In this document: piece by piece, positions 1 to 64,000 of the stretch
Layout of the letters: every line of letters starts with the position of its first letter
Position numbering within the stretch: the stretch's first letter is position 1
Translations under genes and position numbers: made by a program
The notes under the pieces: generated by a model
Told to the model about the DNA's origin: nothing
The model's database searches: none
The model's input: only the letters and a program-made list of their open reading frames with translations
From: Candidatus Daviesbacteria bacterium
GTDB taxonomy: Bacteria > Patescibacteriota > Microgenomatia > Daviesbacterales > UBA10151
DNA length: 64,000 bases
Assembly: GCA_016187025.1 (NCBI GenBank)
Contig: JACPKM010000004.1
Location: 228,887-292,886 of the forward strand
Direction of reading: 5' to 3'

Positions 1-1
1 T

Positions 2-1195
2 AATGCCTGTGTTACTCCCACTACCGGTACTACTGCCTGCGCCCAGCCTACAAACCCAAATCCCCCATCCGGTTGTACCGGAGGGCTTTGTTGTGCTGTC
101 TGCGGGGACGGGATATGTGATGGGTATAACGGAGAAAATGCTTCTAATTGCAACAGTGATTGCGGATCAGGCGGAGGTGGGGGCGGTGGAGGTAGTAATC
201 CTTGCGACGGTTTAGCTGCTACAGGCAGAGGAGCAGGAGCATGTTGCAGTTCAGACAGCCAGTGTACAGATGGGCTTTGTTGTAACAGTAATGGTACGTG
301 CGGGACTTGTGGGAACATCAGGAGCCCTGGTACGGCCGGATGTGGCTTTAACTGTGCCGGAGGTGGCAATAGCCTTTGTGCAAACTTTTTGCATTGCGTT
401 GGGACTGATGAATCAATGAATCCGCCATATCCTCCCAAAGATACCTGCTGGGAACCAAGCCGAGGATTAGATGATCCATGCGGAGGCGACCATTGCAGCT
501 GTGGTGCCGGCCTTTTCTGCGGATGGACCGGCTCAGGTGCGAGATGCGTTTGTGCCACCTCATGCGCACCGGCAAGCTCTGTGGCCTGCGGAACTCAGGC
601 TAGAAACTGCGGTGCAGACTGCGGATACACCGGAACATATTGTCCGACCGCGGGTGAAGTATGCATAAGCAACCGGTGCCTGCCTCAGCCCAACCCTCCT
701 GTCCATGTCTGCTATCCGGCCTCCGGATTACCACAGGATATTGACCTGTGTAATAACGAAGCTGCCATCTCTTTGGCCAAGACAAACATCTCTTTAAAGA
801 ATGCCGGGCCGGCTAATGCCTGCAGCACCCATACATTCAGGTTTTGGATCTTTACCAATCCCGACTATATTACCGGCCCCCTTCCTCTGCCAAGCGGTGG
901 CAATAATCCTGCAGAGGTGGTCTATGATTCGGGCTGGATGACTTCTGACCTGAAAAATTTTAACCAGGTCTTATCCATATCTGCGGGTTTGGCTCTTGGT
1001 TATGACTCAATTTTGTTTGATGGTACTTCGTATTATTGGAGGGCCCAGGCCTGGTCGGAATCCTGTAACCTGTTTTCTGCCCTTTCCAATGCCTGGATGT
1101 TTAAATATACCCCTGTTGACCCGTATCTTCAAACTACCCAGGGGGATGTGCATACAAACAAAGAGATAGATGTTTCAGGCGGGCCTCCTAACTAA
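2..1195 (+). CDS. Cys/Gly-rich surface protein, 5'-partial (starts upstream of window)
   Basis: Frame is open from base 2 (NACVTPTTGTTACAQP...CGDGICDGYNGENASNCNSDCGSGGGGG...) and continues into the listed 389..1195 ORF; many Cys repeats; ends PYLQTTQGDVHTN. Confidence 0.85.
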   Translation, partial: NACVTPTTGTTACAQPTNPNPPSGCTGGLCCAVCGDGICDGYNGENASNCNSDCGSGGGGGGGGSNPCDGLAATGRGAGACCSSDSQCTDGLCCNSNGTCGTCGNIRSPGTAGCGFNCAGGGNSLCANFLHCVGTDESMNPPYPPKDTCWEPSRGLDDPCGGDHCSCGAGLFCGWTGSGARCVCATSCAPASSVACGTQARNCGADCGYTGTYCPTAGEVCISNRCLPQPNPPVHVCYPASGLPQDIDLCNNEAAISLAKTNISLKNAGPANACSTHTFRFWIFTNPDYITGPLPLPSGGNNPAEVVYDSGWMTSDLKNFNQVLSISAGLALGYDSILFDGTSYYWRAQAWSESCNLFSALSNAWMFKYTPVDPYLQTTQGDVHTNKEIDVSGGPPN

Positions 1196-1204
1196 ACCAA
1201 AAGA

Positions 1205-4200
1205 ATGAGAAAAATTAAGCTTGCTGCTACCGTAATCATAATACTTATATTAACAGTTATTTTTTCCATTCAATACCAAAGCCCTGTTTTTGCCCAAAGT
1301 TCATGTGACCCAGCCAACATTGGAACCAACCAATTAGTAGGATGTTTATATAACTGGACAAGCACAAGTAACTACTTTGCAACACTGGATACAGATGCCC
1401 CATCATCTGATATAATTTCCTCTGTAAATACCTCCCAAGTTGTTTTCGGGCACGATTGGGGTATAAGTTCTGCTTCAAGCACAACAGGAGCTGATACTTT
1501 CTCATCCAGATGGAAAGGTAATATTACCTTTCCGCCAGGGACATATAAATTCTATACCAACTCTGATGACGGAACTAGGGTATACCTCGGAGTTGGAAGC
1601 ACTGCAAACATACTTAAAAATAATGGTACTACAGCTTCCTGGTCTGACCATGCAGCAACTTTAAGGTTTGAATCAAACCCTGTTTATATTGGTACCCAAA
1701 CTAACCAGCTTGTTACTTTAGAATTCTATGAGAATACCACGAATGCTTCAATCATATTTGGTTGGGATTATTCCAAGGCTGACCTTTATATACCAGACCT
1801 TTCAGCACCAGGCCCATATTCCAGGGGAGGCAATTATACATTTACTGCTACAGTAACCAATGGGGGCCAGGGCGTATCTCCTGCAGTAAGAGGCAGGTTT
1901 TGTATAGATAACCCAAGTTGCAGCTCAAATACCTCGGGAAGGATAGGCATTGATGACATATTAATTAACAATTTTTCTTCAGGTTTTTCAACAACTATTA
2001 CTTCACCAACCTGGACAGCTACCACAGATTCCCACACTGTGACTTTTTGTGCTGATGTAGCGGGGGTGGTTAATGAGACAGATGAAACAAATAACTGCAG
2101 AACCACTGAATTTATTGTCTTGCAACGCTGCGAACCGAACACAGCTGGAACTAACCAGTTATTAGGTTGTATGTATAGCGGCACTAATTTTAATGCCCTC
2201 AGTATAACTGCACCTGAAGGAATTATACTATCCCCTCCTGCTTCCGCTGTACCTGATTCTGCCCTGGCTATCTCCCGGGACTGGGAGATTAGCCCAAACC
2301 TCACAGGTAGTTTAGGAACAACTGATTTCTCTGCCAGATGGAAAGGTAATTTTTACTTTAAAGCTGGAACTTATCATTTCCGCGGTGGGTCAGATGACGG
2401 TATAAGAGTATATATAGATGGAGTTTTGAAAACCGGAGATTTAGAAGAATGGATAAACAGAAGTTATAGTGAGCATGGCCTTTTTTCTGTCACTTTCGAT
2501 GCACCAGGGTACTACCTGGTAACACTTGAGTATTATCAAGGAACAGGGGGTGCCAAAGTAAAATTGGGTTGGGATAAGGACCAGTCTACCTCTTCCGACC
2601 CGGTTAGTCTTTCTTTTTGTCAATCTAACGAACGGAACGAAGGCTTGATTTCTGCCAAAAGCATTACGGATGAGAGTATTTTTGGTAACCTGAACCAAAT
2701 TTGTGTAGTGGACCCGGAAAAAGCACCCTTTGTCCCTTTTAAAATCCCCAAATATGATGATTTGAAATCAATTTACTTTGACCAGGCTAAACAACCAGCC
2801 TCTTTCACCAAACATGAATCCCTAACAGGTGATAAAAACCACAATGATATTTCAACGGCAGGCAGTACCAGCCATTTGTATCATATAAAAAAAACCACTC
2901 CATTCTCTGCCGATGGTAACCTAAGCATTAGGGGTAATTTTCTAGGTGACCAAACCGGTACTCAAACCAGAGTAGTGTTTGTTGACGGCGATTTAAATAT
3001 AGGCCCTACGCCAAATAACACGTTTAAACATGGGGATGGACAATCGGGCATAGTGTTTGTAGTAAAGGGAGATATAAATATAGACAAGGGTATGGAAGAA
3101 ATTGACGGGGTATATATTTCTGAAGGGAACATATGCACATCCTTTAATGGCATAAGCTGCGATATCGTTGACATCCGGGTCTTTACATCCCAACTAATAG
3201 TCAACGGAAGCCTTATTTCCTTAAACCCGGCAAAGCCTATACAATTCAGAAGAAACTTAATTGATAATACTGAGCCCGGGGAAAAGGTTATTACTCAGGT
3301 AAAATATCTGGTAATCTTAAAAGATATATTTTCAGATACTTTACAAAGATGGTCTGAAATTCCGGCAGATGTGCCGATTCCCGGAAGCCTATGCGGTGCT
3401 GCCAGAACATCCTCGGATTGTCGACAGAGAAGTATATATGGTGCCGGTGCATGCGAATGGAAAGAGTGTAACAGTGGGGTTGTTTCAGCTTGCTGGCCCG
3501 AGGGAACAAGCGACTTAATTGCCTGTCCGCTTTCAGCCACTTGTACAGCCAATTCTACCTTTGTTGGAATAAACCAAGATGTAGTATGGAATATACAGGC
3601 CTCAGGCGGAATTAATACTCCCTATGAATATTTTTGGAATGAAGGCGCGGGTCTGGCAGCAGGCAATCAAACCCTAACCAAAAGATATACAACTACAAAT
3701 GATGCTGTTAATGTTTCAATCAGGGTTGAGCAATCAGGTAGTAGTCAATACGCTACTAATGCCTGTCCTACAGTTTCTGTTGGATGTATGAAGTATGTAG
3801 ATAGTGATGGAGATACTTATGGAGATGAAGATGGAGAGCTGCAACGGATAGATTGCTCTACAGCCGGGTATGTTGCCAATAATACTGACTGTGATGATAG
3901 TAATAATAAAATTTATCAAACTTTATCTACAGCAGCAAGAGATGAAGACAGAGACGGTTACACTCCGGCCGCTGTATCTAATCAATGCGTGGGTGGGACA
4001 TCTGCTATCAGCGGCAGGACTTATTATAAAGATGCAGCAGGCGCTTTTACCTGGTTAGCTGCAGCTTCTACAAGCATAGATTGCTATGATAAAAATGCCA
4101 TTGCTCATCCATATCCATCTGGCAGCAACCCCGCTTACCAGACAGTACGCAGGGGAGGAGCGGCTGTCACCGCCATCTCTACTAATCCTGATTCAGCAAG

Positions 4201-4480
4201 GAATTCAGGTTACTCCTTTGACTATAATTGTAATGGAAAAGTAGACATGAACCGTAGTACGCGAAGAACTGGAACAGATTATTGCGAAGATACTGGTAAT
4301 AATGTAAGTTATTATAAAAGCTGTGGTGATGTGAACATTGGAGAGGCTGAATGTGGCACAACAGTTTCCATTGCATGTACATCCTCCACGGTTTGTAATA
4401 CGAAATGTGGTCCAGATGGTTGTTACTTTACTGCATACCAGGGAGATAATAACAATACTCAAACAGTTGCGTGTTATTAA
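1205..4480 (+). CDS. Large secreted adhesin-like protein: 2 PA14 domains, CARDB-like Ig domain, CPR pilus-associated beta domain, Cys/Asp metal-binding repeats
   Basis: N-terminal signal peptide; FSSRWKG..YKFYTNSDDGTRVYL and FSARWKG..YHFRGGSDDGIRVYIDG (PA14); TATVTNGG..ADVAGVVNETDETNN (CARDB); DSDGDTYGD/DCDDSN/DCYDKN/FDYNCNG repeats. Confidence 0.85.
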   Translation: MRKIKLAATVIIILILTVIFSIQYQSPVFAQSSCDPANIGTNQLVGCLYNWTSTSNYFATLDTDAPSSDIISSVNTSQVVFGHDWGISSASSTTGADTFSSRWKGNITFPPGTYKFYTNSDDGTRVYLGVGSTANILKNNGTTASWSDHAATLRFESNPVYIGTQTNQLVTLEFYENTTNASIIFGWDYSKADLYIPDLSAPGPYSRGGNYTFTATVTNGGQGVSPAVRGRFCIDNPSCSSNTSGRIGIDDILINNFSSGFSTTITSPTWTATTDSHTVTFCADVAGVVNETDETNNCRTTEFIVLQRCEPNTAGTNQLLGCMYSGTNFNALSITAPEGIILSPPASAVPDSALAISRDWEISPNLTGSLGTTDFSARWKGNFYFKAGTYHFRGGSDDGIRVYIDGVLKTGDLEEWINRSYSEHGLFSVTFDAPGYYLVTLEYYQGTGGAKVKLGWDKDQSTSSDPVSLSFCQSNERNEGLISAKSITDESIFGNLNQICVVDPEKAPFVPFKIPKYDDLKSIYFDQAKQPASFTKHESLTGDKNHNDISTAGSTSHLYHIKKTTPFSADGNLSIRGNFLGDQTGTQTRVVFVDGDLNIGPTPNNTFKHGDGQSGIVFVVKGDINIDKGMEEIDGVYISEGNICTSFNGISCDIVDIRVFTSQLIVNGSLISLNPAKPIQFRRNLIDNTEPGEKVITQVKYLVILKDIFSDTLQRWSEIPADVPIPGSLCGAARTSSDCRQRSIYGAGACEWKECNSGVVSACWPEGTSDLIACPLSATCTANSTFVGINQDVVWNIQASGGINTPYEYFWNEGAGLAAGNQTLTKRYTTTNDAVNVSIRVEQSGSSQYATNACPTVSVGCMKYVDSDGDTYGDEDGELQRIDCSTAGYVANNTDCDDSNNKIYQTLSTAARDEDRDGYTPAAVSNQCVGGTSAISGRTYYKDAAGAFTWLAAASTSIDCYDKNAIAHPYPSGSNPAYQTVRRGGAAVTAISTNPDSARNSGYSFDYNCNGKVDMNRSTRRTGTDYCEDTGNNVSYYKSCGDVNIGEAECGTTVSIACTSSTVCNTKCGPDGCYFTAYQGDNNNTQTVACY

Positions 4481-4569
4481 ACACCTCCCTCTTGACTTAA
4501 GGGTGGAAATTATGAATAAATGTAATAAAGGACGAAAAAATTTTACATCGTCTATTTTTAAGAAAGGGG

Positions 4570-5154
4570 GTGAAAATTTTGAGAAAAACTGCTCATTTGC
4601 GGGTTTACCGCAATTTAATCTCTTCAAAGAAACCTTCAGGTTTCACATTAGTTGAACTCTTAGTTGTTATTGCAATTATTGCAGTTCTGGCAGCAGTTAT
4701 TGTGCTCATTATTAACCCTCTTGAGTTAACCAGGAGAAGCAGGGATGCAGCCCGTCTTACAGACCTTTCTAACTTGCAGCAAGCAATTAATGTTGCTGTG
4801 CAGGAGGCTACAACATCCGGTGCAGCTATTCTATGTAAGAGCGCGGGAGCATATCCTTGTAATGGCTCTTCTCATACGGGTACCAGGGCTTCGGATGGTA
4901 CAGGATGGGTTAAAGCTGATCTGAGTGCACAAAAAAGCGTTTCAGTTCCAACATTACCTATTGATCCGATTAACGACACAGCAAAACATTATACATACTG
5001 TGCAGATACTGATGCATGGGAGATCAATACCGCATTAGAGTCGGACCAGCTTAAGGTGAAGATGACCAGTGACGGTGGTGACGAGGATGATAAGTATGAA
5101 GTTGGGTCGAAACTGGATTTAATTATGGCAACCGGAGGATCTTGTACATATTAA
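4570..5154 (+). CDS. Type IV pilin (candidate major pilin); start may be TTG at 4579
   Basis: Class III signal G|FTLVELLVVIAIIAVLA; strong SD-like AGGGGGTG upstream. Confidence 0.9.
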   Translation: MKILRKTAHLRVYRNLISSKKPSGFTLVELLVVIAIIAVLAAVIVLIINPLELTRRSRDAARLTDLSNLQQAINVAVQEATTSGAAILCKSAGAYPCNGSSHTGTRASDGTGWVKADLSAQKSVSVPTLPIDPINDTAKHYTYCADTDAWEINTALESDQLKVKMTSDGGDEDDKYEVGSKLDLIMATGGSCTY

Positions 5155-6050
5155 TGTTTAGTATTTGGTTTGGTTTAATAGTTGGAGCGGTTTTAGGCAG
5201 CTTTATCAAGGCAATTGCTGATAGAAGCTTACAAAACCGCTCCTTTTTTGGCAGGTCAAACTGCCAAAGATGCAATAAAAATATTGCCTGGTATGACCTT
5301 TTTCCTATAATTTCCTTTTTAATCCTTCGGGGTAAATGTAGAAATTGCGGTAAAAACATTGGGAAAGAGTATGTTTTGGTGGAGGTGGTATCAGCAGTAA
5401 TATTTGCCTTTTTTTTCTTCCAAATTTTTAAAACTTTTCCCGGGACGGAAAATTTACTAAAACTTACACTTTTTTTAGCTGATTTAGCTACAAAAACCTT
5501 TTTTATAACTATACTTTTGATTTTAACTATTACAGACCTTAAAAAAATGCTGATTCCTGACCGGGTAATACTCCCCTCTTTGCTTATTCTGGGAGCATTA
5601 CTGGTTCTTTTCACCGGTTATAAAATTTGGTATCTATATTATTCCCTTTCTCAAAACCCAATTGGTCTATATTTACTCCCCCCCCACAGTGATTATTTCA
5701 TCAGGCATGTTTTAGCCATAATAGATCCCCTTAAGTGGTCATTTTTAATGTTAGTTTTAATTTCCGGTTTTTTTATAACGTTAATTTTAATAACTAAAGG
5801 AAAAGGGATGGGGGGCGGTGATGTTAAGCTGGGAGCATTTATGGGCCTTGGTTTGGGGTTTCCAGGTGCACTGGTGGGGATAATGGTTGCCTTTTTTTCA
5901 GGGGCAATAATTTCGCTTTTTTTAATAGCTTTCAGAAAGAAAAGTTTTGGGGAGTCTGTTCCTTTTGGCCCCTTTTTAGTTTTAGGTAGTGTAATTGCCC
6001 TATTTTGGCAAACTGCAATTATTAATTGGTATTTAAACCTTTCGTTTTGA
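5154..6050 (+). CDS. pilD: Prepilin peptidase (A24)
   Basis: GRSNCQRC...LRGKCRNC zinc motifs, TDL and GMGGGDVKL aspartate motifs, PFGPFL; ATG at 5154 overlaps pilin stop (TAATG). Confidence 0.95.
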   Translation: MFSIWFGLIVGAVLGSFIKAIADRSLQNRSFFGRSNCQRCNKNIAWYDLFPIISFLILRGKCRNCGKNIGKEYVLVEVVSAVIFAFFFFQIFKTFPGTENLLKLTLFLADLATKTFFITILLILTITDLKKMLIPDRVILPSLLILGALLVLFTGYKIWYLYYSLSQNPIGLYLLPPHSDYFIRHVLAIIDPLKWSFLMLVLISGFFITLILITKGKGMGGGDVKLGAFMGLGLGFPGALVGIMVAFFSGAIISLFLIAFRKKSFGESVPFGPFLVLGSVIALFWQTAIINWYLNLSF

Positions 6051-6076
6051 GGCTAATTTTTCAAAAATCTGATATA

Positions 6077-6106
6077 TTGACAAGGTTTAGCAGTTGTGTG
6101 TACTAT
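6077..6106 (+). promoter_or_regulatory. Candidate sigma70 promoter for downstream pilin cluster
   Basis: TTGACA-18 nt-TACTAT, 10 nt before ATG 6117. Confidence 0.5.
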
Positions 6107-6116
6107 TAATTTAGTT

Positions 6117-6605
6117 ATGAAAAAGTTACTGCCCAAATCCGCAAATAACCCCAAAGGTTTTACTTTAATAGAGCTTTTGGTGGTTATCACAATAATTGCA
6201 ATACTGGCTACAGTAGGGGTGATATCGTACACGAATGTACAAAAGAGAGCCAGGGATGACAGAAGAATACAAGATGTTAACCAGATAATTGCAGCATGGT
6301 TAACTAATACACCTGCAGGTGGGCAACCAGGAGCTCTTGATGCCACCTGGTTTGCAAACGGCCAGGTTCCTACGGATCCTATGACCGGTCAGATGAAATG
6401 TGGAACAAATAATACTGCTACATGTAAATACTGTTTGAGAACAAATGCAGATTTTTGCTCTGCACCAGATGAAGATGGGAATGGGGGTGATACTGAGGTA
6501 ATCGATGAGATGAATCCAACAGTTCCTTTGACTGTTTGTGCAAATATGGAAAATGATATCAAAACCGGAACTGCTATAACTAGATATTATTGTAAGTCTA
6601 TATAA
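6117..6605 (+). CDS. Type IV pilin
   Basis: KG|FTLIELLVVITIIAILA, RARDDRRIQD helix; ATG 6117 preferred over GTG 6096. Confidence 0.9.
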   Translation: MKKLLPKSANNPKGFTLIELLVVITIIAILATVGVISYTNVQKRARDDRRIQDVNQIIAAWLTNTPAGGQPGALDATWFANGQVPTDPMTGQMKCGTNNTATCKYCLRTNADFCSAPDEDGNGGDTEVIDEMNPTVPLTVCANMENDIKTGTAITRYYCKSI

Positions 6606-6620
6606 ACCCTTCTTAGGTTA

Positions 6621-7139
6621 ATGTACATCTGGCCAAACTCTCTGAAAGGCAGAAGAAATAATTTTGGATTTACCATGGTTGAGTTGCTGGTGGTAATTAC
6701 CATTATTGCCATCCTTACAACCATTGGAGTTGTTTCATATAGCAGGATAATGGCAAATACCAGGGATTCAAAAAGAGCTACTGATTTAAACATTGTCCAG
6801 AGCGCCCTGGAGCAATACCATGCTGACCAACACTATTATCCCGCTGCAATAAGCTTTACTGACTCATTTACAAATCAAACCGGTAATCCCATTACCATAC
6901 CACTAGCTTCCATCATAACTTATTTAAATGAAATGCCGTCTGATCCCCTATCCACCCGTCTGTACAATTATGCAGCTTCTCCAACCGGCTGCACAAATAG
7001 CAGTGGTAGTATTTGCAAAAGTTATTGTTTATATGCCAAGGTGGAAAACCCCACTAAAAATGCAAAAGCCCGGGCAGATTGCCCAACATTAACAATCGAC
7101 GAAACAACAACCTATGATTTAGAAATGGGTCCTCCTTAA
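6621..7139 (+). CDS. Type IV pilin, GspG-like
   Basis: FG|FTMVELLVVITII; RDSKRATDL..VQSALEQY...YP; YLNEMPSDP. Confidence 0.9.
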   Translation: MYIWPNSLKGRRNNFGFTMVELLVVITIIAILTTIGVVSYSRIMANTRDSKRATDLNIVQSALEQYHADQHYYPAAISFTDSFTNQTGNPITIPLASIITYLNEMPSDPLSTRLYNYAASPTGCTNSSGSICKSYCLYAKVENPTKNAKARADCPTLTIDETTTYDLEMGPP

Positions 7140-7179
7140 ATCTCTAGTAACTTAAATTTAAATATGCTACCGTTAATAT

Positions 7180-7719
7180 ATGCCCAAAGGTTTCACCCTT
7201 GTAGAAATTTTAGTTGTTGTGACAATTATAGGTGTTTTATCAGCTACTACCTTTGTCAAGTTAGGCCCAGTCACATCTGTGCAAATAATAAATAAAGCCT
7301 TGACAGAAACCCAGAGTTTAATAAGAACTGCCCAAAGCAATGCTACAACTTCAACCATCTGTGACACTAGAAGCGCCCTTTCCTGGTCTGTATACTTTGA
7401 CAGTACTGACCAGACTAAAATATACTTAAAATGCAATGACCGAACTACCCCAATAAAAACCCTAGCTTTAGAAAAAGCCAAAATAGAATCTATTGCCGGT
7501 AACGGAAACTCCTGTTTTAGCCAAGGAGCTACCACTTCTTATCCTACATCAAATGTCACAATAAAATTTTATACTTTGTACAGCAAAATGGAGTTTTTAG
7601 GGGATGATTGTATAGCTGAAAGTACAAGGCTGACAGTAACTCTAAAGACAGATAATACCTCAGTAGAAAAAACTACTGATTTTACAATAGACCAGGGCGG
7701 AGGCATTAATGTCAACTAA
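7180..7719 (+). CDS. Minor pilin (FimU/GspH-like)
   Basis: KG|FTLVEILVVVTII; position ahead of PilV/W/X-like genes. Confidence 0.85.
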   Translation: MPKGFTLVEILVVVTIIGVLSATTFVKLGPVTSVQIINKALTETQSLIRTAQSNATTSTICDTRSALSWSVYFDSTDQTKIYLKCNDRTTPIKTLALEKAKIESIAGNGNSCFSQGATTSYPTSNVTIKFYTLYSKMEFLGDDCIAESTRLTVTLKTDNTSVEKTTDFTIDQGGGINVN

Positions 7720-8239
7720 AAATTCATCACAAAGCGGCCAGAGCTTAATTGAACTTATTATAGTTATTATGCTGGGAGTTTTAATTGTGGGGGCCCTGAC
7801 TTTTGCCACAATTGCCTCATTGAGAAATTCCCAGCTTGCAAAAACCCAATCCCAGGCTACAAAACTGGCTCAGGAGGGATTGGAAGCTGTCAGAAGGATC
7901 AGGGATGCTGATAAAAGGGTAACCTACACCTATGTTCCCAGCAGCGGAACCTCTACAACGACTGATGAATTTAGTGATTTATGGTCAGTCCCCTGCCCTT
8001 CAACCGGCAAGTGCTATTTTATTCTATCAAGTTCAAATACTGTTCTTCAGGAAGGGGGTTCAAGTAGCTATGAAGATATTTCAGGGAGGTTTACAAGGAG
8101 GTTTACAAGGCAGGTGATAATAGAAGATGGAAAAAGTACCGGAGTGGAAAAACTGGTGACGGTTTTGGTCAAATGGACTGATTTTGCCGGTGAACATGAA
8201 TCCAAGGTAACAACAATTCTAAGAAATAGAGATCTGTAA
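7709..8239 (+). CDS. Minor pilin, PilV-like (set 1)
   Basis: SG|QSLIELIIVI; QATKLAQEGLEAVRRIRD; VTVLVKW. Confidence 0.85.
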   Translation: MSTKNSSQSGQSLIELIIVIMLGVLIVGALTFATIASLRNSQLAKTQSQATKLAQEGLEAVRRIRDADKRVTYTYVPSSGTSTTTDEFSDLWSVPCPSTGKCYFILSSSNTVLQEGGSSSYEDISGRFTRRFTRQVIIEDGKSTGVEKLVTVLVKWTDFAGEHESKVTTILRNRDL

Positions 8240-8241
8240 AA

Positions 8242-8871
8242 ATGCAAAAAATATTAAATAAAAAGGGGTTTACACTTGTTGAAATGCTGGTGGTTATTGC
8301 CATACTGGGTATTTTTGGTTTAATGATGAGTGTTATATATATCCGTTCTTTAAAGGGAAGTTATAAATCCGAAGTTCTTTCTGCAATTAAAAGAAACGGA
8401 CAGCAGGTTTTGGAGGTAATGGATAAAACAATCCGTAATGCTGATAATATAGTTTGTGTAAATAATGCTTTCACTACTAATGATAGGACTTTAAAAGTAA
8501 TTGTTGTAGAGAAAGAAGGAAAATATACCAGATTTAGCTATATCCCCCCTGTTACCTCATCTCCAAAAAGGAACGGTTATATAGCCCAGGATAATTTAGA
8601 CTATGATCCAAATGAGTTACCATCTACTTTATGCGCGGAAAATATTGAGCAGGCATCTTCAACTTATAAAGTATTAACAGACAGCACACCTGCTGCTGGT
8701 TCTGGTTTGAGCGTCTCAGTTACAGATGCAGAAATTACCAGTGACAAATTGGCAGGGTTTAAGGACTTGGTTACCATATCTTTGTCAATTGAAGAAGGGG
8801 TTTCAATTTCATCTGATTTGGCAGGAGAAATTAGTCCGGAGACATTCCAAACAACCATTCAGTTGAGGTAA
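8242..8871 (+). CDS. Minor pilin, PilW-like (set 1)
   Basis: KG|FTLVEMLVVI; VMDKTIRNA; C-terminal FQTTIQLR. Confidence 0.85.
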   Translation: MQKILNKKGFTLVEMLVVIAILGIFGLMMSVIYIRSLKGSYKSEVLSAIKRNGQQVLEVMDKTIRNADNIVCVNNAFTTNDRTLKVIVVEKEGKYTRFSYIPPVTSSPKRNGYIAQDNLDYDPNELPSTLCAENIEQASSTYKVLTDSTPAAGSGLSVSVTDAEITSDKLAGFKDLVTISLSIEEGVSISSDLAGEISPETFQTTIQLR

Positions 8872-8881
8872 TATTAAAATA

Positions 8882-9781
8882 ATGAAAATCCACCAAACTC
8901 AGGGACAAACAATATTAATTTTACTCCTGGTAATGAGTGTGGCTTTGGCTTTAGGAGTTTCAATTATCCAAAGGAGCTTAACTGATGTTGCTACCTCCAC
9001 AAAAGTTGAGCAATCTACCAGGGCGTTTTATACAGCTGAAGCTGGTATAGAGAGGGCCTTAACAGGTGATAGTACGGGAGTAACCTTCAGTGATAACAAC
9101 TCACAAGCTATAGTTTTTGATTCAGGATTACTTCCCGCCCAGTCTACGCAGGAAGGCCAAGCAGGACAAGCTTTGGAATATCCCCCGGTATCTAAAGAAG
9201 ATATTGCCCAAGTCTGGTTGGCGAATCCTTCTACAAACCCTATGGCCCCTCATTACAGGCAATCTTCGCTAGATATATATTGGGGTGAACAAAATATTAA
9301 TACTACAGACTCTGATAATATGCCAGCAATTGCAATTGTACTTATTTATGAAGACCAGGGGGAATATAAGGCATCACGGTTTTATTTAGATTCTGATTTC
9401 AGGAGGATAGAATCTAACGGATTTAGGGATGCTACAATTGGGTCCGGTTCATGTGGGAATATATCTATAGAGACTAGTATGGGGCCAGGCCGGAGGTTTT
9501 ATTGTAAGTATACCCTGACAGATTTACCTTTAAGCATGATACTGCTAAGAGCAAGGATGTTATACAATAAATCAAACCAACCCTTTGCAGTCGGACCTAA
9601 ATGCGTAAACGATGACCCTGATTACCCAAATGATTGTTCTCTGCCCCCGCAAGCTAGAGTGATTACATCAATTGGTGTTTCCGGTGAAACTGAAAGAAGA
9701 GTACAGCTATTTAAACTCGATAAAGTAGTTCCGCCGTACTTTGATTACGCTATTTTCTCTGCCGGAGAAATATCTAAATAA
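8882..9781 (+). CDS. PilX-like minor pilin (set 1)
   Basis: QG|QTILILLLV lacking Glu5; RAFYTAEAGIERAL PilX N-terminal motif. Confidence 0.85.
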   Translation: MKIHQTQGQTILILLLVMSVALALGVSIIQRSLTDVATSTKVEQSTRAFYTAEAGIERALTGDSTGVTFSDNNSQAIVFDSGLLPAQSTQEGQAGQALEYPPVSKEDIAQVWLANPSTNPMAPHYRQSSLDIYWGEQNINTTDSDNMPAIAIVLIYEDQGEYKASRFYLDSDFRRIESNGFRDATIGSGSCGNISIETSMGPGRRFYCKYTLTDLPLSMILLRARMLYNKSNQPFAVGPKCVNDDPDYPNDCSLPPQARVITSIGVSGETERRVQLFKLDKVVPPYFDYAIFSAGEISK

Positions 9782-10203
9782 TGAACTTTTTCCGTAAAAA
9801 TCTGTTTCCACAAAGAGGCTTTTCTTTAATAGAGATTATGCTGGCAATTTCAACAATCTCTATCTTAATTATTTTAATCGCCAGTTTCCCCAATGCTATT
9901 AACTTAGTCACTAAAAGCCAGCATCAGAGCCTGGCAAGAGAAATCATATCCAAACAAATTGAAGATTTAAGAAGCCTTTCGTATATAAATTTGAGCTTAG
10001 GAGAAACACAACTGCTGGATTCGCGGCTGTCATTGCTTCCCAATGGAAACGGAAAAGTATTAGTTGAAAGCTGTGACGGAACTACTTGCTCAAATAATGA
10101 AAAAACTAAAAAAATTACTGTTAGGGTTTCTTGGAAAGAAGGTTCAAGAACTCAGGATGTCAATGTTTCAACCTTAATATCTGAAGGGGGCTTAAGTAAA
10201 TGA
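9781..10203 (+). CDS. Minor pilin, PilV-like (set 2)
   Basis: RG|FSLIEIMLAI; IEDLRS; KKITVRVSW. Confidence 0.85.
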   Translation: MNFFRKNLFPQRGFSLIEIMLAISTISILIILIASFPNAINLVTKSQHQSLAREIISKQIEDLRSLSYINLSLGETQLLDSRLSLLPNGNGKVLVESCDGTTCSNNEKTKKITVRVSWKEGSRTQDVNVSTLISEGGLSK

Positions 10204-10778
10204 AAATGAAAAAAAACGAAGGTGGTTTCACTCTTGTAGAAGTGTTAATGGCACTTTTAATATTTTCTGTACTATCAGGCTTCCTTCTTTTGATATTCAC
10301 AAATAGTGCAGGTGTGTTTCAAAGCGAATCAATAAAAATTGAGCAGGGGTTAAACGTAAACGATGCTTTGGCCAAAATTAGGGAAAAAGTTAAACTGGCA
10401 AGTTTCGTGTCAGAACAATTCCAGGATGGTGCAGCAACATTTATTTCCGGTAATGAAATTCTAATCCTGGCAGAATCAAGTATTGACTCAAGCGGAAACT
10501 TAATTCAGGATACCTTTGATTATCATGTTTTTACCAAAGAGGGTGATAAGTTATGGTTTAAGTTATTTGCAAATACTCAAAGCAGCAGAAAAAACCAAAA
10601 CCAGTTACTTACAAAAAATGTAGCAAATATTAAATTTGAGTACTTTGATGCAAATAACCTACCGGTTGCCCCTAAGGATTCTGATAAGGTGAAGGTAACT
10701 TTGGCCTTAAACCAAAAAAATGGATTAAACTTATCAACTATTATTGCAACATCAGATGCAACACTGAGAAATAATTAA
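10200..10778 (+). CDS. Minor pilin, PilW-like (set 2)
   Basis: GG|FTLVEVLMAL; C-terminal ATLRN. Confidence 0.85.
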   Translation: MKMKKNEGGFTLVEVLMALLIFSVLSGFLLLIFTNSAGVFQSESIKIEQGLNVNDALAKIREKVKLASFVSEQFQDGAATFISGNEILILAESSIDSSGNLIQDTFDYHVFTKEGDKLWFKLFANTQSSRKNQNQLLTKNVANIKFEYFDANNLPVAPKDSDKVKVTLALNQKNGLNLSTIIATSDATLRNN

Positions 10779-10779
10779 T

Positions 10780-12558
10780 ATGTTTTTTAAACCTAGAAAC
10801 GAGTCCGGTCAGCTTTTTGCAGCGGTTTTGATAATAACTGCTTTTGTTTTGTTTATTACCCTGATAATAATAACTGGCTCTCAGCTTTACTTCCAAAATA
10901 GCAGCTATTCAATTGAGTCAGAAAAAGCTGTAGCTTTAGCTGAGGCAGGAGTTGATAAAGCTATAGCATCTTTGAATATTACAGGAGGAGCCTACAACGG
11001 AGATGAGGAGGTTAATCTGGGGGAAGGTTCTTTTTCTGTTAATGTTGTTTCCCAGGATGCTGCGACAAAGTTGATTGAGGCAATTGGATATGTGCCCGGT
11101 AAACAAAAACCTAAAATAAAAAGAAAGGTTAAAATCAAACTTACAAAAGGGACTGGTATATCATTTATTTACGGTATTCAAGTGGGTGAAGGGGGGATGG
11201 ATTTAGGAAACGATAATGTAGTAGCCGGGTCTGTATATTCCAATGGTAGTATTACTGCCAAAAATAATAATCAGGTTTCAGGTGATATTTGGGTTGCTAG
11301 TGCTCCTCAAGCCACACCAGACCAAACACAAGACTGTGTAGGGGTGAATTGCCAAGACTTCTTATTTGGAAAAAATATCGGAGGTGAGGTCATTTTAGAT
11401 TTAGCCCAAAGTTTTACCCTTTCTCAATCTAATAATCTAAATAGAGTTAAAGTCAAAATGAAAAAAACCGGTAATCCCTCTGATGTGACAGTAAGAATAA
11501 TGGCAGATAAAAACAACAAGCCAGATAAAAATACCGTACTTGCAACCGGAAACTTAAATAGTAATCTGGTAACTTCTGAATATGGTTGGGTAGAAGTAGC
11601 TTTTGATAAAACACCTGCTCTTTTGGCCGGTACAACATACTGGTTAATGGTTGATACCTCTTTAGATAGCAGTAATTACTGGTCATGGCAAAACGATTTG
11701 GCCAGAAGTTATGGTATGGGAACAGCTTATTGGTCTGATGATTGGCAGAAGGGAAATCCAGTTTGGAGTGAGATATCAGGAGATTTGAGTTTTGAAATCA
11801 TTATGGGTGGATCTCCTAATGTAGTCGATTCTGAACAAGTTTTTAGTGTAGGCGGAGATGTCCACGCCAATACTATCAAAAATCTAACAATTCAAGGAAG
11901 TGCCTACTATAAAACTATTATTACCTCTATGGCTTCCAGTTATTTCCCTGATTCCGAGGATCCCTCTCCTAAAACATTTCCTATCTCAGATGCGAATGTT
12001 GAAAGTTGGAAAGCTGAGGCAGAGACAAACGGTACAGTAACAGGAGATATTGACAGTTGTGTTTCTGCCTTGGAATCAAAAAAAATTGTCGGTAATGTAA
12101 TCTTTAATAGTAATTGCTCGGTAACTATTAAAAGTCCAATTTGGATTACAGGAAATCTAACCTTAAATACCAATAATTCTCTCGTTTTATCAAGTGAATA
12201 CGGCACTACCTCAGGTATTATTATTGTTGATGGGGCTATTGAATTGGGAAGCAATAATAGACTAGAGGGAACTGGTCAAGGCAGTAGTTTATTAATGACT
12301 CTTTCAAGTTATGATTCGAGGACCAATGGTATTTCAGCTATCAAGTTAACCAATATTGGAAACAGCGGAGTGTTTTATGCCAGTAAGGGTATTATCGAAC
12401 CTGGAAATAAGAACAAGTTCAAGGAGCTTACTGCTTGGAAAATAAAGCTTCTCAATAACAGCGAGATAAATTATGAAACTGGTTTGTCCAGCACATTGTT
12501 TTCTTCAGGGCCTTCCGGTTCTTTTTCTCTGGTTAAGGGATCATACCAAGTTAAATAA
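10780..12558 (+). CDS. Large PilX-like pilin (set 2) with inserted beta-sandwich and C-terminal beta-solenoid-like region
   Basis: SG|QLFAAVL lacking Glu5; AVALAEAGVDKAI; DLAQSF...TTYWLMV...DLSFEI insert; GSVYSNG/GDVHAN repeats. Confidence 0.85.
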   Translation: MFFKPRNESGQLFAAVLIITAFVLFITLIIITGSQLYFQNSSYSIESEKAVALAEAGVDKAIASLNITGGAYNGDEEVNLGEGSFSVNVVSQDAATKLIEAIGYVPGKQKPKIKRKVKIKLTKGTGISFIYGIQVGEGGMDLGNDNVVAGSVYSNGSITAKNNNQVSGDIWVASAPQATPDQTQDCVGVNCQDFLFGKNIGGEVILDLAQSFTLSQSNNLNRVKVKMKKTGNPSDVTVRIMADKNNKPDKNTVLATGNLNSNLVTSEYGWVEVAFDKTPALLAGTTYWLMVDTSLDSSNYWSWQNDLARSYGMGTAYWSDDWQKGNPVWSEISGDLSFEIIMGGSPNVVDSEQVFSVGGDVHANTIKNLTIQGSAYYKTIITSMASSYFPDSEDPSPKTFPISDANVESWKAEAETNGTVTGDIDSCVSALESKKIVGNVIFNSNCSVTIKSPIWITGNLTLNTNNSLVLSSEYGTTSGIIIVDGAIELGSNNRLEGTGQGSSLLMTLSSYDSRTNGISAIKLTNIGNSGVFYASKGIIEPGNKNKFKELTAWKIKLLNNSEINYETGLSSTLFSSGPSGSFSLVKGSYQVK

Positions 12559-12560
12559 TG

Positions 12561-12588
12561 TACAATTTACAATAAACAATTTACAATA
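12561..12588. repeat. Heptamer tandem repeat
   Basis: TACAATT TACAATA AACAATT TACAATA between pilX-like gene and pilM. Confidence 0.7.
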
Positions 12589-12593
12589 AAGTT

Positions 12594-13631
12594 ATGGCAA
12601 AAACTAGTATAGGTTTAGATATAGGTTCCTCAATAATAAGGGTTGTTGAACTTGAAAAAGATAAGGAGAGAGTTAAACTAAGATCTTTGGCCAGTATCGC
12701 TTCCCCTCAACCAGGTATGAATGGAGAGGGTGATGTTGAGTTGGAAGCAGTCGCAAGTACCATTAAAAGTCTTCTTACGGCTGCCAAAATTGAGGGTAAA
12801 GATGTTGTTGTTGCACTGCCTGAGTCCAAAGTGTTCACCCGGGTAATTGATGACTTACCCTATTTAACAGATAAAGAACTTTCCTCCTCTATCACCTATG
12901 CTGCTGAAGAGTTTATTCCTCTGCCCCTGACAGATGTGAACCTAAATTGGCAGATACTTTATAGATCAAACCCTAAAGATAAAAATCCGCGTACTGTGGT
13001 ATTTTTAATTGCTTCACCAAAAACCTTAATTAACAAATATGTTAAGGTTTTAACTTATGCAGGAGTTAGGCCTAAAGCCTTAGAAACAGAAACCATGGGA
13101 GCGACCAGGTCTTTGGTTGGCCCTAATCCTTTTGCTCCTACAACCATAATAATTCAGATAGGTAGTTCAACAACGGATTTAACAATTGTATCCAAAGGGT
13201 TAATTTGGTTAACAAGGTCACTGTCTACCGGAGGTTTAGCTCTAACAAGAGCTATAGCCCAGCATTTTAACTTTGAGATGAGTCAGGCTGAGGAGTATAA
13301 AAAAGTGTATGGGATGTTGGAAGATCAGTTGGATGGCAAGGTATACGAGGTCTTAAAACCTCTAATTGATATTATTGCCCAGGAGAGTAAAAGAGTAATC
13401 CAGGCTTTTGCAGAAAAATACCCCACCAGCCAAATAAAAAGAGTTGTTTTGAGCGGAGGTGGAGCGAAAATGCCTGGAATTGTTATTTACTTTGCCTCAC
13501 TCTTAGGGTTGGAAGTCCAGGAAGCTGATCCCTGGTATACAATCATAAAGGACCAAACTCTTGCTACCAAGCTTTCCCAGGATGCTCCAGCTTATTCAGT
13601 CGCGGTTGGCTTGGCGTTAAGAGAGGAGTGA
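12594..13631 (+). CDS. pilM: Type IV pilus assembly protein PilM
   Basis: IGLDIGSS, actin-like fold motifs, VVLSGGGA, YSVAVGLALR. Confidence 0.95.
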   Translation: MAKTSIGLDIGSSIIRVVELEKDKERVKLRSLASIASPQPGMNGEGDVELEAVASTIKSLLTAAKIEGKDVVVALPESKVFTRVIDDLPYLTDKELSSSITYAAEEFIPLPLTDVNLNWQILYRSNPKDKNPRTVVFLIASPKTLINKYVKVLTYAGVRPKALETETMGATRSLVGPNPFAPTTIIIQIGSSTTDLTIVSKGLIWLTRSLSTGGLALTRAIAQHFNFEMSQAEEYKKVYGMLEDQLDGKVYEVLKPLIDIIAQESKRVIQAFAEKYPTSQIKRVVLSGGGAKMPGIVIYFASLLGLEVQEADPWYTIIKDQTLATKLSQDAPAYSVAVGLALREE

Positions 13632-13635
13632 AATT

Positions 13636-14187
13636 ATGCAAAAATTTGCCATATCTATAAACTTGCTTCCTGAAGAATTTATCAAACAGCAGATAAAAAC
13701 GAAGAAATTTTACCAGATTCAGCTAATTGGAACGGTCGTCCTGCTGACCTTCATATTTTTATCCTCTTTCACTACGGCTTTAACTATTTTGCAAAACCAA
13801 AAACTAAAGCGGGTTCAAACAGAGGTATCTGCTGCCCAAACAACAGTTACCAGTTTTGGCAAGACAGAACTGGATCTATTACTACTAAAGAACCGTTTAC
13901 AAGTTGTTAACCAGCTCATAGAGGTTCCTTCAAAGCAGAGGGAGATTTATGAAAAATTATATAAATCCTTACCTCCTTCTATTGTAGTAAGCTCATTTAG
14001 TGTTGATAGTACGGGTAACGTATTAACATCACTTGTCAGTACCGATATTAAGATTTTAGATGATTTTATAAATAAACTTACAAGCGAAAATGAGCAATAT
14101 AAATTTGTCAAAGAAGTAAAAATTGAGACTCTAAACAGAGGAAGAGACGGAGCTTTTAGATCTACCATAAGAATCAATAACCAATAA
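13636..14187 (+). CDS. pilN: PilN-like protein
   Basis: INLLP motif, one TM, coiled coil; follows pilM. Confidence 0.85.
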   Translation: MQKFAISINLLPEEFIKQQIKTKKFYQIQLIGTVVLLTFIFLSSFTTALTILQNQKLKRVQTEVSAAQTTVTSFGKTELDLLLLKNRLQVVNQLIEVPSKQREIYEKLYKSLPPSIVVSSFSVDSTGNVLTSLVSTDIKILDDFINKLTSENEQYKFVKEVKIETLNRGRDGAFRSTIRINNQ

Positions 14188-14190
14188 TGT

Positions 14191-14886
14191 ATGCAACAGA
14201 AATCTCTCTTAGCTTTATACACAAAATATAAATTATATATTTACCCGGTACTTATAGTTTTGGCTTGCCTGATACTAACTTTTACAGTCATTCTTTCGCA
14301 GGTGACAAAGTTTTTAACAAATAGTAAAACCGAATCAGAACTGGTAAATAAGTTAAAAAATATGGAAGTGAAAGCAGATGAACTTGAACAGCTGAGTAAT
14401 AGAGACTTGTCTAAAGATGTTAATGTGGCTTTGTTTGCTTACCCAAGTGAAAAAGATTACGGGCAAGTTATTGGCCTGGTGCAGAGAATTACGGCACAAT
14501 CAGGATTTAATATTAGTAATTTTCAGTTTAATGATATTTCTGAAGCAGCACAATTTGGATCAGCCTATGGAATTAAGTTAGAGGTTTTAGGAGCCAAAGA
14601 CAGGCTTAGCGAGCTGATTGAAAAGCTGGAGGCTCCGCCAAGATTACTCAAGGTAAGAACTTTAGGTATAAACTCGGGAGCAGATAATACTATAGTTACA
14701 GCTGTAATCTCTTTGCATGCTTATTACTCTGACTTATCGAAAAATGCGAAAGTCCTTCCTGATCAGCCGCTATCTAAGCTTTCTGATACAGATGAGGGTG
14801 TTTTGCGTGAACTGTCGAGATATGATGTTTTGAGTGGGTCTTCCAATTTATATAAACCTCATGGTAAAGTAAACCCATTTGAGTAA
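14191..14886 (+). CDS. pilO: PilO-like protein
   Basis: One TM plus coiled coil, C-terminal GKVNPFE; follows pilN. Confidence 0.75.
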   Translation: MQQKSLLALYTKYKLYIYPVLIVLACLILTFTVILSQVTKFLTNSKTESELVNKLKNMEVKADELEQLSNRDLSKDVNVALFAYPSEKDYGQVIGLVQRITAQSGFNISNFQFNDISEAAQFGSAYGIKLEVLGAKDRLSELIEKLEAPPRLLKVRTLGINSGADNTIVTAVISLHAYYSDLSKNAKVLPDQPLSKLSDTDEGVLRELSRYDVLSGSSNLYKPHGKVNPFE

Positions 14887-14889
14887 AGT

Positions 14890-15579
14890 TTAAGTTTTTT
14901 GCACTAAATCAGGGCGTACTTTTTCCGTTTTTTCAATAGATTTTTTACCTCTCCACTCTTTTATCAGTTTATGATCACCTGAGAGTAAAATAGAGGGAAC
15001 TGCTAAACCTTCAAAGTTTTCCGGCCGGGTATATTGTGGATGCTCCAACGTGTTGTCAGTGAAAGATTCATTGATTGTTGCTTCCTCTTTTTCTAAAACA
15101 CCGGGTATAAGTCTTGTGACTGAATCAACTATTACAAGAGCAGGAATCTCCCCTCCGGTTAAAACATAATCACCAATGGTAATTTCCTCATCAACGTAGT
15201 TATCAATAAACCTTTGGTCAACTCCCTCATAGTGACCACAAACTATGATGAGATGATCTAACTCTGAAAATTCTTTAGCTTTAGATTGTTTATACGGAAT
15301 GCCGGAAGCAGACATTAAAACAGTTTTTAGTTCGTAGTTTTTAGTTCGTAGTTTGAGAAGCGGTTTTACAGCTTTAGCTAAGATGTCTGCACGGAAAACC
15401 ATACCTGCTCCCCCACCATATGGCCGGTCATCAACTACCTTATGCTTACCTTCACCAAAATCCCGCAAATTAACAAGATCAAAAACTACTTTGCCTTTTT
15501 GCTGAGCTCTTTTGAGAATACTGCTGTTTAAGAATGGTTCAATGCTTTCTGGAAAAAGGGTGATTATGGAAATCTTCAT
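14890..15579 (-). CDS. trmD: tRNA (guanine37-N1)-methyltransferase
   Basis: VDDRPYGGGAGMV, CGHYEGVDQR, IGDYVLTGGE, LEHPQYTRP. Confidence 0.98.
   Translation of the reverse strand: MKISIITLFPESIEPFLNSSILKRAQQKGKVVFDLVNLRDFGEGKHKVVDDRPYGGGAGMVFRADILAKAVKPLLKLRTKNYELKTVLMSASGIPYKQSKAKEFSELDHLIIVCGHYEGVDQRFIDNYVDEEITIGDYVLTGGEIPALVIVDSVTRLIPGVLEKEEATINESFTDNTLEHPQYTRPENFEGLAVPSILLSGDHKLIKEWRGKKSIEKTEKVRPDLVQKT
15322..15354. repeat. Heptamer tandem repeat inside trmD (encodes KLRTKNYELKT)
   Basis: AGTTTTT AGTTCGT AGTTTTT AGTTCGT AGTTT. Confidence 0.7.
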
Positions 15580-15612
15580 GTTAAGTAACTCGTAACTTGT
15601 GACAAGTAAATT

Positions 15613-15885
15613 CTAACTTGTTACTTGTGCCTTGTCACCTGTTACCCCAGTAGCTGGTTCAACAAGTTGCAGATTAACCCTGACATTTTCTGCAATAGCC
15701 CGGACTGTTAGGAGTTTTCTTATTGCTTTAATAGTTTGTCCTTTTTTGCCAATAATAATTCCCATATCTTCCGGAGCAACAGTCAAGGTCAAATTAACAT
15801 CTCCTTCATCGGTTTGCTCACCAATTTCGACTGCGTCTGGCTTTGTCACGAGGCTTGTAACGATGTAGCTTAAAAGATCTTTCAT
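15613..15885 (-). CDS. khpA: KH-domain RNA-binding protein
   Basis: DMGIIIGKKGQTIKAIR; between rpsP and trmD. Confidence 0.92.
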   Translation of the reverse strand: MKDLLSYIVTSLVTKPDAVEIGEQTDEGDVNLTLTVAPEDMGIIIGKKGQTIKAIRKLLTVRAIAENVRVNLQLVEPATGVTGDKAQVTS

Positions 15886-16229
15886 TCCGTAACTTCCTTT
15901 TTCTCAGATTCAACAGCAATTTCTGGTTGTGGTTGAGGAGTTGCCTGGGATTCTACTGGAGCGCTTTTTGCTTTTTTAGGTTTTCCCGGTGCTCTTTGAG
16001 GAGCTTTGCCAATGATTCTTAAAAACCCAACTGATAGTTGAGCGCCATTTTTTACCCAGTGGTCGATTCTGTCTTGATTTAGTTTAACCTCTTTTGGTTG
16101 GGTCAGGGGGTTATAAGTGCCGAGAGATTCGATATAACCACCGGTTCTTTTAGAACGTTCATCAACCGCCACCACGCGGTAAAATGGCCTTTTTCTTGAA
16201 CCTATTCTCATCAGTCTTACTTTAAGCAT
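15882..16229 (-). CDS. rpsP: 30S ribosomal protein S16
   Basis: MLKVRLMRIGSRKRPFYRVV...LGTYNP; ATG 16229 taken as start; Pro/Gln-rich tail. Confidence 0.97.
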   Translation of the reverse strand: MLKVRLMRIGSRKRPFYRVVAVDERSKRTGGYIESLGTYNPLTQPKEVKLNQDRIDHWVKNGAQLSVGFLRIIGKAPQRAPGKPKKAKSAPVESQATPQPQPEIAVESEKKEVTE

Positions 16230-16277
16230 GGAATGAATTTTAACAATTACTGCACCAAATGGCAATCCCTGATTAAT

Positions 16278-16973
16278 TTATGGGGTGGTGAGGACTTTTA
16301 AGGCATTTGCTGCTGCGTTTTCTTCAGCTTCCTGTTTATTGCTGCCTTTACCTTTGCTGATGTTTTTGCCTGATATAAATACCCCGACTGTAAACTCTTT
16401 TGCATGGTCCGGGCCCTCAGTTGTTATGACCCGGTATTGAGGAGATTCCTTAAGTTTCTCCTGAACAACTTCTTGGAGTTGGCTTTTGGCATCTTTTGGA
16501 GGCCCAAAATGAATCTCTTTTTCAAACAGCGGAAGAAGGGTTTTTTCTATAAAGCTTTTGGCTGCCTCTAAACCTTTATCAATAAAAATGGTACCGATTA
16601 ATGCTTCATAGGTGTTGGCAAGAAGTTGTGGGTTTTCCCTTCCACCTGAGGCATCCTCCCCTTTGGACAAAAACAAATACTCACCCAAACCAAGCTGCTG
16701 GGCTGCCTTTGCCAAAGAAGGTGTTTTTACAATATATGACCTAAGGTTTGTTAAATCCCCTTCTGTATCGTCTGGTCTTTTGACATACAAAATATTTGAA
16801 ATCACAAAGGACAAGATAGTGTCACCTAAAAACTCCAATCTCTCATTTGACTGGATTTTTATTTTGGTCTCATTTAAGTAAGACCTGTGTATAAATGCTT
16901 GTTTTAGGAGATTTGAATCATCAAACTTGAGACCCAAACTTACCAAAAGTTTGTTAAACTTACCTTCACCCAT
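16278..16973 (-). CDS. rnc: Ribonuclease III
   Basis: NERLEFLGD signature; dsRBD DAKSQLQE...GPDHAKEF. Confidence 0.98.
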   Translation of the reverse strand: MGEGKFNKLLVSLGLKFDDSNLLKQAFIHRSYLNETKIKIQSNERLEFLGDTILSFVISNILYVKRPDDTEGDLTNLRSYIVKTPSLAKAAQQLGLGEYLFLSKGEDASGGRENPQLLANTYEALIGTIFIDKGLEAAKSFIEKTLLPLFEKEIHFGPPKDAKSQLQEVVQEKLKESPQYRVITTEGPDHAKEFTVGVFISGKNISKGKGSNKQEAEENAAANALKVLTTP

Positions 16974-16977
16974 AAAC

Positions 16978-17214
16978 TTATTCTAAAGAGTTATCTTCTA
17001 CAAGCACCAAAAGATCTTCTAACTTCTGCAAGTTTTCAACATCTTCAGGCTCAAAAGTGATGTTGTATTTTTGAGATAACTCATGCAAAAGATCATTTAA
17101 CTCAATTGGTCCTAACCCGAGATCTTCTCTTAACAGACTTTGTTTATCAAGATCTTCGGCAGATAACCCTAAATGTTCTGCTATTGTTTCCAAGATTTCT
17201 CTATTTGTTGGCAT
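16978..17214 (-). CDS. Acyl carrier protein-like, lacking the phosphopantetheine serine
   Basis: 78 aa, acidic, ACP pattern LREDLGL..IEL..L...Y.I; position between nusB and rnc; DSL replaced by GPI. Confidence 0.8.
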   Translation of the reverse strand: MPTNREILETIAEHLGLSAEDLDKQSLLREDLGLGPIELNDLLHELSQKYNITFEPEDVENLQKLEDLLVLVEDNSLE

Positions 17215-17230
17215 ATAGACACCTCCTTAA

Positions 17231-17593
17231 TTATATGATTTTTTCTGATTCTATTAACTTTCCCAAGACTCCATTAATAAAACCCGGGCTTGACTGGGCT
17301 CCAAACTCTTTGGCCAATTCAATTGCTTCATCTACGACCACTTTTGGTGGTGTGCCCTTCTTAATTATTAACTCAAAAATTGCTAAACGCAAGATAGCTA
17401 AATCAACCCGGTTGATTTGTTCTACAGGCCTATCTGGAGCCGATTGGGCTATAAGTTTATCAATCTTTTTTAAATTGTCAACTATAGGTTTAGATTTGCT
17501 AGACACAGTATTTACGTTGCTAAAATTCCAGGAAAAAAGCTCTTGCATCAGCCGGATACGTTTGATGTGTCTTGGGTCTGATTTGGTTTTCAT
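17231..17593 (-). CDS. nusB: Transcription antitermination factor NusB
   Basis: VDLAILRLAIFEL...VVVDEAIELAKEFG...FINGVLG. Confidence 0.96.
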   Translation of the reverse strand: MKTKSDPRHIKRIRLMQELFSWNFSNVNTVSSKSKPIVDNLKKIDKLIAQSAPDRPVEQINRVDLAILRLAIFELIIKKGTPPKVVVDEAIELAKEFGAQSSPGFINGVLGKLIESEKII

Positions 17594-17790
17594 TAAACCT
17601 TTGTTACTTTGACGGCTCCAGAGGAAACTTGTTTGTCACCATAAAAACCACACTCTTTACAAACAATGTGTGGAAGAGTTGGCTTGCCGCAATTCTTGCA
17701 TACAACCAAACTTGCTTGCTTTAACATTATTGAAGCACGTCTTGTTCTTTTCCGTGCTTTAGAGTGTCTACGCTTCGGTTCCTGAGACAT
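17593..17790 (-). CDS. rpmF: 50S ribosomal protein L32
   Basis: PKRRHSKARKRTRR; CKNCG...PHIVCKECGFY. Confidence 0.96.
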   Translation of the reverse strand: MSQEPKRRHSKARKRTRRASIMLKQASLVVCKNCGKPTLPHIVCKECGFYGDKQVSSGAVKVTKV

Positions 17791-17799
17791 AAAAATTTA

Positions 17800-19818
17800 C
17801 TAGTCAGGCATTACTTCTTTTGCCAAACTGGATAATTTTGCCTGAAGGGGTGGATATTTGTCAAGCGTAGGATCATCAGACAAAATATTTTTTGCAGCCT
17901 CCCTTGTTTTTTCAATTAATGTCAGATCAGAAAATGAGGCTATTTTTAAATCAAACCTGCCTGATTGTCTGGTGCCAAAAATTTCCCCTGCTCCCCTAAT
18001 TTTTAAATCTAGTTCTGCCAATTTTAATCCATCATCAATTTTTTCTAGGTTTTTTAGCCTGCTTATGGCTGATGAGTCAGAGCCTTCAGTAAAAAGCAAA
18101 CAATAAGATTGCTTCTCACCTCTGCCTACCCTGCCTCTTAGCTGATGCAGTTGTGCCAAACCAAACCTTTCAGCAGACTCTATTACCATGATTGTGGCAT
18201 TTGTTACATCAACCCCTACTTCGACAACGGAGGTGGCAACCAGGATATCTATTTTTTTATCTTTAAAACCGTTTAACACTTGCTCCTTCTCTTTTGATTT
18301 TAGTCTTCCATGTAAAATTCCAAGTTTTAGATCAGAAAAAACTTGCTTTTGTAGTTTTTCATACTCATAAGTTGCAGCTTTTGCCGAGGTTAAGGTTTCT
18401 GAAAGCTCAATTAAGGGGGTAATTATGTAAGCCTGATCACCGTCTTTAACTTTTTTTCTGATAAACTCATATGCATCAGTTCGTTTTTTTGATGGAACCA
18501 CATGAGTATTTATCTTTTTCCGGCCTTTTGGCAGCTCATCTATTACTGAGATATCCAAATCTCCATATAAAGTTAAGGCAACAGTCCTTGGAATGGGTGT
18601 AGCAGTAGTTGTTAAAAAATGGGGTAGTTTGCCCCTGCTTCTCAAAACCGTTCTCTGCCCTACCCCAAACCTTTGCTGCTCATCTATGATGACTAAACCT
18701 ACATCTTCGGTAATTAATTTATCTGAGAGTAAAGCATGGGTGCCGATTATCACATCTCCTTTTTCAGATTTTCTGCTTCCTGTATAAATTCCAACTTTGA
18801 TCCCCATTGGCTCAAGCAGTCTTGAAACAGTAGACAGATGCTGAAAAGCCAAAACCTCAGTAGGAGCCATAAAAAGAGTTTTGAGGCTGTTTAAATAAGT
18901 TACATACATAATCACAGCTGCAACAACAGTTTTACCAGAGCCTACCTCGCCTTGTATCAGCCGGTTCATCGGTTGGTTTCTCCCCAAATCATTTAGAACA
19001 TCTTTTATTACTCTTTTTTGAGCAGAGGTTAGCTCAAATGGCAGCCCTTTTATAAACTTTTCTACTTTTTTTATATTGGGGTTTAAAGGTTTGGTAGCAG
19101 GTTTATTTTTCCAGCTCAACCTCATCTTTTGGGTTGCCAGCTGAATATAGAAAAGCTCATCAAAGCCGAGTCTCTCTTTTGCTTTTTGCACATCTTCATA
19201 ATTTTTTGGAAAATGTATTTTGGAAATTGCATCATCTAAATCAAGCATGCTATCTTTAACCTCCTTTGGCAAAGGATCACTGATTTGCTCTTTCACCTTG
19301 GGAAGCATTTGAGAGATTTTTGCTCTTAACCATTTCGAAGTCAGCCCATAAGTTTCAGGATAAACAGGAACCAGTCTGCCAGTATGTAAGGTTGTAGTGG
19401 GTAGTGAGTAGGTTTCAGGTAACTTCTCCCAAACAGGGGCAACTATAGAGATTTTATTTTTGTATTTGCTCACTTTGCCTGAAACCTGTAACCTGTCACC
19501 TGTTTTTATCTGTTTTGTGAGCCAGCTTTGGTGAAACCAGGTTAACTCAATAGGACTGGTGCCATCATTAAAAATTGCCTGAGTAATGATTTTTCTTGAT
19601 CTGGTGAAGATGTTTCTAATTGACCAAATTTCGCCCTGTAAGGTCACTTTTTCACCTACTTTAGCATCTAAAGCACTAGATACATTGGAAAAATCATCAT
19701 ACCTAAAAGGGAAATGATAAATTAGATCTTCCAGAGTATAAAGGTTTAGCCTCTCTAGCTTTTTTGCAGTTGTGTACCCGATTCCTGATATTTGACTTAG
19801 CTGAAGCTTTAAATCCAT
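17800..19818 (-). CDS. recG: ATP-dependent DNA helicase RecG
   Basis: MNRLIQGEVGSGKT, DEQQRFG, TATPIPRT, QLHQLRGRVGRG, wedge domain. Confidence 0.98.
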   Translation of the reverse strand: MDLKLQLSQISGIGYTTAKKLERLNLYTLEDLIYHFPFRYDDFSNVSSALDAKVGEKVTLQGEIWSIRNIFTRSRKIITQAIFNDGTSPIELTWFHQSWLTKQIKTGDRLQVSGKVSKYKNKISIVAPVWEKLPETYSLPTTTLHTGRLVPVYPETYGLTSKWLRAKISQMLPKVKEQISDPLPKEVKDSMLDLDDAISKIHFPKNYEDVQKAKERLGFDELFYIQLATQKMRLSWKNKPATKPLNPNIKKVEKFIKGLPFELTSAQKRVIKDVLNDLGRNQPMNRLIQGEVGSGKTVVAAVIMYVTYLNSLKTLFMAPTEVLAFQHLSTVSRLLEPMGIKVGIYTGSRKSEKGDVIIGTHALLSDKLITEDVGLVIIDEQQRFGVGQRTVLRSRGKLPHFLTTTATPIPRTVALTLYGDLDISVIDELPKGRKKINTHVVPSKKRTDAYEFIRKKVKDGDQAYIITPLIELSETLTSAKAATYEYEKLQKQVFSDLKLGILHGRLKSKEKEQVLNGFKDKKIDILVATSVVEVGVDVTNATIMVIESAERFGLAQLHQLRGRVGRGEKQSYCLLFTEGSDSSAISRLKNLEKIDDGLKLAELDLKIRGAGEIFGTRQSGRFDLKIASFSDLTLIEKTREAAKNILSDDPTLDKYPPLQAKLSSLAKEVMPD
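19613..19722. repeat. 110-bp direct repeat, copy 1 (recG 5' region)
   Basis: Matches 20515-20624 with two mismatches by manual alignment. Confidence 0.9.
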
Positions 19819-19955
19819 TACGGGGATATTTTACTATAGATTGGTTTGCTACGGGGTTACTAATAACTAAACAAGCTAGTAATTCGGGTTTTATTTGGTA
19901 TAAACTGGAGTAAGCAGTTGATGCTATAATTCGAGCAAAGCGAGAATCCTAAAAT

Positions 19956-20350
19956 ATGCTTCCCAATAGAGTTTATTGTTATGTTGATGAAAGTGGCCAA
20001 GATACTGAAGGTGAAATCTTTCTATACTAACAATTGCTAAAACAGTTTTTGCCATTAAAGACTATAAAGAGCACAGATTTATTGTTTTAGTAGATGGGTT
20101 AGGTAAAAAGGATCAAAAATATTATGGTTCAGAGCTTAGAAAACTTGGTGTTCCCTCAAGGGAGGTAAAAGGAGTAACGAGAGATCAAAGTGATGCCTTA
20201 ATAAGGCTTGCTGATAGCATAGCTGGTTTTGTTAGAGATGTAATTGAGAGTAAAGATAAGGATAAGCAGAGCTTGCAAGATAAATCTTTTAAAAAGCTTG
20301 AATCGCTTTTTGAAAAGGCGGTTGATGATAACATACTGGTTGAGGTTTAG
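19956..20350 (+). pseudogene. DUF3800-family gene, frameshifted and probably internally deleted
   Basis: MLPNRVYCYVDESGQDTEGEIFLY* then a second frame ...VLVDGLG...ELRKLGV...VKGV.RDQSDALIRLADSIAGFVRD...LVEV*; upstream TGcTATAAT at 19922-19930. Confidence 0.75.
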
Positions 20351-20355
20351 GCCAT

Positions 20356-20379
20356 AAAAAACCCCCTATTGCTAGGGGG
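20356..20379 (-). terminator. Intrinsic terminator
   Basis: Minus strand CCCCCTA-GCAA-TAGGGGG followed by TTTTTT. Confidence 0.8.
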
Positions 20380-20445
20380 AGCAGCCTAGTCCTTCGATTT
20401 CTCTCAGAACAGCTCACCTGTACGATTAGTCTTCGGCTGAACTTT
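20356..20445 (-). ncRNA. Candidate ~90-nt structured RNA convergent on the DUF3800 gene
   Basis: Bounded by a near-consensus promoter and an intrinsic terminator; CAGCC/GGCTG closing stem, ACAG/CTGT hairpin; no credible ORF within. Confidence 0.6.
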
Positions 20446-20451
20446 AAATAA

Positions 20452-20480
20452 ATCCTACCACAAAACTTTATCTTTGTCAA
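20452..20480 (-). promoter_or_regulatory. Sigma70 promoter for the candidate ncRNA
   Basis: Minus strand TTGACA-17 nt-TAGGAT with extended -10 TG. Confidence 0.7.
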
Positions 20481-20498
20481 AAAAAACATTCTTTTGTG

Positions 20499-20720
20499 TT
20501 AAGCGAAGTTTAAATTTCTAATTGACCAAATTTCGCCCTGTAAGGTCACTTTTTCACCTACTTTAGCACCTAAAGCACTAGATACATTGGAAAAATCATC
20601 ATACCTAAAAGGAAAATGATAAATCAAATCCTCAATAGTGTTTAAACTAAAGAAGCTTAGTTTATAGGCAAGGAATGATCCGATACCTGAGATTTGAATT
20701 AGAGTAGTTTTGAGATCCAT
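20499..20720 (-). pseudogene. Truncated duplicate of the recG 5' end (contains repeat copy 2, 20515-20624)
   Basis: MDLKTTLIQISGIG...EDLIYHFPFRYDDFSNVSSAL.AKVGEKVTLQGEIWSIRN matches RecG N-terminus, then stops. Confidence 0.9.
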
Positions 20721-20756
20721 GAAGATGTATTTTACTACTATTATCTTAATAGACTA

Positions 20757-22688
20757 TCAGGTGTTCTTGACTTTTTTGAAGTCAAAAGCTAGTTTCTTAC
20801 CTTGAGTAATCTGAAAACCAGATACTTCCCATCCAGGAGTTTTTTCTGTGAGCTTTTCTTTAATAATTCTATTTAAATTGGCAACATAACCTTCTATCTC
20901 TCCCCTTTTTAATTCAGCAATTCCTAAGTTTCCTACATGATGATTTTTAACACTTACTCCTCCTGAAGAATCATTTACAAGTTCAACATCAAATGTCGTA
21001 TCTACATTTACAGTTCCAAAAAAGGTTTTTTTCTCTGCATGGACTCCAGCAGAAATAGCCAGTCCTCCTTCAGGCGTAAACTGGTATTGAGGATTTAAGA
21101 TGCGACCATTTGCTGGAAGTGGTAACGTTTTAACATAATCTACAAGTCTGTCAACTCCTGCAACAATTCTTTGTCTTTCAGATCTACTTCCTCTTAATGT
21201 TTCGTTTAATTGATCTATCAGAGATACTCCTGGTTTAGGAGTAATTTCTGTGGTATGTACTTGTGGAACAGCAGGTTTTTCGCTCTTAGTTGGTGGAAAA
21301 GATGGACCCTTGTTTTCTGATATTACAGGTTTTGGTTGTAGATTATTGCTTGGCCTCAATATTACTGCGGGAGATAAGGTTAGTCCGTAGTATCTAATTA
21401 TATCCTGAACGGATTTATATACAGCTCGACCAATACTTGGATCAACAATTTGCACTTCTAAGTTTCCATCACTTGTTCTTCTTACTCTACGTCCAGGTAA
21501 TATAAAGCCTATTCGTCCTGTTTCAACACCTCTTGGACCAATAGTACAGTCATTAATAGGTAAAATTGCTACTGCTCCTTCTTCAACGTTTTGAAGTATA
21601 TCTGCAAGGGAGTTTGTTTCTCTAAATCTTATCTCAGGTGCTTGTAAAGATAATGCGGAAAGTAACTCCTTTATACTTCCACCTCTTTGATGCTCCGTAG
21701 CATATCTACTACCTCCAAGTGCTGCGATCAAAGCACCTTCAGCATGTCTAGAGTGATTAAACCCTTCTCCTAGAAGATGTCTTATAGCATTTTCAGCTGA
21801 AGCAAACACAGAGCTGTCCATTCCAAAAGGATCTGCCTGCGTTCTAATATTTCGTACAGGTTGAGGTTCACGTAAATGCATTAATCTTGGATATCTTTGC
21901 CTGACATCCTTCTCAGCTTCGCGAAACCTCATGAGAGTTTTATCATCAAAATTAAATCCTCTTTCTCTTGCTTCATTCCCCATCCTTGCAAGTTCATTTT
22001 CTAGAACCCTATCAAGTACCCTCCCTGAGTTTGGTGATCCAGAAGGAGTTTTAGTGTCTTTTTTTCCTTCTTTTTGTAATATTCTGGCTTGTTTTAGATA
22101 TACCCACTGTGAACCATAAATTACTGTGGCTGCCTCATCTATTGACTTTGCATATTCTGACTTTACTTTTTCTCTATCTTGAGGTTTATTAGCCTGCTCA
22201 ATTGTCTTTAAAAATCTTTGTGACATTTTTTCAAATTCTAAAGCTGTAGGATAATCTCTTGCTACTCTGTATATATCTCTTGGTACCAGCTGATTTTCTT
22301 GAGTAATATCTCCTCTTCTGGTGGCAAATGAGACCACTCTTCTTAAATGTCTATGGTCTGCATCTTCTCCTTTGAATCTATCAAATACAGCCACTGGATT
22401 TTCTCTATCAGATTGAGCATCAACAGGAGTGGGAATAACAGCTAACAGTTGTCTTAAATCTTTATCACCTATACTACCTGATACCAGTCCTTGATGGTAC
22501 TTATCTTTCTCATCAGTAGTTACATCTACTTTATCCAAAAGTACCAATCTTGGATTTCCTCTGACAATTGAGGCTACTATTTTATTTTGACGTCTAATAT
22601 TAGGGATAGGTTCTTGTTGGGCAACCATTAATGAAGCTGATATTTCAGATGAGTGTTCTGTACTTGCCATAATTATGTATTTTAACAT
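20757..22688 (-). CDS. Modular protein: N-terminal shared domain X, degenerate C39-peptidase-like region, C-terminal beta-rich domain
   Basis: PNIRRQNKIVA...IYGSQWVYLKQARILQKEG shared with two neighbours; SSVFASAENA...GRIGFI...IVDPSIG resembles the C39 fold. Confidence 0.8.
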   Translation of the reverse strand: MLKYIIMASTEHSSEISASLMVAQQEPIPNIRRQNKIVASIVRGNPRLVLLDKVDVTTDEKDKYHQGLVSGSIGDKDLRQLLAVIPTPVDAQSDRENPVAVFDRFKGEDADHRHLRRVVSFATRRGDITQENQLVPRDIYRVARDYPTALEFEKMSQRFLKTIEQANKPQDREKVKSEYAKSIDEAATVIYGSQWVYLKQARILQKEGKKDTKTPSGSPNSGRVLDRVLENELARMGNEARERGFNFDDKTLMRFREAEKDVRQRYPRLMHLREPQPVRNIRTQADPFGMDSSVFASAENAIRHLLGEGFNHSRHAEGALIAALGGSRYATEHQRGGSIKELLSALSLQAPEIRFRETNSLADILQNVEEGAVAILPINDCTIGPRGVETGRIGFILPGRRVRRTSDGNLEVQIVDPSIGRAVYKSVQDIIRYYGLTLSPAVILRPSNNLQPKPVISENKGPSFPPTKSEKPAVPQVHTTEITPKPGVSLIDQLNETLRGSRSERQRIVAGVDRLVDYVKTLPLPANGRILNPQYQFTPEGGLAISAGVHAEKKTFFGTVNVDTTFDVELVNDSSGGVSVKNHHVGNLGIAELKRGEIEGYVANLNRIIKEKLTEKTPGWEVSGFQITQGKKLAFDFKKVKNT

Positions 22689-22779
22689 AAATTATAGGAT
22701 AGATCTATCTAGTTAAGAACAAAACCTAACCAATATCAAACCTATAACACTTGACAAAAGGGCATTCATATTCAAGCTC

Positions 22780-24234
22780 CTACTGAATTGAAGAGGTGAC
22801 TGTAGTAGATGGTTCGCCCCTACCCAGTAATTTGTTTTTGACTAATTTTCTAATGGATTGCCAATATTTGTTTACTCTATCAGAAGTATAAGGATCTCCT
22901 CCATCTGGAATGAGCATATGTTGAGGTAGAAATCCGTTTTGAGCTTCATCTCGAATACTTTCTACCTGCATCCCTCTTACATGCTGGAAATTTACAATAT
23001 TATGTGCTCTGTTTACACCTCCGTCCCCCCAATAAGGGTCATGTATGATTATTTCTTTTTGAGGATCTGCTTCTGGTATTGTTGTATCGACATTACTTCT
23101 ATTAAGAAGTAGCTCTTTGGCAAGCCCTAAACCTGAAAGGCCAATAGTGAACAGATTTCCTAAATTTCCCATACCTACAGATAAAAGATTTCTATCAAAA
23201 TCCGGTTGCATCATTCCTTGATCAATTTCTGTTTGCATAAGGTCATAGAGTTCTTTTACAAAAAAGTAATTCTCCTTCACCTTTGATTGAAGCTTTTTTA
23301 ACAAAGCCTTAACCAGGACATTTTTACGATAACTTCTTTCGTCCTGTTTACCATCGGGGTTTTCATCCTCCGCCAGAATAAACCTCATTGCTGTTAAAGT
23401 ATCCATCTGCTGAGGACCGGCTTTAATAAGTTTTGGACCATATTCTTGACCACCTAGTTTAAAGGGTCCAGTTAGGTGATCTTTTTGCACCTGCACATCT
23501 AAAGGACCAACTTTATCCAAGAGATCTCTGATTACTGTATCTTTTATAACCATCTGGTAATCTATTGCCAAACCTGTGGCTTCTTCCACAACTTCTCGAA
23601 CTTGATCAAACTTTCCTTCACGATAAACATGACGCATATACATAGTTTGCACTCTTCCATCACTTTGTCTTTTTTCTAAATTCGGTGTTCTTATATCGCG
23701 GCTTAAAGATACTGACCTGATTTTTCCAGTTTTCAAATCATAAGAGATGACTGTAGGTGATCCACCATAGTTTGCATAACTTTCTCCATGCTCTTCCCAA
23801 TATACCCATAAAACTGCATTAACTGTGTTGTCGCTAAGTTCCTTATCAACCCTTTTACTATATTCCGGATCGTTTCTTTCTCTTTCTGCTCTTTTGCGGT
23901 ATGCCTGTTCAACAAAAGGTTTTAGGAGTTCATTAGTAAGTTTTACTTCTTTAACTGGTGGTTTAGTTGGTTCAGCAGTAGCGGTTGGAGGTAGTGGGGG
24001 TTGATCTCCTTTTGAAGGTATATTTGTAGGGGGAAAATGCTGATTTGATTCTACTCGAGGAGTTCGCAATAATCCTGGAACTAGTAAAGAGGCGAAACCC
24101 GCAGCGACAGCAGCACCACCACCCAATAAAAATCTTCTCCTGGAAGCATCCGGAGGGATAGCTCCAGATTCACCGAGTCTTATGAAATTAACTTTTCCTC
24201 CTAAAATTGGATCTATTTCAGATATTGGTTCCAT
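22780..24234 (-). CDS. LytR-CpsA-Psr (LCP) family protein, divergent, with twin-arginine-like anchor
   Basis: SRRRFLLGG plus TM, Pro-rich linker, SVSLSRDI, EEATGLAIDY, LLDKVGPLDV, D.RSYRK. Confidence 0.8.
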   Translation of the reverse strand: MEPISEIDPILGGKVNFIRLGESGAIPPDASRRRFLLGGGAAVAAGFASLLVPGLLRTPRVESNQHFPPTNIPSKGDQPPLPPTATAEPTKPPVKEVKLTNELLKPFVEQAYRKRAERERNDPEYSKRVDKELSDNTVNAVLWVYWEEHGESYANYGGSPTVISYDLKTGKIRSVSLSRDIRTPNLEKRQSDGRVQTMYMRHVYREGKFDQVREVVEEATGLAIDYQMVIKDTVIRDLLDKVGPLDVQVQKDHLTGPFKLGGQEYGPKLIKAGPQQMDTLTAMRFILAEDENPDGKQDERSYRKNVLVKALLKKLQSKVKENYFFVKELYDLMQTEIDQGMMQPDFDRNLLSVGMGNLGNLFTIGLSGLGLAKELLLNRSNVDTTIPEADPQKEIIIHDPYWGDGGVNRAHNIVNFQHVRGMQVESIRDEAQNGFLPQHMLIPDGGDPYTSDRVNKYWQSIRKLVKNKLLGRGEPSTTVTSSIQ

Positions 24235-24236
24235 AA

Positions 24237-25565
24237 TTATCTTAATTTAGGTAATCTTATACCTAAGAATTTAGATCTTGCCGGTTTTGGCGATAAATCT
24301 AAAAGAATCTTTGCGCAGTAGCTTAAAGCTAATAATTTACCATTTATCTCAGGTGTTGGAGCATAGCCCCTCCTACCTACATTTTGTGTATATTCATAGA
24401 TATCTTTATAAACTTCTCTGTCAGCAAAAGGCTTGGTCCTGGGATGCTGCATCCTGGAATTAATATGGTTAACAATTAAGTTTGCAAGACTCGCCTTTTG
24501 GCTTATTGTAAGAGTAGTATCTCTAAGAAAGGTTGAAGACAAATGTTGATAGACTCTACGAACCAGATCTGATGATAAATTAGTTAAATTTCTGGCAACA
24601 TTGGGCCAATCTGAGGCCAGGCCTTGAAAAATAAAGGTTAACTCTGGATTGGAAAGAGCTGTAAAATTTCTTCTATTTTCTTCTGTGTCGAAAAATAATG
24701 GCCTGGAAAAATAAAGTCCTAATTTTACCCGAAGCAATGAACGTTGTTCTGGTGTTAGACTCATAGTTTGAGTTGTGTGATCCACAAGCGATTCAATCAT
24801 GGAAGCTACAGTTGTAGCTTCTGCAGGTTGAAGGTCGGGAACCGGGTTTATATTTACTATGTCTGCTTCAGCGGGTTTTAAGACTATCTCGACATCTGGT
24901 GCTGCAACAACTTTTACCTTGGCTGCTTCAGTGTCTTTCCTTCCTTCTTTTTGTAATATTCTAGCTTGTTTGAGATAAGTCCATTGGCCGGCATAAATAG
25001 CTTGTCCGATAGTATCAAGTGTACCGATATACTCTAGCCTAACTTTTTCTCTATCTTCTGGCCTGTTTGCTTCTGAAACAGCTTTTAGTACTTGTGGAAT
25101 TACTTGTTCAAAATCTAAAGCAGTAGGTAGTTTTTCAGTTACGGCATAAAGATCTGATGCTTTGATTTGGTCTTGTGGAGTGATGCTTCCTCTGGTAATA
25201 AAGGCTACCGCTCTTCTCATGTGTCGTTGTTGGAAACCATCTCCCTCAAATCTTGCAAACAAATGTACTGGATTTCTACTATCTGGTGCAGCTTGAACAG
25301 CTGTCGGTAATATGGATACAGCTTTTTTAAAGTCTATTGCAGCTATAGTTCCTTCTCTAATACCTTTGGCAAAGTTTGCTCTTTCATAATCGCTTATTGG
25401 TACTACATCAGGTAATAGTAAACGGGGATTGCCGCGCAATACAGCTGCAATTATTTTATCTTGTCTTCTTGGATTAGGCTCTAGTCTTTCAGGGGGTAAT
25501 AAAGTTATTGAAGAGCTATCAGTTCCTAAAGGATTAGATGAATTACTTTCTGCTGCCTCTGCCAT
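24237..25565 (-). CDS. Modular protein: N-terminal shared domain X plus unknown helical C-terminal domain
   Basis: PNPRRQDKIIAAVLRGNPRL...IYAGQWTYLKQARILQKEG. Confidence 0.85.
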   Translation of the reverse strand: MAEAAESNSSNPLGTDSSSITLLPPERLEPNPRRQDKIIAAVLRGNPRLLLPDVVPISDYERANFAKGIREGTIAAIDFKKAVSILPTAVQAAPDSRNPVHLFARFEGDGFQQRHMRRAVAFITRGSITPQDQIKASDLYAVTEKLPTALDFEQVIPQVLKAVSEANRPEDREKVRLEYIGTLDTIGQAIYAGQWTYLKQARILQKEGRKDTEAAKVKVVAAPDVEIVLKPAEADIVNINPVPDLQPAEATTVASMIESLVDHTTQTMSLTPEQRSLLRVKLGLYFSRPLFFDTEENRRNFTALSNPELTFIFQGLASDWPNVARNLTNLSSDLVRRVYQHLSSTFLRDTTLTISQKASLANLIVNHINSRMQHPRTKPFADREVYKDIYEYTQNVGRRGYAPTPEINGKLLALSYCAKILLDLSPKPARSKFLGIRLPKLR

Positions 25566-25734
25566 ACTTTAATATTATTATCTGGAGAGTGAAAAATACA
25601 ACAATTATCTTTTCAAAGCTCGTATATTAAGTATAATTGCTCTTGTTACTAGATCAGGTTTCTGATTGGTACCCTCAGTAGCTTTTTGAGTGTGTCTTCC
25701 TTGCTTTTTCATTCTCCACTCAGGATAGTGTTGA

Positions 25735-27741
25735 TTATTTTCCTTGTCGCATTTGTTGCTCTAATATTCTGGCTTGTTTGAGATAGACCCATTGTGAGCC
25801 ATAAATTGTCATACCAACCTTATCTAAAACACTAACATACTCTAATCTAATCCTCTCTCTATCTTCTCGTTTATTTGCTTGCTCAACTGCAAGTAATAGC
25901 GTTGGTATTGTTTGCTCAAAATTAAGGGCAGTTGGAAACCGTTTTGCAAAAAAAGCAAGATCTGCAGCGGTTATTTGATCATGAGAGGTAAGATTACCTT
26001 TTGTCACATAAGAAACAATTCTACGCATCCTCCGAGCATCATCCGTAGCTTCCTTAAATTTAGCGAACAGACTTACTGGGCTTTCTGGATCTTTTTCATA
26101 TGCTAAAGAAGTTCGAATAACTTTAATCATATTTAAATACTGTGTTGATCCAATAACACCATCACGAACTCCCTTTTGGAAGAGTGCTCGCTCTGCTTCT
26201 GAAACGACAACTTTATCAACCAACACAAGACGATGATCTCCCCTTACAATCGCTGCAATTATTTTATCTTGTCTTCTTGGATCCGGAGAAGTATTTAGCT
26301 CAACTTGTGATTGTTCAGATGGCTTTTGTCTTACTTGGGATTCCCCTGTTTTGGTAGAGGATGGTAATTGGGGGCCTTGATTCCATGAGTCCATATAAAC
26401 GGTTGCCATATTAGTTTCGCCCCTTTTTATTGACTCTTGCATTCTTCTAGATCTTTCTATAAATCTGCTCATGTCTGTAATTACTATCCGGCTTCCGTGG
26501 ATATCTTTAGGGTCTCCTATGATTGTATATTGAATACCAACCATTTCTAGGTGAGTTCTATAAAACCAAGAATTCTTGCCCAAATGTTCTCCTTCCTCGT
26601 AGCCATTAATCACTTTATTTAATATTTGAGTTATTTCCGCTTTAAGTTGCTCTACCTTTGCTGGATTAGAATAATCAAACATGGGGAACTGATTTACATC
26701 TAAAGCCCTCATCTTAGCTTCTGCAGATGTATCACCAAATGGAATCTGTCTTCCTTGGCCTTCTAAATAGCTGCTTAATCCCCGCCTATTATTTGTGATT
26801 AATACTGTTCCATCACCGGCATATCCGAGTGTTCCTTTTGCTTTTCTTAGTGATCGTATTGTTTTCCCAGTCCATTCTTGTTCTCCTGTTTTTAGCGCAG
26901 AAGGGTAACCTCCAATCGCAGAGTAAATCGATGACTTCATTACAGAGTTTGCCCCAAATAAGTTTACATTTCCATTAATAAAACCACGTTTATCAAGCAG
27001 ATTGACAAATTCTGTTTTAGCATGAACAGCTGGAAATCTGGTAAAGGATTGAGGATCAAATAAAAGGTTTCCAACAGCACCTTCTTTATCAGGATGTTCT
27101 CTAAAATATTTTAAATATTCTTCTAGGTATTGTGGATTTAAGCCCTCACAATCAGCATCGTTACTCAGTAGTAATATATCCTTATAAACTCCCGCATTTT
27201 CTGTTCTTATTAGTGCAAGATCAGTTTGAATTTTTCTAATATTCCCAATCTTTACCTGCTCGTCTGGTAAGGTTGCTGCCACTAAGCGAATATTTAACCT
27301 AGGGAAAGTTTTTCCAGCACGTTTCACTTCTACAACAGTGGCTTTGTATGCGTCTTTTTTACTCTGCATTTGGGATTCAGGAGCGTTCACAAAAACGATT
27401 AACTCAAATTTTTTTGAGTCTAGTGTTTGTTCAGAGTAAAGTTTTAATGTCTTAAATATATTCCTTGCTTCTTGTATACCAGCAACCGGTATACAAACTA
27501 CGGCTTCTGTTTCAGGACGCATGCTTTTACCAATTTGACTATCTAGTCTTTTCAGTTGTGCTAAGTATTTTGGATCCTGTCTTTGTAGGTAACTTCTTCT
27601 TTCTGTGACCGGGTCTAATTTAGCATTTGGATTTTGTAATAATGTCGGAGAGGCAGCTACTCGATCAACTAAACTTACTTGTCTTAAGGTAAATGGGTTA
27701 TCAGGTGTGGATATGATATCTGCTGTTGGATCTTGGTCCAT
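25735..27741 (-). CDS. GT2-like glycosyltransferase with C-terminal shared domain X
   Basis: VVCIPVAG, FELIVFVN, IGNIRK, LSNDAD (DxD), GANS...YSAIGGY; C-terminus PDPRRQDKIIAA...IYGSQWVYLKQARIL. Confidence 0.85.
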   Translation of the reverse strand: MDQDPTADIISTPDNPFTLRQVSLVDRVAASPTLLQNPNAKLDPVTERRSYLQRQDPKYLAQLKRLDSQIGKSMRPETEAVVCIPVAGIQEARNIFKTLKLYSEQTLDSKKFELIVFVNAPESQMQSKKDAYKATVVEVKRAGKTFPRLNIRLVAATLPDEQVKIGNIRKIQTDLALIRTENAGVYKDILLLSNDADCEGLNPQYLEEYLKYFREHPDKEGAVGNLLFDPQSFTRFPAVHAKTEFVNLLDKRGFINGNVNLFGANSVMKSSIYSAIGGYPSALKTGEQEWTGKTIRSLRKAKGTLGYAGDGTVLITNNRRGLSSYLEGQGRQIPFGDTSAEAKMRALDVNQFPMFDYSNPAKVEQLKAEITQILNKVINGYEEGEHLGKNSWFYRTHLEMVGIQYTIIGDPKDIHGSRIVITDMSRFIERSRRMQESIKRGETNMATVYMDSWNQGPQLPSSTKTGESQVRQKPSEQSQVELNTSPDPRRQDKIIAAIVRGDHRLVLVDKVVVSEAERALFQKGVRDGVIGSTQYLNMIKVIRTSLAYEKDPESPVSLFAKFKEATDDARRMRRIVSYVTKGNLTSHDQITAADLAFFAKRFPTALNFEQTIPTLLLAVEQANKREDRERIRLEYVSVLDKVGMTIYGSQWVYLKQARILEQQMRQGK

Positions 27742-27779
27742 ATTTAAATAATTACTTGATTAGTTTGAGCTTGCATTGT

Positions 27780-30700
27780 CTATTTGAGTTGATTATAGGC
27801 GTTAGATAAATCTATTAACATTTGATCAGTAGTTTGGTATCTATTTCTTGGTTCTGGATCAAGCCCCTTAATAAATATTCTTTTAATACTATCAGGTATG
27901 TTTGCTGGAATTTCAAATCTTCCATTCGTATGGGCTTCATATTCTCTTTCTAGTAATCTTTGCGTTGATTCACCTTTAAATCTTGGAACATTAAATGGGA
28001 AATTACCAGTCATTAACTTATATAGCAATACTGTTAATTCATAGGTATCGCAGCTTAAAGTAACATTAGGGTTTTCTCTAAAAAGTTCTGGAGGTCTAAT
28101 ATGTCTATTTCCTCCTACAAACCCTCTCCTAAATTTCCCCCCGGTACCTTTAATGCTACCTGCATCAAAGTCGATTATTTTTATACCTTGCTCGCCCAGT
28201 AGGATATTAGAAAGTGCAATATCAAGATGTACAATACCTGCATTATGAAGCTCTCTTATAGTTTCTGCAATTTTTATAGTAGTAGCAATTGCTTGCTGGG
28301 GTGGTAAAGACCTATTTGTCGCAAAGTAATGCTCTAAATCAGTATTTTGAAGTGGATAAATTTTAATGATTTCGTCACCGTTATCAATTTCATCTATAAA
28401 AGTACCAAATGTAGGGCTTGTTGTTTGTGCCTTGATTATTGTTTCTAGATCTTTTACTCCATCTGGATAACGATTTGCTTTTGCAATGTATTCTCTTTCA
28501 CTCTTTTTTACCCTTTTAAACGACAAAATCTGTCCAGTTGTTTTATTGTATCCTGCAACAATTTGTCCCATTTGACCTGATCCTAAAGGTTTATCTAAAC
28601 AAACCACATAATCACCAAATTCTTGAATTTGCGTGCTCTCCTTTAGCTTTTCTAGATCATACTTTGGAGCAGTTGTTGTAGGTATAACTACTGGGTTTTC
28701 CTTATTAAACTGATCCAAAGCGTTATCCGCTTCTGCTTTTTCTGCTAACTCACGTTCTTTTCTTGTGATATCCAAGTTTTCTAGTTCTTTTTGGAATTCA
28801 TCCTCAAGTCTGGTAAGCTCAGCCAAAGTTTCTGGAGTTCCTTTACCTGCTTTTATATCTCTGAGTAATACTCCAATCTTTTGATAGTGTTTTAATCCTC
28901 TAACTAAAACATCCATATTTATTATAACCACATTACCATTTACTACTTTGTACTGGATTCCCGACCATCGTAGTGCACGTTGGTAATATTCAGAGTCCTT
29001 GCCAAGTCTTTCGCCATGTTCGTAAATATCAAGTGTTTTATTAATAACTGTCTCCAATCCTTCTTTGAATTTAGCAAGTTGAGCGGGATCATCGTAATTA
29101 ATATTTTCTCCTTCCCCAAGTTGCATTCTTCTGATTTCATCATCGAAGGCACTGAATTCTTTTTGCCATTGATCTAAAGGAACAATTCCATCCTTGATTG
29201 CGGCTATGGCTCGTCTGGCTGATGTGTATAGCCTGGATACTCTTGTTCCCGCGAAGGTAACTCTTTTATGGTCCTGTCGACCTTCAATAATTCCCCAGCC
29301 AATCGCAATATCTTCCCCGCCTTCAGAACCTGGTAAATAACCACCAATAGCAGCATAAATACTTCCACGAAACGCAAAGTTTGCTCCACTTGAAGGCATT
29401 CGCCCGCTGCGGTGGCGACCAATTACGGCTAAATTCTGAAACAAACGCGTACCAATATGTAATAGTGGATATTTAATATAAGCTTCCGGATCCCAATCGA
29501 GTTGACCCAGCATTCCATCTACTTGCGGGTTTTGTTCAAACTTCTGAATGAAGTTACTTAAATATGTTGGAGCAATACCTTTGTTATCTGCATCGTTACT
29601 TATTAAGATTATATCTTCTGCTTTAGGACCTCTCTGATATTGCCTAAAAAGTGCAATATCATTTAAATACTTTCTGATAGTGCCAATGTTTGCCTGCTTT
29701 ATAGGGAGCGCTTTAACTACCACTCTAATAGGCACATCAGGATGATCTTTTCTAAATCGTTCTATTTCTGATAAGGTGTTATCGGGTTTGACTGGTTCTC
29801 CTTGTTTATCAGTTTGTGGGTAATTTACAAAAAGCAAGATCTCATATTGGTCCTTAGAAGCATCCTGAGGTAGATAATTTGCCAAAGAGTTATAAATATT
29901 TCCTCCTTCTTGATGTCCTGCTACCGGAATACAAACTATAGCCTTTAAGTTCACCGAAGGTTCTTCTTTAATCTGTCCTGTTAACTGTTTTATTTCTTGA
30001 TAATATGCTGGATTCTGCTTTTCAAAATACATCTGTGCTTCTTGGTATGAATTTAGTTTTGCATTGGGGTTTTGCTTTAATGTTTTAGATCTATTTTTTG
30101 CTAAGATTTTCAAAATTTCCTCTCTTGGCCTGCCTCCATAAAGAGAGCCAGGAGGTATAAGTCTTTCTTCAAATGGTAGAGGGTGATATGGGGCAAAAGG
30201 GGTTGCCCAGAGCTTATCTGCAGGTATTTCTGCTGGTAAAGGTGGGATATATTTAATTGCTTCAGGCGGGGTAAGCTTAAACCCTTCGTGAGGCGGTCTG
30301 GGCTCAGGAATAGGAATTGCCTCCCCCGGAATAGTAGTTGGAATCTTTTGAACTTCCCCCGGACCAACTGTTGTTGAAAGTATAGTTCTTACCATGGATC
30401 CATCCGGCCTTTTTTCAACATGCGCAACCTCAATAAATTCTACATTCTGAAAGTTTCCCCATTTGTTCCTAATGGGATTTCCATTTTGATCCAGATTAAA
30501 TAAAGCTTTTGTTAAAGGAGAGTTAGCATCTAAATTAAGTTTTCCCTGCATAAGCTCCGGATGGGTTTGGGCATTAATTACCACTACTTGTCTTGCCTCA
30601 TCAGCTGCATGATCAGGAGTAATTAAAATCTCAAAATTTCGATAACCATTTTGAGAAATATCTTTTGCAAGCCTGCCGTATTGTGAATCAATGGAAAAAT

Positions 30701-33700
30701 CCCAGTTTACCCCTCTTTTTCCATCAGGCAGAAGCTGTGATCTCATCTGGGAAAAGTCCAGCTCAACTTGTCCATCTTTTACCCTGTGATGAAATTGCAG
30801 TTCTTTGCCGTCTATTCCAATTATATTGCCAGTATCCTTACTGCCTGCTGGTCTGCCGTCAGCAAATCTTCTTATGGTGTCGTTATCATGCCAAAGATCA
30901 CGTCTGGCCCGGTCTACCTCCCCAATTTCTTTATGTTCTCTTATAAAACCAAAAAAATCTTTATCAACAATCTTATCGGGACTTTTCTCATATCTTATTC
31001 CAGGAGGTGTTTCAAATTGCTTAGACTCAATTGCCCATCCTTCTGTTTTGAGCCTGGATTGGACACTGTCCCAGTTAACATTTGCATTAGCCGGATCCTG
31101 CGGGTCAAAAGACAAAGCTCCTTCCTGGTCAAAATGGCCCACAATCCAAGCATTATCAGGGCTTTTTATATCAGGGTTACCCAGAAAAATAGAAACAGAG
31201 CCACGGTCTTTGTTCAAATCCACAATTGAGCTTCCGTGGATAAAAGTTAAGTCCTGCTCCGGTGAGCTGGCAAAATTCTTAATCTTTTGATGAATATTAA
31301 AATCAGGGTTATCATAGATTTCTCTTGTCCATCCTGTATCAGTTACTAAATTTTTAATTTTTGGATCAAGGCTGGCTTCAGCTCCTGAAATAACCAGTGA
31401 GCCTTCTGAGGTAACCCTCACCGGAGGACCGGCAATTGTCTGCCCGGTAGCCCTGTCTATAAAATGTGCATTGTGCCCATTATCCGCTCCATAGTTTGTT
31501 GCTAAAGTCAGATCATTGTTAAGGTCGTAATTTTTAGGATTATCAAAAGTTTGTTTGAAAGTATCCCTTGCTAATCCAGGTGCTCTTGTAGGTGTCCACC
31601 TGGTTTCAAAAAAGCCCCTTCCATCCATCATGTTTTGAACACCCCTGACAGCCAGTCCTCCTGCAAATCCTAAGGTAGATGCAAAAATTGTTGCTCCAGC
31701 TGCCTGGCGGACTCTGTAGTTTCTTGCTGCTCCATTTTTTGCTCTTTTGTCATCACTGATTTCCTGGTCAACAACATCAAATTGCTCTGACAGTAAAGTA
31801 TTAAGTTGTGCCGCATCTGTAATCTGGGACCTTAACTTTTGCTCAAGCCTTGCTGCAGCATCAACCAACTGAGCAACTTCCTGATCTGCTAAAACATAAT
31901 TTTTACCGTAAGTTATATACTCACTTTTTTCTCTTCTTCCTCTAATAAGTCTTACTCTAATTTCCTGCATTCTTCTTGCTACTTCTTGCTGGTTGGTCGT
32001 GTTGGATAAATCCAATGTGAGTAATTGATCAACTCCCGCTTGGAGATGATTTTGACCTCCGCCATCAAGCAGTTGCTTTGCAGAAAAGGTTTGGTAGCGG
32101 GATCTTTCCATATCCCGCCTTCTTTCTGTACCACGCAGTCTTCCCCATAGCCCTCCATTTGCCTGCATATCAGGTACTGTTCCACCTAAAGCAACCTCTG
32201 CTGCATGCATTTTTTGCTGATGTGCGACCTCTCCTAGTCTTCTTAACCCTACAACTCCTCCTCCTGCAACCGCACCAAGAATTAATCCTCCTAATGGTCC
32301 TGCTAAAGCTGTGCCTCCAACTACAGCGCCTATCCTCACCCCGCCATTTGCAGCTTTTAGCAGCCCATCTGCCCCCAGCGAAACCGCTGCTCCCACAAAC
32401 AGAGGGTTTAGAATTGTTCCTGCCAGCAGACTGTCGCCGCCCTTTACTAAACTTTCAGCCCGTCTTCTTCTTGCCCAGGCAACAGTTTTATCTGTGGCTG
32501 TGAGGTTTTCGGTATTACCGGCAAATCTTGCATTTGCAAGCCTTATGGTGACATAAGCATCAATTTGGTCAGCTCCTTCCTGGTGTTTTGCCAGATTATC
32601 TTTGAGCTTTAGCCCCATTTCCAAAAGATCTGTTGCAAAATAATCAGCAATCTGCCCAAAACTTTCAGCTTGATTACCAAATAGTTGCCTGATTAAAGGA
32701 TTATCCATATTGTTTTGGACAAACTGAGTTAACTGCCTTCTAACATCTTCTTTTCTTTGTCTAATTTCAGCTTCATTTTGAGGAACATTACCAGTAACAA
32801 TAGGGGTAAGGATGTCTTTAATAATTTTGCCTCTTAAGTCATTTTGTTCAGGAGTGTTTTTATCTAGTGTAATAATTTGCTCTCCATTTAGAGTTTGATT
32901 TGCTTTTAATCTGCCCAACACTGCTTGCTGTTGCGCATCGGTACTGTGTCTTAGATCATTTAGTCTTTGTGCAGCTTCTTGAGAGAGGCCTCTCACTGGA
33001 GAGCCATCAAAAAATGATTTTCTCATCTTTTCGTACATTAGATTAACCGCTCCACCTCTGCCGAGTCTTACTCCTATCATTGAGGGAATTCTCCAAATAT
33101 CCCTCCAGCCTTTAAACTTCAAAAACTTTTCTACCTCTTTTTGTGCGTCCAGGTGCAAAACTTTTTCAATAACGTCTGTATTTCTGGTAATATTTATTTC
33201 AACCTCTCTTTGTTCTGGCTGAGAAGATGGAGATGGTTCTACTCCTGGTCTTCCTGGGGTGTCAACAGGTGCAGGAGCTGCAGCAGGTGCGCCGCCTGGA
33301 GCAGAAGCTGCAGGAGCTGGGGAGGGGGCAGCAGGCTGTTTGACAGGTTGCAGAGTATCTGGATCAACCAGCTCCCTTCTTGCCTCCAATGCAGGCTTGG
33401 CAACCTCAAGCCAGTCTTTATCTGGTTCTCCTCTTTTTCTGGAATCCTGATATGCAAAATACGCCTCTTGTTGTAAACGGGCTTTAAATTGTGGACTTGA
33501 TTCATCGTGAGCATCAGGATGCACCTCTTTATAAGCCTTACTGCTTGCTTTTAAAACTTTAATTGCATTTTGAATTTTCTTCCTCTCATTTTTATTAGTT
33601 GTAAAAAGAGCTTCCTCGTTTAACAGTTCAAGAAGCCCGTCAATCGGAACACCCTCACTTTGGCTGAAAGCTTGCCCTGTTTGGGGATCTGTAAAGTTGT

Positions 33701-34010
33701 TTGTAAAACTAAACCCGCCCTTTGCGATATCAGCTTTATTTTTAGGATCAGGTTGATTGCTGCTATCCGGGTGGGGTGCAAAAGCGCCTTGGATAGCTTC
33801 ATAAGCATGTCTTGCCTTGTTTATCTTACCTGTTTGATTGGGGTCTGCAAGCAAACTTGGGTTATTTAAAAGCCCCTCAATTTTTGTTAGTCCAAAACGT
33901 AGAGCATTTTTGACTTGTTGCCGGCTAGGAATTTCCGGGGTGTTAATTTTACCAGGATGACTTTCTATATCTTGAACTGAGACAGGGTTTTCTGTTGGTT
34001 GGCCGTTCAT
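27780..34010 (-). CDS. 2076-aa multidomain protein: Gly-rich hydrophobic core, GT2-like glycosyltransferase, C-terminal Ser/Thr protein kinase
   Basis: GAVVGGTALAGPLGGLILGAVAGGG segments; IVCIPVAG, ISNDAD, SGANFAFRGSIYAAIGGY; kinase LGSGQMG, LSFKRV, IVHLDIALSNILL, IIDFD, RPPE, CDTYEL. Confidence 0.9.
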   Translation of the reverse strand: MNGQPTENPVSVQDIESHPGKINTPEIPSRQQVKNALRFGLTKIEGLLNNPSLLADPNQTGKINKARHAYEAIQGAFAPHPDSSNQPDPKNKADIAKGGFSFTNNFTDPQTGQAFSQSEGVPIDGLLELLNEEALFTTNKNERKKIQNAIKVLKASSKAYKEVHPDAHDESSPQFKARLQQEAYFAYQDSRKRGEPDKDWLEVAKPALEARRELVDPDTLQPVKQPAAPSPAPAASAPGGAPAAAPAPVDTPGRPGVEPSPSSQPEQREVEINITRNTDVIEKVLHLDAQKEVEKFLKFKGWRDIWRIPSMIGVRLGRGGAVNLMYEKMRKSFFDGSPVRGLSQEAAQRLNDLRHSTDAQQQAVLGRLKANQTLNGEQIITLDKNTPEQNDLRGKIIKDILTPIVTGNVPQNEAEIRQRKEDVRRQLTQFVQNNMDNPLIRQLFGNQAESFGQIADYFATDLLEMGLKLKDNLAKHQEGADQIDAYVTIRLANARFAGNTENLTATDKTVAWARRRRAESLVKGGDSLLAGTILNPLFVGAAVSLGADGLLKAANGGVRIGAVVGGTALAGPLGGLILGAVAGGGVVGLRRLGEVAHQQKMHAAEVALGGTVPDMQANGGLWGRLRGTERRRDMERSRYQTFSAKQLLDGGGQNHLQAGVDQLLTLDLSNTTNQQEVARRMQEIRVRLIRGRREKSEYITYGKNYVLADQEVAQLVDAAARLEQKLRSQITDAAQLNTLLSEQFDVVDQEISDDKRAKNGAARNYRVRQAAGATIFASTLGFAGGLAVRGVQNMMDGRGFFETRWTPTRAPGLARDTFKQTFDNPKNYDLNNDLTLATNYGADNGHNAHFIDRATGQTIAGPPVRVTSEGSLVISGAEASLDPKIKNLVTDTGWTREIYDNPDFNIHQKIKNFASSPEQDLTFIHGSSIVDLNKDRGSVSIFLGNPDIKSPDNAWIVGHFDQEGALSFDPQDPANANVNWDSVQSRLKTEGWAIESKQFETPPGIRYEKSPDKIVDKDFFGFIREHKEIGEVDRARRDLWHDNDTIRRFADGRPAGSKDTGNIIGIDGKELQFHHRVKDGQVELDFSQMRSQLLPDGKRGVNWDFSIDSQYGRLAKDISQNGYRNFEILITPDHAADEARQVVVINAQTHPELMQGKLNLDANSPLTKALFNLDQNGNPIRNKWGNFQNVEFIEVAHVEKRPDGSMVRTILSTTVGPGEVQKIPTTIPGEAIPIPEPRPPHEGFKLTPPEAIKYIPPLPAEIPADKLWATPFAPYHPLPFEERLIPPGSLYGGRPREEILKILAKNRSKTLKQNPNAKLNSYQEAQMYFEKQNPAYYQEIKQLTGQIKEEPSVNLKAIVCIPVAGHQEGGNIYNSLANYLPQDASKDQYEILLFVNYPQTDKQGEPVKPDNTLSEIERFRKDHPDVPIRVVVKALPIKQANIGTIRKYLNDIALFRQYQRGPKAEDIILISNDADNKGIAPTYLSNFIQKFEQNPQVDGMLGQLDWDPEAYIKYPLLHIGTRLFQNLAVIGRHRSGRMPSSGANFAFRGSIYAAIGGYLPGSEGGEDIAIGWGIIEGRQDHKRVTFAGTRVSRLYTSARRAIAAIKDGIVPLDQWQKEFSAFDDEIRRMQLGEGENINYDDPAQLAKFKEGLETVINKTLDIYEHGERLGKDSEYYQRALRWSGIQYKVVNGNVVIINMDVLVRGLKHYQKIGVLLRDIKAGKGTPETLAELTRLEDEFQKELENLDITRKERELAEKAEADNALDQFNKENPVVIPTTTAPKYDLEKLKESTQIQEFGDYVVCLDKPLGSGQMGQIVAGYNKTTGQILSFKRVKKSEREYIAKANRYPDGVKDLETIIKAQTTSPTFGTFIDEIDNGDEIIKIYPLQNTDLEHYFATNRSLPPQQAIATTIKIAETIRELHNAGIVHLDIALSNILLGEQGIKIIDFDAGSIKGTGGKFRRGFVGGNRHIRPPELFRENPNVTLSCDTYELTVLLYKLMTGNFPFNVPRFKGESTQRLLEREYEAHTNGRFEIPANIPDSIKRIFIKGLDPEPRNRYQTTDQMLIDLSNAYNQLK

Positions 34011-34012
34011 TA

Positions 34013-34351
34013 CTAGTTTGTAACTGGTGTAGAAATAACTGTATTCCCAAGATATAAATCCCTAAAATCCAACATAGCTTTGGCAAACACATCCTCTGAG
34101 TTGGGAATTTTTTCTTTTAAGAATTGTTGAATTTCTTGTTGTGGCCTTTTTTGGTCCACCATTTGGCTGAATTGGTCTAAATGTTCAGGGGGCAAATTAT
34201 CCAAAATAGTTGTAGACAGGAAATTATCAAGTCTGACATATAAATCATCGATTAGCTGCTTGTGCATATTCCCGTCTGCAGCAGTGATACCTGCCTCTGT
34301 TAATAGATTGTCTAAATAGCCCCTAACTTCTGGTGGAATTTGGTTATCCAA
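34013..34351 (-). CDS. Small acidic helical protein, DUF5663-like (CPR)
   Basis: Strong SD AAGGAGGTGA before TTG; L..RLD.FL...ILDNLP..HLD.F...EIQQFL.EKIPN; stop 2 nt before giant gene start. Confidence 0.75.
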   Translation of the reverse strand: MDNQIPPEVRGYLDNLLTEAGITAADGNMHKQLIDDLYVRLDNFLSTTILDNLPPEHLDQFSQMVDQKRPQQEIQQFLKEKIPNSEDVFAKAMLDFRDLYLGNTVISTPVTN

Positions 34352-34443
34352 AAAACTTCACCTCCTTATTCATACTTAATTCCAGTATTTCACTAATAAT
34401 AATATGTTGTCAACAGGAAACCCGCTATTTATACTTAAAACAC

Positions 34444-35139
34444 ATGTTATTTGTTTTTGTGTTTTTACTTGAGTTGTTTTTGTTGTATTTCTTATCTAAA
34501 AATTTGATAAAAGAGTTATCCGTAATTCTTCTAAAAATAAGCAAGTATAACCATTCATTTACTGTTAATATTTTGGCTGTAGTTTTTTTGCCTGGGACAA
34601 TAATGCATGAGCTTGCTCATCTTTTAATAGCCGGAGTTTTGATGGTCCCTGTTGGCGAGTTAGAAGTGATCCCTGAGATAACAGATAAAGGAGTCAAACT
34701 GGGAAGTGTCCAAGTTGGCCAAACAGACCCTTTTAGAAGAATTTTAATAGGAGTTGCTCCGGTTTTAGTAGGGATTGCCACCATTACCTTTATAATTTTT
34801 TTCAACCTTGATACTTTAAAAAATTTATCTTCCTGGTTGATTATCTCTTCGGTTGTTTATGGACTCTTTGAGGTTTCTAACACTATGTTTTCCAGTAAAA
34901 AAGATATAGAGGGGGCTTTAGTGTTTCTTGGTGCTTTGGTAGTTGTTGGAGTAATACTGTTTGGGGCATTTTTATTCACAGGACAATCAATTCCTAACAG
35001 TTGGCTAAAACTTGTTGATTTTTCCTCTGTTTATATCTTTTTTAAAATGGTTAGTTTATATATGCTCCTGCCTTTGATAATTGATTTGTGCTTTTTTGCA
35101 GTTTTTAAACTGGTTAACCTAGCCTTAAATCGAGGTTAA
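34444..35139 (+). CDS. Membrane protein with HExxH motif (M50-like metallopeptidase)
   Basis: FLPGTIMHELAH, LGSVQ...DPFRRILIGVAP, NTMFSSKKD; several TMs; ATG 34444. Confidence 0.75.
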   Translation: MLFVFVFLLELFLLYFLSKNLIKELSVILLKISKYNHSFTVNILAVVFLPGTIMHELAHLLIAGVLMVPVGELEVIPEITDKGVKLGSVQVGQTDPFRRILIGVAPVLVGIATITFIIFFNLDTLKNLSSWLIISSVVYGLFEVSNTMFSSKKDIEGALVFLGALVVVGVILFGAFLFTGQSIPNSWLKLVDFSSVYIFFKMVSLYMLLPLIIDLCFFAVFKLVNLALNRG

Positions 35140-35229
35140 AAGTGGCAGTAGTGAAAACAGCAGGATTGATATCCCTGCAATTACTGACAAAACAATCCAA
35201 AAAATTCTAAACTTTTTTGAATACATCAT
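35125..35229 (-). CDS. Small single-TM protein (34 aa), below ORF-track cutoff
   Basis: MMYSKKFRIFWIVLSVIAGISILLFSLLPLLTSI*: basic N-terminus plus one hydrophobic helix. Confidence 0.5.
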   Translation of the reverse strand: MMYSKKFRIFWIVLSVIAGISILLFSLLPLLTSI

Positions 35230-35336
35230 ACTTTTATATTCCGGGCATAGAGAGTATTTCAAGCTCTGCTTATATTATAATATTTGCTTTTTAAAAAGAA
35301 AAGATATATAAATTAATTTTAGAAGGAAGTCAAAAG

Positions 35337-35636
35337 ATGAGTACTATAGAAGCAGATGCACCAATTGCGTACAGGCCAGAAAGCCTGTTTTCAACTATGC
35401 CTGTTGATACTTATAGAGGTGCCAGGAGATTTTGGCGGACCGTAATAGATTGGACCGTAGTAGGTGCAGGAGCCTTTCTTGGGTCTGCTTTAGCCATGCA
35501 TACAGGATTAGTAGATCCTGGACTTGTGCTTCATGAAGCTGTGTTATATCAAGGTGCAATTGGCGGTGGGGTAATGGTGGGTTTTGTTACAGCTTCACTT
35601 CAAGCCAATCCAATGGAGATGATAGCAAGGTCCTAG
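35337..35636 (+). CDS. Hypothetical membrane protein
   Basis: 99-aa ORF, two hydrophobic stretches, SD-like AAGGAAG. Confidence 0.6.
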   Translation: MSTIEADAPIAYRPESLFSTMPVDTYRGARRFWRTVIDWTVVGAGAFLGSALAMHTGLVDPGLVLHEAVLYQGAIGGGVMVGFVTASLQANPMEMIARS

Positions 35637-36736
35637 ATTTTTGCTGTAAGGAGTTCTATTTCCTCTAAGGCAGATTTTTTGACAGGGTCTTCAAAATATT
35701 TTCTTGCAGGTTCTAATTTTTCGATTAGCCACTCTGCCACAGCCACCTTCAGATCCTGGGGGTGGAGTTTTTTTTCTGCATAGTCTTTTTCTAAATCCTT
35801 ATAAGAGGTGTAAGTTAAATTCCCTCCCCACTTTTCAGGGCGTTTAATTGTTAGGCTGGAATTTTCATAGTAAAAAATTAAATGTTTTGTCCAGTCTAAG
35901 ATAGGGTTAAATTCCACTTCCCCTTCCGGTGCATAAGCATTATTAACCTTTCTTTTGATCTCTTCTGGTGAGTCCGTAATAAAAACAGCAGTATCCGGTT
36001 TGGATTTGCTCATTTTGGTTGCTTCCAAATCCAAAACTTTTTTTCCAGTTTCATCGGTGGTGAAAGTTGGTGTTAAAAGCCCTTGTAAAAGGTGATGATG
36101 TATGGCAACAGGTTTTTTCTCCCCTAAGCTTGGTGCTGCCTCCCTTGCCACAACATGAACGTTTCTTTGGTCAGTTCCGGCATGAGCAATATTGATCCCT
36201 AAAGCAAATATATCAGCAGACTGCATGGCTGGATAAATTAACATGGCAGTGTCGGATATTTCAGATTCTTTTCTGCCCATAATAGTGGTGGATCTAATCA
36301 TCCTGGAAACGGTGGTAGCTTTGGCTACTTTAATTACCAAAGCCCAATATTTTGAACCCATTTTTTCGTAAAACTCACTCCCTAAAATAAAGTTGATTTT
36401 GCCCGGATCTGCACCGGCGACAGTTGCACATGCCCTTAATGCTTGCTCAAAATAATCGCGCCCTAGCCTTTTGGCAGTCTCCAGTGTGCCATCTAGTTTT
36501 TTATTCAACCAGGTATGCCAATCAGCTAACAGGACATTTGTTTCCACCTCCGCATCTTGCAAGTCTTTGAATTTCATCATCATAAAGACCCACCCTACAT
36601 GTGCCTTCCCAGAAATTTCTAAGCCGATGTAATGTTTTAAAGGTGTGCCTGAATCTATTAAGGCTTTTAGTTCTTCTGAAGTTAGAACCTCTTCTAAATT
36701 TCTTGTAATTAAATTGTATTTTTCCTCTGATGTCAT
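35633..36736 (-). CDS. tyrS: Tyrosine--tRNA ligase, archaeal/eukaryal type
   Basis: YIGLEISGKAHVG, LLADWH, YPAMQSADI, GTDQR, KMSKS, KKLHPQDLK; 367 aa with no S4 domain. Confidence 0.93.
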   Translation of the reverse strand: MTSEEKYNLITRNLEEVLTSEELKALIDSGTPLKHYIGLEISGKAHVGWVFMMMKFKDLQDAEVETNVLLADWHTWLNKKLDGTLETAKRLGRDYFEQALRACATVAGADPGKINFILGSEFYEKMGSKYWALVIKVAKATTVSRMIRSTTIMGRKESEISDTAMLIYPAMQSADIFALGINIAHAGTDQRNVHVVAREAAPSLGEKKPVAIHHHLLQGLLTPTFTTDETGKKVLDLEATKMSKSKPDTAVFITDSPEEIKRKVNNAYAPEGEVEFNPILDWTKHLIFYYENSSLTIKRPEKWGGNLTYTSYKDLEKDYAEKKLHPQDLKVAVAEWLIEKLEPARKYFEDPVKKSALEEIELLTAKI

Positions 36737-36796
36737 AGCTGTATATTACTTTTTTATGCAAAACAAAACAAGAATCTATTATGATATTATTGGCCA

Positions 36797-37231
36797 ATGA
36801 GTGTAATAAAGCTTCCTTTTAAGGACTACAAAGCAATTTATTCAAAAGTACCCAGGCTGTGTGTGGATTTAGTAATTAAAGATAGTACTGGGCTGTTGTT
36901 GACTTTAAGGGATATTGAGCCAAGAAAAGGCTTTTGGCATTTACCAGGAGGTACGGTACTTTATGGAGAAAGTCTTGAAAGTGCAGTTGAAAGAATTGCA
37001 AAGGAAGAACTGGGTATAGATGTTAATATACAAAAATTTTTAGGATCTATAGAATTTTTAAATAATCCAAAAATTGCTGAGCATGCAGTATCTTTAGTCT
37101 ATCTTGTTAAACCTGTAACAAAAGATATAATGCTAAACCATCAAGCATCAAAGTTTGACTTTTTTAAGCTCTTGCCCAAAAATACAGTAGCAGAACATAA
37201 AAATTTCCTGCTGGCATCCTGCCTTCTTTAA
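36797..37231 (+). CDS. NUDIX hydrolase
   Basis: WHLPGGTVLYGESLESAVERIAKEELG. Confidence 0.9.
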   Translation: MSVIKLPFKDYKAIYSKVPRLCVDLVIKDSTGLLLTLRDIEPRKGFWHLPGGTVLYGESLESAVERIAKEELGIDVNIQKFLGSIEFLNNPKIAEHAVSLVYLVKPVTKDIMLNHQASKFDFFKLLPKNTVAEHKNFLLASCLL

Positions 37232-37233
37232 GT

Positions 37234-38811
37234 ATGAATGAGTCACGTACGCTTTCAAAGCTTGCCAGTTTACTAATTTCTTCCTTTGACAAACAAGTTA
37301 AGGAGTCAGAAGAAAAGAAAATTTCTGTTAACTCAGTTGTAGCCGAAATTGCCAGCTGGTATGAAAAAATCCGCACCGCCATGGATTATAGAGAAGATGA
37401 GGTTATTTTAAGATCCTCTATAGAAAGAATTCTAAAGAGGAGATTTTTACTTGGTGGTAACGGAAAATATGTGGCAGGACCTTTGATCCGTGAGCTTGTC
37501 TGGGCCAGGTATTTTCCAGATAGCAGCGTTCCTGAAACTATCGTTGCCGATGTAGAAAAAATAATATCTAGGTTTTTAAAGCTTCAGGAGCATCTATATT
37601 CCCTTAAGATTTTAAATAGACAAGAGATAAGAGAGTGGATTCTGCAGCTGATGTCTTCTGATATTGAGGATGTACTCCGTCCTGAAAGATATAAAGAGCT
37701 GATGAGTAATTTCATCTATCAGATTTTTCAGGATGATATTGAAATTACCGATGATAGTGAGGAAACAAAAAACGCTCAGGTTTTTATTGCTGTCAGACGC
37801 GCTTATGCCAAAGAGGATTTGGCACTTTTGCGGTACCATCTATTTTGTCAGTACTTTGGTAAGTTAACTGATGACAATGTTGAACAAGTTGCAGATAATT
37901 TTTTGGATGGGTTCAATGAAATAAACAAGCAGCTTAACTATCCTTTAAAAGATAGGATTTATTCATATGTCAGAAACCAAATTCCTCCTTTCTATATTTT
38001 GGAGGATGTTTTACGCAACAATAAAGGTCAAGCCCGCTTTTTAGTCAGCGATGAAGATGAGTTTGACCGGCAAATTATTGATGCTGCTGCCAGCCGCTAT
38101 AAAAGCATTGTTGATAAGGTCAAAAGAGCAGTTGTCAGAAGCGTGATCTTTATCTTTGTGACAAAGATGGTTTTTACCTTGGCAGTTGAAGGGGCTTTTG
38201 AAAGCCTAATTTATGGAAAGATATTTTGGCCCTCAATTCTTTTAAATACCCTAGTGCCTCCAGGGTTGATGACTCTGGCTGGAGTTTTTATCAAAACCCC
38301 TGGAAAAGAAAACACAAAAAAAATCTTAGACAAAATCCATAGGATTTTATATCAGGAACGGCCTCAGCTGGATCATAAATTAATCTTAAAAAAGACTGCC
38401 AAGAAAGTGGACCCTTTACTCGATATTTTATTTGTGGCTTTGTGGATGATCGCTTTTACAATCAGCTTTGGGGCAACCATTTTTATTCTGACAAAACTTC
38501 ATTTTAATGCAGTAAGCCAAGGGGTGTTTGTTTTCTTTTTGGCAATAGTTTCATTTTTGGCTTACAGGATTAACCAAACAGCCCATGTTTACACTATCAA
38601 AGATCAGAAAGAAGGAATAAATCAGGTGCTTTTTGACTTTTTCTTTATGCCTTTTATACAAGCCGGAAGAAATCTAACTATGGGGATTTCGCAAATCAAT
38701 ATCTTTTTATTTTTATTTGATTACATTATTGAGGCACCATTTAAAAGCTTGTTTGCCTTTTTTGAACAATGGTTTCTTTACCTTAGAACTCAAAGAGAAA
38801 AACTTGAGTAA
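37234..38811 (+). CDS. Hypothetical membrane protein
   Basis: 525-aa ORF, helical N-terminal part (YEKIRTAMDYREDEVILRSSIERILKRR), about four C-terminal TMs. Confidence 0.8.
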   Translation: MNESRTLSKLASLLISSFDKQVKESEEKKISVNSVVAEIASWYEKIRTAMDYREDEVILRSSIERILKRRFLLGGNGKYVAGPLIRELVWARYFPDSSVPETIVADVEKIISRFLKLQEHLYSLKILNRQEIREWILQLMSSDIEDVLRPERYKELMSNFIYQIFQDDIEITDDSEETKNAQVFIAVRRAYAKEDLALLRYHLFCQYFGKLTDDNVEQVADNFLDGFNEINKQLNYPLKDRIYSYVRNQIPPFYILEDVLRNNKGQARFLVSDEDEFDRQIIDAAASRYKSIVDKVKRAVVRSVIFIFVTKMVFTLAVEGAFESLIYGKIFWPSILLNTLVPPGLMTLAGVFIKTPGKENTKKILDKIHRILYQERPQLDHKLILKKTAKKVDPLLDILFVALWMIAFTISFGATIFILTKLHFNAVSQGVFVFFLAIVSFLAYRINQTAHVYTIKDQKEGINQVLFDFFFMPFIQAGRNLTMGISQINIFLFLFDYIIEAPFKSLFAFFEQWFLYLRTQREKLE

Positions 38812-38812
38812 G

Positions 38813-39436
38813 TTACATTCTAGCTAGTCTTTTTGCTATTCCGGAAGGAAAATCTGCCTTTTCTTCTTTCATCCAACAAATTACATCTGATAGCAGACTT
38901 GCTTTTGGGAAATGTAAAAGTAAACATGCCTCTAATGCAAGGACCGTAGTACGGGCAATTTCAGGATTTCCATGAAATTGTCCAAGAAAAAACCCATAGC
39001 CTTCAAGTAAGAGACCAGAGGCAAGTTGATTGGGGTTTTGAATTTGAGTTGCAAACGTAAATGGGTTTTCTTTGGCTACAATTAATCTGTTTAATCTGGC
39101 GTATGTACCATCAAAAAACCGCGGCGTAGCAGCAAAAGCTTCACCTTTTAAGCCTTCTTGGTACATACCCACCCACTCATCAAGCGTATGGGGATGATCA
39201 GCTCCTAATTGAAGCTTTAAGGCGCTTATATCACGATAGAGTCTAGGATTTAATCTGTTTCTTCCAAAAAGAGAACCTGTTTGTAAAATTGCTGCTTCCA
39301 GCTCTGCGGTTCTCTGAGCAAAATCTGCTGGAGATGTATTAATTATATTCAGAGCTGTCCTAACATTTGTAGCTTCACTCAATCTTTTTCTTGCTTCATA
39401 CCTTATGATTCGGGGAATCTCAGTTATCATAAGCAT
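38813..39436 (-). CDS. Hypothetical protein
   Basis: 207-aa ORF; promoter-like TTGAAT...TAAAAT just upstream. Confidence 0.7.
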   Translation of the reverse strand: MLMITEIPRIIRYEARKRLSEATNVRTALNIINTSPADFAQRTAELEAAILQTGSLFGRNRLNPRLYRDISALKLQLGADHPHTLDEWVGMYQEGLKGEAFAATPRFFDGTYARLNRLIVAKENPFTFATQIQNPNQLASGLLLEGYGFFLGQFHGNPEIARTTVLALEACLLLHFPKASLLSDVICWMKEEKADFPSGIAKRLARM

Positions 39437-39525
39437 ATATTTTAACTTATTTATAGACAGAATTCAAACTATAGGGTTAAATTATGAATTTAAATATTTA
39501 GAAAATTAGCAAATAAATGACAGAA

Positions 39526-40581
39526 TTAACTCTTTAAATACTTATCAAAAAAGCTTATTGATCTTTCCATTGCTTCCTCAAAGTTAGGAGAAGACAGATT
39601 ATGGTCTCCATTTTGATAGTTAAAAAATTCAACTTCTTTTCCAAGGCTTTTTAAACTGTTATATAAATTTTCGGATAGTTGCCAGGGTACTGTTTCATCT
39701 GATAAACCATGATGAAGTTGTACTGGTCCTGAGATATCTGCTAAATAACTGTTAGGAGAAATAGAATTCCAAAATTGGGGATTTTGCTCTGGCGTACCAT
39801 ACTCATCAATAAACCTTTGTCTAGTTAGCCTTCGCGTTTGTTGTTCCTTAGCTGATGGTGACCAGGGCGAGTTTCTAAAAAACCTATCAAACATATCAGA
39901 ATATGATCCTACTACCCCTCCCCAAATTACCCCTGCTTTTATATCTTTTGAAACTACCATTGAGCGTAAAGTTATATGTCCACCTAAAGAATGACCCCAC
40001 ATTCCAATCTTTTCAGGATTGACATCCTCGTATTTTTTTATGGAAGAGAGAGCATTTAGAATATCTGTGGTATAAGCAGGAGAAAAATATGCTCCTTCGG
40101 GGTTTCCTTCTGAGTCTCCGTGTCCTCTATAATCAGGCTTTAGTACTATATAGCCATTTTTTGCAAAACTATCTAAATAAGCAACATAGCGCTCAGTAGT
40201 GCGGTATTGTTCTGGGGGAATATAGCCATGATTGAAAATAATTACAGGAAAACCCTCTTGAGGTTGTTCTTCTTGCGGAACAGTTAGTAAAGCATTAATT
40301 TTTAACCCTTCAGATTTATATGAAACAATATAGCGATTATAGTTACTTCCTGGTTCTAACTCTTGCTCAATTGCAATATCGCCTCCTGGATAGTCTTTTT
40401 TTCTCATCTCCTCAATCCTTAGAGGATGAGTTTTAACATTGGCTGTTTTCTGATCTGATATCTGACTTGATCCACCCCTTTTTTCTTCTGGTTGTTTTCT
40501 TTGCAAATTTACTGCTACTGCGGTAATTAAAAACATTAGAGTTACTAATAAAACTACTCTGGATACACTGCTTTGGAGCAT
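39526..40581 (-). CDS. Membrane-anchored alpha/beta hydrolase (S9-like peptidase)
   Basis: NHGYIPP, DYRGHG, GHSLGG nucleophile, D-TVP, GDHN. Confidence 0.9.
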   Translation of the reverse strand: MLQSSVSRVVLLVTLMFLITAVAVNLQRKQPEEKRGGSSQISDQKTANVKTHPLRIEEMRKKDYPGGDIAIEQELEPGSNYNRYIVSYKSEGLKINALLTVPQEEQPQEGFPVIIFNHGYIPPEQYRTTERYVAYLDSFAKNGYIVLKPDYRGHGDSEGNPEGAYFSPAYTTDILNALSSIKKYEDVNPEKIGMWGHSLGGHITLRSMVVSKDIKAGVIWGGVVGSYSDMFDRFFRNSPWSPSAKEQQTRRLTRQRFIDEYGTPEQNPQFWNSISPNSYLADISGPVQLHHGLSDETVPWQLSENLYNSLKSLGKEVEFFNYQNGDHNLSSPNFEEAMERSISFFDKYLKS

Positions 40582-40689
40582 AAAAGATGTCTTGTAAATT
40601 ATATCAAATGGATTGCGTTAACAATGTAATTTGAGTACAATACTTTTTTAGTTAACCGAAGGATAACATTTTAAAATTTATATTGATAT

Positions 40690-41696
<1,007 letters not shown>

Positions 41697-41702
41697 ATTT
41701 TT

Positions 41703-42197
41703 ATGGATATTTTAAGCCAGTTTGGAGTCCAACCAGTACTTTTGGCTGCGCAAGTGGTCAATTTTTTAATACTTCTTTTTATTTTAAAGAGGTTTTTGTA
41801 TAAACCTGTATTAAAGGTATTAGATGAAAGAAGAAAAAGAGTTGAAGAGAGTTTAAAAAACGCTGAAGAAATTGAAAAGAAATTATTAGAAACTGAAGAA
41901 GCCAAAAATAAAATTTTGGAAAAGGCCTCTTTAGATGTCCAAAAAATGTTGGATGAAACAAAGAAAGAAATTGAGGTGATGAAGGAGGAAGGTAAGGTAC
42001 AATCAGAGCAGATGGCAGCTCAAATAATTAAAAAAGGCCAGGAAGAAGCCCGGGCAGCTGTCGAAAAAATGGAACAGGAATTGATGAGTAAACTAGGAGA
42101 TATTGTGGCACTCGGTATGGAAAAAGTGACAGGAAAGGTTTTAAAAACATCGGATCAAAAAGAAATTATAGAAAAGACAGTTAGAGGTATGTCATGA
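41703..42197 (+). CDS. atpF: ATP synthase F0 subunit b
   Basis: AQVVNFLILLFILKRFLYKPVLKVLDERR. Confidence 0.96.
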   Translation: MDILSQFGVQPVLLAAQVVNFLILLFILKRFLYKPVLKVLDERRKRVEESLKNAEEIEKKLLETEEAKNKILEKASLDVQKMLDETKKEIEVMKEEGKVQSEQMAAQIIKKGQEEARAAVEKMEQELMSKLGDIVALGMEKVTGKVLKTSDQKEIIEKTVRGMS

Positions 42198-42607
42198 AGA
42201 AGGATAAACAATTACAAAAGTTAATTAAAAAGCTGGTAGACTTAAGTTTTAAAGACGGAAAAATAGTGGAAAATCAAGTTATAAAATCCATTAAAAGTGT
42301 AAAATCTGCTCCAAAACCTCAAGCTATTTGGGCTTTGTCTGAATACCTAAAACAGTTAAAAAGAAAAGAAAGACAGTTTACTATGTATATTGAGTCAGCC
42401 ATCCCCCTTTCCCCCATTCAAGTCATGAAAATGAAAAGGATCGTTGAAAAAAAGGCAAAAATTACCAAAGTGTTAGTAAATATTAATCCTGAGATTTTGG
42501 GTGGATTTAAGTTAAGGTTAGGGGATGAAATTTGGGATGAATCATTGGTAGGTAAGATCCAACAGGTAAAGGAGGTAATCCATGGCAGATCTAATAAATC
42601 AAATTGA
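42194..42607 (+). CDS. atpH: ATP synthase F1 subunit delta (short form)
   Basis: ESAIPLS...[21 protein letters not shown]; operon position. Confidence 0.9.
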
Positions 42608-44102
42608 GTCGGAAATAAAAGGCTTAAAACTAAAAGCTGTCAGACAAAATGTAGGAAAGGTTACTGAAGTTGGTGACGGAGTGGCCCGTATTGAAGGACT
42701 CTCTGATGTTTTGGCCTCAGAAATGATTGATTTTGGTGGCGGGGTTTTCGGCTTGGCTCTTAATTTGGAAGAGTACAACGTTGGTGCTGTAGTGTTGGGG
42801 GATTTTACCAAGATTAAAGAAGGTGATGAAGTTAAAACAACCGGAAAAGTTTTACAAGTGCCTGTGGGGGATGCTTTAATCGGCCGGGTGGTTGATGCTT
42901 TGGGTAATCCGATTGACGGTAAAGGGCCAATCAAGACAAAAACCTCTTATCCTGTGGAAAAGATTGCACCCGGAGTTATCACCAGACAATCTGTTACCAC
43001 CCCACTTCAGACCGGAATTAAAGCCATAGATGCACTTATCCCTATTGGTAGAGGGCAAAGAGAGTTAATTATTGGTGATCGTGGCACCGGGAAAACTACC
43101 ATAGCAATCGACACCATCATTAACCAAAAAGACGTGGTTTGCATTTATGTAGCGATCGGTCAAAAAACCTCCAAAGTGGCACAGCTTGTTGCAAAGCTGG
43201 AAGAAGCCGGAGCTATGGACCATACTATAATTGTTGCAGCCACAGCCTCTGATCCTGTGACCATGCAATATATTGCCCCCTACTCCGGTGTGGCTATGGG
43301 CGAGTATTTTATGGACCAGGGAAAAGATGCTTTGATTATCTACGATGATCTGTCAAAGCATGCCTGGGCATACCGGCAGATGTCGCTACTTTTAAGGAGG
43401 CCTTCCGGACGTGAGGCATATCCGGGAGATGTGTTTTATCTTCACTCCAGGCTGTTAGAGCGGGCTGCCAGGCTGAATAAAGATTATGGTGGAGGATCTT
43501 TGACAGCTTTACCTATTATTGAAACTCAAGCAGGTGATGTGTCTGCTTACATTCCTACAAATGTTATTTCTATTACTGACGGGCAGATTTATCTGGAGAC
43601 AGACTTGTTTTTTGCCGGGATTAGACCGGCACTAAATGTGGGATTATCTGTTTCCAGGGTTGGTGGTGCTGCCCAAACTAAAGCTATGAAATCTGTGGCA
43701 GGAAGGTTAAAGCTTGATTTAGCCCAATTTAGAGAGCTAGCAGCTTTTGCCCAATTTGCCTCAGATTTAGATCCAGGAACAAAACAACAGATAGAGAGAG
43801 GAAAAAGGATCACAGAGGTATTAAAACAACCTCCCTACTCCCCTGTCCCAGTTGAAGAACAGGTAGTAGTACTTTGGGCTGTGACTAATGGATATTTAGA
43901 TGAGGTGGAAATAGAAAGGGTTAAGGAATTTGAGCAAAGATATATACAACACTTAAAACTGAGAAATAAGCAAAGCTTGCCATCTAAAGATGGTAAAAAA
44001 CTTTTAAGTGAGTTAGCAGAGAAAAAGGTTTTGGATGAAGGAATGGTTAAGGAATTGGAAAAAACTACTAAGGAGTTTACAAAAACCTATGGCAAGTACT
44101 AG
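42582..44102 (+). CDS. atpA: ATP synthase F1 subunit alpha
   Basis: [36 protein letters not shown]. Confidence 0.99.
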
Positions 44103-44928
44103 AGAACTAAGACGCAGAATAAGATCTGTCAAAAATACCAGCCAGATTACCAAAGCCATGCAGATGGTGGCGGCGACTAAAATGAGAAGAGCCCAAAACC
44201 AGGCTGTAAACGGCAGGCCTTATTCGGGAAATTTAATAGAATCACTTTCCAGATTACTTCCCAGGATTAACCCTGAGGATCATCTGTTACTTTCCGGAGA
44301 CGGTTCCCAAACTGCTGGAGTGGTAGTTTTGTCTACAGATAAAGGTCTGGTTGGAGCATTAAATACCAATATTGTCAGATCTCTAATGTCTGCTAATTTT
44401 CCAACAAAGACATTGTTTTACACAATCGGTAAAAAAGGTAGAAGTTTTGTGGCCAGAACCGGAAAGGATTTAAAAGCTGATTTTGAAAATACTGATGCTA
44501 TAACTTTCAGACAAGCTAAACAGCTGGCTAAGTTGTTAATTGATTCGTTTATGGCTGGTGAGATCGGAGAGGCCTATGTAATTTATCCTCACTTTGTGTC
44601 TACTTTAAGACAGGAAGCAACAAAAGTGAAGGTGTTGCCAATAGAAGCTGCAGAACTAAAAATTAGCAACGGAGAATTTTTGATAGAACCTAATCCTGAT
44701 GAGCTATTGGATGAGCTTTTAACCCATTTTGTAGAGATCAAGATTTATCAGGCGCTTTTGGAAACTAAAGCTTCTGAACATTCTGCCAGGATGATTGCCA
44801 TGAAAAATGCCACAGACAATGCAAAGGAGTTGATTGAAGATCTGCAGTTAACATATAATCAGACCCGCCAGGATGCGATAACCAAAGAAATTTTAGAAAT
44901 AGCAACAGCAGCAGTAGCAATGGAATAA
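44089..44928 (+). CDS. atpG: ATP synthase F1 subunit gamma
   Basis: [29 protein letters not shown]; [12 protein letters not shown]; ATG 44089. Confidence 0.98.
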
Positions 44929-46299
<1,371 letters not shown>

Positions 46300-46310
46300 G
46301 ACTTCTTAAA

Positions 46311-46338
46311 TTTCCAATTTCTAATTTTTAATTTTCAG
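46311..46338. repeat. Heptamer tandem repeat
   Basis: TTTCCAA TTTCTAA TTTTTAA TTTTCAG just after atpD. Confidence 0.65.
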
Positions 46339-46372
46339 TGAGTTTTCAACGATTAAATTTTAAAAGCCTGTA

Positions 46373-46394
46373 CCTAGTCTAATTTAGTGTCAAG
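46373..46394. repeat. 22-bp imperfect palindromic repeat, copy 1
   Basis: CCTAGTCTAATTTAGTGTCAAG; 18/22 to copy 3. Confidence 0.65.
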
Positions 46395-46402
46395 TAGAGA
46401 TA

Positions 46403-46810
46403 TTATAAAGATTCGTCAGGTTGCTCTAGCCTTATACCTGTAGCAATCAGTGAGCGTACTAAAGCATCATGAGTTAGGTCAACACCTTGACCGAGTGAAA
46501 ATTGTACCTGTTCAATAACTGGTTTGTCGTCTACCCAGTGGGCAATACAGGATGATGTGGCAAGAGTAATGTTTTGTTGGAGAATCATCAAGACCATAAC
46601 CCTGGGTAGTCTTGTATTTGGAAAATGTAGTACAGGCATGGTAGTGATAACTCCGTCATTGATATGTCTGGTTTCTGGTACTCTATCTGTGTTAAAACCA
46701 AATGCCACCATCTCCTTTGGCGTCATATGACTACGATAAACAAAGGCACGGTATACTCCAGTCCAGGCATCGATTGCTTCCTGTTGTGAAGTTGGTTGTT
46801 CTGCTGACAT
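46403..46810 (-). CDS. Hypothetical protein
   Basis: 135-aa ORF with its own TTGATT-17-TAAAAT promoter. Confidence 0.65.
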   Translation of the reverse strand: MSAEQPTSQQEAIDAWTGVYRAFVYRSHMTPKEMVAFGFNTDRVPETRHINDGVITTMPVLHFPNTRLPRVMVLMILQQNITLATSSCIAHWVDDKPVIEQVQFSLGQGVDLTHDALVRSLIATGIRLEQPDESL

Positions 46811-46852
46811 ATCGGCAAATTTTACAAGATTATAGGATTAAAATCAATTTAT

Positions 46853-46874
46853 CCTAATCTGATTAGGTTTCAAA
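46853..46874. repeat. 22-bp imperfect palindromic repeat, copy 2
   Basis: CCTAATCTGATTAGGTTTCAAA; perfect CCTAATC-T-GATTAGG palindrome. Confidence 0.7.
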
Positions 46875-46879
46875 TGGAG

Positions 46880-47104
46880 TTATTTGACAAGTTTCTCAAG
46901 TTCTCCTTTACTTAAATCAGCTTGTCTGAGGATACTACGAAAGGTGCCTAAGGCTATTTCTTTGTGATTTGGAACAATAACAACTAGAGTTGCACCTGGC
47001 TTATTTTTTACTAGCTTGATATGGCTACCCCTTTGACTAATCTCAGAAAAACCAGCTCTTTTTAAAGCTGACAACACTTGTTTCGCTGAGTATAACTTTG
47101 GCAT
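46880..47104 (-). CDS. hicA: HicA-family toxin
   Basis: AGF...QRGSHIKL...VIVPNHKEIALGTFRSILRQA. Confidence 0.93.
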   Translation of the reverse strand: MPKLYSAKQVLSALKRAGFSEISQRGSHIKLVKNKPGATLVVIVPNHKEIALGTFRSILRQADLSKGELEKLVK

Positions 47105-47143
47105 AACACCACAAGCATATCAGATAATTAGGTCATTTATAAG

Positions 47144-47356
47144 TTAACTGAAGGAAATTGTGAAATCCTGAATTTTTGGTTTTTTAATAGGTACAACCTC
47201 TGCTTTTTTGTTGTCTTCGAAGTATAATTCGACAGCCTCTTTTAGATTTCTTAAAGCCTCTTTTTCAGTTTTGCCTTGAGAAGCTACCTCTATCTCTAGA
47301 GCCTTAGCCACAAACCATTTATTTTCTTTCCAAATTACTGAATGAATCTGTTTCAT
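47144..47356 (-). CDS. hicB: HicB-family antitoxin (short)
   Basis: VASQGKTEKEALRNLKEAVELYFE. Confidence 0.92.
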   Translation of the reverse strand: MKQIHSVIWKENKWFVAKALEIEVASQGKTEKEALRNLKEAVELYFEDNKKAEVVPIKKPKIQDFTISFS

Positions 47357-47404
47357 AAAATTATTCTAGCATAATAGATTTAAGAAAGATGTATGAAGTT
47401 TGCG

Positions 47405-47426
47405 CCTAATCTGATTTGGCGTCAAG
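47405..47426. repeat. 22-bp imperfect palindromic repeat, copy 3
   Basis: CCTAATCTGATTTGGCGTCAAG; 18/22 to copies 1 and 2. Confidence 0.7.
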
Positions 47427-47477
47427 GTACCTTTTTAAACTGAAATTCCCTAAGATTATTTATGCTAATATGAGGAT

Positions 47478-47799
47478 ATGGTTTTGGGCGCTGTTAATTC
47501 TAAAAATGGTGTGAAGGTTAGATTGACTGATGAGCGGTGGAACCATATTATAACCTCTCATTTAGAGATTAATCCTCAAGGGCATAAAAGAATTTTAAAT
47601 GCCATTGGAGATCCGGAAGTTATTTTTAAGGGTGATGTAGGAGAATTGTTAGCAGTTTGTAAATTACCTAGAAAGAGAATGTGGATTGTGGTAGCATATT
47701 AAAGAAGTTACTAAGGAGGATGGATTTATCCTTACAGCCTATTTAACTACAGATAGTAAATGGTTATTTAAAAGGGAGATTTTATGGAGCAAAGAATAG
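47478..47799 (+). pseudogene. Putative RelE/barnase-like toxin with a 1-nt frameshift
   Basis: VRLTDERWNHI..SH...WIVVAY* ; removing one T near 47700 gives YKEVTKEDGFILTAYLT...ILWSKE* overlapping the partner gene start. Confidence 0.75.
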
Positions 47800-48026
47800 T
47801 AAACTCAGGAAAAATTGCTGCTTCGGATCTAGTCAAACTTGCCCAATTCGGGCAGGATAAATTATTTGTAGATTATGATCAGGAAGCTGATGTTTTATAT
47901 GTCAGCTTTGGTAAACCCCAGAAAGCTGAAGATTCTGTACAAGGTGAGGATGGAATTGTTAGAAGGAAAAAAGTTGGTAAGGTTGTGGGTTTAACTATTC
48001 TCAACGCCAGCCGCTTTAAAAGATAA
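47784..48026 (+). CDS. DUF2283-like putative antitoxin
   Basis: DYDQEADVLYVSF...VVGLTILNAS. Confidence 0.85.
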   Translation: MEQRIVNSGKIAASDLVKLAQFGQDKLFVDYDQEADVLYVSFGKPQKAEDSVQGEDGIVRRKKVGKVVGLTILNASRFKR

Positions 48027-48087
48027 CTTAAAGCCTGAGGATGCTTTCTATATAGTGCTGATGAAATTAGCAAAGCTGCTGAAGGAT

Positions 48088-48579
48088 TTAGATCTTCTTG
48101 TCTTCTAATAAATTAATTTCAGTTCTTGTATCAATGTAACTCCCTTTTATAAATCCCTCTCCATTTACCCAAAATTTTTCAGGAACTGCTTTATATATTC
48201 TTCTAGGAAATTGATCTGTAAGTTTTTTTTCTTCTCCCTCTGCAGGTTTTTGGTTAGTTCTTTTAGATAAGTAATTCAGAGCTTTCTTTATTTCCTCATC
48301 CTCCTCTACCATGTAAGCCTTAGCTTGAATGTAAACTCCCTCCCCTGTACCTTCAGGTGCAGTTGAGTCATAAATTACTATAAAAACCTGATTATTTTCT
48401 GCAATATTTTTGGAGTGAATATTCTCCTTCCAAGATGCCCAATAAAAATTGTAATCTTCATCATAAGCTGAATAAACCGGTGAGTTCCAAGGAATATTTT
48501 CCTTGGAAGAAGTGGCAATTGTTATATATATTATTTGCTCAATAATCTCTTTTGCTCTTTTTACCAGATGATCACTCAT
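48088..48579 (-). CDS. Pyridoxamine 5'-phosphate oxidase family protein
   Basis: YITIATSS...PWNSPV...HSKNIAENNQVFIVIYDS...GVY; ATG 48579 (GTG 48594 alternative). Confidence 0.85.
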   Translation of the reverse strand: MSDHLVKRAKEIIEQIIYITIATSSKENIPWNSPVYSAYDEDYNFYWASWKENIHSKNIAENNQVFIVIYDSTAPEGTGEGVYIQAKAYMVEEDEEIKKALNYLSKRTNQKPAEGEEKKLTDQFPRRIYKAVPEKFWVNGEGFIKGSYIDTRTEINLLEDKKI

Positions 48580-48610
48580 ATCTGAAGTTTGCACTTTTGG
48601 AAGGAAAAAT

Positions 48611-49033
48611 TCAACCCTTATTCTTAAAATATTCCGGAAAGGTCCAGGATAAAGTTTTTGGATGGATTATACCTATTCCCCTAAAGCTTTTAAGTTGGAT
48701 TAAATCCTGATCCAATGTAACTATTAAGTCAGTTTTGCCTGATAAGGCGCATTCCAGAATCTTATTATCTGACGGATCGCGGGTTATCACCGACACTGTT
48801 TCAGTAATTGTTACAATTTCAGTAATAGTTCTAATTTTGTTAAGCAGTTGATTAACTTCCTCTTGAGGTAATTTGAGCTTATTTTTTAGCTTACTAGTGA
48901 GTTCTAACAGAATCTCTTCGGAGGTGATAATAGTAAATATTTTGTTTTTTGATATTATGTCAATAATTTCTGCTGAGAATGTATTTTTAATGGCTGCGGC
49001 AAAGTAAATATTAGTGTCAAAAACTATTTTCAT
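48611..49033 (-). CDS. PIN-domain toxin (VapC-like)
   Basis: MKIVFDTNI...RDPSDNKILECA..GKTDLIVTLDQDL. Confidence 0.92.
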   Translation of the reverse strand: MKIVFDTNIYFAAAIKNTFSAEIIDIISKNKIFTIITSEEILLELTSKLKNKLKLPQEEVNQLLNKIRTITEIVTITETVSVITRDPSDNKILECALSGKTDLIVTLDQDLIQLKSFRGIGIIHPKTLSWTFPEYFKNKG

Positions 49034-49251
49034 CCCAAAATTCTCTCAACATCTTCATCTGTTTTGATGTTGAATTTTTTGGCTATTTCTGCACCCCAAG
49101 CTCTAATTTTGAACCAATCTCTATCAAATTCGTATTTTCTAAAAGCCTCTCTTAAAAGCTCGCTTTGAGTCCTGTTTTCCTCTTTAGCTACTTTTTTAAT
49201 TCTTTTTGCCATAGCTTGCGGAACTGAAATGTTTATAATACTTCTTTGCAT
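49030..49251 (-). CDS. Ribbon-helix-helix antitoxin
   Basis: MQRSIINISVP...AKEENRTQSELLREAFRKY; ATG 49251; overlaps PIN start (ATGA). Confidence 0.9.
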   Translation of the reverse strand: MQRSIINISVPQAMAKRIKKVAKEENRTQSELLREAFRKYEFDRDWFKIRAWGAEIAKKFNIKTDEDVERILG

Positions 49252-49290
49252 ATTGTAACAAATTGTATTACAGAACCAACTGCCTGTCAA
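49252..49290 (-). promoter_or_regulatory. TA promoter with operator-like palindromes
   Basis: Minus strand TTGACA-17-TACAAT overlapped by TGTAATACA and followed by TTGTTACAA. Confidence 0.75.
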
Positions 49291-49294
49291 CAAG

Positions 49295-49349
49295 CCTTCC
49301 CTGCCTGCCCTCCTAACGGCGGGTAAACCGGCAGGCAGGTACATGAAGG
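49295..49349. repeat. REP-like palindromic element
   Basis: CCTGCCTGCC (49300-49309) / GGCAGGCAGG (49330-49339) with outer CCTTC/GAAGG. Confidence 0.75.
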
Positions 49350-49357
49350 GCACAATA

Positions 49358-49849
49358 CTACCTACAACCGCCTTTTTCTACTAAGTCTATATCTGCTCTT
49401 GTGTAGGTGCTATCTTCGGGAAGATTAGGATTTGTGTGCAAAGTACCTGCTAGCAAATCACGTTTTAATTTGTTTCTTAAATCCTTTATTCTACCCCGTC
49501 CATATGCTATTAAGGTAACTTCAACTAAGTCGCCTTGGTCAAACCTTTGCCTATTTCTATCTGCTTGCTCGCCTCTAGAAAGTACACTCGCATACCCTCC
49601 GCTCTCTGTTAAGGCGAGCCTTAACCTTAACTGAGGTTCAATTGATTTTTCTTGACCATTTGCACCGCTGACTATTCGTGCAGGTACGTAAAGTTCATTA
49701 ACTATACAGGCTTTTAAGGGATGACCCATAACATAATTTTGTTCCATTGGTGTGCTGCATGCAGCAAGCAGGACCGTTTCCGCGAAAGCTAATGCTCTAA
49801 AAGTGTTACGAAAAGAAGGTAATCTGCCTGCTAGGCTCTCAGTTCTCAT
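49358..49849 (-). CDS. Hypothetical protein, possible lipoprotein
   Basis: LLAAC lipobox-like motif; TTGTTT-17-TATACT upstream. Confidence 0.6.
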   Translation of the reverse strand: MRTESLAGRLPSFRNTFRALAFAETVLLAACSTPMEQNYVMGHPLKACIVNELYVPARIVSGANGQEKSIEPQLRLRLALTESGGYASVLSRGEQADRNRQRFDQGDLVEVTLIAYGRGRIKDLRNKLKRDLLAGTLHTNPNLPEDSTYTRADIDLVEKGGCR

Positions 49850-50011
49850 TTAAGCTGAGTATACAATAGAGCCATGTACAAAACAAACTATAGGGTCTTA
49901 GCGAGTGATCTATTTAGATTTCTAGAGGAGGTCAACATATATAATTCACATGCAGTTTTCTTACTGAAATCTGATTAAATTATAAACTGGTTTGGATAAT
50001 ATACGTTACTT

Positions 50012-50473
50012 ATGAACAAGAAGATAGAGGGTACTTTTTTAAAGATTATTTCTGCTATCGCGCTTTTTATAATCTTTTTTGAGTTTACTATAGTCTTCTT
50101 AACCCCTCAAGCAAATGCTCAGTGTGCAGCAGGTACACCTGCTAATTTAACAGCTACTCCCGGTACCACCCCTGGCACAATGATGCTGAGATGGAATCAG
50201 GCAACCAGTGCCAACCGCTATGCCCTGGTTTTTGGCCATTCCAGTAGAAATTACAATATGGGGTCTTTAAATATAGATGGCGGGTCTGATACAACGTATA
50301 TGGTCACCCATCTTGTTCCAGGAAACAGGTATTTTTTCCAGGTATGGGCATTTTGTGATAACAACGGTCCAGCCACAGCTTCTAATGAAGTTTCTGCTAT
50401 GGTTCCTGGAACTGCTATTACAACAACCTCCACAGGTCCGATTGCTCAAGGACAAACTACAGTAGATCCATAG
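50012..50473 (+). CDS. Secreted fibronectin type III domain protein
   Basis: Signal peptide; PANLTATPG..LRW...Y.L.FG...YMVTHLVPGNRYFFQV...SNEVSA. Confidence 0.85.
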   Translation: MNKKIEGTFLKIISAIALFIIFFEFTIVFLTPQANAQCAAGTPANLTATPGTTPGTMMLRWNQATSANRYALVFGHSSRNYNMGSLNIDGGSDTTYMVTHLVPGNRYFFQVWAFCDNNGPATASNEVSAMVPGTAITTTSTGPIAQGQTTVDP

Positions 50474-50483
50474 CACTAAAGTG

Positions 50484-51224
50484 TTAAGGATTGTTTACTA
50501 TACCTACAAGTTTGACTTCAGGTTCTTTCTTGTCAGCATTTACCTCATAAACAGGTAAGCCTGTTGCTAAGTTTTCCAAAGTGGCATTAAGCTGCATATC
50601 TGAATATCTTTTAAACTCTTCAAATTTCAGGCCTTTTATTTGAAAGTTTTTCCATAATTTTTTTGTATACTCTTCATCCCGGGTTTTATCATAAACAAAA
50701 TACATTTGATCGGATTTAGAATCGTAATGGTTAACAGTTTTTTTACTACCAGTTATTACTAATACCCCCTTTTCTTTATGTGATCCTTCAAGTTCCACCA
50801 TGCTGTAGTATTTTCTATCTTCAAGTTTTAGTCTTAAATAAGTTAAAGCGAGTTTTACATCTTGTGGATTAACCTTGTACATCTGGGCTGTTTTAGGATC
50901 TGCAGCTTTGGCTATATGCCCACAGCCTATCGAAGCCAGATCATCAGGGTTGGCATGAGAGTCTGTGTGCATATTAAAAGTAATCCCCATTCTCTCAACA
51001 GCCTCGACTGCCTTATCTACTACCTTACCAATTGTTAATTTTAGCCTTTTTCTTAAAGCAAGAAGAGTCATAATCCCTCTAAAATTTCCTCCTGGACGGG
51101 CAAGCATCCCAGAGTATTTAGCAGGATATCTTCCATCCACACATATAAATCCCGTTTTAGAAGGGACAGTGTTTTGCCTAACATAGTCTATAACCTCATT
51201 AATATTAAAGTTCACCTTTGTCAT
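50484..51224 (-). CDS. Carbonic-anhydrase-like metalloprotein (CdCA/zeta-like motifs)
   Basis: CVDGR...PGG...HTD...GCGH. Confidence 0.7.
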   Translation of the reverse strand: MTKVNFNINEVIDYVRQNTVPSKTGFICVDGRYPAKYSGMLARPGGNFRGIMTLLALRKRLKLTIGKVVDKAVEAVERMGITFNMHTDSHANPDDLASIGCGHIAKAADPKTAQMYKVNPQDVKLALTYLRLKLEDRKYYSMVELEGSHKEKGVLVITGSKKTVNHYDSKSDQMYFVYDKTRDEEYTKKLWKNFQIKGLKFEEFKRYSDMQLNATLENLATGLPVYEVNADKKEPEVKLVGIVNNP

Positions 51225-51330
51225 AATCTAATATTATATACCAGATTACAAGTTGACTTATAGTGACAAAATACAATATATGGTGGTAGAATACCTACTT
51301 GCACAACAAGTGCTTTTTTATTGGATAAAT

Positions 51331-52086
51331 ATGTCTGGTGAACATACAGCGAAAACAGAGATGCTACGAGCGATAAGCTGGGCAGAAACAGGGGGAAATG
51401 ATCCATTAAGAGGTCTAGGAACCTTTCAAAGAAGATTCGATTCTCTACCGGATAGAGGTAGGGCATTCTCTTTACAAGATCAAATTCTGCGATGTATCGA
51501 CGAAGGTACTGTGGGAGGTGTACATTTAGCAGGTTCGGGGTTGTTTTATCGGGATAAGATCGGATCAGATTTTAGAGGTAGAGTCCATGGAGTATATAGC
51601 CACGAAGGTTGTGGGGCAGCCAAGCTTTTTGCCCAAACACATGGCATTCAAGTAGAGAATACAGACGGAGTTGGAGACCAAGAAGCAAAAGAAATAGCTG
51701 GAATTTTACAAGTGCCCTATCTTGGGAGAATTCCAGCTGAAGGAATGATGAGACCTAGAGAAATTCATGTTGCAAGGGCAGTTTACTATGTAGGAAGCAG
51801 AGAATTTGACCCAGCAGCAATCAATCTTCCTCCTGGATTTGTCATTAACAGGGAGATGATATCTGATGCCAGCTATGCACTCGCAGAAGTAGAGTTAGCA
51901 ACTCAGATCGCTCAAGGGGAACATGGTTTCGGAGATAGCTTTACCGGAGAAACCCCACTTTTTATAGTAGCAGTTTCTGATAGAAAGACACACTCAGTTC
52001 CTTTAGAAAGATTGGCGGAAGAATTAACTGATTTATCTAAGAGGCTTCGTGCAGTAGAGTTAGATACTATACAGTTTTCAGCTTAG
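51331..52086 (+). CDS. Carbonic-anhydrase-like protein (CxD...HxxCG)
   Basis: RCIDEG..HLAGSG..SHEGCGAA; ATG 51331 taken as start. Confidence 0.6.
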   Translation: MSGEHTAKTEMLRAISWAETGGNDPLRGLGTFQRRFDSLPDRGRAFSLQDQILRCIDEGTVGGVHLAGSGLFYRDKIGSDFRGRVHGVYSHEGCGAAKLFAQTHGIQVENTDGVGDQEAKEIAGILQVPYLGRIPAEGMMRPREIHVARAVYYVGSREFDPAAINLPPGFVINREMISDASYALAEVELATQIAQGEHGFGDSFTGETPLFIVAVSDRKTHSVPLERLAEELTDLSKRLRAVELDTIQFSA

Positions 52087-52633
52087 TTTTCAATACATCT
52101 ATTATTTCTGGAAATTCTCTTTTTACTCTGGGGTAGCCAAAATGTCCTTGATCCTTAAACTCATAATACTGTGTAGTTAGCTTTTCATGAATATACCTTG
52201 CTTCTTCTATTGGTATGAATGGATCATCAGCTGAATGAAATTGCACAATCCATTTTTGGTTATGTTTAATTTTTTTCCAATTCCAAACTTTATCATAATA
52301 TCCACTAATTTTTTCTGACTTCAATCCTAAATCTGTATAGCATGCTGATACTAAGATAGACCCTAAGATTTGATGTTTTTCAGCATATCTCAAAGCAGCT
52401 ACTGCCCCTGATGAATGGCCTATCAATATAGTATTCTCATCAGCTTCAAGCTTTTTTAAAAAAGGTAACCAATATTTTGCCCGGGCCTTTATTGGATCAG
52501 GAAAATTTTGGGAAATAACTTGCAAATTTAGTTTTTCTAATTTTCTTTTTAAATACGGGAACCATCCTTTGGGATCATTTACATCTCCCCCACCGTTTCC
52601 GTGGACAAATATAACCTTAATAAACTTGCTCAT
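52067..52633 (-). CDS. RBBP9/YdeN-family alpha/beta hydrolase
   Basis: IFVHGNGG, LIGHSSGA, HSADDPFIP, GHF. Confidence 0.9.
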   Translation of the reverse strand: MSKFIKVIFVHGNGGGDVNDPKGWFPYLKRKLEKLNLQVISQNFPDPIKARAKYWLPFLKKLEADENTILIGHSSGAVAALRYAEKHQILGSILVSACYTDLGLKSEKISGYYDKVWNWKKIKHNQKWIVQFHSADDPFIPIEEARYIHEKLTTQYYEFKDQGHFGYPRVKREFPEIIDVLKTKLKTV

Positions 52634-53057
52634 CTATAAAATATTCCAAATCTTCTCTTATGCCCCGGTGATCAATCAAGTCTAGCGCAGCATCAGGCGT
52701 GACCCATTTATATTCTGTATGCTCATCAGAAAGGGTAACATTATCATCGCTGCCTTCAATTTTTGCCCAATAAACTACCCCAACCACCTCATTATCTGCA
52801 TCCTTCTCGCCCCTCATAAAAGAAAATACCTTAAGTGGTTTGATAATCTCTATCTCCAACCGTGTTTCTTCCCGGACTTCCCTTTTTAAGCCTTCAACTG
52901 GGTTTTCAAACTGTTTAATTCTCCCCATTGGATACTCCCAAATCTCAGGTTTATAGTCGTTGTCGTTTGATCTTTTAACCAAAAGTATTTGACCTAGCTC
53001 ATTTTCTATAATTGCACCCATTGCAACCATAAATCTTCCTTCGTCTACATTTGACAT
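52617..53057 (-). CDS. NUDIX hydrolase
   Basis: WEYPMGRIKQFENPVEGLKREVREET; LSDEHTEYKWV; ATG 53057. Confidence 0.88.
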   Translation of the reverse strand: MSNVDEGRFMVAMGAIIENELGQILLVKRSNDNDYKPEIWEYPMGRIKQFENPVEGLKREVREETRLEIEIIKPLKVFSFMRGEKDADNEVVGVVYWAKIEGSDDNVTLSDEHTEYKWVTPDAALDLIDHRGIREDLEYFIDEQVY

Positions 53058-53094
53058 GTCGTAATTTTCCCATCTTGTAGGTATAATATCAACT

Positions 53095-53505
53095 ATGAGC
53101 ACTCTTCAGCTAAAAATAGTGACTCCAGAAAAAGAGGTATTTAGTGATTTAGTCAATCAAGTGAGCCTTCCTTCTTCTGAGGGTGAGCTTGGGATACTTC
53201 CCCACCATGCTGCATTGATGGCAAAGCTTGTTCCAGGTGAGTTAAAGATAAAAAGAGGAGATAAAACAGATGTCCTAGCTGTTGGCGGAGGCTTTTTGCA
53301 GATGGCGGACAATACTTTGACTATTATGACTGATCTGGCTGTTGAGGAAAAAGACATAGATGAAGAGGTGGTGGAAGAAGCTAAGAAACGTGCCGAACAA
53401 GCTTTAGAGCAGACATTATCTGCTGAGGAATATGCAGAAACTTTGGCTATCCTAGAAAAATCCCTTGCTCAGCTAAAGATAAAAAGAAGGCACCGTGTCA
53501 GATAA
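53095..53505 (+). CDS. atpC: ATP synthase F1 subunit epsilon
   Basis: LKIVTPEK...GELGILPHH...VGGGFL; TATAAT at 53082-53087. Confidence 0.97.
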   Translation: MSTLQLKIVTPEKEVFSDLVNQVSLPSSEGELGILPHHAALMAKLVPGELKIKRGDKTDVLAVGGGFLQMADNTLTIMTDLAVEEKDIDEEVVEEAKKRAEQALEQTLSAEEYAETLAILEKSLAQLKIKRRHRVR

Positions 53506-53550
53506 ATTATTACTTGACTTGTCTAATATATTGTAGCCATAATAATATTA

Positions 53551-53703
53551 ATGGCTAAAAAAGATTATCACTCCGGATCCTTGTCAGTAACAATTAACCA
53601 ATTGCTCGGAAAAATAGAATTTAGGAAAAGTAGTTACTTTGCTTTTGCTGCATCGTTTCTTCTTACATTTATGGCAGTAGTTTTATCCCGCCTTATCCAT
53701 TAA
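53551..53703 (+). CDS. Small membrane protein (50 aa), below ORF-track cutoff
   Basis: MAKKDYHSGSLSVTINQLLGKIEFRKSSYFAFAASFLLTFMAVVLSRLIH*; TTGACT...CATAAT upstream. Confidence 0.45.
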   Translation: MAKKDYHSGSLSVTINQLLGKIEFRKSSYFAFAASFLLTFMAVVLSRLIH

Positions 53704-53804
53704 CTTTTTTTACTTCCTGAATTATTAGCTTGCTTTCTTGTTTTGCGTGTGTAATTAGAAGTTGGATCGTGGGGACAAATTTAGGTATAATATTTAGGTT
53801 GTAA

Positions 53805-53886
53805 CCGGAGGTGGCAGAGTAGTCAATTGCACCAGACTGTAAATCTGGCGGGTTTCCCTTCGAAGGTGCGAATCCTTCCCTCCGGA
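53805..53886 (+). tRNA. tRNA-Tyr (GTA), C1-G72, with variable arm; CCA not encoded
   Basis: CCGGAGG/CCTCCGG acceptor, CCAGA-CTGTAAA-TCTGG anticodon arm, GAAGG-TGCGAAT-CCTTC T arm, A73. Confidence 0.93.
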
Positions 53887-53913
53887 CACCGGATTAGTTA
53901 TAATCTATTAATT

Positions 53914-56475
53914 ATGGTACAACATTCCTGGAAAGCCAGGAAAGAGTTTTCAAGAGTTTGGAAGTTTAAATTCCTCTCTAATCTTTCCACCAGTCTTTTA
54001 ATAGTAATCCTTGTTGGGATATTAAGCTTTTTTGGAATTATTGTATTTTTTGCTACCCAAATTCCTTCTCCTGATAATCTGTCAAGCAGATCTGTTGCCA
54101 AAGCAACCAAAATCTTTGATAAAGATGGAGAGCTTTTATACGATATTTACCAAGACGAAAACCGTACACCTATCAAACTTGATGAAATTCCAGATTATGT
54201 TACAGAGGCAACAATTGCCATTGAAGATAAAGACTTTTATAAACATCCTGGTTTTTCCATTGTTGGTATAGCCAGAGCTTCTTTTGACTCGCTTTTGAAC
54301 AGGAGAATAGAAGGCGGAGGTTCTACGCTAACCCAGCAGCTAGTTAAAAACGCCCTGCTTTCCGGAGAAAGAACATTAACCCGTAAGCTAAAAGAGTTTA
54401 TTTTGGCAATTCAGGTTGAAAGAGCTTATTCTAAGGACCAGATATTGGAAATGTATTTAAATGAGATTGCGTATGGTGGAACAGCCTATGGAATAGAAGC
54501 TGCAGCTAATTTATATTTTGGCAAAAGTGCAAAAGATTTAAATTTGGCAGAAGCTGCACTTTTGGCAGGTTTACCACAAAGGCCGTCTGTTTACTCCCCG
54601 TATGGGACAAAACCAGAACTTTCCCGTGTCAGGCAAAAAGAGGTGTTAAGAAGAATGGCTGAGGACGGATATATTTCCCATGCGCAAGCAGATGAGGCAG
54701 CAAAACAAGATTTGTCTTATAGAACCTCTCAGAGTGAACAGGGTTTTAAAGCGCCCCACTTTGTTTTATATGTTAAACAAAAATTAATTGAGCAGTTTGG
54801 AGATAAACTGGTTGAACAGGGAGGTTTAAGGGTAACAACAACCCTTGATTTTAAGCTTCAAGAAAAGGTTCAAGAAATTGTCAAAGAAGAAATTGAAAAA
54901 ATAAAAAGTAATAAAGTGGGAAATGGTGCAGCTGTGGTAATGGATGCAAAAACAGGACAGATTTTGGCGATGGTAGGTAGTAAAGATTATTTTGGCGAGT
55001 CTGAACCTGAAGAATGTGTTGAGGGTTTGTCCTGTGTTTTTGAACCTAATGTTAATGCAGCTATTTCTTTAAGGCAGCCAGGATCTGCCACCAAGCCTAT
55101 TACCTATGCTAAGTCTTTTGAAAAGGGATATACCGCAAACTCCACTATTTTGGATGTTAAAACAGAATTTCCCGGAGGAGCAGATAACCCTAACTATATT
55201 CCGGTAAACTATGATGGCCAGTATCATGGTCCTGTTCAGGTAAGGTACGCCTTGGGAAACTCATATAATATTCCAGCTGTCAAAATGCTTGCTTTGGTAG
55301 GAGTAAAAGATGTCATGGATTTGGCATATAGAATGGGAGTGAGTTCCTGGGAGCCATCAACAGAAAATGTGAACTCGGTTGGACTCAGTTTGACATTAGG
55401 AGGAAGAGAGTTAAGACTTTTGGATTTGGTTTCTGCTTATAGTGTTTTTGCAAGTAAAGGTGAACAGCATGATCCGATATCTATACTCAAAGTAACAGAC
55501 CACACAGGTAAGGTTTTATTTGAATATAAACCAACTGAGGGAAGAAAGGTGCTAGATTCAGGTATAGCCTACATCATCTCTGATATTTTATCAGATAACG
55601 GTGCAAGAACTGCAGCTTTTGGCTCCAACTCTATTTTAAATATTCCCGGAAAAACAGTAGCAGTCAAAACTGGTACTACTGATGAAAAAAGAGATAATTG
55701 GACAGTAGGATATACCCCGTCTATTGTAGTGGGTGTTTGGGTTGGTAACAATGATAATACCCCACTCGATCCAAAAATTGCCTCAGGTGTAACTGGTGCT
55801 TCCCCTATCTGGAATAAAGTCATCAGGGAGGCAATAAAAGACAAACCTAATGAAAGTTTTGAAAAGCCCTCGCATGTAGCGCAAGTTGAGGTGGATGGAC
55901 TGATGCCAGGAAAACCCCATGGCGGCTCTCCGACCAGGAAAGAATATTTCATTGGTGGTACAGAACCAAATAGTGAATCATCTGCATATCAGCGGGTAAA
56001 AGTCTGTAGGAGTAATCCTCACAGACTGGCAAATGATGGTGAAGAGGCTGATGATAAAGATACGGTAGTTTTAAAAGAAGATGACCCAACAGGTGCTAAT
56101 AAATGGCAAAAAGGGATTGATGATTGGGTTTTGACTGCTACTGATGCCAGGTTGGTTGGTGCTACAAAAGGATGCTCTGGTATTCCTGGATTTAGTGCAG
56201 GGACAGGTGGAGCTATAGAAATAGTAAATGTGGGAAATGGGGCAAATGTACCAAGAGTGTTTGATGTTTTAGCAAAAACCAATTCTCCAGCTGGTGTTAA
56301 AAAGGTTACTTGGAGTGTTGATGGAGCTCAGAAGTCCACTCAAACCTCAGAACCATTTGCTCTGCATGTGGAGTTTCCACCAGGAGATAAAGGTTCGCAC
56401 ACAATTACTGTGACACTTGAGGATAATAATGGAGCCCAACACTCAACCTCAATTGGAGTAACAGCCTCTCTTTAA
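53914..56475 (+). CDS. Class A penicillin-binding protein (PBP1A family) with C-terminal Ig-like domain
   Basis: EDKDFYKH, GGSTLTQQLVKN, RKLKE; SATK, SYN, KTGT; ATG 53914 because the longer ORF start lies within the tRNA. Confidence 0.96.
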   Translation: MVQHSWKARKEFSRVWKFKFLSNLSTSLLIVILVGILSFFGIIVFFATQIPSPDNLSSRSVAKATKIFDKDGELLYDIYQDENRTPIKLDEIPDYVTEATIAIEDKDFYKHPGFSIVGIARASFDSLLNRRIEGGGSTLTQQLVKNALLSGERTLTRKLKEFILAIQVERAYSKDQILEMYLNEIAYGGTAYGIEAAANLYFGKSAKDLNLAEAALLAGLPQRPSVYSPYGTKPELSRVRQKEVLRRMAEDGYISHAQADEAAKQDLSYRTSQSEQGFKAPHFVLYVKQKLIEQFGDKLVEQGGLRVTTTLDFKLQEKVQEIVKEEIEKIKSNKVGNGAAVVMDAKTGQILAMVGSKDYFGESEPEECVEGLSCVFEPNVNAAISLRQPGSATKPITYAKSFEKGYTANSTILDVKTEFPGGADNPNYIPVNYDGQYHGPVQVRYALGNSYNIPAVKMLALVGVKDVMDLAYRMGVSSWEPSTENVNSVGLSLTLGGRELRLLDLVSAYSVFASKGEQHDPISILKVTDHTGKVLFEYKPTEGRKVLDSGIAYIISDILSDNGARTAAFGSNSILNIPGKTVAVKTGTTDEKRDNWTVGYTPSIVVGVWVGNNDNTPLDPKIASGVTGASPIWNKVIREAIKDKPNESFEKPSHVAQVEVDGLMPGKPHGGSPTRKEYFIGGTEPNSESSAYQRVKVCRSNPHRLANDGEEADDKDTVVLKEDDPTGANKWQKGIDDWVLTATDARLVGATKGCSGIPGFSAGTGGAIEIVNVGNGANVPRVFDVLAKTNSPAGVKKVTWSVDGAQKSTQTSEPFALHVEFPPGDKGSHTITVTLEDNNGAQHSTSIGVTASL

Positions 56476-58169
56476 GAAAAAGCAGTTAAGTCTATTTCTA
56501 ACATTGCCACTCTTTTGTCTATCCCCATTTTATTTAAGAATCTGGGATGGACTTCGGCTAAAAAACCTATTTGCTTACTGTGTTTTTCAACAGAGGCAAA
56601 TCTTTTAGGGTGAAACGTATTTGTATTTACAGAAGCCTCTTTTAGTTCAGATTCTGAAATGAGTTTAGAATTAAGCAGTATGGAGATCAACTCTTCTATC
56701 GGATTATCAGATCCGTTCATTAAAGCAACACTTAATCTATAGCCTTCATTTGGCAAATCACCCAGTTTAGGGGAATACACCTTGCCTATTTCAAAAATGG
56801 CTATATCTTTAAAGCCTTGTCTTGTATTCCTATCAATTACTTCCAGTAAATTAGGCCAAATACTTTCTCTTAAATACTCGGTTTCCAAAGACATGGGATT
56901 AGCAATCCGGATAAGCTTACTTTTATCCTGGTCTGGGTTATTTAAAACTCTGGTTGAATAAAAAGAATAGGTTTGTATTTCTGTTAGGCCTAAGTTTACG
57001 AGGGTATCTTTTACGATTTTTATTTGGTTAAATAGTTTTTGAGTCGTTTGAAGTTTGTAGTTACCGGATAAGGCTTTTGCCGGAATTTTTTCATAACCAT
57101 AAAGCCTGGCTACCTCTTCTATTAAATCTTCTTCAATGTTTATATCTAACCTCCAGTATGGCACTGTTACATCCCAAACTACATTCCCACTTACGATGTG
57201 GGAATGTAGTTTAAAGTATAGCCTTGATAGATACTTCTCAACTTGTTTTTCATCAAAGTTTATCCCCACTAAGGCATTTAATTTATCTAAAGAAAGATTA
57301 ATTACCCTTTGCTGATTTTCAAAGTTATCAACAATGGATATAGCAGTTAACTTCCCGTCTAGCTCCCGATAAATCCTGATAGCTGCATTTAAAGCTTGCA
57401 GCAGCCTGAGTTTAGTTAAACCATGCTGAAATCTTTTACCGGCCTCAGATGGTAAGCCTAAACTGGTTACAGTTTGCCTTAAGTTGATAGGATCAAAAAT
57501 TGCCGCTTCAAGCAGAATTGTTGATGTGTCTGCTGTTACTTCACTATTTTGTCCTCCCATAACTCCGGCCAACCCCAGAGCTTTTTTAGAATCAGCGATT
57601 AGGAGGTCGTTTTTGGATAACTTTCTTTTTTTACCATCCAAAGTCACAAGCTCTTCACCATTTTTTGCAGTCCTGACAATGATCTCTTCATTTTCTACCT
57701 CCTTGGCATCGAATGCATGTAGAGGCTGACCGTATTCCAGCATCACCAGATTGGTAATATCTGCAATATTGTTTACAGATCTCATTCCACTATCTTCTAA
57801 TTTTTTTACCCACTCTGCCGGGGATTTTTCTACCTTTAACCCTTCTATTTTGGCAATGCAATAAAACGGGCAAAGCTTTGAATCTAAAACGTCAACCGGT
57901 ACTTGTGGTAAGCTTTCCTGATTCCAGACGAATTTAGCCTCCTGTAGCTCGCTAAACAAGGTGTTTGAGCCTAAAGTAGCACCTACCTCATAAGCCACGC
58001 CCCTTAAGGATAAGAGGTCTGCCCGGTTATAACCTTTCATGTCCAACTCAATATAGTTTTGGGTAGCTTCTTTTAAACCAATAGTCCTAAGAGGTAATAA
58101 ACGGATAAGTTCTTCAATGGGAACTTTCAGGTCAACTAATTCTTTTAGCCAGTCTATCGATATTTTCAT
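56472..58169 (-). CDS. pheT: Phenylalanine--tRNA ligase beta subunit (compact form)
   Basis: NRADLLS.RGVA, GQPLHAFD, EEDLIEEVARLYGY, IFEIGKVY; 565 aa. Confidence 0.95.
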   Translation of the reverse strand: MKISIDWLKELVDLKVPIEELIRLLPLRTIGLKEATQNYIELDMKGYNRADLLSLRGVAYEVGATLGSNTLFSELQEAKFVWNQESLPQVPVDVLDSKLCPFYCIAKIEGLKVEKSPAEWVKKLEDSGMRSVNNIADITNLVMLEYGQPLHAFDAKEVENEEIIVRTAKNGEELVTLDGKKRKLSKNDLLIADSKKALGLAGVMGGQNSEVTADTSTILLEAAIFDPINLRQTVTSLGLPSEAGKRFQHGLTKLRLLQALNAAIRIYRELDGKLTAISIVDNFENQQRVINLSLDKLNALVGINFDEKQVEKYLSRLYFKLHSHIVSGNVVWDVTVPYWRLDINIEEDLIEEVARLYGYEKIPAKALSGNYKLQTTQKLFNQIKIVKDTLVNLGLTEIQTYSFYSTRVLNNPDQDKSKLIRIANPMSLETEYLRESIWPNLLEVIDRNTRQGFKDIAIFEIGKVYSPKLGDLPNEGYRLSVALMNGSDNPIEELISILLNSKLISESELKEASVNTNTFHPKRFASVEKHSKQIGFLAEVHPRFLNKMGIDKRVAMLEIDLTAFS

Positions 58170-58173
58170 AATA

Positions 58174-59220
58174 TTAATACTTCTCCAAAAACTTTAAGTC
58201 TCCGCTTTTAAACAAACGGATATCTTCAACCCCGTACTTTAACATGGCCATTCTTTCAGGTCCTACTCCCCAGGCAATGCCTGAATATTCATTTGGGTCT
58301 ATTCCCCCATTTTTTAAAACCTGCGGATGAATCATGCCTGCGCCTGCCAGTTCCAGCCAACCTGTGCCACCGCAAACATTACAACCCTTTCCTTTGCAGA
58401 AAATGCAAAGACCGTCTACCCCTGCACCCGGCTCTACAAAAGGATAATATTTTGGCCGCAGTCTGGCTTTGATGTCTTTTCCTAAAATACCCTGGAAAAA
58501 GTACTCTGAAAGGTATTGCAAATTAGCCATACTAACGCCTTTATCTATATATACAATCTCAAATTGTTCCAAAGTATGTTCGTGTCTGGCATCTAAATTT
58601 TCATATCTAAAACAGCGGTCAAAAATCATAACTCTCATAGGGGGTTTTAATTGCCTCATTGCTCTGATTTGGCCATTTGAAGTATGAGTTCTAAGCAGTA
58701 GTTTCCCAGGCTGGATGCCGTATTTTTCAGAGTCTATATATAAAGTATCCCAAAGATCTCGGGCCGGGTGCCCTTCAGGGATATTTAAAAGTTCAAAGTT
58801 ATATTCATCAGTGTCAATATGAGGAGCATCAAATCTTTCAAAACCTAACTTGGAAAATAGCTCTATAGTTTCATTTAAAAGCTGAGTTGTGGGATGTAAA
58901 TGGCCTTGGCGTTTTTTAGCCTGCAACCTTCCAGGTTGACGCACAAACTTTTCATTTTCTAAAGATTTGTATATTTCTTCTTTAACTTCTTCTCGCTTTC
59001 TCTGGATGGCTTTTTCCAGCTCCTGCTTTATTTGGTTAAATAACGGGCTGACAACTCTTAGTTTATCTGGGGATAAGTTCTTGAACTCCTTGGGTAGTTG
59101 GTCCAACTTTCCATTTTTCCCAAAAAGCTCCAAGAAAATCCCATCAAGTTCCTTTAAGCTTTTGGCCTGATCTATTTTTTCTTTATAGTCCTGTTGGATA
59201 TTTTTAATCTTATCTTCCAC
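58174..59220 (-). CDS. pheS: Phenylalanine--tRNA ligase alpha subunit
   Basis: HPARDLWDT, LLRTHTS, YPFVEPG, GAGMIHP, GPERMAML. Confidence 0.97.
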   Translation of the reverse strand: MEDKIKNIQQDYKEKIDQAKSLKELDGIFLELFGKNGKLDQLPKEFKNLSPDKLRVVSPLFNQIKQELEKAIQRKREEVKEEIYKSLENEKFVRQPGRLQAKKRQGHLHPTTQLLNETIELFSKLGFERFDAPHIDTDEYNFELLNIPEGHPARDLWDTLYIDSEKYGIQPGKLLLRTHTSNGQIRAMRQLKPPMRVMIFDRCFRYENLDARHEHTLEQFEIVYIDKGVSMANLQYLSEYFFQGILGKDIKARLRPKYYPFVEPGAGVDGLCIFCKGKGCNVCGGTGWLELAGAGMIHPQVLKNGGIDPNEYSGIAWGVGPERMAMLKYGVEDIRLFKSGDLKFLEKY

Positions 59221-59273
59221 AAATTTGATTCTAGCATAAGAGGGAAGGTTTGGACTAGGCTGGAAGTTTAAGT

Positions 59274-59624
59274 TTAGGATTTAGAGGTTTCTACTACGAC
59301 TTTTTCAAACTCTTCTGGATGGTTTATAGCCAAGTCAGCAAGGATTTTGCGGTCCAGGTTAATGTTTTTTGCCTTTAGTGAAGCTATAAAGCGTGAATAA
59401 CTTATGCCTTGAGCTCTAACTGCATTTCCAAGCTGGACTATCCATAGTTTTCTCATATCTCTTTTTCTCAATTTTCTACCTGCAAAAGCGTACTCTCCCG
59501 CATGTAGTACAGAAGATTTGGCCTCCCTGATAAGCTTACTGCGGCCACCTCTATAGCCCTTTGCTAAATTGAGTATCTTTTTATGTTTTCTGTGTGATGT
59601 TACACCACGTTTTATTCTTGCCAT
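59274..59624 (-). CDS. rplT: 50S ribosomal protein L20
   Basis: MARIKRGV...AKGYRG...LDRKILADLA. Confidence 0.98.
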   Translation of the reverse strand: MARIKRGVTSHRKHKKILNLAKGYRGGRSKLIREAKSSVLHAGEYAFAGRKLRKRDMRKLWIVQLGNAVRAQGISYSRFIASLKAKNINLDRKILADLAINHPEEFEKVVVETSKS

Positions 59625-59625
59625 A

Positions 59626-59829
59626 TTATGCTCCCAGCAACTTTTTTATTGTTCTTGCCTCACCTTTAAATAAAGTCACAACTTTTTTGTGTCTTTCTAG
59701 TGCACCTTTGGTTTTATTTCTTTTTAAATGACCACTGCCTAGCTGATGCCGCCTGAGGATCTTACCTGTTGTGGTTACTTTAAACCTTTTCGTAAATGCT
59801 TTTTTAGTTTTTTGTTTTGAGTGAGACAT
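59626..59829 (-). CDS. rpmI: 50S ribosomal protein L35
   Basis: KTKKAFTKRFKVTTTGKI; between infC and rplT. Confidence 0.95.
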   Translation of the reverse strand: MSHSKQKTKKAFTKRFKVTTTGKILRRHQLGSGHLKRNKTKGALERHKKVVTLFKGEARTIKKLLGA

Positions 59830-59830
59830 A

Positions 59831-60424
59831 TCAAACCACCCTTTTTTCTATTGTTGTATTATTGTTGCCAACTTGTTTGTCATCTTCCTCTGTTTTGCTG
59901 TTTTCTTTATTTGCACCCTTGCCTTTGGTAATAATTAAAGCAAGTTTTCTTCCTTCCCATTTTGGTTCTCTTTCTACAGTTACCTTATCGCCCAATATTT
60001 GTATTACCTGTTGCAAAACCTCAAACCCCAACTGCGGGTAAGCCATCTCTCTACCTTTAAACTTGACTGTCAGCTTAACCTTGCGGTTATCATCTAAAAA
60101 TCTTTCTGCCTGATTTAGCCTTACCCTTAAATCATGATCTGCAATTCTTGGTGAGAGCCATAACTCTTTTAACCCACCCTCGCTTGATCCTTTTCTTGCC
60201 AGCCTTTCTTTTTTACTAAGTTCGTATTTGAACTTCTGAAAATCTACAATCCTTACTACAGGGGGATTAGCCTGCGGGGCAATTTCTATTAGATCTAACT
60301 CTAGCTCTTTAGCTTTGGCTAAGGCTTCTTCCTTAGACAAGATACCAATTTGCTTACCGCCAGGGTCAAGCACTCTAAACTGAGCTCCAGGTATATTTTG
60401 GTTTAATCTAAAAAATTTCCCTAT
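59831..60424 (-). CDS. infC: Translation initiation factor IF-3 (probable ATA start)
   Basis: LDLIEIAPQANPPVVRIVDF.KFKY; KFKGRE; GGAGG SD 7 nt before in-frame ATA at 60424. Confidence 0.95.
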   Translation of the reverse strand: MGKFFRLNQNIPGAQFRVLDPGGKQIGILSKEEALAKAKELELDLIEIAPQANPPVVRIVDFQKFKYELSKKERLARKGSSEGGLKELWLSPRIADHDLRVRLNQAERFLDDNRKVKLTVKFKGREMAYPQLGFEVLQQVIQILGDKVTVEREPKWEGRKLALIITKGKGANKENSKTEEDDKQVGNNNTTIEKRVV

Positions 60425-60475
60425 TTTATTTCCTCCTGAAATTTTCACCAAGTACAGTGTGAAATAGTAGCATAT

Positions 60476-62209
60476 TTATCTCTTAGATTCAATCTCCATT
60501 AGAAGCTGTTGTAGGAACTCTTCAGCTTTTAAGCCATTTTGATTTTCACCGTTTCTTTTTCTAACTGATATTAGATTATCCTTTTCTTCTCTTTCACCCA
60601 CTATGATCATGTAAGGAATTTTTTGCAGCTGGGCACTTCTAATTTTGTTTTGCATAGTTTCGCTTCTATTATCAACCTCAGTCCTTATTTTTGCATTACT
60701 TAATTGTTCGAGTAACTTTTGTGCATGATCTAAATTCTTATCTGAAATGGGGATAATTTGTACTTGAGTAGGAGCAAGCCAAGCTGGAAAAGCTCCAGCG
60801 TAGTGTTCTATTAATATTCCAATAAATCTTTCAAGTGAGCCGTAAATAACTCTGTGGATTGCCACAGGTGTTTTCTCCTGTCCTGCTGCATCCGTATATT
60901 TAAGCTTGAAGTTTCTGGGTTGTTGAAAGTCAAGCTGTAATGTGCCCATTTGCCACTGCCTACCAAGAGAATCCTTCATTAAAATGTCTATCTTAGGACC
61001 ATAAAATGCTCCGTCTCCTTCCAAGATTACATATTTTTTTCCGCTTTCCTCAAGAATTTCTTGTAATTCTTTCTCTGCTTTGTTCCAGGTTTGTACATCT
61101 CCCATAAACTTTTCCGGTCTAGTTCCTAGTCTGAAGGAATATTCAAGTCCAAATATAGAATAAAATTTTTCAACTATTTCAAAAAGCCTTTGGTATTCTT
61201 GTTTTATCTGATCTTCACTAACAAATATATGAGCATCATCTTGCCTAAACTCTCTAGCTCGCAGTAAGCCATTTAAAACACCAGATAATTCATAACGATG
61301 AAGCGGATCAGTGTCAGATAATCTTAAGGGTAGATCTTTGTAGGATCTGGTTTTGAATCCAAAGATCACCATAGCATTAGGGCAATTCATCGCCTTTATT
61401 CCGTATTCTTCGTTTTGTCCCATATTAGCAACAAACATATCCTGCCAATAATGATCAAAGTGGCCAGACGTTATATAAAGCTCCTTTTTATTTAAAATGG
61501 GCGATACAGTTTCATAATAACCCCGTTTTTGATGTTCTTCCCTCCAGAATTCAATAAGTTTGTTGTATAAAATGACCCCTTTTGGGAGCCAGTAGGCCAT
61601 ACCCGGGGAGGTTTCATGAAAGAAGAATAGCTCAAGCTGTGGTCCTAGTTTTTTATGATCCCTTTTTTTGGCTTCCTCAAGCATTTCCAAATATTTATCT
61701 AACTCATCTTTATTTGTAAAACAGGTTCCGTAAATTCTGGTTAGCATTTTGTTTTTCTCGGATCCTCTCCAGTAAGCACCAGCAATAGATAAGAGTTTAA
61801 TTGCGCCAATATCCTGACTTGGGTTTTTAGAGTGTCCGCCCCGGCAAAGGTCCTCAAAGTCTCCGGATTTATAAATCGTAACCTTTTCACCCTTTTGGGA
61901 TATTTCATCGATTAACTCAAGTTTATAAGGATTGCCTTTAAAAATTTCTTTTGCTTCTTTTTCAGAGACTTCTCTATGCTCAAAGCTTTCCCAAGTTGGG
62001 AGAAGTTCGGTCATCTTTTTTTCGATCCTAGGTAAATCTTCCTCTGTAATTTTTAAATCTTCAAAATCAAAATCATAATAGAAACCGTTTTCGATTGCAG
62101 GGCCAATTGTCCTTTTAGCATCTGGCCAAAGGTCCAGGACAGCAGCTGCCAATAGATGTGCACAGCTATGATTTAGGTTATTTAAATCATTTTTATCTGA
62201 ATTAACCAT
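60476..62209 (-). CDS. thrS: Threonine--tRNA ligase (no N-terminal TGS domain)
   Basis: HSCAHLLA, DLCRGGH, RDHKKLG, MNCP, GAFYGPKID, GSLERFIG. Confidence 0.98.
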   Translation of the reverse strand: MVNSDKNDLNNLNHSCAHLLAAAVLDLWPDAKRTIGPAIENGFYYDFDFEDLKITEEDLPRIEKKMTELLPTWESFEHREVSEKEAKEIFKGNPYKLELIDEISQKGEKVTIYKSGDFEDLCRGGHSKNPSQDIGAIKLLSIAGAYWRGSEKNKMLTRIYGTCFTNKDELDKYLEMLEEAKKRDHKKLGPQLELFFFHETSPGMAYWLPKGVILYNKLIEFWREEHQKRGYYETVSPILNKKELYITSGHFDHYWQDMFVANMGQNEEYGIKAMNCPNAMVIFGFKTRSYKDLPLRLSDTDPLHRYELSGVLNGLLRAREFRQDDAHIFVSEDQIKQEYQRLFEIVEKFYSIFGLEYSFRLGTRPEKFMGDVQTWNKAEKELQEILEESGKKYVILEGDGAFYGPKIDILMKDSLGRQWQMGTLQLDFQQPRNFKLKYTDAAGQEKTPVAIHRVIYGSLERFIGILIEHYAGAFPAWLAPTQVQIIPISDKNLDHAQKLLEQLSNAKIRTEVDNRSETMQNKIRSAQLQKIPYMIIVGEREEKDNLISVRKRNGENQNGLKAEEFLQQLLMEIESKR

Positions 62210-62310
62210 TTTTCTGATTATACATATTTTTAGGCAATAATCATATACATTTTTCCATTAAAAATTTCTCCTTTCGCAGGTTTAATTAAATTTTAAATGC
62301 AGTCAAGCTA

Positions 62311-62553
62311 CTATTTTTGCAGCTGGAGGGAATTCGATGGTTTTTCAGGTAAGTCCCGCAAAAAATCTCCAACAAATGGCAAAAAGTTAAAAGACCTTAA
62401 AATAGAAAAAAGAATTGCAACAACTACAGTTGCACCAATTACAGTACCAACTCCCCAGGCGATTCCACCTAGGAAATTCCCTACAATTATATACTTTTTT
62501 TTGATATGCGAATTCGCAGTTAGATGCTTATGTATTTCTTTTGAGGTATCCAT
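62311..62553 (-). CDS. Small membrane protein, DUF5665-like
   Basis: NFLGGIAWGVGTVIGATVVVAIL...LPFVG. Confidence 0.75.
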   Translation of the reverse strand: MDTSKEIHKHLTANSHIKKKYIIVGNFLGGIAWGVGTVIGATVVVAILFSILRSFNFLPFVGDFLRDLPEKPSNSLQLQK

Positions 62554-62612
62554 AACTTAAATATACTGGATAAAGCAAAATGATTCAATCAAGATAGATC
62601 TTACAAGAATAA

Positions 62613-62689
62613 TGGTGGGCGGTACAGGGATCGAACCTGTGAACCTTCCGCACGTCAAGCGGACGCTCTACCAGCTGAGCTAACCGCCC
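62613..62689 (-). tRNA. tRNA-Val (GAC)
   Basis: Minus strand GGGCGGT..GCTC/GAGC..TCCGC-TTGACGT-GCGGA..ACAGG-TTCGATC-CCTGT ACCGCCC ACCA. Confidence 0.95.
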
Positions 62690-62765
62690 TTAGGTTAGCA
62701 ATTTTTTTGCAGAATTTTTCTGTCACGGTTAATTTTAAGTTATGTTAGGTTGATATTCAAGGAGA

Positions 62766-63461
62766 TTAACCAGCATTACCACCACTTGAGGACATTACAT
62801 GCCCACCTTCAAAAATTTTCCTTTGATCTTCGTCAAATCCTTTAGTAGGTTTAGGACTTAAAGCAGGGTTTCCCTCCATAGCTTCTGGAGCAGATGTTAT
62901 TACGAGATTCTCTTTTTCCATTGCTATGGCATAAGCTATGGATCCAATATTAAGAATGTGTTCTCTAGAAACTCCAGCATTACCAGCTTTTTGCATCAAT
63001 TTTTGCTCTATTCCGAATAAGCCTTGCGGATCAAAGCGTTCAGCCATTTTTACCGCTTCCTTCTTTGTTTTTTCCCCTGCTTGAATTCGATCAGCTTCTT
63101 GCCTCTGATAACTTTCCCTTTCATGCCTTGCGGTTTCCCTGGTGTTTAATTCTTCTTCTGTAAGTTTTCCTTCAGTAGGTTTAGTTCCCTCTTTTCCGCC
63201 AATTTGATTTACGAATAAATCTCCAATAGCAGAGCCTGCTTCTTTTAAGCCGCCTTCAATAGGTCTTAAGTTTGGTATTTGAAAGTTTGCAAGTACCCCG
63301 AGAATTTTTACAGTCGGTAGGAGGTTTTCAGTTGGTGCCGGATTGAGGGGGTTATATTCTTCAAACCCATCAGGGGCAAAAAATCCTATACCCCTTCTCC
63401 AAAGAGGTACATTACTTCCTGTTTTCTGCTCTTTTTGTGGTTGCGCCGTTAAAGACGACAT
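62766..63461 (-). CDS. Hypothetical protein
   Basis: 231-aa ORF, SD AGAGG, central charged helix. Confidence 0.7.
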   Translation of the reverse strand: MSSLTAQPQKEQKTGSNVPLWRRGIGFFAPDGFEEYNPLNPAPTENLLPTVKILGVLANFQIPNLRPIEGGLKEAGSAIGDLFVNQIGGKEGTKPTEGKLTEEELNTRETARHERESYQRQEADRIQAGEKTKKEAVKMAERFDPQGLFGIEQKLMQKAGNAGVSREHILNIGSIAYAIAMEKENLVITSAPEAMEGNPALSPKPTKGFDEDQRKIFEGGHVMSSSGGNAG

Positions 63462-63588
63462 TGTTTTTGCCTCTTTATAAGTATCCCGAGAGGCCCGGGA
63501 TTAGAGGATATTCTACTACATTCAAAATGAAAGTCAAATTATATCTGGTAAAAATTACGTAAGAAGTTTTTAAATGCGAGGTATTCTG

Positions 63589-63715
63589 GTTCAAGAATGA
63601 ATCTACCGCAAGCTCACGCATGCGGTAGATTCTTGTTTCCCGCCTTCGGTGGGTACTTGCTACGCTCGTACAAACTTCATCTCCTTGCTCAACGCAAGGA
63701 GTATTGCGTTTGAAC
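63589..63715. other. Cluster of hairpins (structured RNA or stacked REP-like elements)
   Basis: GAATCTACCGCA/TGCGGTAGATTC, CCCGC/GTGGG, CTCCTTGC/GCAAGGAG, enclosed by GTTCAA/TTGAAC. Confidence 0.5.
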
Positions 63716-64000
63716 AATAAACTAAAAAGCAGTTTTTCCGCTGAGTAGATCTTTTATAACGTATTCATACGTTTGCGGAAGGGCAGAAGGTAAACCACCA
63801 TCACATTGTTCTCTCAAATAATGCTTTAATACCTGTATTGGCCCGCTATCAATTCCTTTATCTCTTGCCCAGAGTAATGACCGCCTTAGGTTCTAAAACG
63901 AAGTGCAGATGTACTTTTTGTCATTGGAATAGTTCATATATACATTAACAGATAATATTTATCATGCAAGTTTTGGAAAAAAGTGCTATATTTCAGATAA

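What the first reader, a model, noticed from the sequence alone, without database searches (positions are those of the whole stretch)
20757..34351. Chain of modular proteins linking glycosyltransferase, kinase, LCP and a shared unknown domain: candidate effector or surface-modification system
Seen: six co-oriented genes overlap in domain content like dominoes. In transcription order: DUF5663-like gene; giant [hydrophobic core]-[GT2]-[kinase]; [GT2]-[X]; [X]-[unknown]; LCP; [X]-[C39-like]-[beta domain]. Several gaps are only 2-38 nt. Established: polymorphic toxin loci place alternative cargo modules downstream of a large carrier gene, and cultivated CPR bacteria are epibionts on other cells. 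Inference: this is a shuffled multi-component system that either delivers modifying enzymes to a host or builds and attaches a surface glycan, with X as docking or export tag and the small acidic protein as a possible chaperone. I know of no described system with this architecture.
Basis: partly seen in the sequence, partly recalled or inferred. Interest (0 to 1): 0.9.

Follow-up and report, generated by a model that had tools for sequence, protein, structure and literature searches.

The report
Giant CPR protein with swappable enzymes
An ultra-small parasitic bacterium keeps one pool of enzyme modules on two kinds of carrier, a giant membrane-inserting protein with a small helper and a newly defined small helical domain, probably to modify its host cell, although this exact six-gene chain was seen in only one genome.

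Summary
The six genes and their shared domains are real. Their core is a conserved Patescibacteria unit: DUF5663 next to a giant protein with a glycine-zipper 'chassis' and variable C-terminal cargo. The chassis occurs in 26 of 301 class genomes, and DUF5663 is adjacent in 25 of 29 loci. This scan noted the unit before on other DNA (e1-2964884, e1-5286436); I found it in no paper.

New here: X is a ~175-aa all-helical family (153 clusters, no fold match), almost always N-terminal to variable cargo (PP2C, peptidase-like, GT, kinase). All four modules X carries in this window (GT, C39-like, beta domain, B-cargo) also occur inside giants of relatives. Two carriers therefore share one cargo pool.

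The X-borne GT and C39 copies, and probably the LCP, have lost catalytic residues.

Best reading (~0.5): chaperoned, polymorphic host-modifying effectors. Export and targets are inferred, not shown. Published Tn-seq finds a DUF5663 gene and its large neighbour essential in a cultured Saccharibacterium, which makes the idea testable.

The parts
34384..34413 (-). Promoter-like site (TTGACA-18-AATACT, extended TG) just upstream of DUF5663
   Evidence: Among the best-scoring sites (10 of 12 matches); overall 39 sites against 45.5 in shuffles, so the position is suggestive only
34013..34351 (-). DUF5663 protein, 112 aa, pI 4.4; candidate chaperone of the giant
   Evidence: PF18908 E 1.7e-11; pI; adjacent to the chassis gene in 25 of 29 loci
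27780..34010 (-). Giant 2076-aa protein: N-domain, chassis, beta-type middle region, Pro linker, GT-A-like domain, protein kinase
31611..33218 (-). Chassis core (residues ~265-800): helical, with a Gly-zipper hydrophobic hairpin (~528-590) and a third Gly-zipper segment (~770-788)
   Evidence: conserved Gly and Arg columns in 26 rows; model pLDDT 74.9; no fold match; basic flanks
28878..30089 (-). GT-A/GT2-like domain of the giant, with DAD and ED motifs intact
   Evidence: alignment; Pfam GT2 hits in homologues only
27828..28592 (-). Protein kinase domain: Gly loop, beta3 Lys and catalytic Asp/Asn kept; HLD and DFD in place of HRD and DFG
   Evidence: PF00069 E 1.4e-25; alignment
25735..27741 (-). 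GT-X protein (668 aa). Its GT has EQ in place of ED and groups with an X-GT protein from elsewhere, not with the neighbouring giant
   Evidence: 53% to P0004 versus 33% to the giant; clade support 100/100
25744..26286 (-). Domain X, copy 1 (C-terminal position, rare in the family)
24237..25565 (-). X plus unknown helical cargo (442 aa); the cargo is homologous to the C-terminus of a large cargo-chain protein in G022
   Evidence: X at 24936-25478; cargo E 3.7e-16, 28% identity
25444..25474 (-). 31-nt exact repeat at the 5' motif of X, identical to 26252-26282
   Evidence: 9 of 9 synonymous codons shared, against 33 of 77 elsewhere; Logan contigs break here
26252..26282 (-). Second copy of the 31-nt repeat
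22780..24234 (-). Divergent LCP-family protein with one N-terminal hydrophobic segment (35-53); lacks several residues seen in solved LCPs
   Evidence: PF03816 E 3.7e-12; alignments to 3qfi and 3okz; LCP follows the giant in G024, G005 and G022
20757..22688 (-). X + C39-like domain (Cys to Ser, His to Arg, so probably dead) + beta domain; the cargo matches the last ~380 aa of the G005 giant
   Evidence: 414 columns, 32%, E 1e-35; triad comparison
20499..20720 (-). 5' fragment of recG (73 aa, 81% nt identity to the intact recG); keeps the usual giant-recG junction
   Evidence: recG lies downstream of the giant in 7 of 9 same-family loci
20362..20379 (-). Terminator-like hairpin closing the gene run
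   Evidence: 13 found against 15.3 in shuffles; position suggestive only

Best explanation
The locus is a polymorphic enzyme-delivery locus of a Patescibacteria cell. SHOWN: a conserved unit of DUF5663 plus a giant protein whose N-terminal ~800 aa (the chassis, with three weakly hydrophobic Gly-zipper segments) is fixed while its C-terminal modules are exchanged (GT-A, GT9, kinase, PP2C, metallophosphoesterase, C39-like, FkbM methyltransferase, unknown domains). A second, unrelated carrier, domain X, draws on the same module pool in soluble proteins. In this genome three X genes and an LCP have gathered behind the giant, carrying modules that relatives keep inside the giant. INFERRED: DUF5663 shields the hydrophobic hairpin in the producer cell. 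The giant is exported, perhaps by the relaxase-less CPR type IV system, inserts into a membrane at the host contact, and places its enzymes where ATP, NDP-sugar and SAM are available. X is an export or targeting tag for soluble cargo. The catalytically altered X-borne copies here act as binders or modulators, or are decaying.
For: The chassis is in 26 of 301 class genomes, mostly in ORFs of 1450-2440 aa, and in other classes. DUF5663 is adjacent in 25 of 29 chassis-selected loci. Cargo varies, and the GT tree does not follow taxonomy. X has 153 clusters, is N-terminal in 144 of 149 and tandem in 16 of 150, has a hydrophobic segment in 2 of 150, and carries PP2C in 29 of 91 scanned and an EDR1-type peptidase in 3 of 91. 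Its GT, kinase, PP2C, C39, beta and B-cargo modules all match giants. Lys/Arg counts are high before segment 3 (4.3 per 15 residues) and low after it (1.0 per ~12.5), which puts nucleotide-dependent cargo on the far side of a membrane from the N-terminus. The genome has VirB4-like ATPases and PrgI, and in 1 of 20 DUF5663 loci the gene directly follows virB4. Precedent: Eag chaperones bind effector TM domains (PMC7773334, abstract and section 11), and Gly zippers mediate effector translocation (PMC10240207, abstract). In S. epibionticum a DUF5663 gene and its 767-aa neighbour are called essential (PMC10633639 Table S1 rows).
Against: No secretion, binding, toxicity or expression was shown. The chassis has no structural match to any translocon or toxin. 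No immunity-like gene follows the giant: recG comes directly after it in 5 of 9 same-family loci and within two or three genes in 2 more. GT9, FkbM, LCP and GT-A are also typical envelope-glycan enzymes. DUF5663 lies on the opposite strand in 2 loci and is missing in 2 loci not cut by a contig end; many Saccharibacteria have DUF5663 with no large neighbour. The essential S. epibionticum neighbour matches by position only: I did not see its sequence, slot proteins of that type gave only 15% profile probability against the chassis, and polar effects are possible. X and the giant rarely share a genome (1 of 10).
Confidence: 0.5

Rival explanations
1. Self envelope-modification scaffold: the giant is an integral protein of the CPR membrane whose GT, methyltransferase, kinase and peptidase modules build or cap a surface glycan that the adjacent LCP attaches, in the manner of WbdD/WbbB-type multidomain enzymes (recalled).
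For: GT-like domains are the commonest cargo (22 rows in the tree); GT9 and FkbM also occur. LCP follows the giant in 3 of 9 same-family loci. No immunity genes.
Against: PP2C, Hanks-type kinase and transglutaminase-like cargo do not fit glycan synthesis. Many giants have no GT hit. Charge bias places the cargo across the membrane from the N-terminus. No flippase or nucleotide-sugar genes were noticed beside the giants (nearest neighbours only). The window LCP lacks residues present in solved LCPs, and the f27 giants have lost the DXD motif.
Confidence: 0.22
2. Cytoplasmic signalling scaffold: X is a regulatory or interaction domain of CPR phosphatases, kinases and pseudo-enzymes, and the giant is a membrane-tethered hub. 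Nothing leaves the cell.
For: X proteins lack TM segments (2 of 150). PP2C is the commonest named X cargo and keeps its metal-binding motifs in 26 of 29. One giant carries both kinase and PP2C. Dead enzyme copies suit regulation.
Against: Patchy presence (X in 6 of 401 phylum genomes), scattered loci, module turnover and a GT tree at odds with taxonomy are more typical of conflict genes than of core signalling.
Confidence: 0.15
3. The three X genes are non-functional leftovers of local duplication and shuffling behind the giant; only the DUF5663-giant pair matters.
For: The chain was seen in one genome only. The C39 triad is broken and the GT has EQ for ED. A recG fragment and a frameshifted remnant follow. 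The 31-nt repeat shows recent exchange between X copies.
Against: All three ORFs are intact although the X copies have diverged to 43-49%. The EQ variant is shared with an X-GT protein from another dataset, with which it forms a clade, so it predates this locus.
Confidence: 0.13

Closest known systems
Polymorphic toxin systems (CdiA, Rhs, LXG; recalled)
   Same: Conserved N-terminal carrier, variable C-terminal modules, the same modules on more than one carrier, extra modules downstream of the main gene.
   Different: No known carrier domain, no immunity genes seen, several enzymes chained on one protein, cargo of modifying rather than lytic type, and satellites that are whole genes with their own carrier.
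Eag chaperone / prePAAR TMD effectors of T6SS (PMC7773334: abstract, section 11) and Gly-zipper effector Tde1 (PMC10240207: abstract)
   Same: A small dedicated gene next to a protein with 2-3 N-proximal hydrophobic Gly-rich helices and C-terminal enzymes that need a cytoplasm.
   Different: No PAAR, prePAAR or Rhs hit. DUF5663 is a different Pfam family, and its binding to the chassis is untested.
Portable T4SS substrate domains: BID of Bartonella Beps and XVIPCD of Xanthomonas (PMC5675462, PMC8740702: search listing only; details recalled)
   Same: One conserved non-catalytic domain fused to many cargoes, sometimes in tandem, in genes scattered over the genome.
   Different: X is N-terminal in 144 of 149 cases, has no sequence or fold match to these domains, and its export is not shown.
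LCP (LytR-CpsA-Psr) glycopolymer transferases
   Same: PF03816 over cut-off, N-terminal hydrophobic segment.
   Different: Below the NCBIfam cut-off (36 against 62 bits); the SD and two Arg positions of solved LCPs are changed.

Membership tests
Polymorphic toxin system | Conserved N-terminal carrier with variable C-terminal modules | tested here: met
Polymorphic toxin system | Cognate immunity gene right behind the toxin module | tested here: not met
   recG directly follows the giant in G027, G012, G265, G189 and G034; LCP follows in G024, G005 and G022
Polymorphic toxin system | Silent downstream cassettes able to recombine into the main gene | tested here: not met
   Satellite GT is 33% identical to the giant's; only two ~50-nt patches near 80% at DNA level
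Polymorphic toxin system | Known export domain or signal and shown toxicity | not testable with these tools
   No export-domain hit; toxicity needs an experiment
Eag/prePAAR T6SS effectors | prePAAR/PAAR domain and Eag-family chaperone | tested here: not met
   No PAAR or Eag-family Pfam hit; the small gene is DUF5663
Eag/prePAAR T6SS effectors | Chaperone binds the hydrophobic helices | not tested
BID/XVIPCD T4SS signal domains | Fold or sequence homology of X | tested here: inconclusive
   Best Z 4.5 among 48,161 chains, no Foldseek hit at E<=0.001; no Pfam hit
GT2 / GT-A glycosyltransferases | DXD and ED motifs and GT2 profile match | tested here: inconclusive
   The giant keeps DAD and ED; the GT-X protein has DAD but EQ; profile hits only in homologues; no PDB sequence hit; the domain was not folded
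C39-like (papain-fold) peptidases | Cys-His-Asp triad | tested here: not met
   Ser/Arg/Asp in the window protein; Cys/His/Asp in G005, G189 and G022
Protein kinases (PF00069) | Profile over cut-off; Lys, catalytic Asp/Asn and Mg-binding Asp | tested here: met
   90.6 bits; LSFK, HLDIALSN, DFD
LCP transferases | Profile match | tested here: met
   47.1 bits against cut-off 24.6
LCP transferases | Conserved catalytic Asp/Arg set | tested here: inconclusive
   SPT for SDS, FILAE for YARMR/YSRMR, one Arg of the RQ motif region kept; which residues are catalytic is recalled

The most novel reading that the evidence does not exclude
DUF5663-chaperoned giant proteins and X-tagged soluble proteins are the two substrate classes of the relaxase-less Patescibacteria type IV secretion system. 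The giant is a membrane-penetrating, multi-enzyme effector, and X is a new N-terminal export signal of unknown fold. Together they would be the first defined effector repertoire of CPR bacteria, one that glycosylates, phosphorylates and dephosphorylates host targets rather than killing outright.
Probability: 0.3. Interest if true: 0.92.

Novelty: new variant of a known kind. Interest (0 to 1): 0.72.

Why it matters
How Patescibacteria act on their hosts is open: their T4SS is essential, but no substrate is known (PMC10633639 and PMC11665869, passages read). This work yields two concrete sequence markers for candidate substrates, the DUF5663-chassis pair and domain X. Both occur in Saccharibacteria, where genetics exists, and a DUF5663 gene with its large neighbour already scores as essential in published Tn-seq. 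X also gives a confident model (pLDDT 97.7) with no match among solved folds.

Tried and rejected
X as a homologue of the chassis: rejected (profile probability 1.8%). X fused into giants: none found among proteins of 1142-3260 aa (weak evidence). X in phages: no match. X close relatives in metagenome contigs: 91 pattern matches, none confirmed. Two weak class-level X hits (G291, G132) were partial; the G291 hit lies in an ORF that looks integrase-like by my recall and the G132 hit was not recovered by my X profile, so both were set aside. Atlas searches for X and for its commonest cargo gave no usable hit. Fold searches for X and the chassis found nothing clear; the chassis model exceeds the size at which single-domain matches are reliable. 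No Rfam match in 19500-35700. No RNA holder listed. The word-based search for giant homologues returned only 2 proteins and is far less sensitive than the genome searches. The complex prediction of DUF5663 with the chassis was not available, so binding is open. Literature searches with no hit: DUF5663, 'Patescibacteria secretion system', the six-term CPR large-protein search, Patescibacteria + glycine zipper + translocation. PMC13622651 (passages) concerns host defence and does not bear on this. Locus L016 (weak 363-aa chassis hit) was left out of the linkage count.
Full report
Observation. The six ORFs, their order and their shared domains are as described. The run starts behind a good promoter-like site and ends at a terminator-like hairpin after a recG fragment; neither class of site exceeds chance over the region. 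Contigs from two runs of the probable source study cover the stretch without variants and break at a real 31-nt repeat between two X copies. Earlier notes call the genome Daviesbacteria; I did not test that name.

The conserved core. The giant's N-terminal region found relatives in 6 of 61 genomes with one protein and 26 of 301 class genomes with a profile. It also occurs in other classes, including Saccharibacteria-type loci between infB and fmt. Among 29 loci picked by the chassis, 25 have a DUF5663-like gene at the 5' end; 2 of the 4 misses are contig ends, and 2 of the 25 are on the opposite strand. The profile was built from 20 of these genes, so the count is partly circular. In the same family the giant sits upstream of recG in 7 of 9 loci and is followed by LCP in 3 of 9. 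One of the nine, G022, is cut at its 5' end and is counted on cargo homology alone. C-terminal cargo differs between genomes: GT-A-like, GT9, kinase, PP2C, metallophosphoesterase, C39-like, FkbM and unknown domains. The chassis is helical (pLDDT 74.9), matches no solved fold, and keeps a Gly-zipper hairpin plus a third Gly-zipper segment. Basic residues crowd before segment 3 and are rare after it, which by the positive-inside rule puts all cargo across the membrane from the N-terminus; this is inference. The scan saw this unit before on other DNA (e1-2964884, e1-5286436).

Domain X. A profile of the three copies found 153 clusters at 50% identity; 150 were listed, two of them the window's own and one false. 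X is N-terminal in 144 of 149 and tandem in 16 of 150. Cargo clusters: an unknown ~340-aa domain (38), PP2C-like (30), EDR1/transglutaminase-like (5), a GT, a kinase and singletons. Pfam named PP2C in 29 and EDR1 in 3 of the 91 proteins given; 59 had no hit. X folds confidently (pLDDT 97.7) with no structural match. It is rare: 1 of 61 relatives, 3 of 301 class genomes (two doubtful), 6 of 401 phylum genomes. A single-pattern scan gave 19 loci, 18 titled as CPR (15 Saccharibacteria, 2 Moranbacteria, 1 Dojkabacteria) and one as Gammaproteobacteria. None has a chassis, DUF5663 or GT gene within the fetched flanks of up to 10 kb, and none of 34 giant loci has X. The chassis was found in 1 of 10 X-bearing genomes. 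These are samples of incomplete genomes: not found is not absent.

The link between the two. Every module that X carries in this window is found inside giants elsewhere. The whole C39-plus-beta cargo matches the last ~380 aa of the G005 giant, which is itself followed by LCP and then recG. The B-cargo matches the C-terminus of the G022 protein, which also holds PP2C and C39 and is followed by two LCPs. The GT of the GT-X gene is 53% identical to an X-GT protein from another dataset and forms a clade with it (100/100), sister to a group holding the window giant, so it is not a recent copy of its neighbour. An X-kinase elsewhere matches the window giant's kinase. The chain is thus a local meeting of two carriers that share a module pool. 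The X-borne copies look catalytically altered: C39 has Ser/Arg for Cys/His, the GT has EQ for ED, and the LCP lacks residues present in solved LCPs. X-PP2C proteins elsewhere keep their motifs in 26 of 29.

Mechanism. A small acidic partner gene, weak Gly-zipper helices, no evident signal peptide and nucleotide-dependent C-terminal enzymes recall Eag-chaperoned TMD effectors (PMC7773334, abstract and section 11) and Tde1 (PMC10240207, abstract); a portable domain on many cargoes recalls BID and XVIPCD (listing only, details recalled). CPR carry a relaxase-less T4SS (10.1101/2025.01.22.634366, first of four parts read), essential in S. epibionticum and with no known substrate (PMC10633639 and PMC11665869, passages). 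This genome has VirB4-like genes, and one of 20 DUF5663 loci lies directly behind virB4. DUF5663 occurs in 56 of 301 phylum genomes. In the S. epibionticum Tn-seq table, SEML1_0161 (2304 bp, between infB and two DUF5663 genes) and SEML1_0162 are called essential, SEML1_0163 growth-defective, and a third copy, SEML1_0221, non-essential. That link is positional only: slot proteins of similar layout aligned to the chassis at just 15% probability. I put host-directed effectors at 0.5, self envelope modification at 0.22, internal signalling at 0.15 and leftover satellites at 0.13. The absence of immunity genes and the envelope-type cargo (GT9, FkbM, LCP) are the main points against the best reading.

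Verdict. Real and undescribed in the papers searched (DUF5663 appears only as an annotation in a supplement). It works like a chaperoned polymorphic effector locus but fails membership of the known families. The six-gene architecture itself is not conserved; the valuable results are the DUF5663-chassis unit, the X family and their shared cargo pool.

Noticed in passing
window 19953-20347 (+): Frameshifted remnant between the recG fragment and the intact recG; its first piece weakly matches DUF3800 (E 0.25). A promoter-like site at 20452-20480 and a hairpin at 20362-20379 on the minus strand could bound a small RNA; no Rfam hit.
   Followed up: partly
P0012 and 37 other X proteins; L093, L097, L101, L104: The commonest X cargo is a highly conserved ~340-aa domain with no Pfam, NCBIfam or Atlas hit; in animal-associated Saccharibacteria two such genes lie in tandem.
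   Followed up: partly
L137, L147, L150, L152: Other DUF5663 neighbours (450-770 aa) share the layout acidic N-terminus, Gly-rich hairpin, third Gly-rich segment and small C-terminal domain, without clear homology to the chassis.
   Followed up: partly
window 34333-35139 (+): A membrane protein with an HExxH-type motif lies divergently next to DUF5663 in many relatives, sharing the intergenic region.
   Followed up: no
L011:9309-16323: The G024 giant is split into two overlapping ORFs in the middle region; G297 and G260-type loci show other breaks or lost motifs.
   Followed up: no
L088: An X-EDR1 gene lies on a contig titled uncultured Gammaproteobacteria; transfer or mis-binning was not examined.
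   Followed up: no
window 4570-14886 (+): A type IV pilin and pseudopilin cluster with pilM/N/O-like genes lies upstream of the trmD-rpsP-rnc-nusB-recG block (names recalled from motifs).
   Followed up: no

Follow-up and report, generated by a model that had tools for sequence, protein, structure and literature searches.

A polymorphic carrier-cargo protein family of Patescibacteria and its candidate role in placing enzymes in host cells

What purpose does a single chain of 2076 amino acids, ending in a glycosyltransferase and a protein kinase, serve in the genome of a Daviesbacteria member, an ultra-small bacterium that depends on a host? The initial annotation of the window (the whole stretch of 64,000 nucleotides analysed) described a membrane-inserting effector with two enzymes, comparable to the large glycosylating toxins and with a kinase of possibly unusual specificity. 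The effector-like logic is supported by marginal helices, exchangeable cargo and conserved catalytic residues, whereas the toxin analogy and a tyrosine-kinase specificity are not supported. The protein is one allele of a large, apparently undescribed polymorphic family found in several classes of Patescibacteria; a literature search, with subscription journals and bioRxiv supplements outside its range, found no description of this family.

The gene and its neighbourhood

The gene lies between tyrS and recG, and the order tyrS-DUF5663-carrier-recG is kept in the chromosomes of close relatives. Its architecture is not an artefact of assembly, because the same fusions of carrier, glycosyltransferase and kinase recur in 15 of 41 GTDB loci. 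The locus contains the following features.

20757..22688, minus strand: 643-aa protein with the private domain, a C39-like domain and a domain of about 150 aa
22780..24234, minus strand: LCP (LytR-CpsA-Psr) protein
24237..25565, minus strand: 442-aa protein with the private 180-aa domain
25735..27741, minus strand: stand-alone 668-aa paralogue of the glycosyltransferase cargo (34% identity) plus the 180-aa private domain
27780..34010, minus strand: 2076-aa carrier-cargo protein, single open ORF
34013..34351, minus strand: DUF5663 (PF18908; Pfam E 1.7e-11), 112 aa, partner gene, predicted chaperone or adaptor
34384..34413, minus strand: match to a sigma70-like promoter (10 of 12, extended -10), lying upstream of DUF5663; promoter matches in the region overall are no commoner than chance

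The DUF5663 gene is separated from the large gene downstream by 2 bp. Two domains of the 643-aa protein occur as fused C-terminal cargo of other carriers, the C39-like domain in 5 of 140 tails and the domain of about 150 aa in 25. The 180-aa private domain is confined to the genome under study: no relatives were found in the 400 other genomes of the class or in a (weak) protein search. An LCP gene also lies 3' of the carrier in loci L011 and L057. A search of Rfam over 19700-35700 returned no match.

A possible processing protease, a divergent HExxH membrane gene (34333-35139), was dropped as a specific partner, because it is present in 48 of 96 genomes of the family, mostly without the carrier; its M50B match reaches only E 0.016, in one homologue. 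Three further ideas were unsupported by searches, namely a TULIP/LmeA-like nature of the cargo domain of about 150 aa, a HopA1/lyase-like domain in L012, and LysM-like C-terminal domains in other neighbours of DUF5663.

The carrier

Residues of about 263-1283 form a conserved carrier that had escaped the initial annotation. The Ala/Pro linker, the Gly-rich hydrophobic segments and the Pro-rich hinge that were described there are all present, and they fall within the following domain map.

33336..34010, minus strand: N-terminal domain (residues 1-225), optional slot
33225..33335, minus strand: Ala/Pro linker (226-262), 32% Pro
32430..33224, minus strand: conserved helical core, first part (263-527)
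32241..32429, minus strand: Gly-rich hydrophobic hairpin (528-590), followed by a conserved RR
31704..32240, minus strand: conserved helical segment (591-769) with a basic stretch at its end
31626..31703, minus strand: third Gly-rich hydrophobic segment (770-795)
30321..31625, minus strand: beta-rich region of variable length (796-1230), predicted extracellular stalk
30111..30320, minus strand: Pro-rich hinge (1231-1300), 26% Pro
30162..30227, minus strand: junction motif at the end of the carrier, within the hinge

The N-terminal slot is missing in some relatives and holds a PP2C phosphatase in three (P0115, P0125, P0142). Segment 591-769 is modelled as starting with a helix of about 60 residues, and the last domain of the beta-rich region weakly resembles Ig/FnIII sandwiches (Z about 5). 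The junction has the family consensus PPIIPIPFAPRHPLE. It is degenerate in the 2076-aa protein, where it scores 15.3 with the PSSM against a shuffled maximum of -1.2; a junction-like pattern is present in 32 of 38 GTDB carriers and in 12 of 220 control windows.

How does the carrier relate to membranes? The absence of a signal peptide, noted initially, holds up: the N-terminus has no hydrophobic segment, and the first Kyte-Doolittle 19-mer above 1.2 begins at residue 528. There are two or three hydrophobic segments, all in the core, and 168 of 171 proteins have none elsewhere. The score of the best segment has a family median of +3.0, with none of 171 below +1, while five membrane proteins of the window score from -2.5 to +2.0. 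In the 2076-aa protein the best segment (+2.1) scores like the true anchor of the LCP protein next to it (+2.0). The hydrophobic helices are thus marginal and too weak for typical co-translational anchors; in the soluble model they have low pLDDT. In 105 of 129 proteins the part before the last segment has more Lys and Arg than the part after it, and therefore the stalk and cargo would sit outside the producer, where ATP and NDP-sugars are scarce.

No significant match to a known fold was found for the carrier (Foldseek best E 0.04 in PDB and 0.006 in BFVD; VIA best Z 5.8), including pore and translocon folds sought in PDB, VIA-wide and BFVD, in searches with one multi-domain model of 1036 residues, for which an absence of matches is not proof of a new fold. 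ESM Atlas gave nothing useful on the carrier (0.75).

The glycosyltransferase and kinase cargo

28866..30110, minus strand: GT2-like glycosyltransferase, cargo slot 1 (1301-1715), with conserved DAD, GxN, GED and RR motifs
28641..28865, minus strand: long charged helix joining glycosyltransferase and kinase
27783..28640, minus strand: protein kinase of the Hanks fold whose catalytic loop lacks Lys

The GT2-like domain with its NDAD, claimed from the letters alone, holds up. The NDAD lies at residue 1472 (nt 29597), and the GT-A motifs (DxD, catalytic-base ED, RxxR-like) are present. Among 61 sequences, D1473 is conserved in 54, D1475 in 58, D1567 in 57, R1599 in 55 and R1600 in 58. The assignment comes from ESM Atlas features (0.96, 177/256 shared, the ten best named hits all from the same family or clan), from weak PF00535 hits in relatives, and from a profile hit to PDB 6yv7 (E 0.008). 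The domain shares the motifs DAD, GED and RR with the GT2 family, whose nearest PDB profile hit is 6yv7, and differs from it as a divergent subfamily below Pfam thresholds: the glycosyltransferase of the 2076-aa protein has no Pfam hit, and a search of PDB with its single sequence found nothing. The glycosyltransferase and kinase together were modelled by AlphaFold2 at pLDDT 90.3, and kinases filled the match lists of both fold searches.

The kinase is recognised by Pfam (Pkinase, residues 1807-2061, E 1.4e-25), and scans of the protein against Pfam and NCBIfam at E<=0.1 returned kinase families only. Its motifs, including the odd HLDIALSN, DFD and PPE reported initially, are LGSGQMG at 1809, Lys1832, HLDIALSN at 1928, DFD at 1947 and PPE at 1973. 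The family motif is HxD[ILV][SA]PxN, D[LF]D and [AP]PE. Of 25 family kinases, 24 have the beta3 Lys, and all have the catalytic Asp, the Asn and the Mg-binding Asp.

Is this a tyrosine kinase, as the Ala of the catalytic loop had suggested? Tyrosine kinases are defined by an Arg at D+2 or D+4 (HRDLAARN or HRDLRAAN). The idea fails, because none of the 25 family kinases has this Arg. Ala is no fixed feature of D+2 (Ser in 10, Ala in 10, other residues in 5), and 19 of 25 resemble Ser/Thr kinases in having Pro at D+3. The closest folds belong to Ser/Thr kinases, among them AMPK, CAMKK1 and PknB, with VIA Z of 26.2 to AMPK and 25.5 to PknB. The catalytic-loop Lys of the HRDLKPxN type is found in one of the 25 (L108), a divergent canonical kinase. 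Judged by their sequences, the family kinases are Lys-less kinases of the Ser/Thr fold with an intact catalytic core. They share the fold of Hanks-type Ser/Thr kinases such as PknB and StkP (Z about 25-26, rmsd 2.3-2.6 A) and the invariant catalytic Asp, Asn and Mg-binding Asp, and they differ in that neither the Lys of the catalytic loop nor the RD Arg is present and D[LF]D replaces DFG.

Exchange of cargo

How widespread is the carrier, and what does it carry? The carrier profile finds 1073 protein clusters (50% identity) at E<=0.001, the best 150 of which were looked at, and 252 at E<=1e-30. Family proteins are 1,200-2,900 aa long. The carrier is present in 34 of 401 genomes of the same class, nearly always as one large ORF, and also in other classes of Patescibacteria; within one family it is patchy, with the core in 12 of 96 genomes. 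In 38 of 41 GTDB loci the glycosyltransferase subfamily is attached to a carrier; these loci bear the labels Levy-, Moran-, Pacei-, Sacchari-, Uhr-, Nomura-, Buchanan-, Berkel- and Gribaldobacteria.

In 140 tails, slot 1 holds GT2 in 57 and GT9 in 26, and never both; behind it come kinase, PP2C, C39-like, FkbM or unknown domains. A scan of 73 of the 150 best hits, picked mainly for unexplained tails, found GT9 in 22, PP2C in 14, kinase in 3, FkbM in 2, DUF218 in 2 and ATP-grasp in 1. PP2C occupies the C-terminal slot as well as the N-terminal one. Carriers that are 73-76% identical bear GT2 in one case and GT9 in the other, and three species of one genus have three different cargoes (L011, L012, L016). 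The identities of carrier and glycosyltransferase are uncorrelated (Spearman 0.04, 1431 pairs). The statistics of exchange are inflated, because the representatives, chosen at 50% identity, favour pairs differing in cargo. Some genera keep their cargo unchanged, as with L058, L060 and L067, each of which has the glycosyltransferase and the same further domain.

Cargo modules are also present as separate genes 3' of the carrier, as whole ORFs rather than fragments. Genes like the 668- and 643-aa ones of the window, whose modules are fused elsewhere, are found in L053, L091, L094, L101, L112 and L116. The stand-alone glycosyltransferase and kinase genes have neither carrier, anchor nor export signal. 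In two loci labelled archaeal, L114 and L115, the same glycosyltransferase subfamily (45% identity) comes after a normal hydrophobic anchor and the basic stretch that trails it, and therefore faces the cytoplasm of the producer itself.

No nuclease or similar toxin was recognised among the cargo, and the default is a glycosyltransferase of lipid or glycan type. Among 56 carrier genes with downstream DNA (ORFs of at least 80 aa), no small or immunity gene follows the carrier consistently: 23 have no same-strand ORF of that size within 250 bp, 5 are followed directly by recG, and only 7 by an ORF below 200 aa; judged by their N-termini, these 7 do not look like one family.

The DUF5663 partner

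DUF5663 adjoins the carrier gene in 24 of 28 loci of the class (three of the other four have no upstream DNA) and lies directly upstream in 27 of 30 GTDB loci. Of 20 loci in other classes, most have DUF5663 but not this carrier. A predicted complex of DUF5663 with carrier residues of about 264-814 gave a median of 0.13. According to Table S2 of PMC10633639, DUF5663 models resemble the C-terminal domain of trigger factor (TM 0.87), and Table S1 lists a DUF5663 gene of Southlakia epibionticum and its neighbour, a hypothetical protein of 767 aa, as essential. The literature search found no paper on DUF5663.

Where does the cargo act?

The best explanation, for which the chances stand about even, is that the 2076-aa protein is a polymorphic carrier by which enzymes dependent on nucleotides reach the cytoplasm of a host cell. 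DUF5663 would keep the marginally hydrophobic, Gly-rich helices soluble. Export without a signal peptide might use the last hydrophobic helix as a signal-anchor, or a type IV system, of which PrgI and VirB4 are encoded in the genome (profile searches). The helices would enter the membrane at the contact site, probably as oligomers, with the beta-rich stalk spanning the wall and the junction serving as the point of passage or cleavage. Acting on host NDP-sugar and host ATP, the glycosyltransferase and kinase would remodel envelope glycans and phospho-signalling. The outcome would be manipulation of the host on which the epibiont sits, rather than killing of a competitor. Delivery is favoured by the size of the family, the exchange of cargo, the marginal hydrophobic segments, the charge bias around the last of them, the missing consistent small gene downstream, the encoded PrgI and VirB4 and the likeness of DUF5663 to the trigger-factor domain. 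The available part of PMC13622651 describes Saccharibacteria hosts that detect epibionts via a Ser/Thr kinase-phosphatase-FHA pathway, and this pathway is a plausible target of the cargo.

Counted against delivery are the glycosyltransferases on ordinary anchors in L114 and L115, the stand-alone glycosyltransferase and kinase genes, the non-toxin default cargo, PP2C in both the N- and C-terminal slots, the best segment comparable to the LCP anchor, the lack of a match to a pore or translocon fold, the inflated exchange statistics, the stable cargo of some genera and the occurrence of DUF5663 without the carrier.

Several of these points would fit the main rival, a scaffold or sensor in the membrane of the bacterium itself, a possible though somewhat doubtful alternative. 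The carrier would tether the glycosyltransferase, kinase and phosphatase in the producer's cytoplasm, where they would act on its own glycolipids and proteins, with contact to a host perhaps activating them via the variable beta region. Every recognised cargo needs cytoplasmic nucleotides, the stand-alone cargo genes have no export signal, the archaeal-labelled homologues keep the glycosyltransferase on the cytoplasmic side of normal anchors, and an immunity gene would be unnecessary; PP2C at both carrier ends is most easily explained by the two ends lying in a single cytoplasm. Such a scaffold is harder to reconcile with segments that are so few, confined to the core and too weak for typical anchors, and, because basic residues precede the last segment, the cargo could re-enter only via the short proline-rich junction. 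The exchange of GT-A for GT-B, two unrelated folds, the patchiness (12 of 96) and the restriction of the glycosyltransferase subfamily to host-dependent lineages fit a role in conflict better than housekeeping.

An improbable alternative is a surface-anchored adhesin or enzyme stalk, whose cargo, outside or at a tight interface, would act on the host envelope or on the stalk itself (self-glycosylation) with the host membrane uncrossed. The N-in/C-out charge bias and the beta-sandwich-like stalk of variable length agree with this, as does a repertoire including LCP, C39-like and DUF218 domains, which are typically envelope enzymes. By contrast, kinases, PP2C, FkbM, ATP-grasp, GT2 and GT9 depend on ATP, SAM or NDP-sugars, normally unavailable outside, and the catalytic residues of the cargo are conserved.

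Kinship with large clostridial glycosylating toxins or with phage tape-measure or ejection proteins, suggested by the size, the Gly-rich helices beside an enzyme and the weakest Foldseek rows (which include Tc toxin A subunits along with tail proteins, E>=0.006, query TM-score <=0.09), is largely refuted and very improbable: Pfam and PHROGs contain no matching TcdA/B or tape-measure family, PDB and BFVD give no significant structural match, the glycosyltransferase query has no relative in viral contigs, and the gene keeps its chromosomal place between tyrS and recG in close relatives.

Comparison with known systems and significance

Polymorphic toxin systems include CdiA (VENN), Rhs (DPxG) and LXG/Esx. 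The carrier family shares with them a conserved N-terminal trafficking region, a conserved junction at which exchange occurs, variable C-terminal cargo, alternative C-terminal modules that recur as separate downstream genes, and a small partner gene of its own. It differs in having no consistent immunity gene directly downstream, in a variable N-terminal slot, in cargo of glycosyltransferases, kinases and phosphatases, often several in tandem, and in a carrier unrelated in sequence and without a fold match.

MARTX toxins carry variable multi-effector cargo, and the large clostridial glucosylating toxins have an N-terminal GT44, an InsP6-activated cysteine protease and the TcdA/B pore domain. 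The large single chain, the marginally hydrophobic helices and the enzyme cargo are common to these toxins and the family. The family has no autoprocessing cysteine protease, RTX or CROP repeats, it has GT2 (or GT9) rather than GT44, its cargo is C-terminal and its producer is a prokaryotic epibiont; no TcdA/B glycosyltransferase, pore or cysteine-protease domain was found with Pfam at E<=0.1. A small acidic gene directly upstream of a Gly-rich protein with marginal transmembrane helices recalls T6SS effectors chaperoned by Eag/DUF1795 and T3SS translocators. DUF5663 is another family, its binding is putative, and there is no PAAR or T3SS component.

The giant proteins of Omnitrophota are likewise multi-enzyme membrane proteins of ultra-small predatory bacteria; as far as the available text of 10.1101/2023.11.21.568195 and PMC12419801 goes, they include C39, methylase and polysaccharide enzymes, and have 10,000-85,000 aa, many transmembrane helices and SecA-like domains. 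The carrier family differs in its shorter chains, two or three marginal helices, fixed junction and DUF5663. As regards Patescibacteria's type IV secretion apparatus, the available parts of PMC11665869 and PMC12102498 give no known substrates.

What does the family mean for how Patescibacteria exploit their hosts? It provides a concrete candidate with more than 1000 diverged members; its junction is defined, a partner gene accompanies it and its enzymes can be assayed. It includes Saccharibacteria, where genetics exist. A wider reading, tentative and on balance unlikely, is that Patescibacteria share a DUF5663-chaperoned carrier of new fold, bridging the membranes of epibiont and host and injecting immunity-free, swappable glycosyltransferases, Lys-less kinases and phosphatases that rewire host envelope synthesis and threat signalling. 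Even if the protein acts in the producer's own membrane, it would be an undescribed modular signalling and glycosylation protein with a kinase subfamily lacking the catalytic-loop Lys. If it is a dedicated device for host manipulation, the candidate phyla radiation would gain its first phylum-wide effector family, whose glycosyltransferase cargo would be shared with DPANN archaea.

Locus and extent of the carrier family

The 2076-aa protein lies in a genome of 10 contigs and 1.03 Mb. The positions given in the initial annotation for its open reading frame, linkers, hydrophobic segments and motifs were confirmed, and the kinase is the sole domain that Pfam recognises in it.

27780..34010 (-): 2076-aa protein (N-terminal domain, carrier at residues ~263-1283, GT2-like glycosyltransferase (GT), kinase)
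34013..34351 (-): DUF5663 partner gene
34333-35139 (+): membrane protein with an HExxH motif and a weak likeness to M50B, encoded divergently from DUF5663; found in 48 of 96 family genomes

Of 95 other genomes of the family, 7 yielded homologues of residues 255-837. Similarity among these relatives extends to about residue 1280, beyond which the proteins end or carry different domains. Where both ends of the locus are intact (six loci), the carrier gene lies behind tyrS, the HExxH membrane gene and DUF5663; recG follows it directly, or after one LCP gene, in five of the six. A profile built from seven carriers matched ten families of the class (34 of 401 genomes) and 1073 clusters in a library of 1.84 billion proteins, the best 150 of which were examined. 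The carrier ends in the junction motif PPIIPIPFAPRHPLE (62 seed matches); the copy in the subject protein is degenerate, and its score of 15.3 compares with a highest shuffled value of -1.2.

A GTDB scan with the GT alignment yielded 41 loci; it was built on two short motifs, so that only close GTs are visible, and several records bear a Gammaproteobacteria label that we doubt. The GT is fused to a carrier in 38 of these loci; the kinase is also fused in 15, and a carrier-less kinase gene adjoins in five. Of the 38 carriers in this independent set, which was assembled via the GT, 32 have a junction-like pattern ahead of the GT, versus 12 of 220 control windows. Relatives of the GT carry Patescibacteria labels, and the carrier-cargo family spans this phylum.

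Some carrier genes are in two pieces, as overlapping or adjacent reading frames (loci L011:3309-10323, L018, L122 and L128); these may be frameshifts, phase variation or assembly errors. At L054:5692-15647, a carrier gene is directly upstream of PrgI-like and VirB4-like genes. Homologues of PrgI and VirB4 are also encoded in the window genome, and type IV pilus genes are present in the window.

5142-14886 (+): type IV pilus cluster with genes for a prepilin peptidase, five pilins, PilX and PilM, at a distance of 6 kb from the cargo cluster
1205-4480 (+): 1091-aa CARDB/PA14 surface protein

The DUF5663 partner gene

How closely is DUF5663 tied to the carrier? It is directly upstream in 27 of the 30 GTDB loci with room for it; the three misses comprise two two-piece carriers and one locus with DUF5663 downstream. 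Of 14 family genomes in which DUF5663 matched strongly, 13 show a carrier match next to it; seven of these genomes had supplied the profiles, and related genomes do not count as independent. Six further family genomes have a carrier match without a strong DUF5663 match, and there the match is confined to the optional N-terminal domain. DUF5663 occurs in 82 of 401 phylum genomes. Among 20 loci from other classes, a carrier stands behind it in three genomes (L080, twice, L083 and L084), and three of these four carrier genes bear the same GT; the remaining loci gave one weak carrier match or none. Since most of the 20 lack a carrier match, DUF5663 is not exclusive to the carrier.

Loci L069-L081, an infB-DUF5663-fmt region, are Saccharibacteria-like by gene order. 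Between infB and DUF5663, many of them encode a variable protein, 500-650 aa long, that has Gly-rich hydrophobic segments; that of L069 has a weak carrier match (E 0.00045). In S. epibionticum, PMC10633639 calls SEML1_0161 and the DUF5663 gene SEML1_0162 essential, reports a growth defect for SEML1_0163 and lists SEML1_0221 as non-essential. The S. epibionticum equivalent of the intervening gene in L069-L081 is essential; SEML1_0161 is a candidate carrier homologue.

Exchange of cargo

Cargo was compared in 140 tails, namely those of the 150 matches and of locus proteins with a recognisable junction. The first cargo position holds a GT2-like domain in 57 and a GT9-like domain in 26, never both; 29 other tails are long with neither, and 28 are short. 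Carriers 73-76% identical bear GT2 in one case and GT9 in the other, and carrier and GT identities are uncorrelated (rho 0.04); clustering at 50% identity retains close carriers only when they differ elsewhere, which inflates exchange rates and leaves individual cases standing. Within one genus, three species bear three cargoes: GT9, an unnamed domain, and C39 with a phosphoesterase. Cargo is stable in other genera (L058, L060, L067). Pfam analysis of 73 of the best 150 matches, picked mainly for unexplained tails, identified GT9 (22), PP2C (14), kinase (3), FkbM (2), DUF218 (2) and ATP-grasp (1); PP2C is N-terminal of the core in three of its 14 cases. Four genes downstream in the window encode a GT paralogue, LCP, a C39-like domain and a 150-aa domain, and the same modules are fused to or lie beside other carriers.

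One unnamed, well-conserved cargo domain of ~200 aa (42-58% identity) occurs at L012:8668-9300, in the proteins P0010, P0026, P0044, P0072 and P0080, and in L068; it has no Pfam or PDB match. Further features lie in and beside the cargo cluster. The 180-aa domain below was not found in 400 other class genomes.

25738-26295, 24921-25490, 22044-22613 (-): 180-aa domain in three downstream genes, 43-49% identical, ending QWxYLKQARIL
20499-20720 (-): truncated 5' copy of recG, 73 codons, ~680 bp upstream of recG
19608-19818 (-): real recG start, matching the copy at 163 of 210 bases
20480: promoter-like site between copy and recG
20379-20362: strong terminator-like hairpin, likewise between them

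The truncated copy may be a recombination scar on the border of the cargo cluster.

The glycosyltransferase and the kinase

The cargo GT domain is GT2-like; its motifs are kept across 61 sequences, and a model of GT and kinase reached a pLDDT of 90.3. The kinase has a Hanks fold, with Ser/Thr kinases closest. Across 25 kinases of the family, the catalytic Asp, the Asn and the Mg-binding Asp never vary, and 24 retain the beta3 Lys. At D+2, 20 have Ser or Ala and one has Lys; 19 have Pro at D+3, and in 19 Asp takes the place of the DFG Gly. The kinase is therefore probably active and atypical. Nothing points to the tyrosine specificity raised by the initial annotation: none of the 25 has Arg at D+2 or D+4.

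The three exceptions among the 41 GTDB loci are L113, where the GT sits on another Gly/Ala-rich carrier, and L114 and L115, which bear archaeal labels. In the latter two the GT follows ordinary anchors and faces the producers' own cytoplasm, because basic residues come after the anchor. These are multi-pass membrane proteins (L114:7309-11022, L115:3-4085) whose GT, 45% identical, belongs to the same subfamily and comes after Pro/Tyr-rich hinges. This sequence likeness suggests that the GT was exchanged between CPR bacteria and DPANN-like archaea.

Carrier structure and hydrophobic segments

A model of residues 255-1290 (pLDDT 78, pTM 0.53) has a helical core, a 60-residue helix leading into the third hydrophobic segment and several beta-rich domains, with the hydrophobic segments at low confidence. 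No hydrophobic segment lies outside the core in 168 of 171 proteins. On a biological hydrophobicity scale the best segment has a family median of +3.0 (none of 171 below +1) and scores +2.1 in the subject protein, compared with -2.5 to +2.0 for five window membrane proteins and +1.0 and +1.3 for the archaeal anchors; carriers and anchors thus differ by tendency, with no clean line. In 105 of 129 proteins, basic residues are enriched on the N-terminal side of the last segment.

Possible delivery to a host cell

What might such a carrier do? The best reading, to which we give about an even chance, is that it delivers enzymes to a host cell. It is favoured by the predicted outside topology, polymorphic cargo, marginal helices, small upstream partner and host-dependent lineages. 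A scaffold in the producer's own membrane is possible but doubtful; it better accounts for PP2C at both ends, for cargo genes standing alone and for the archaeal forms. Surface display is improbable. Kinship with LCT or tape-measure proteins is very improbable; fold searches with the carrier model gave no significant match, and a PHROG search gave no tape-measure match.

The carrier-cargo family is real and apparently undescribed. No description of it was found in the accessible portions of PMC10633639, PMC13622651, PMC12419801, PMC12592800, 10.1101/2023.11.21.568195, PMC11665869, PMC12102498, PMC6031116 and PMC7159879, and a main-text search for DUF5663 found no paper. The Rhs toxin with an immunity gene, described in PMC6031116, is a different system. 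No consistent immunity gene follows the carrier, and the family is therefore not classed as a polymorphic toxin system. Under delivery to a host, the C-terminal half of the protein would lie outside the producer, and enzymes dependent on ATP, SAM or NDP-sugars would be able to work only once in another cytoplasm. The family would work like a polymorphic effector.
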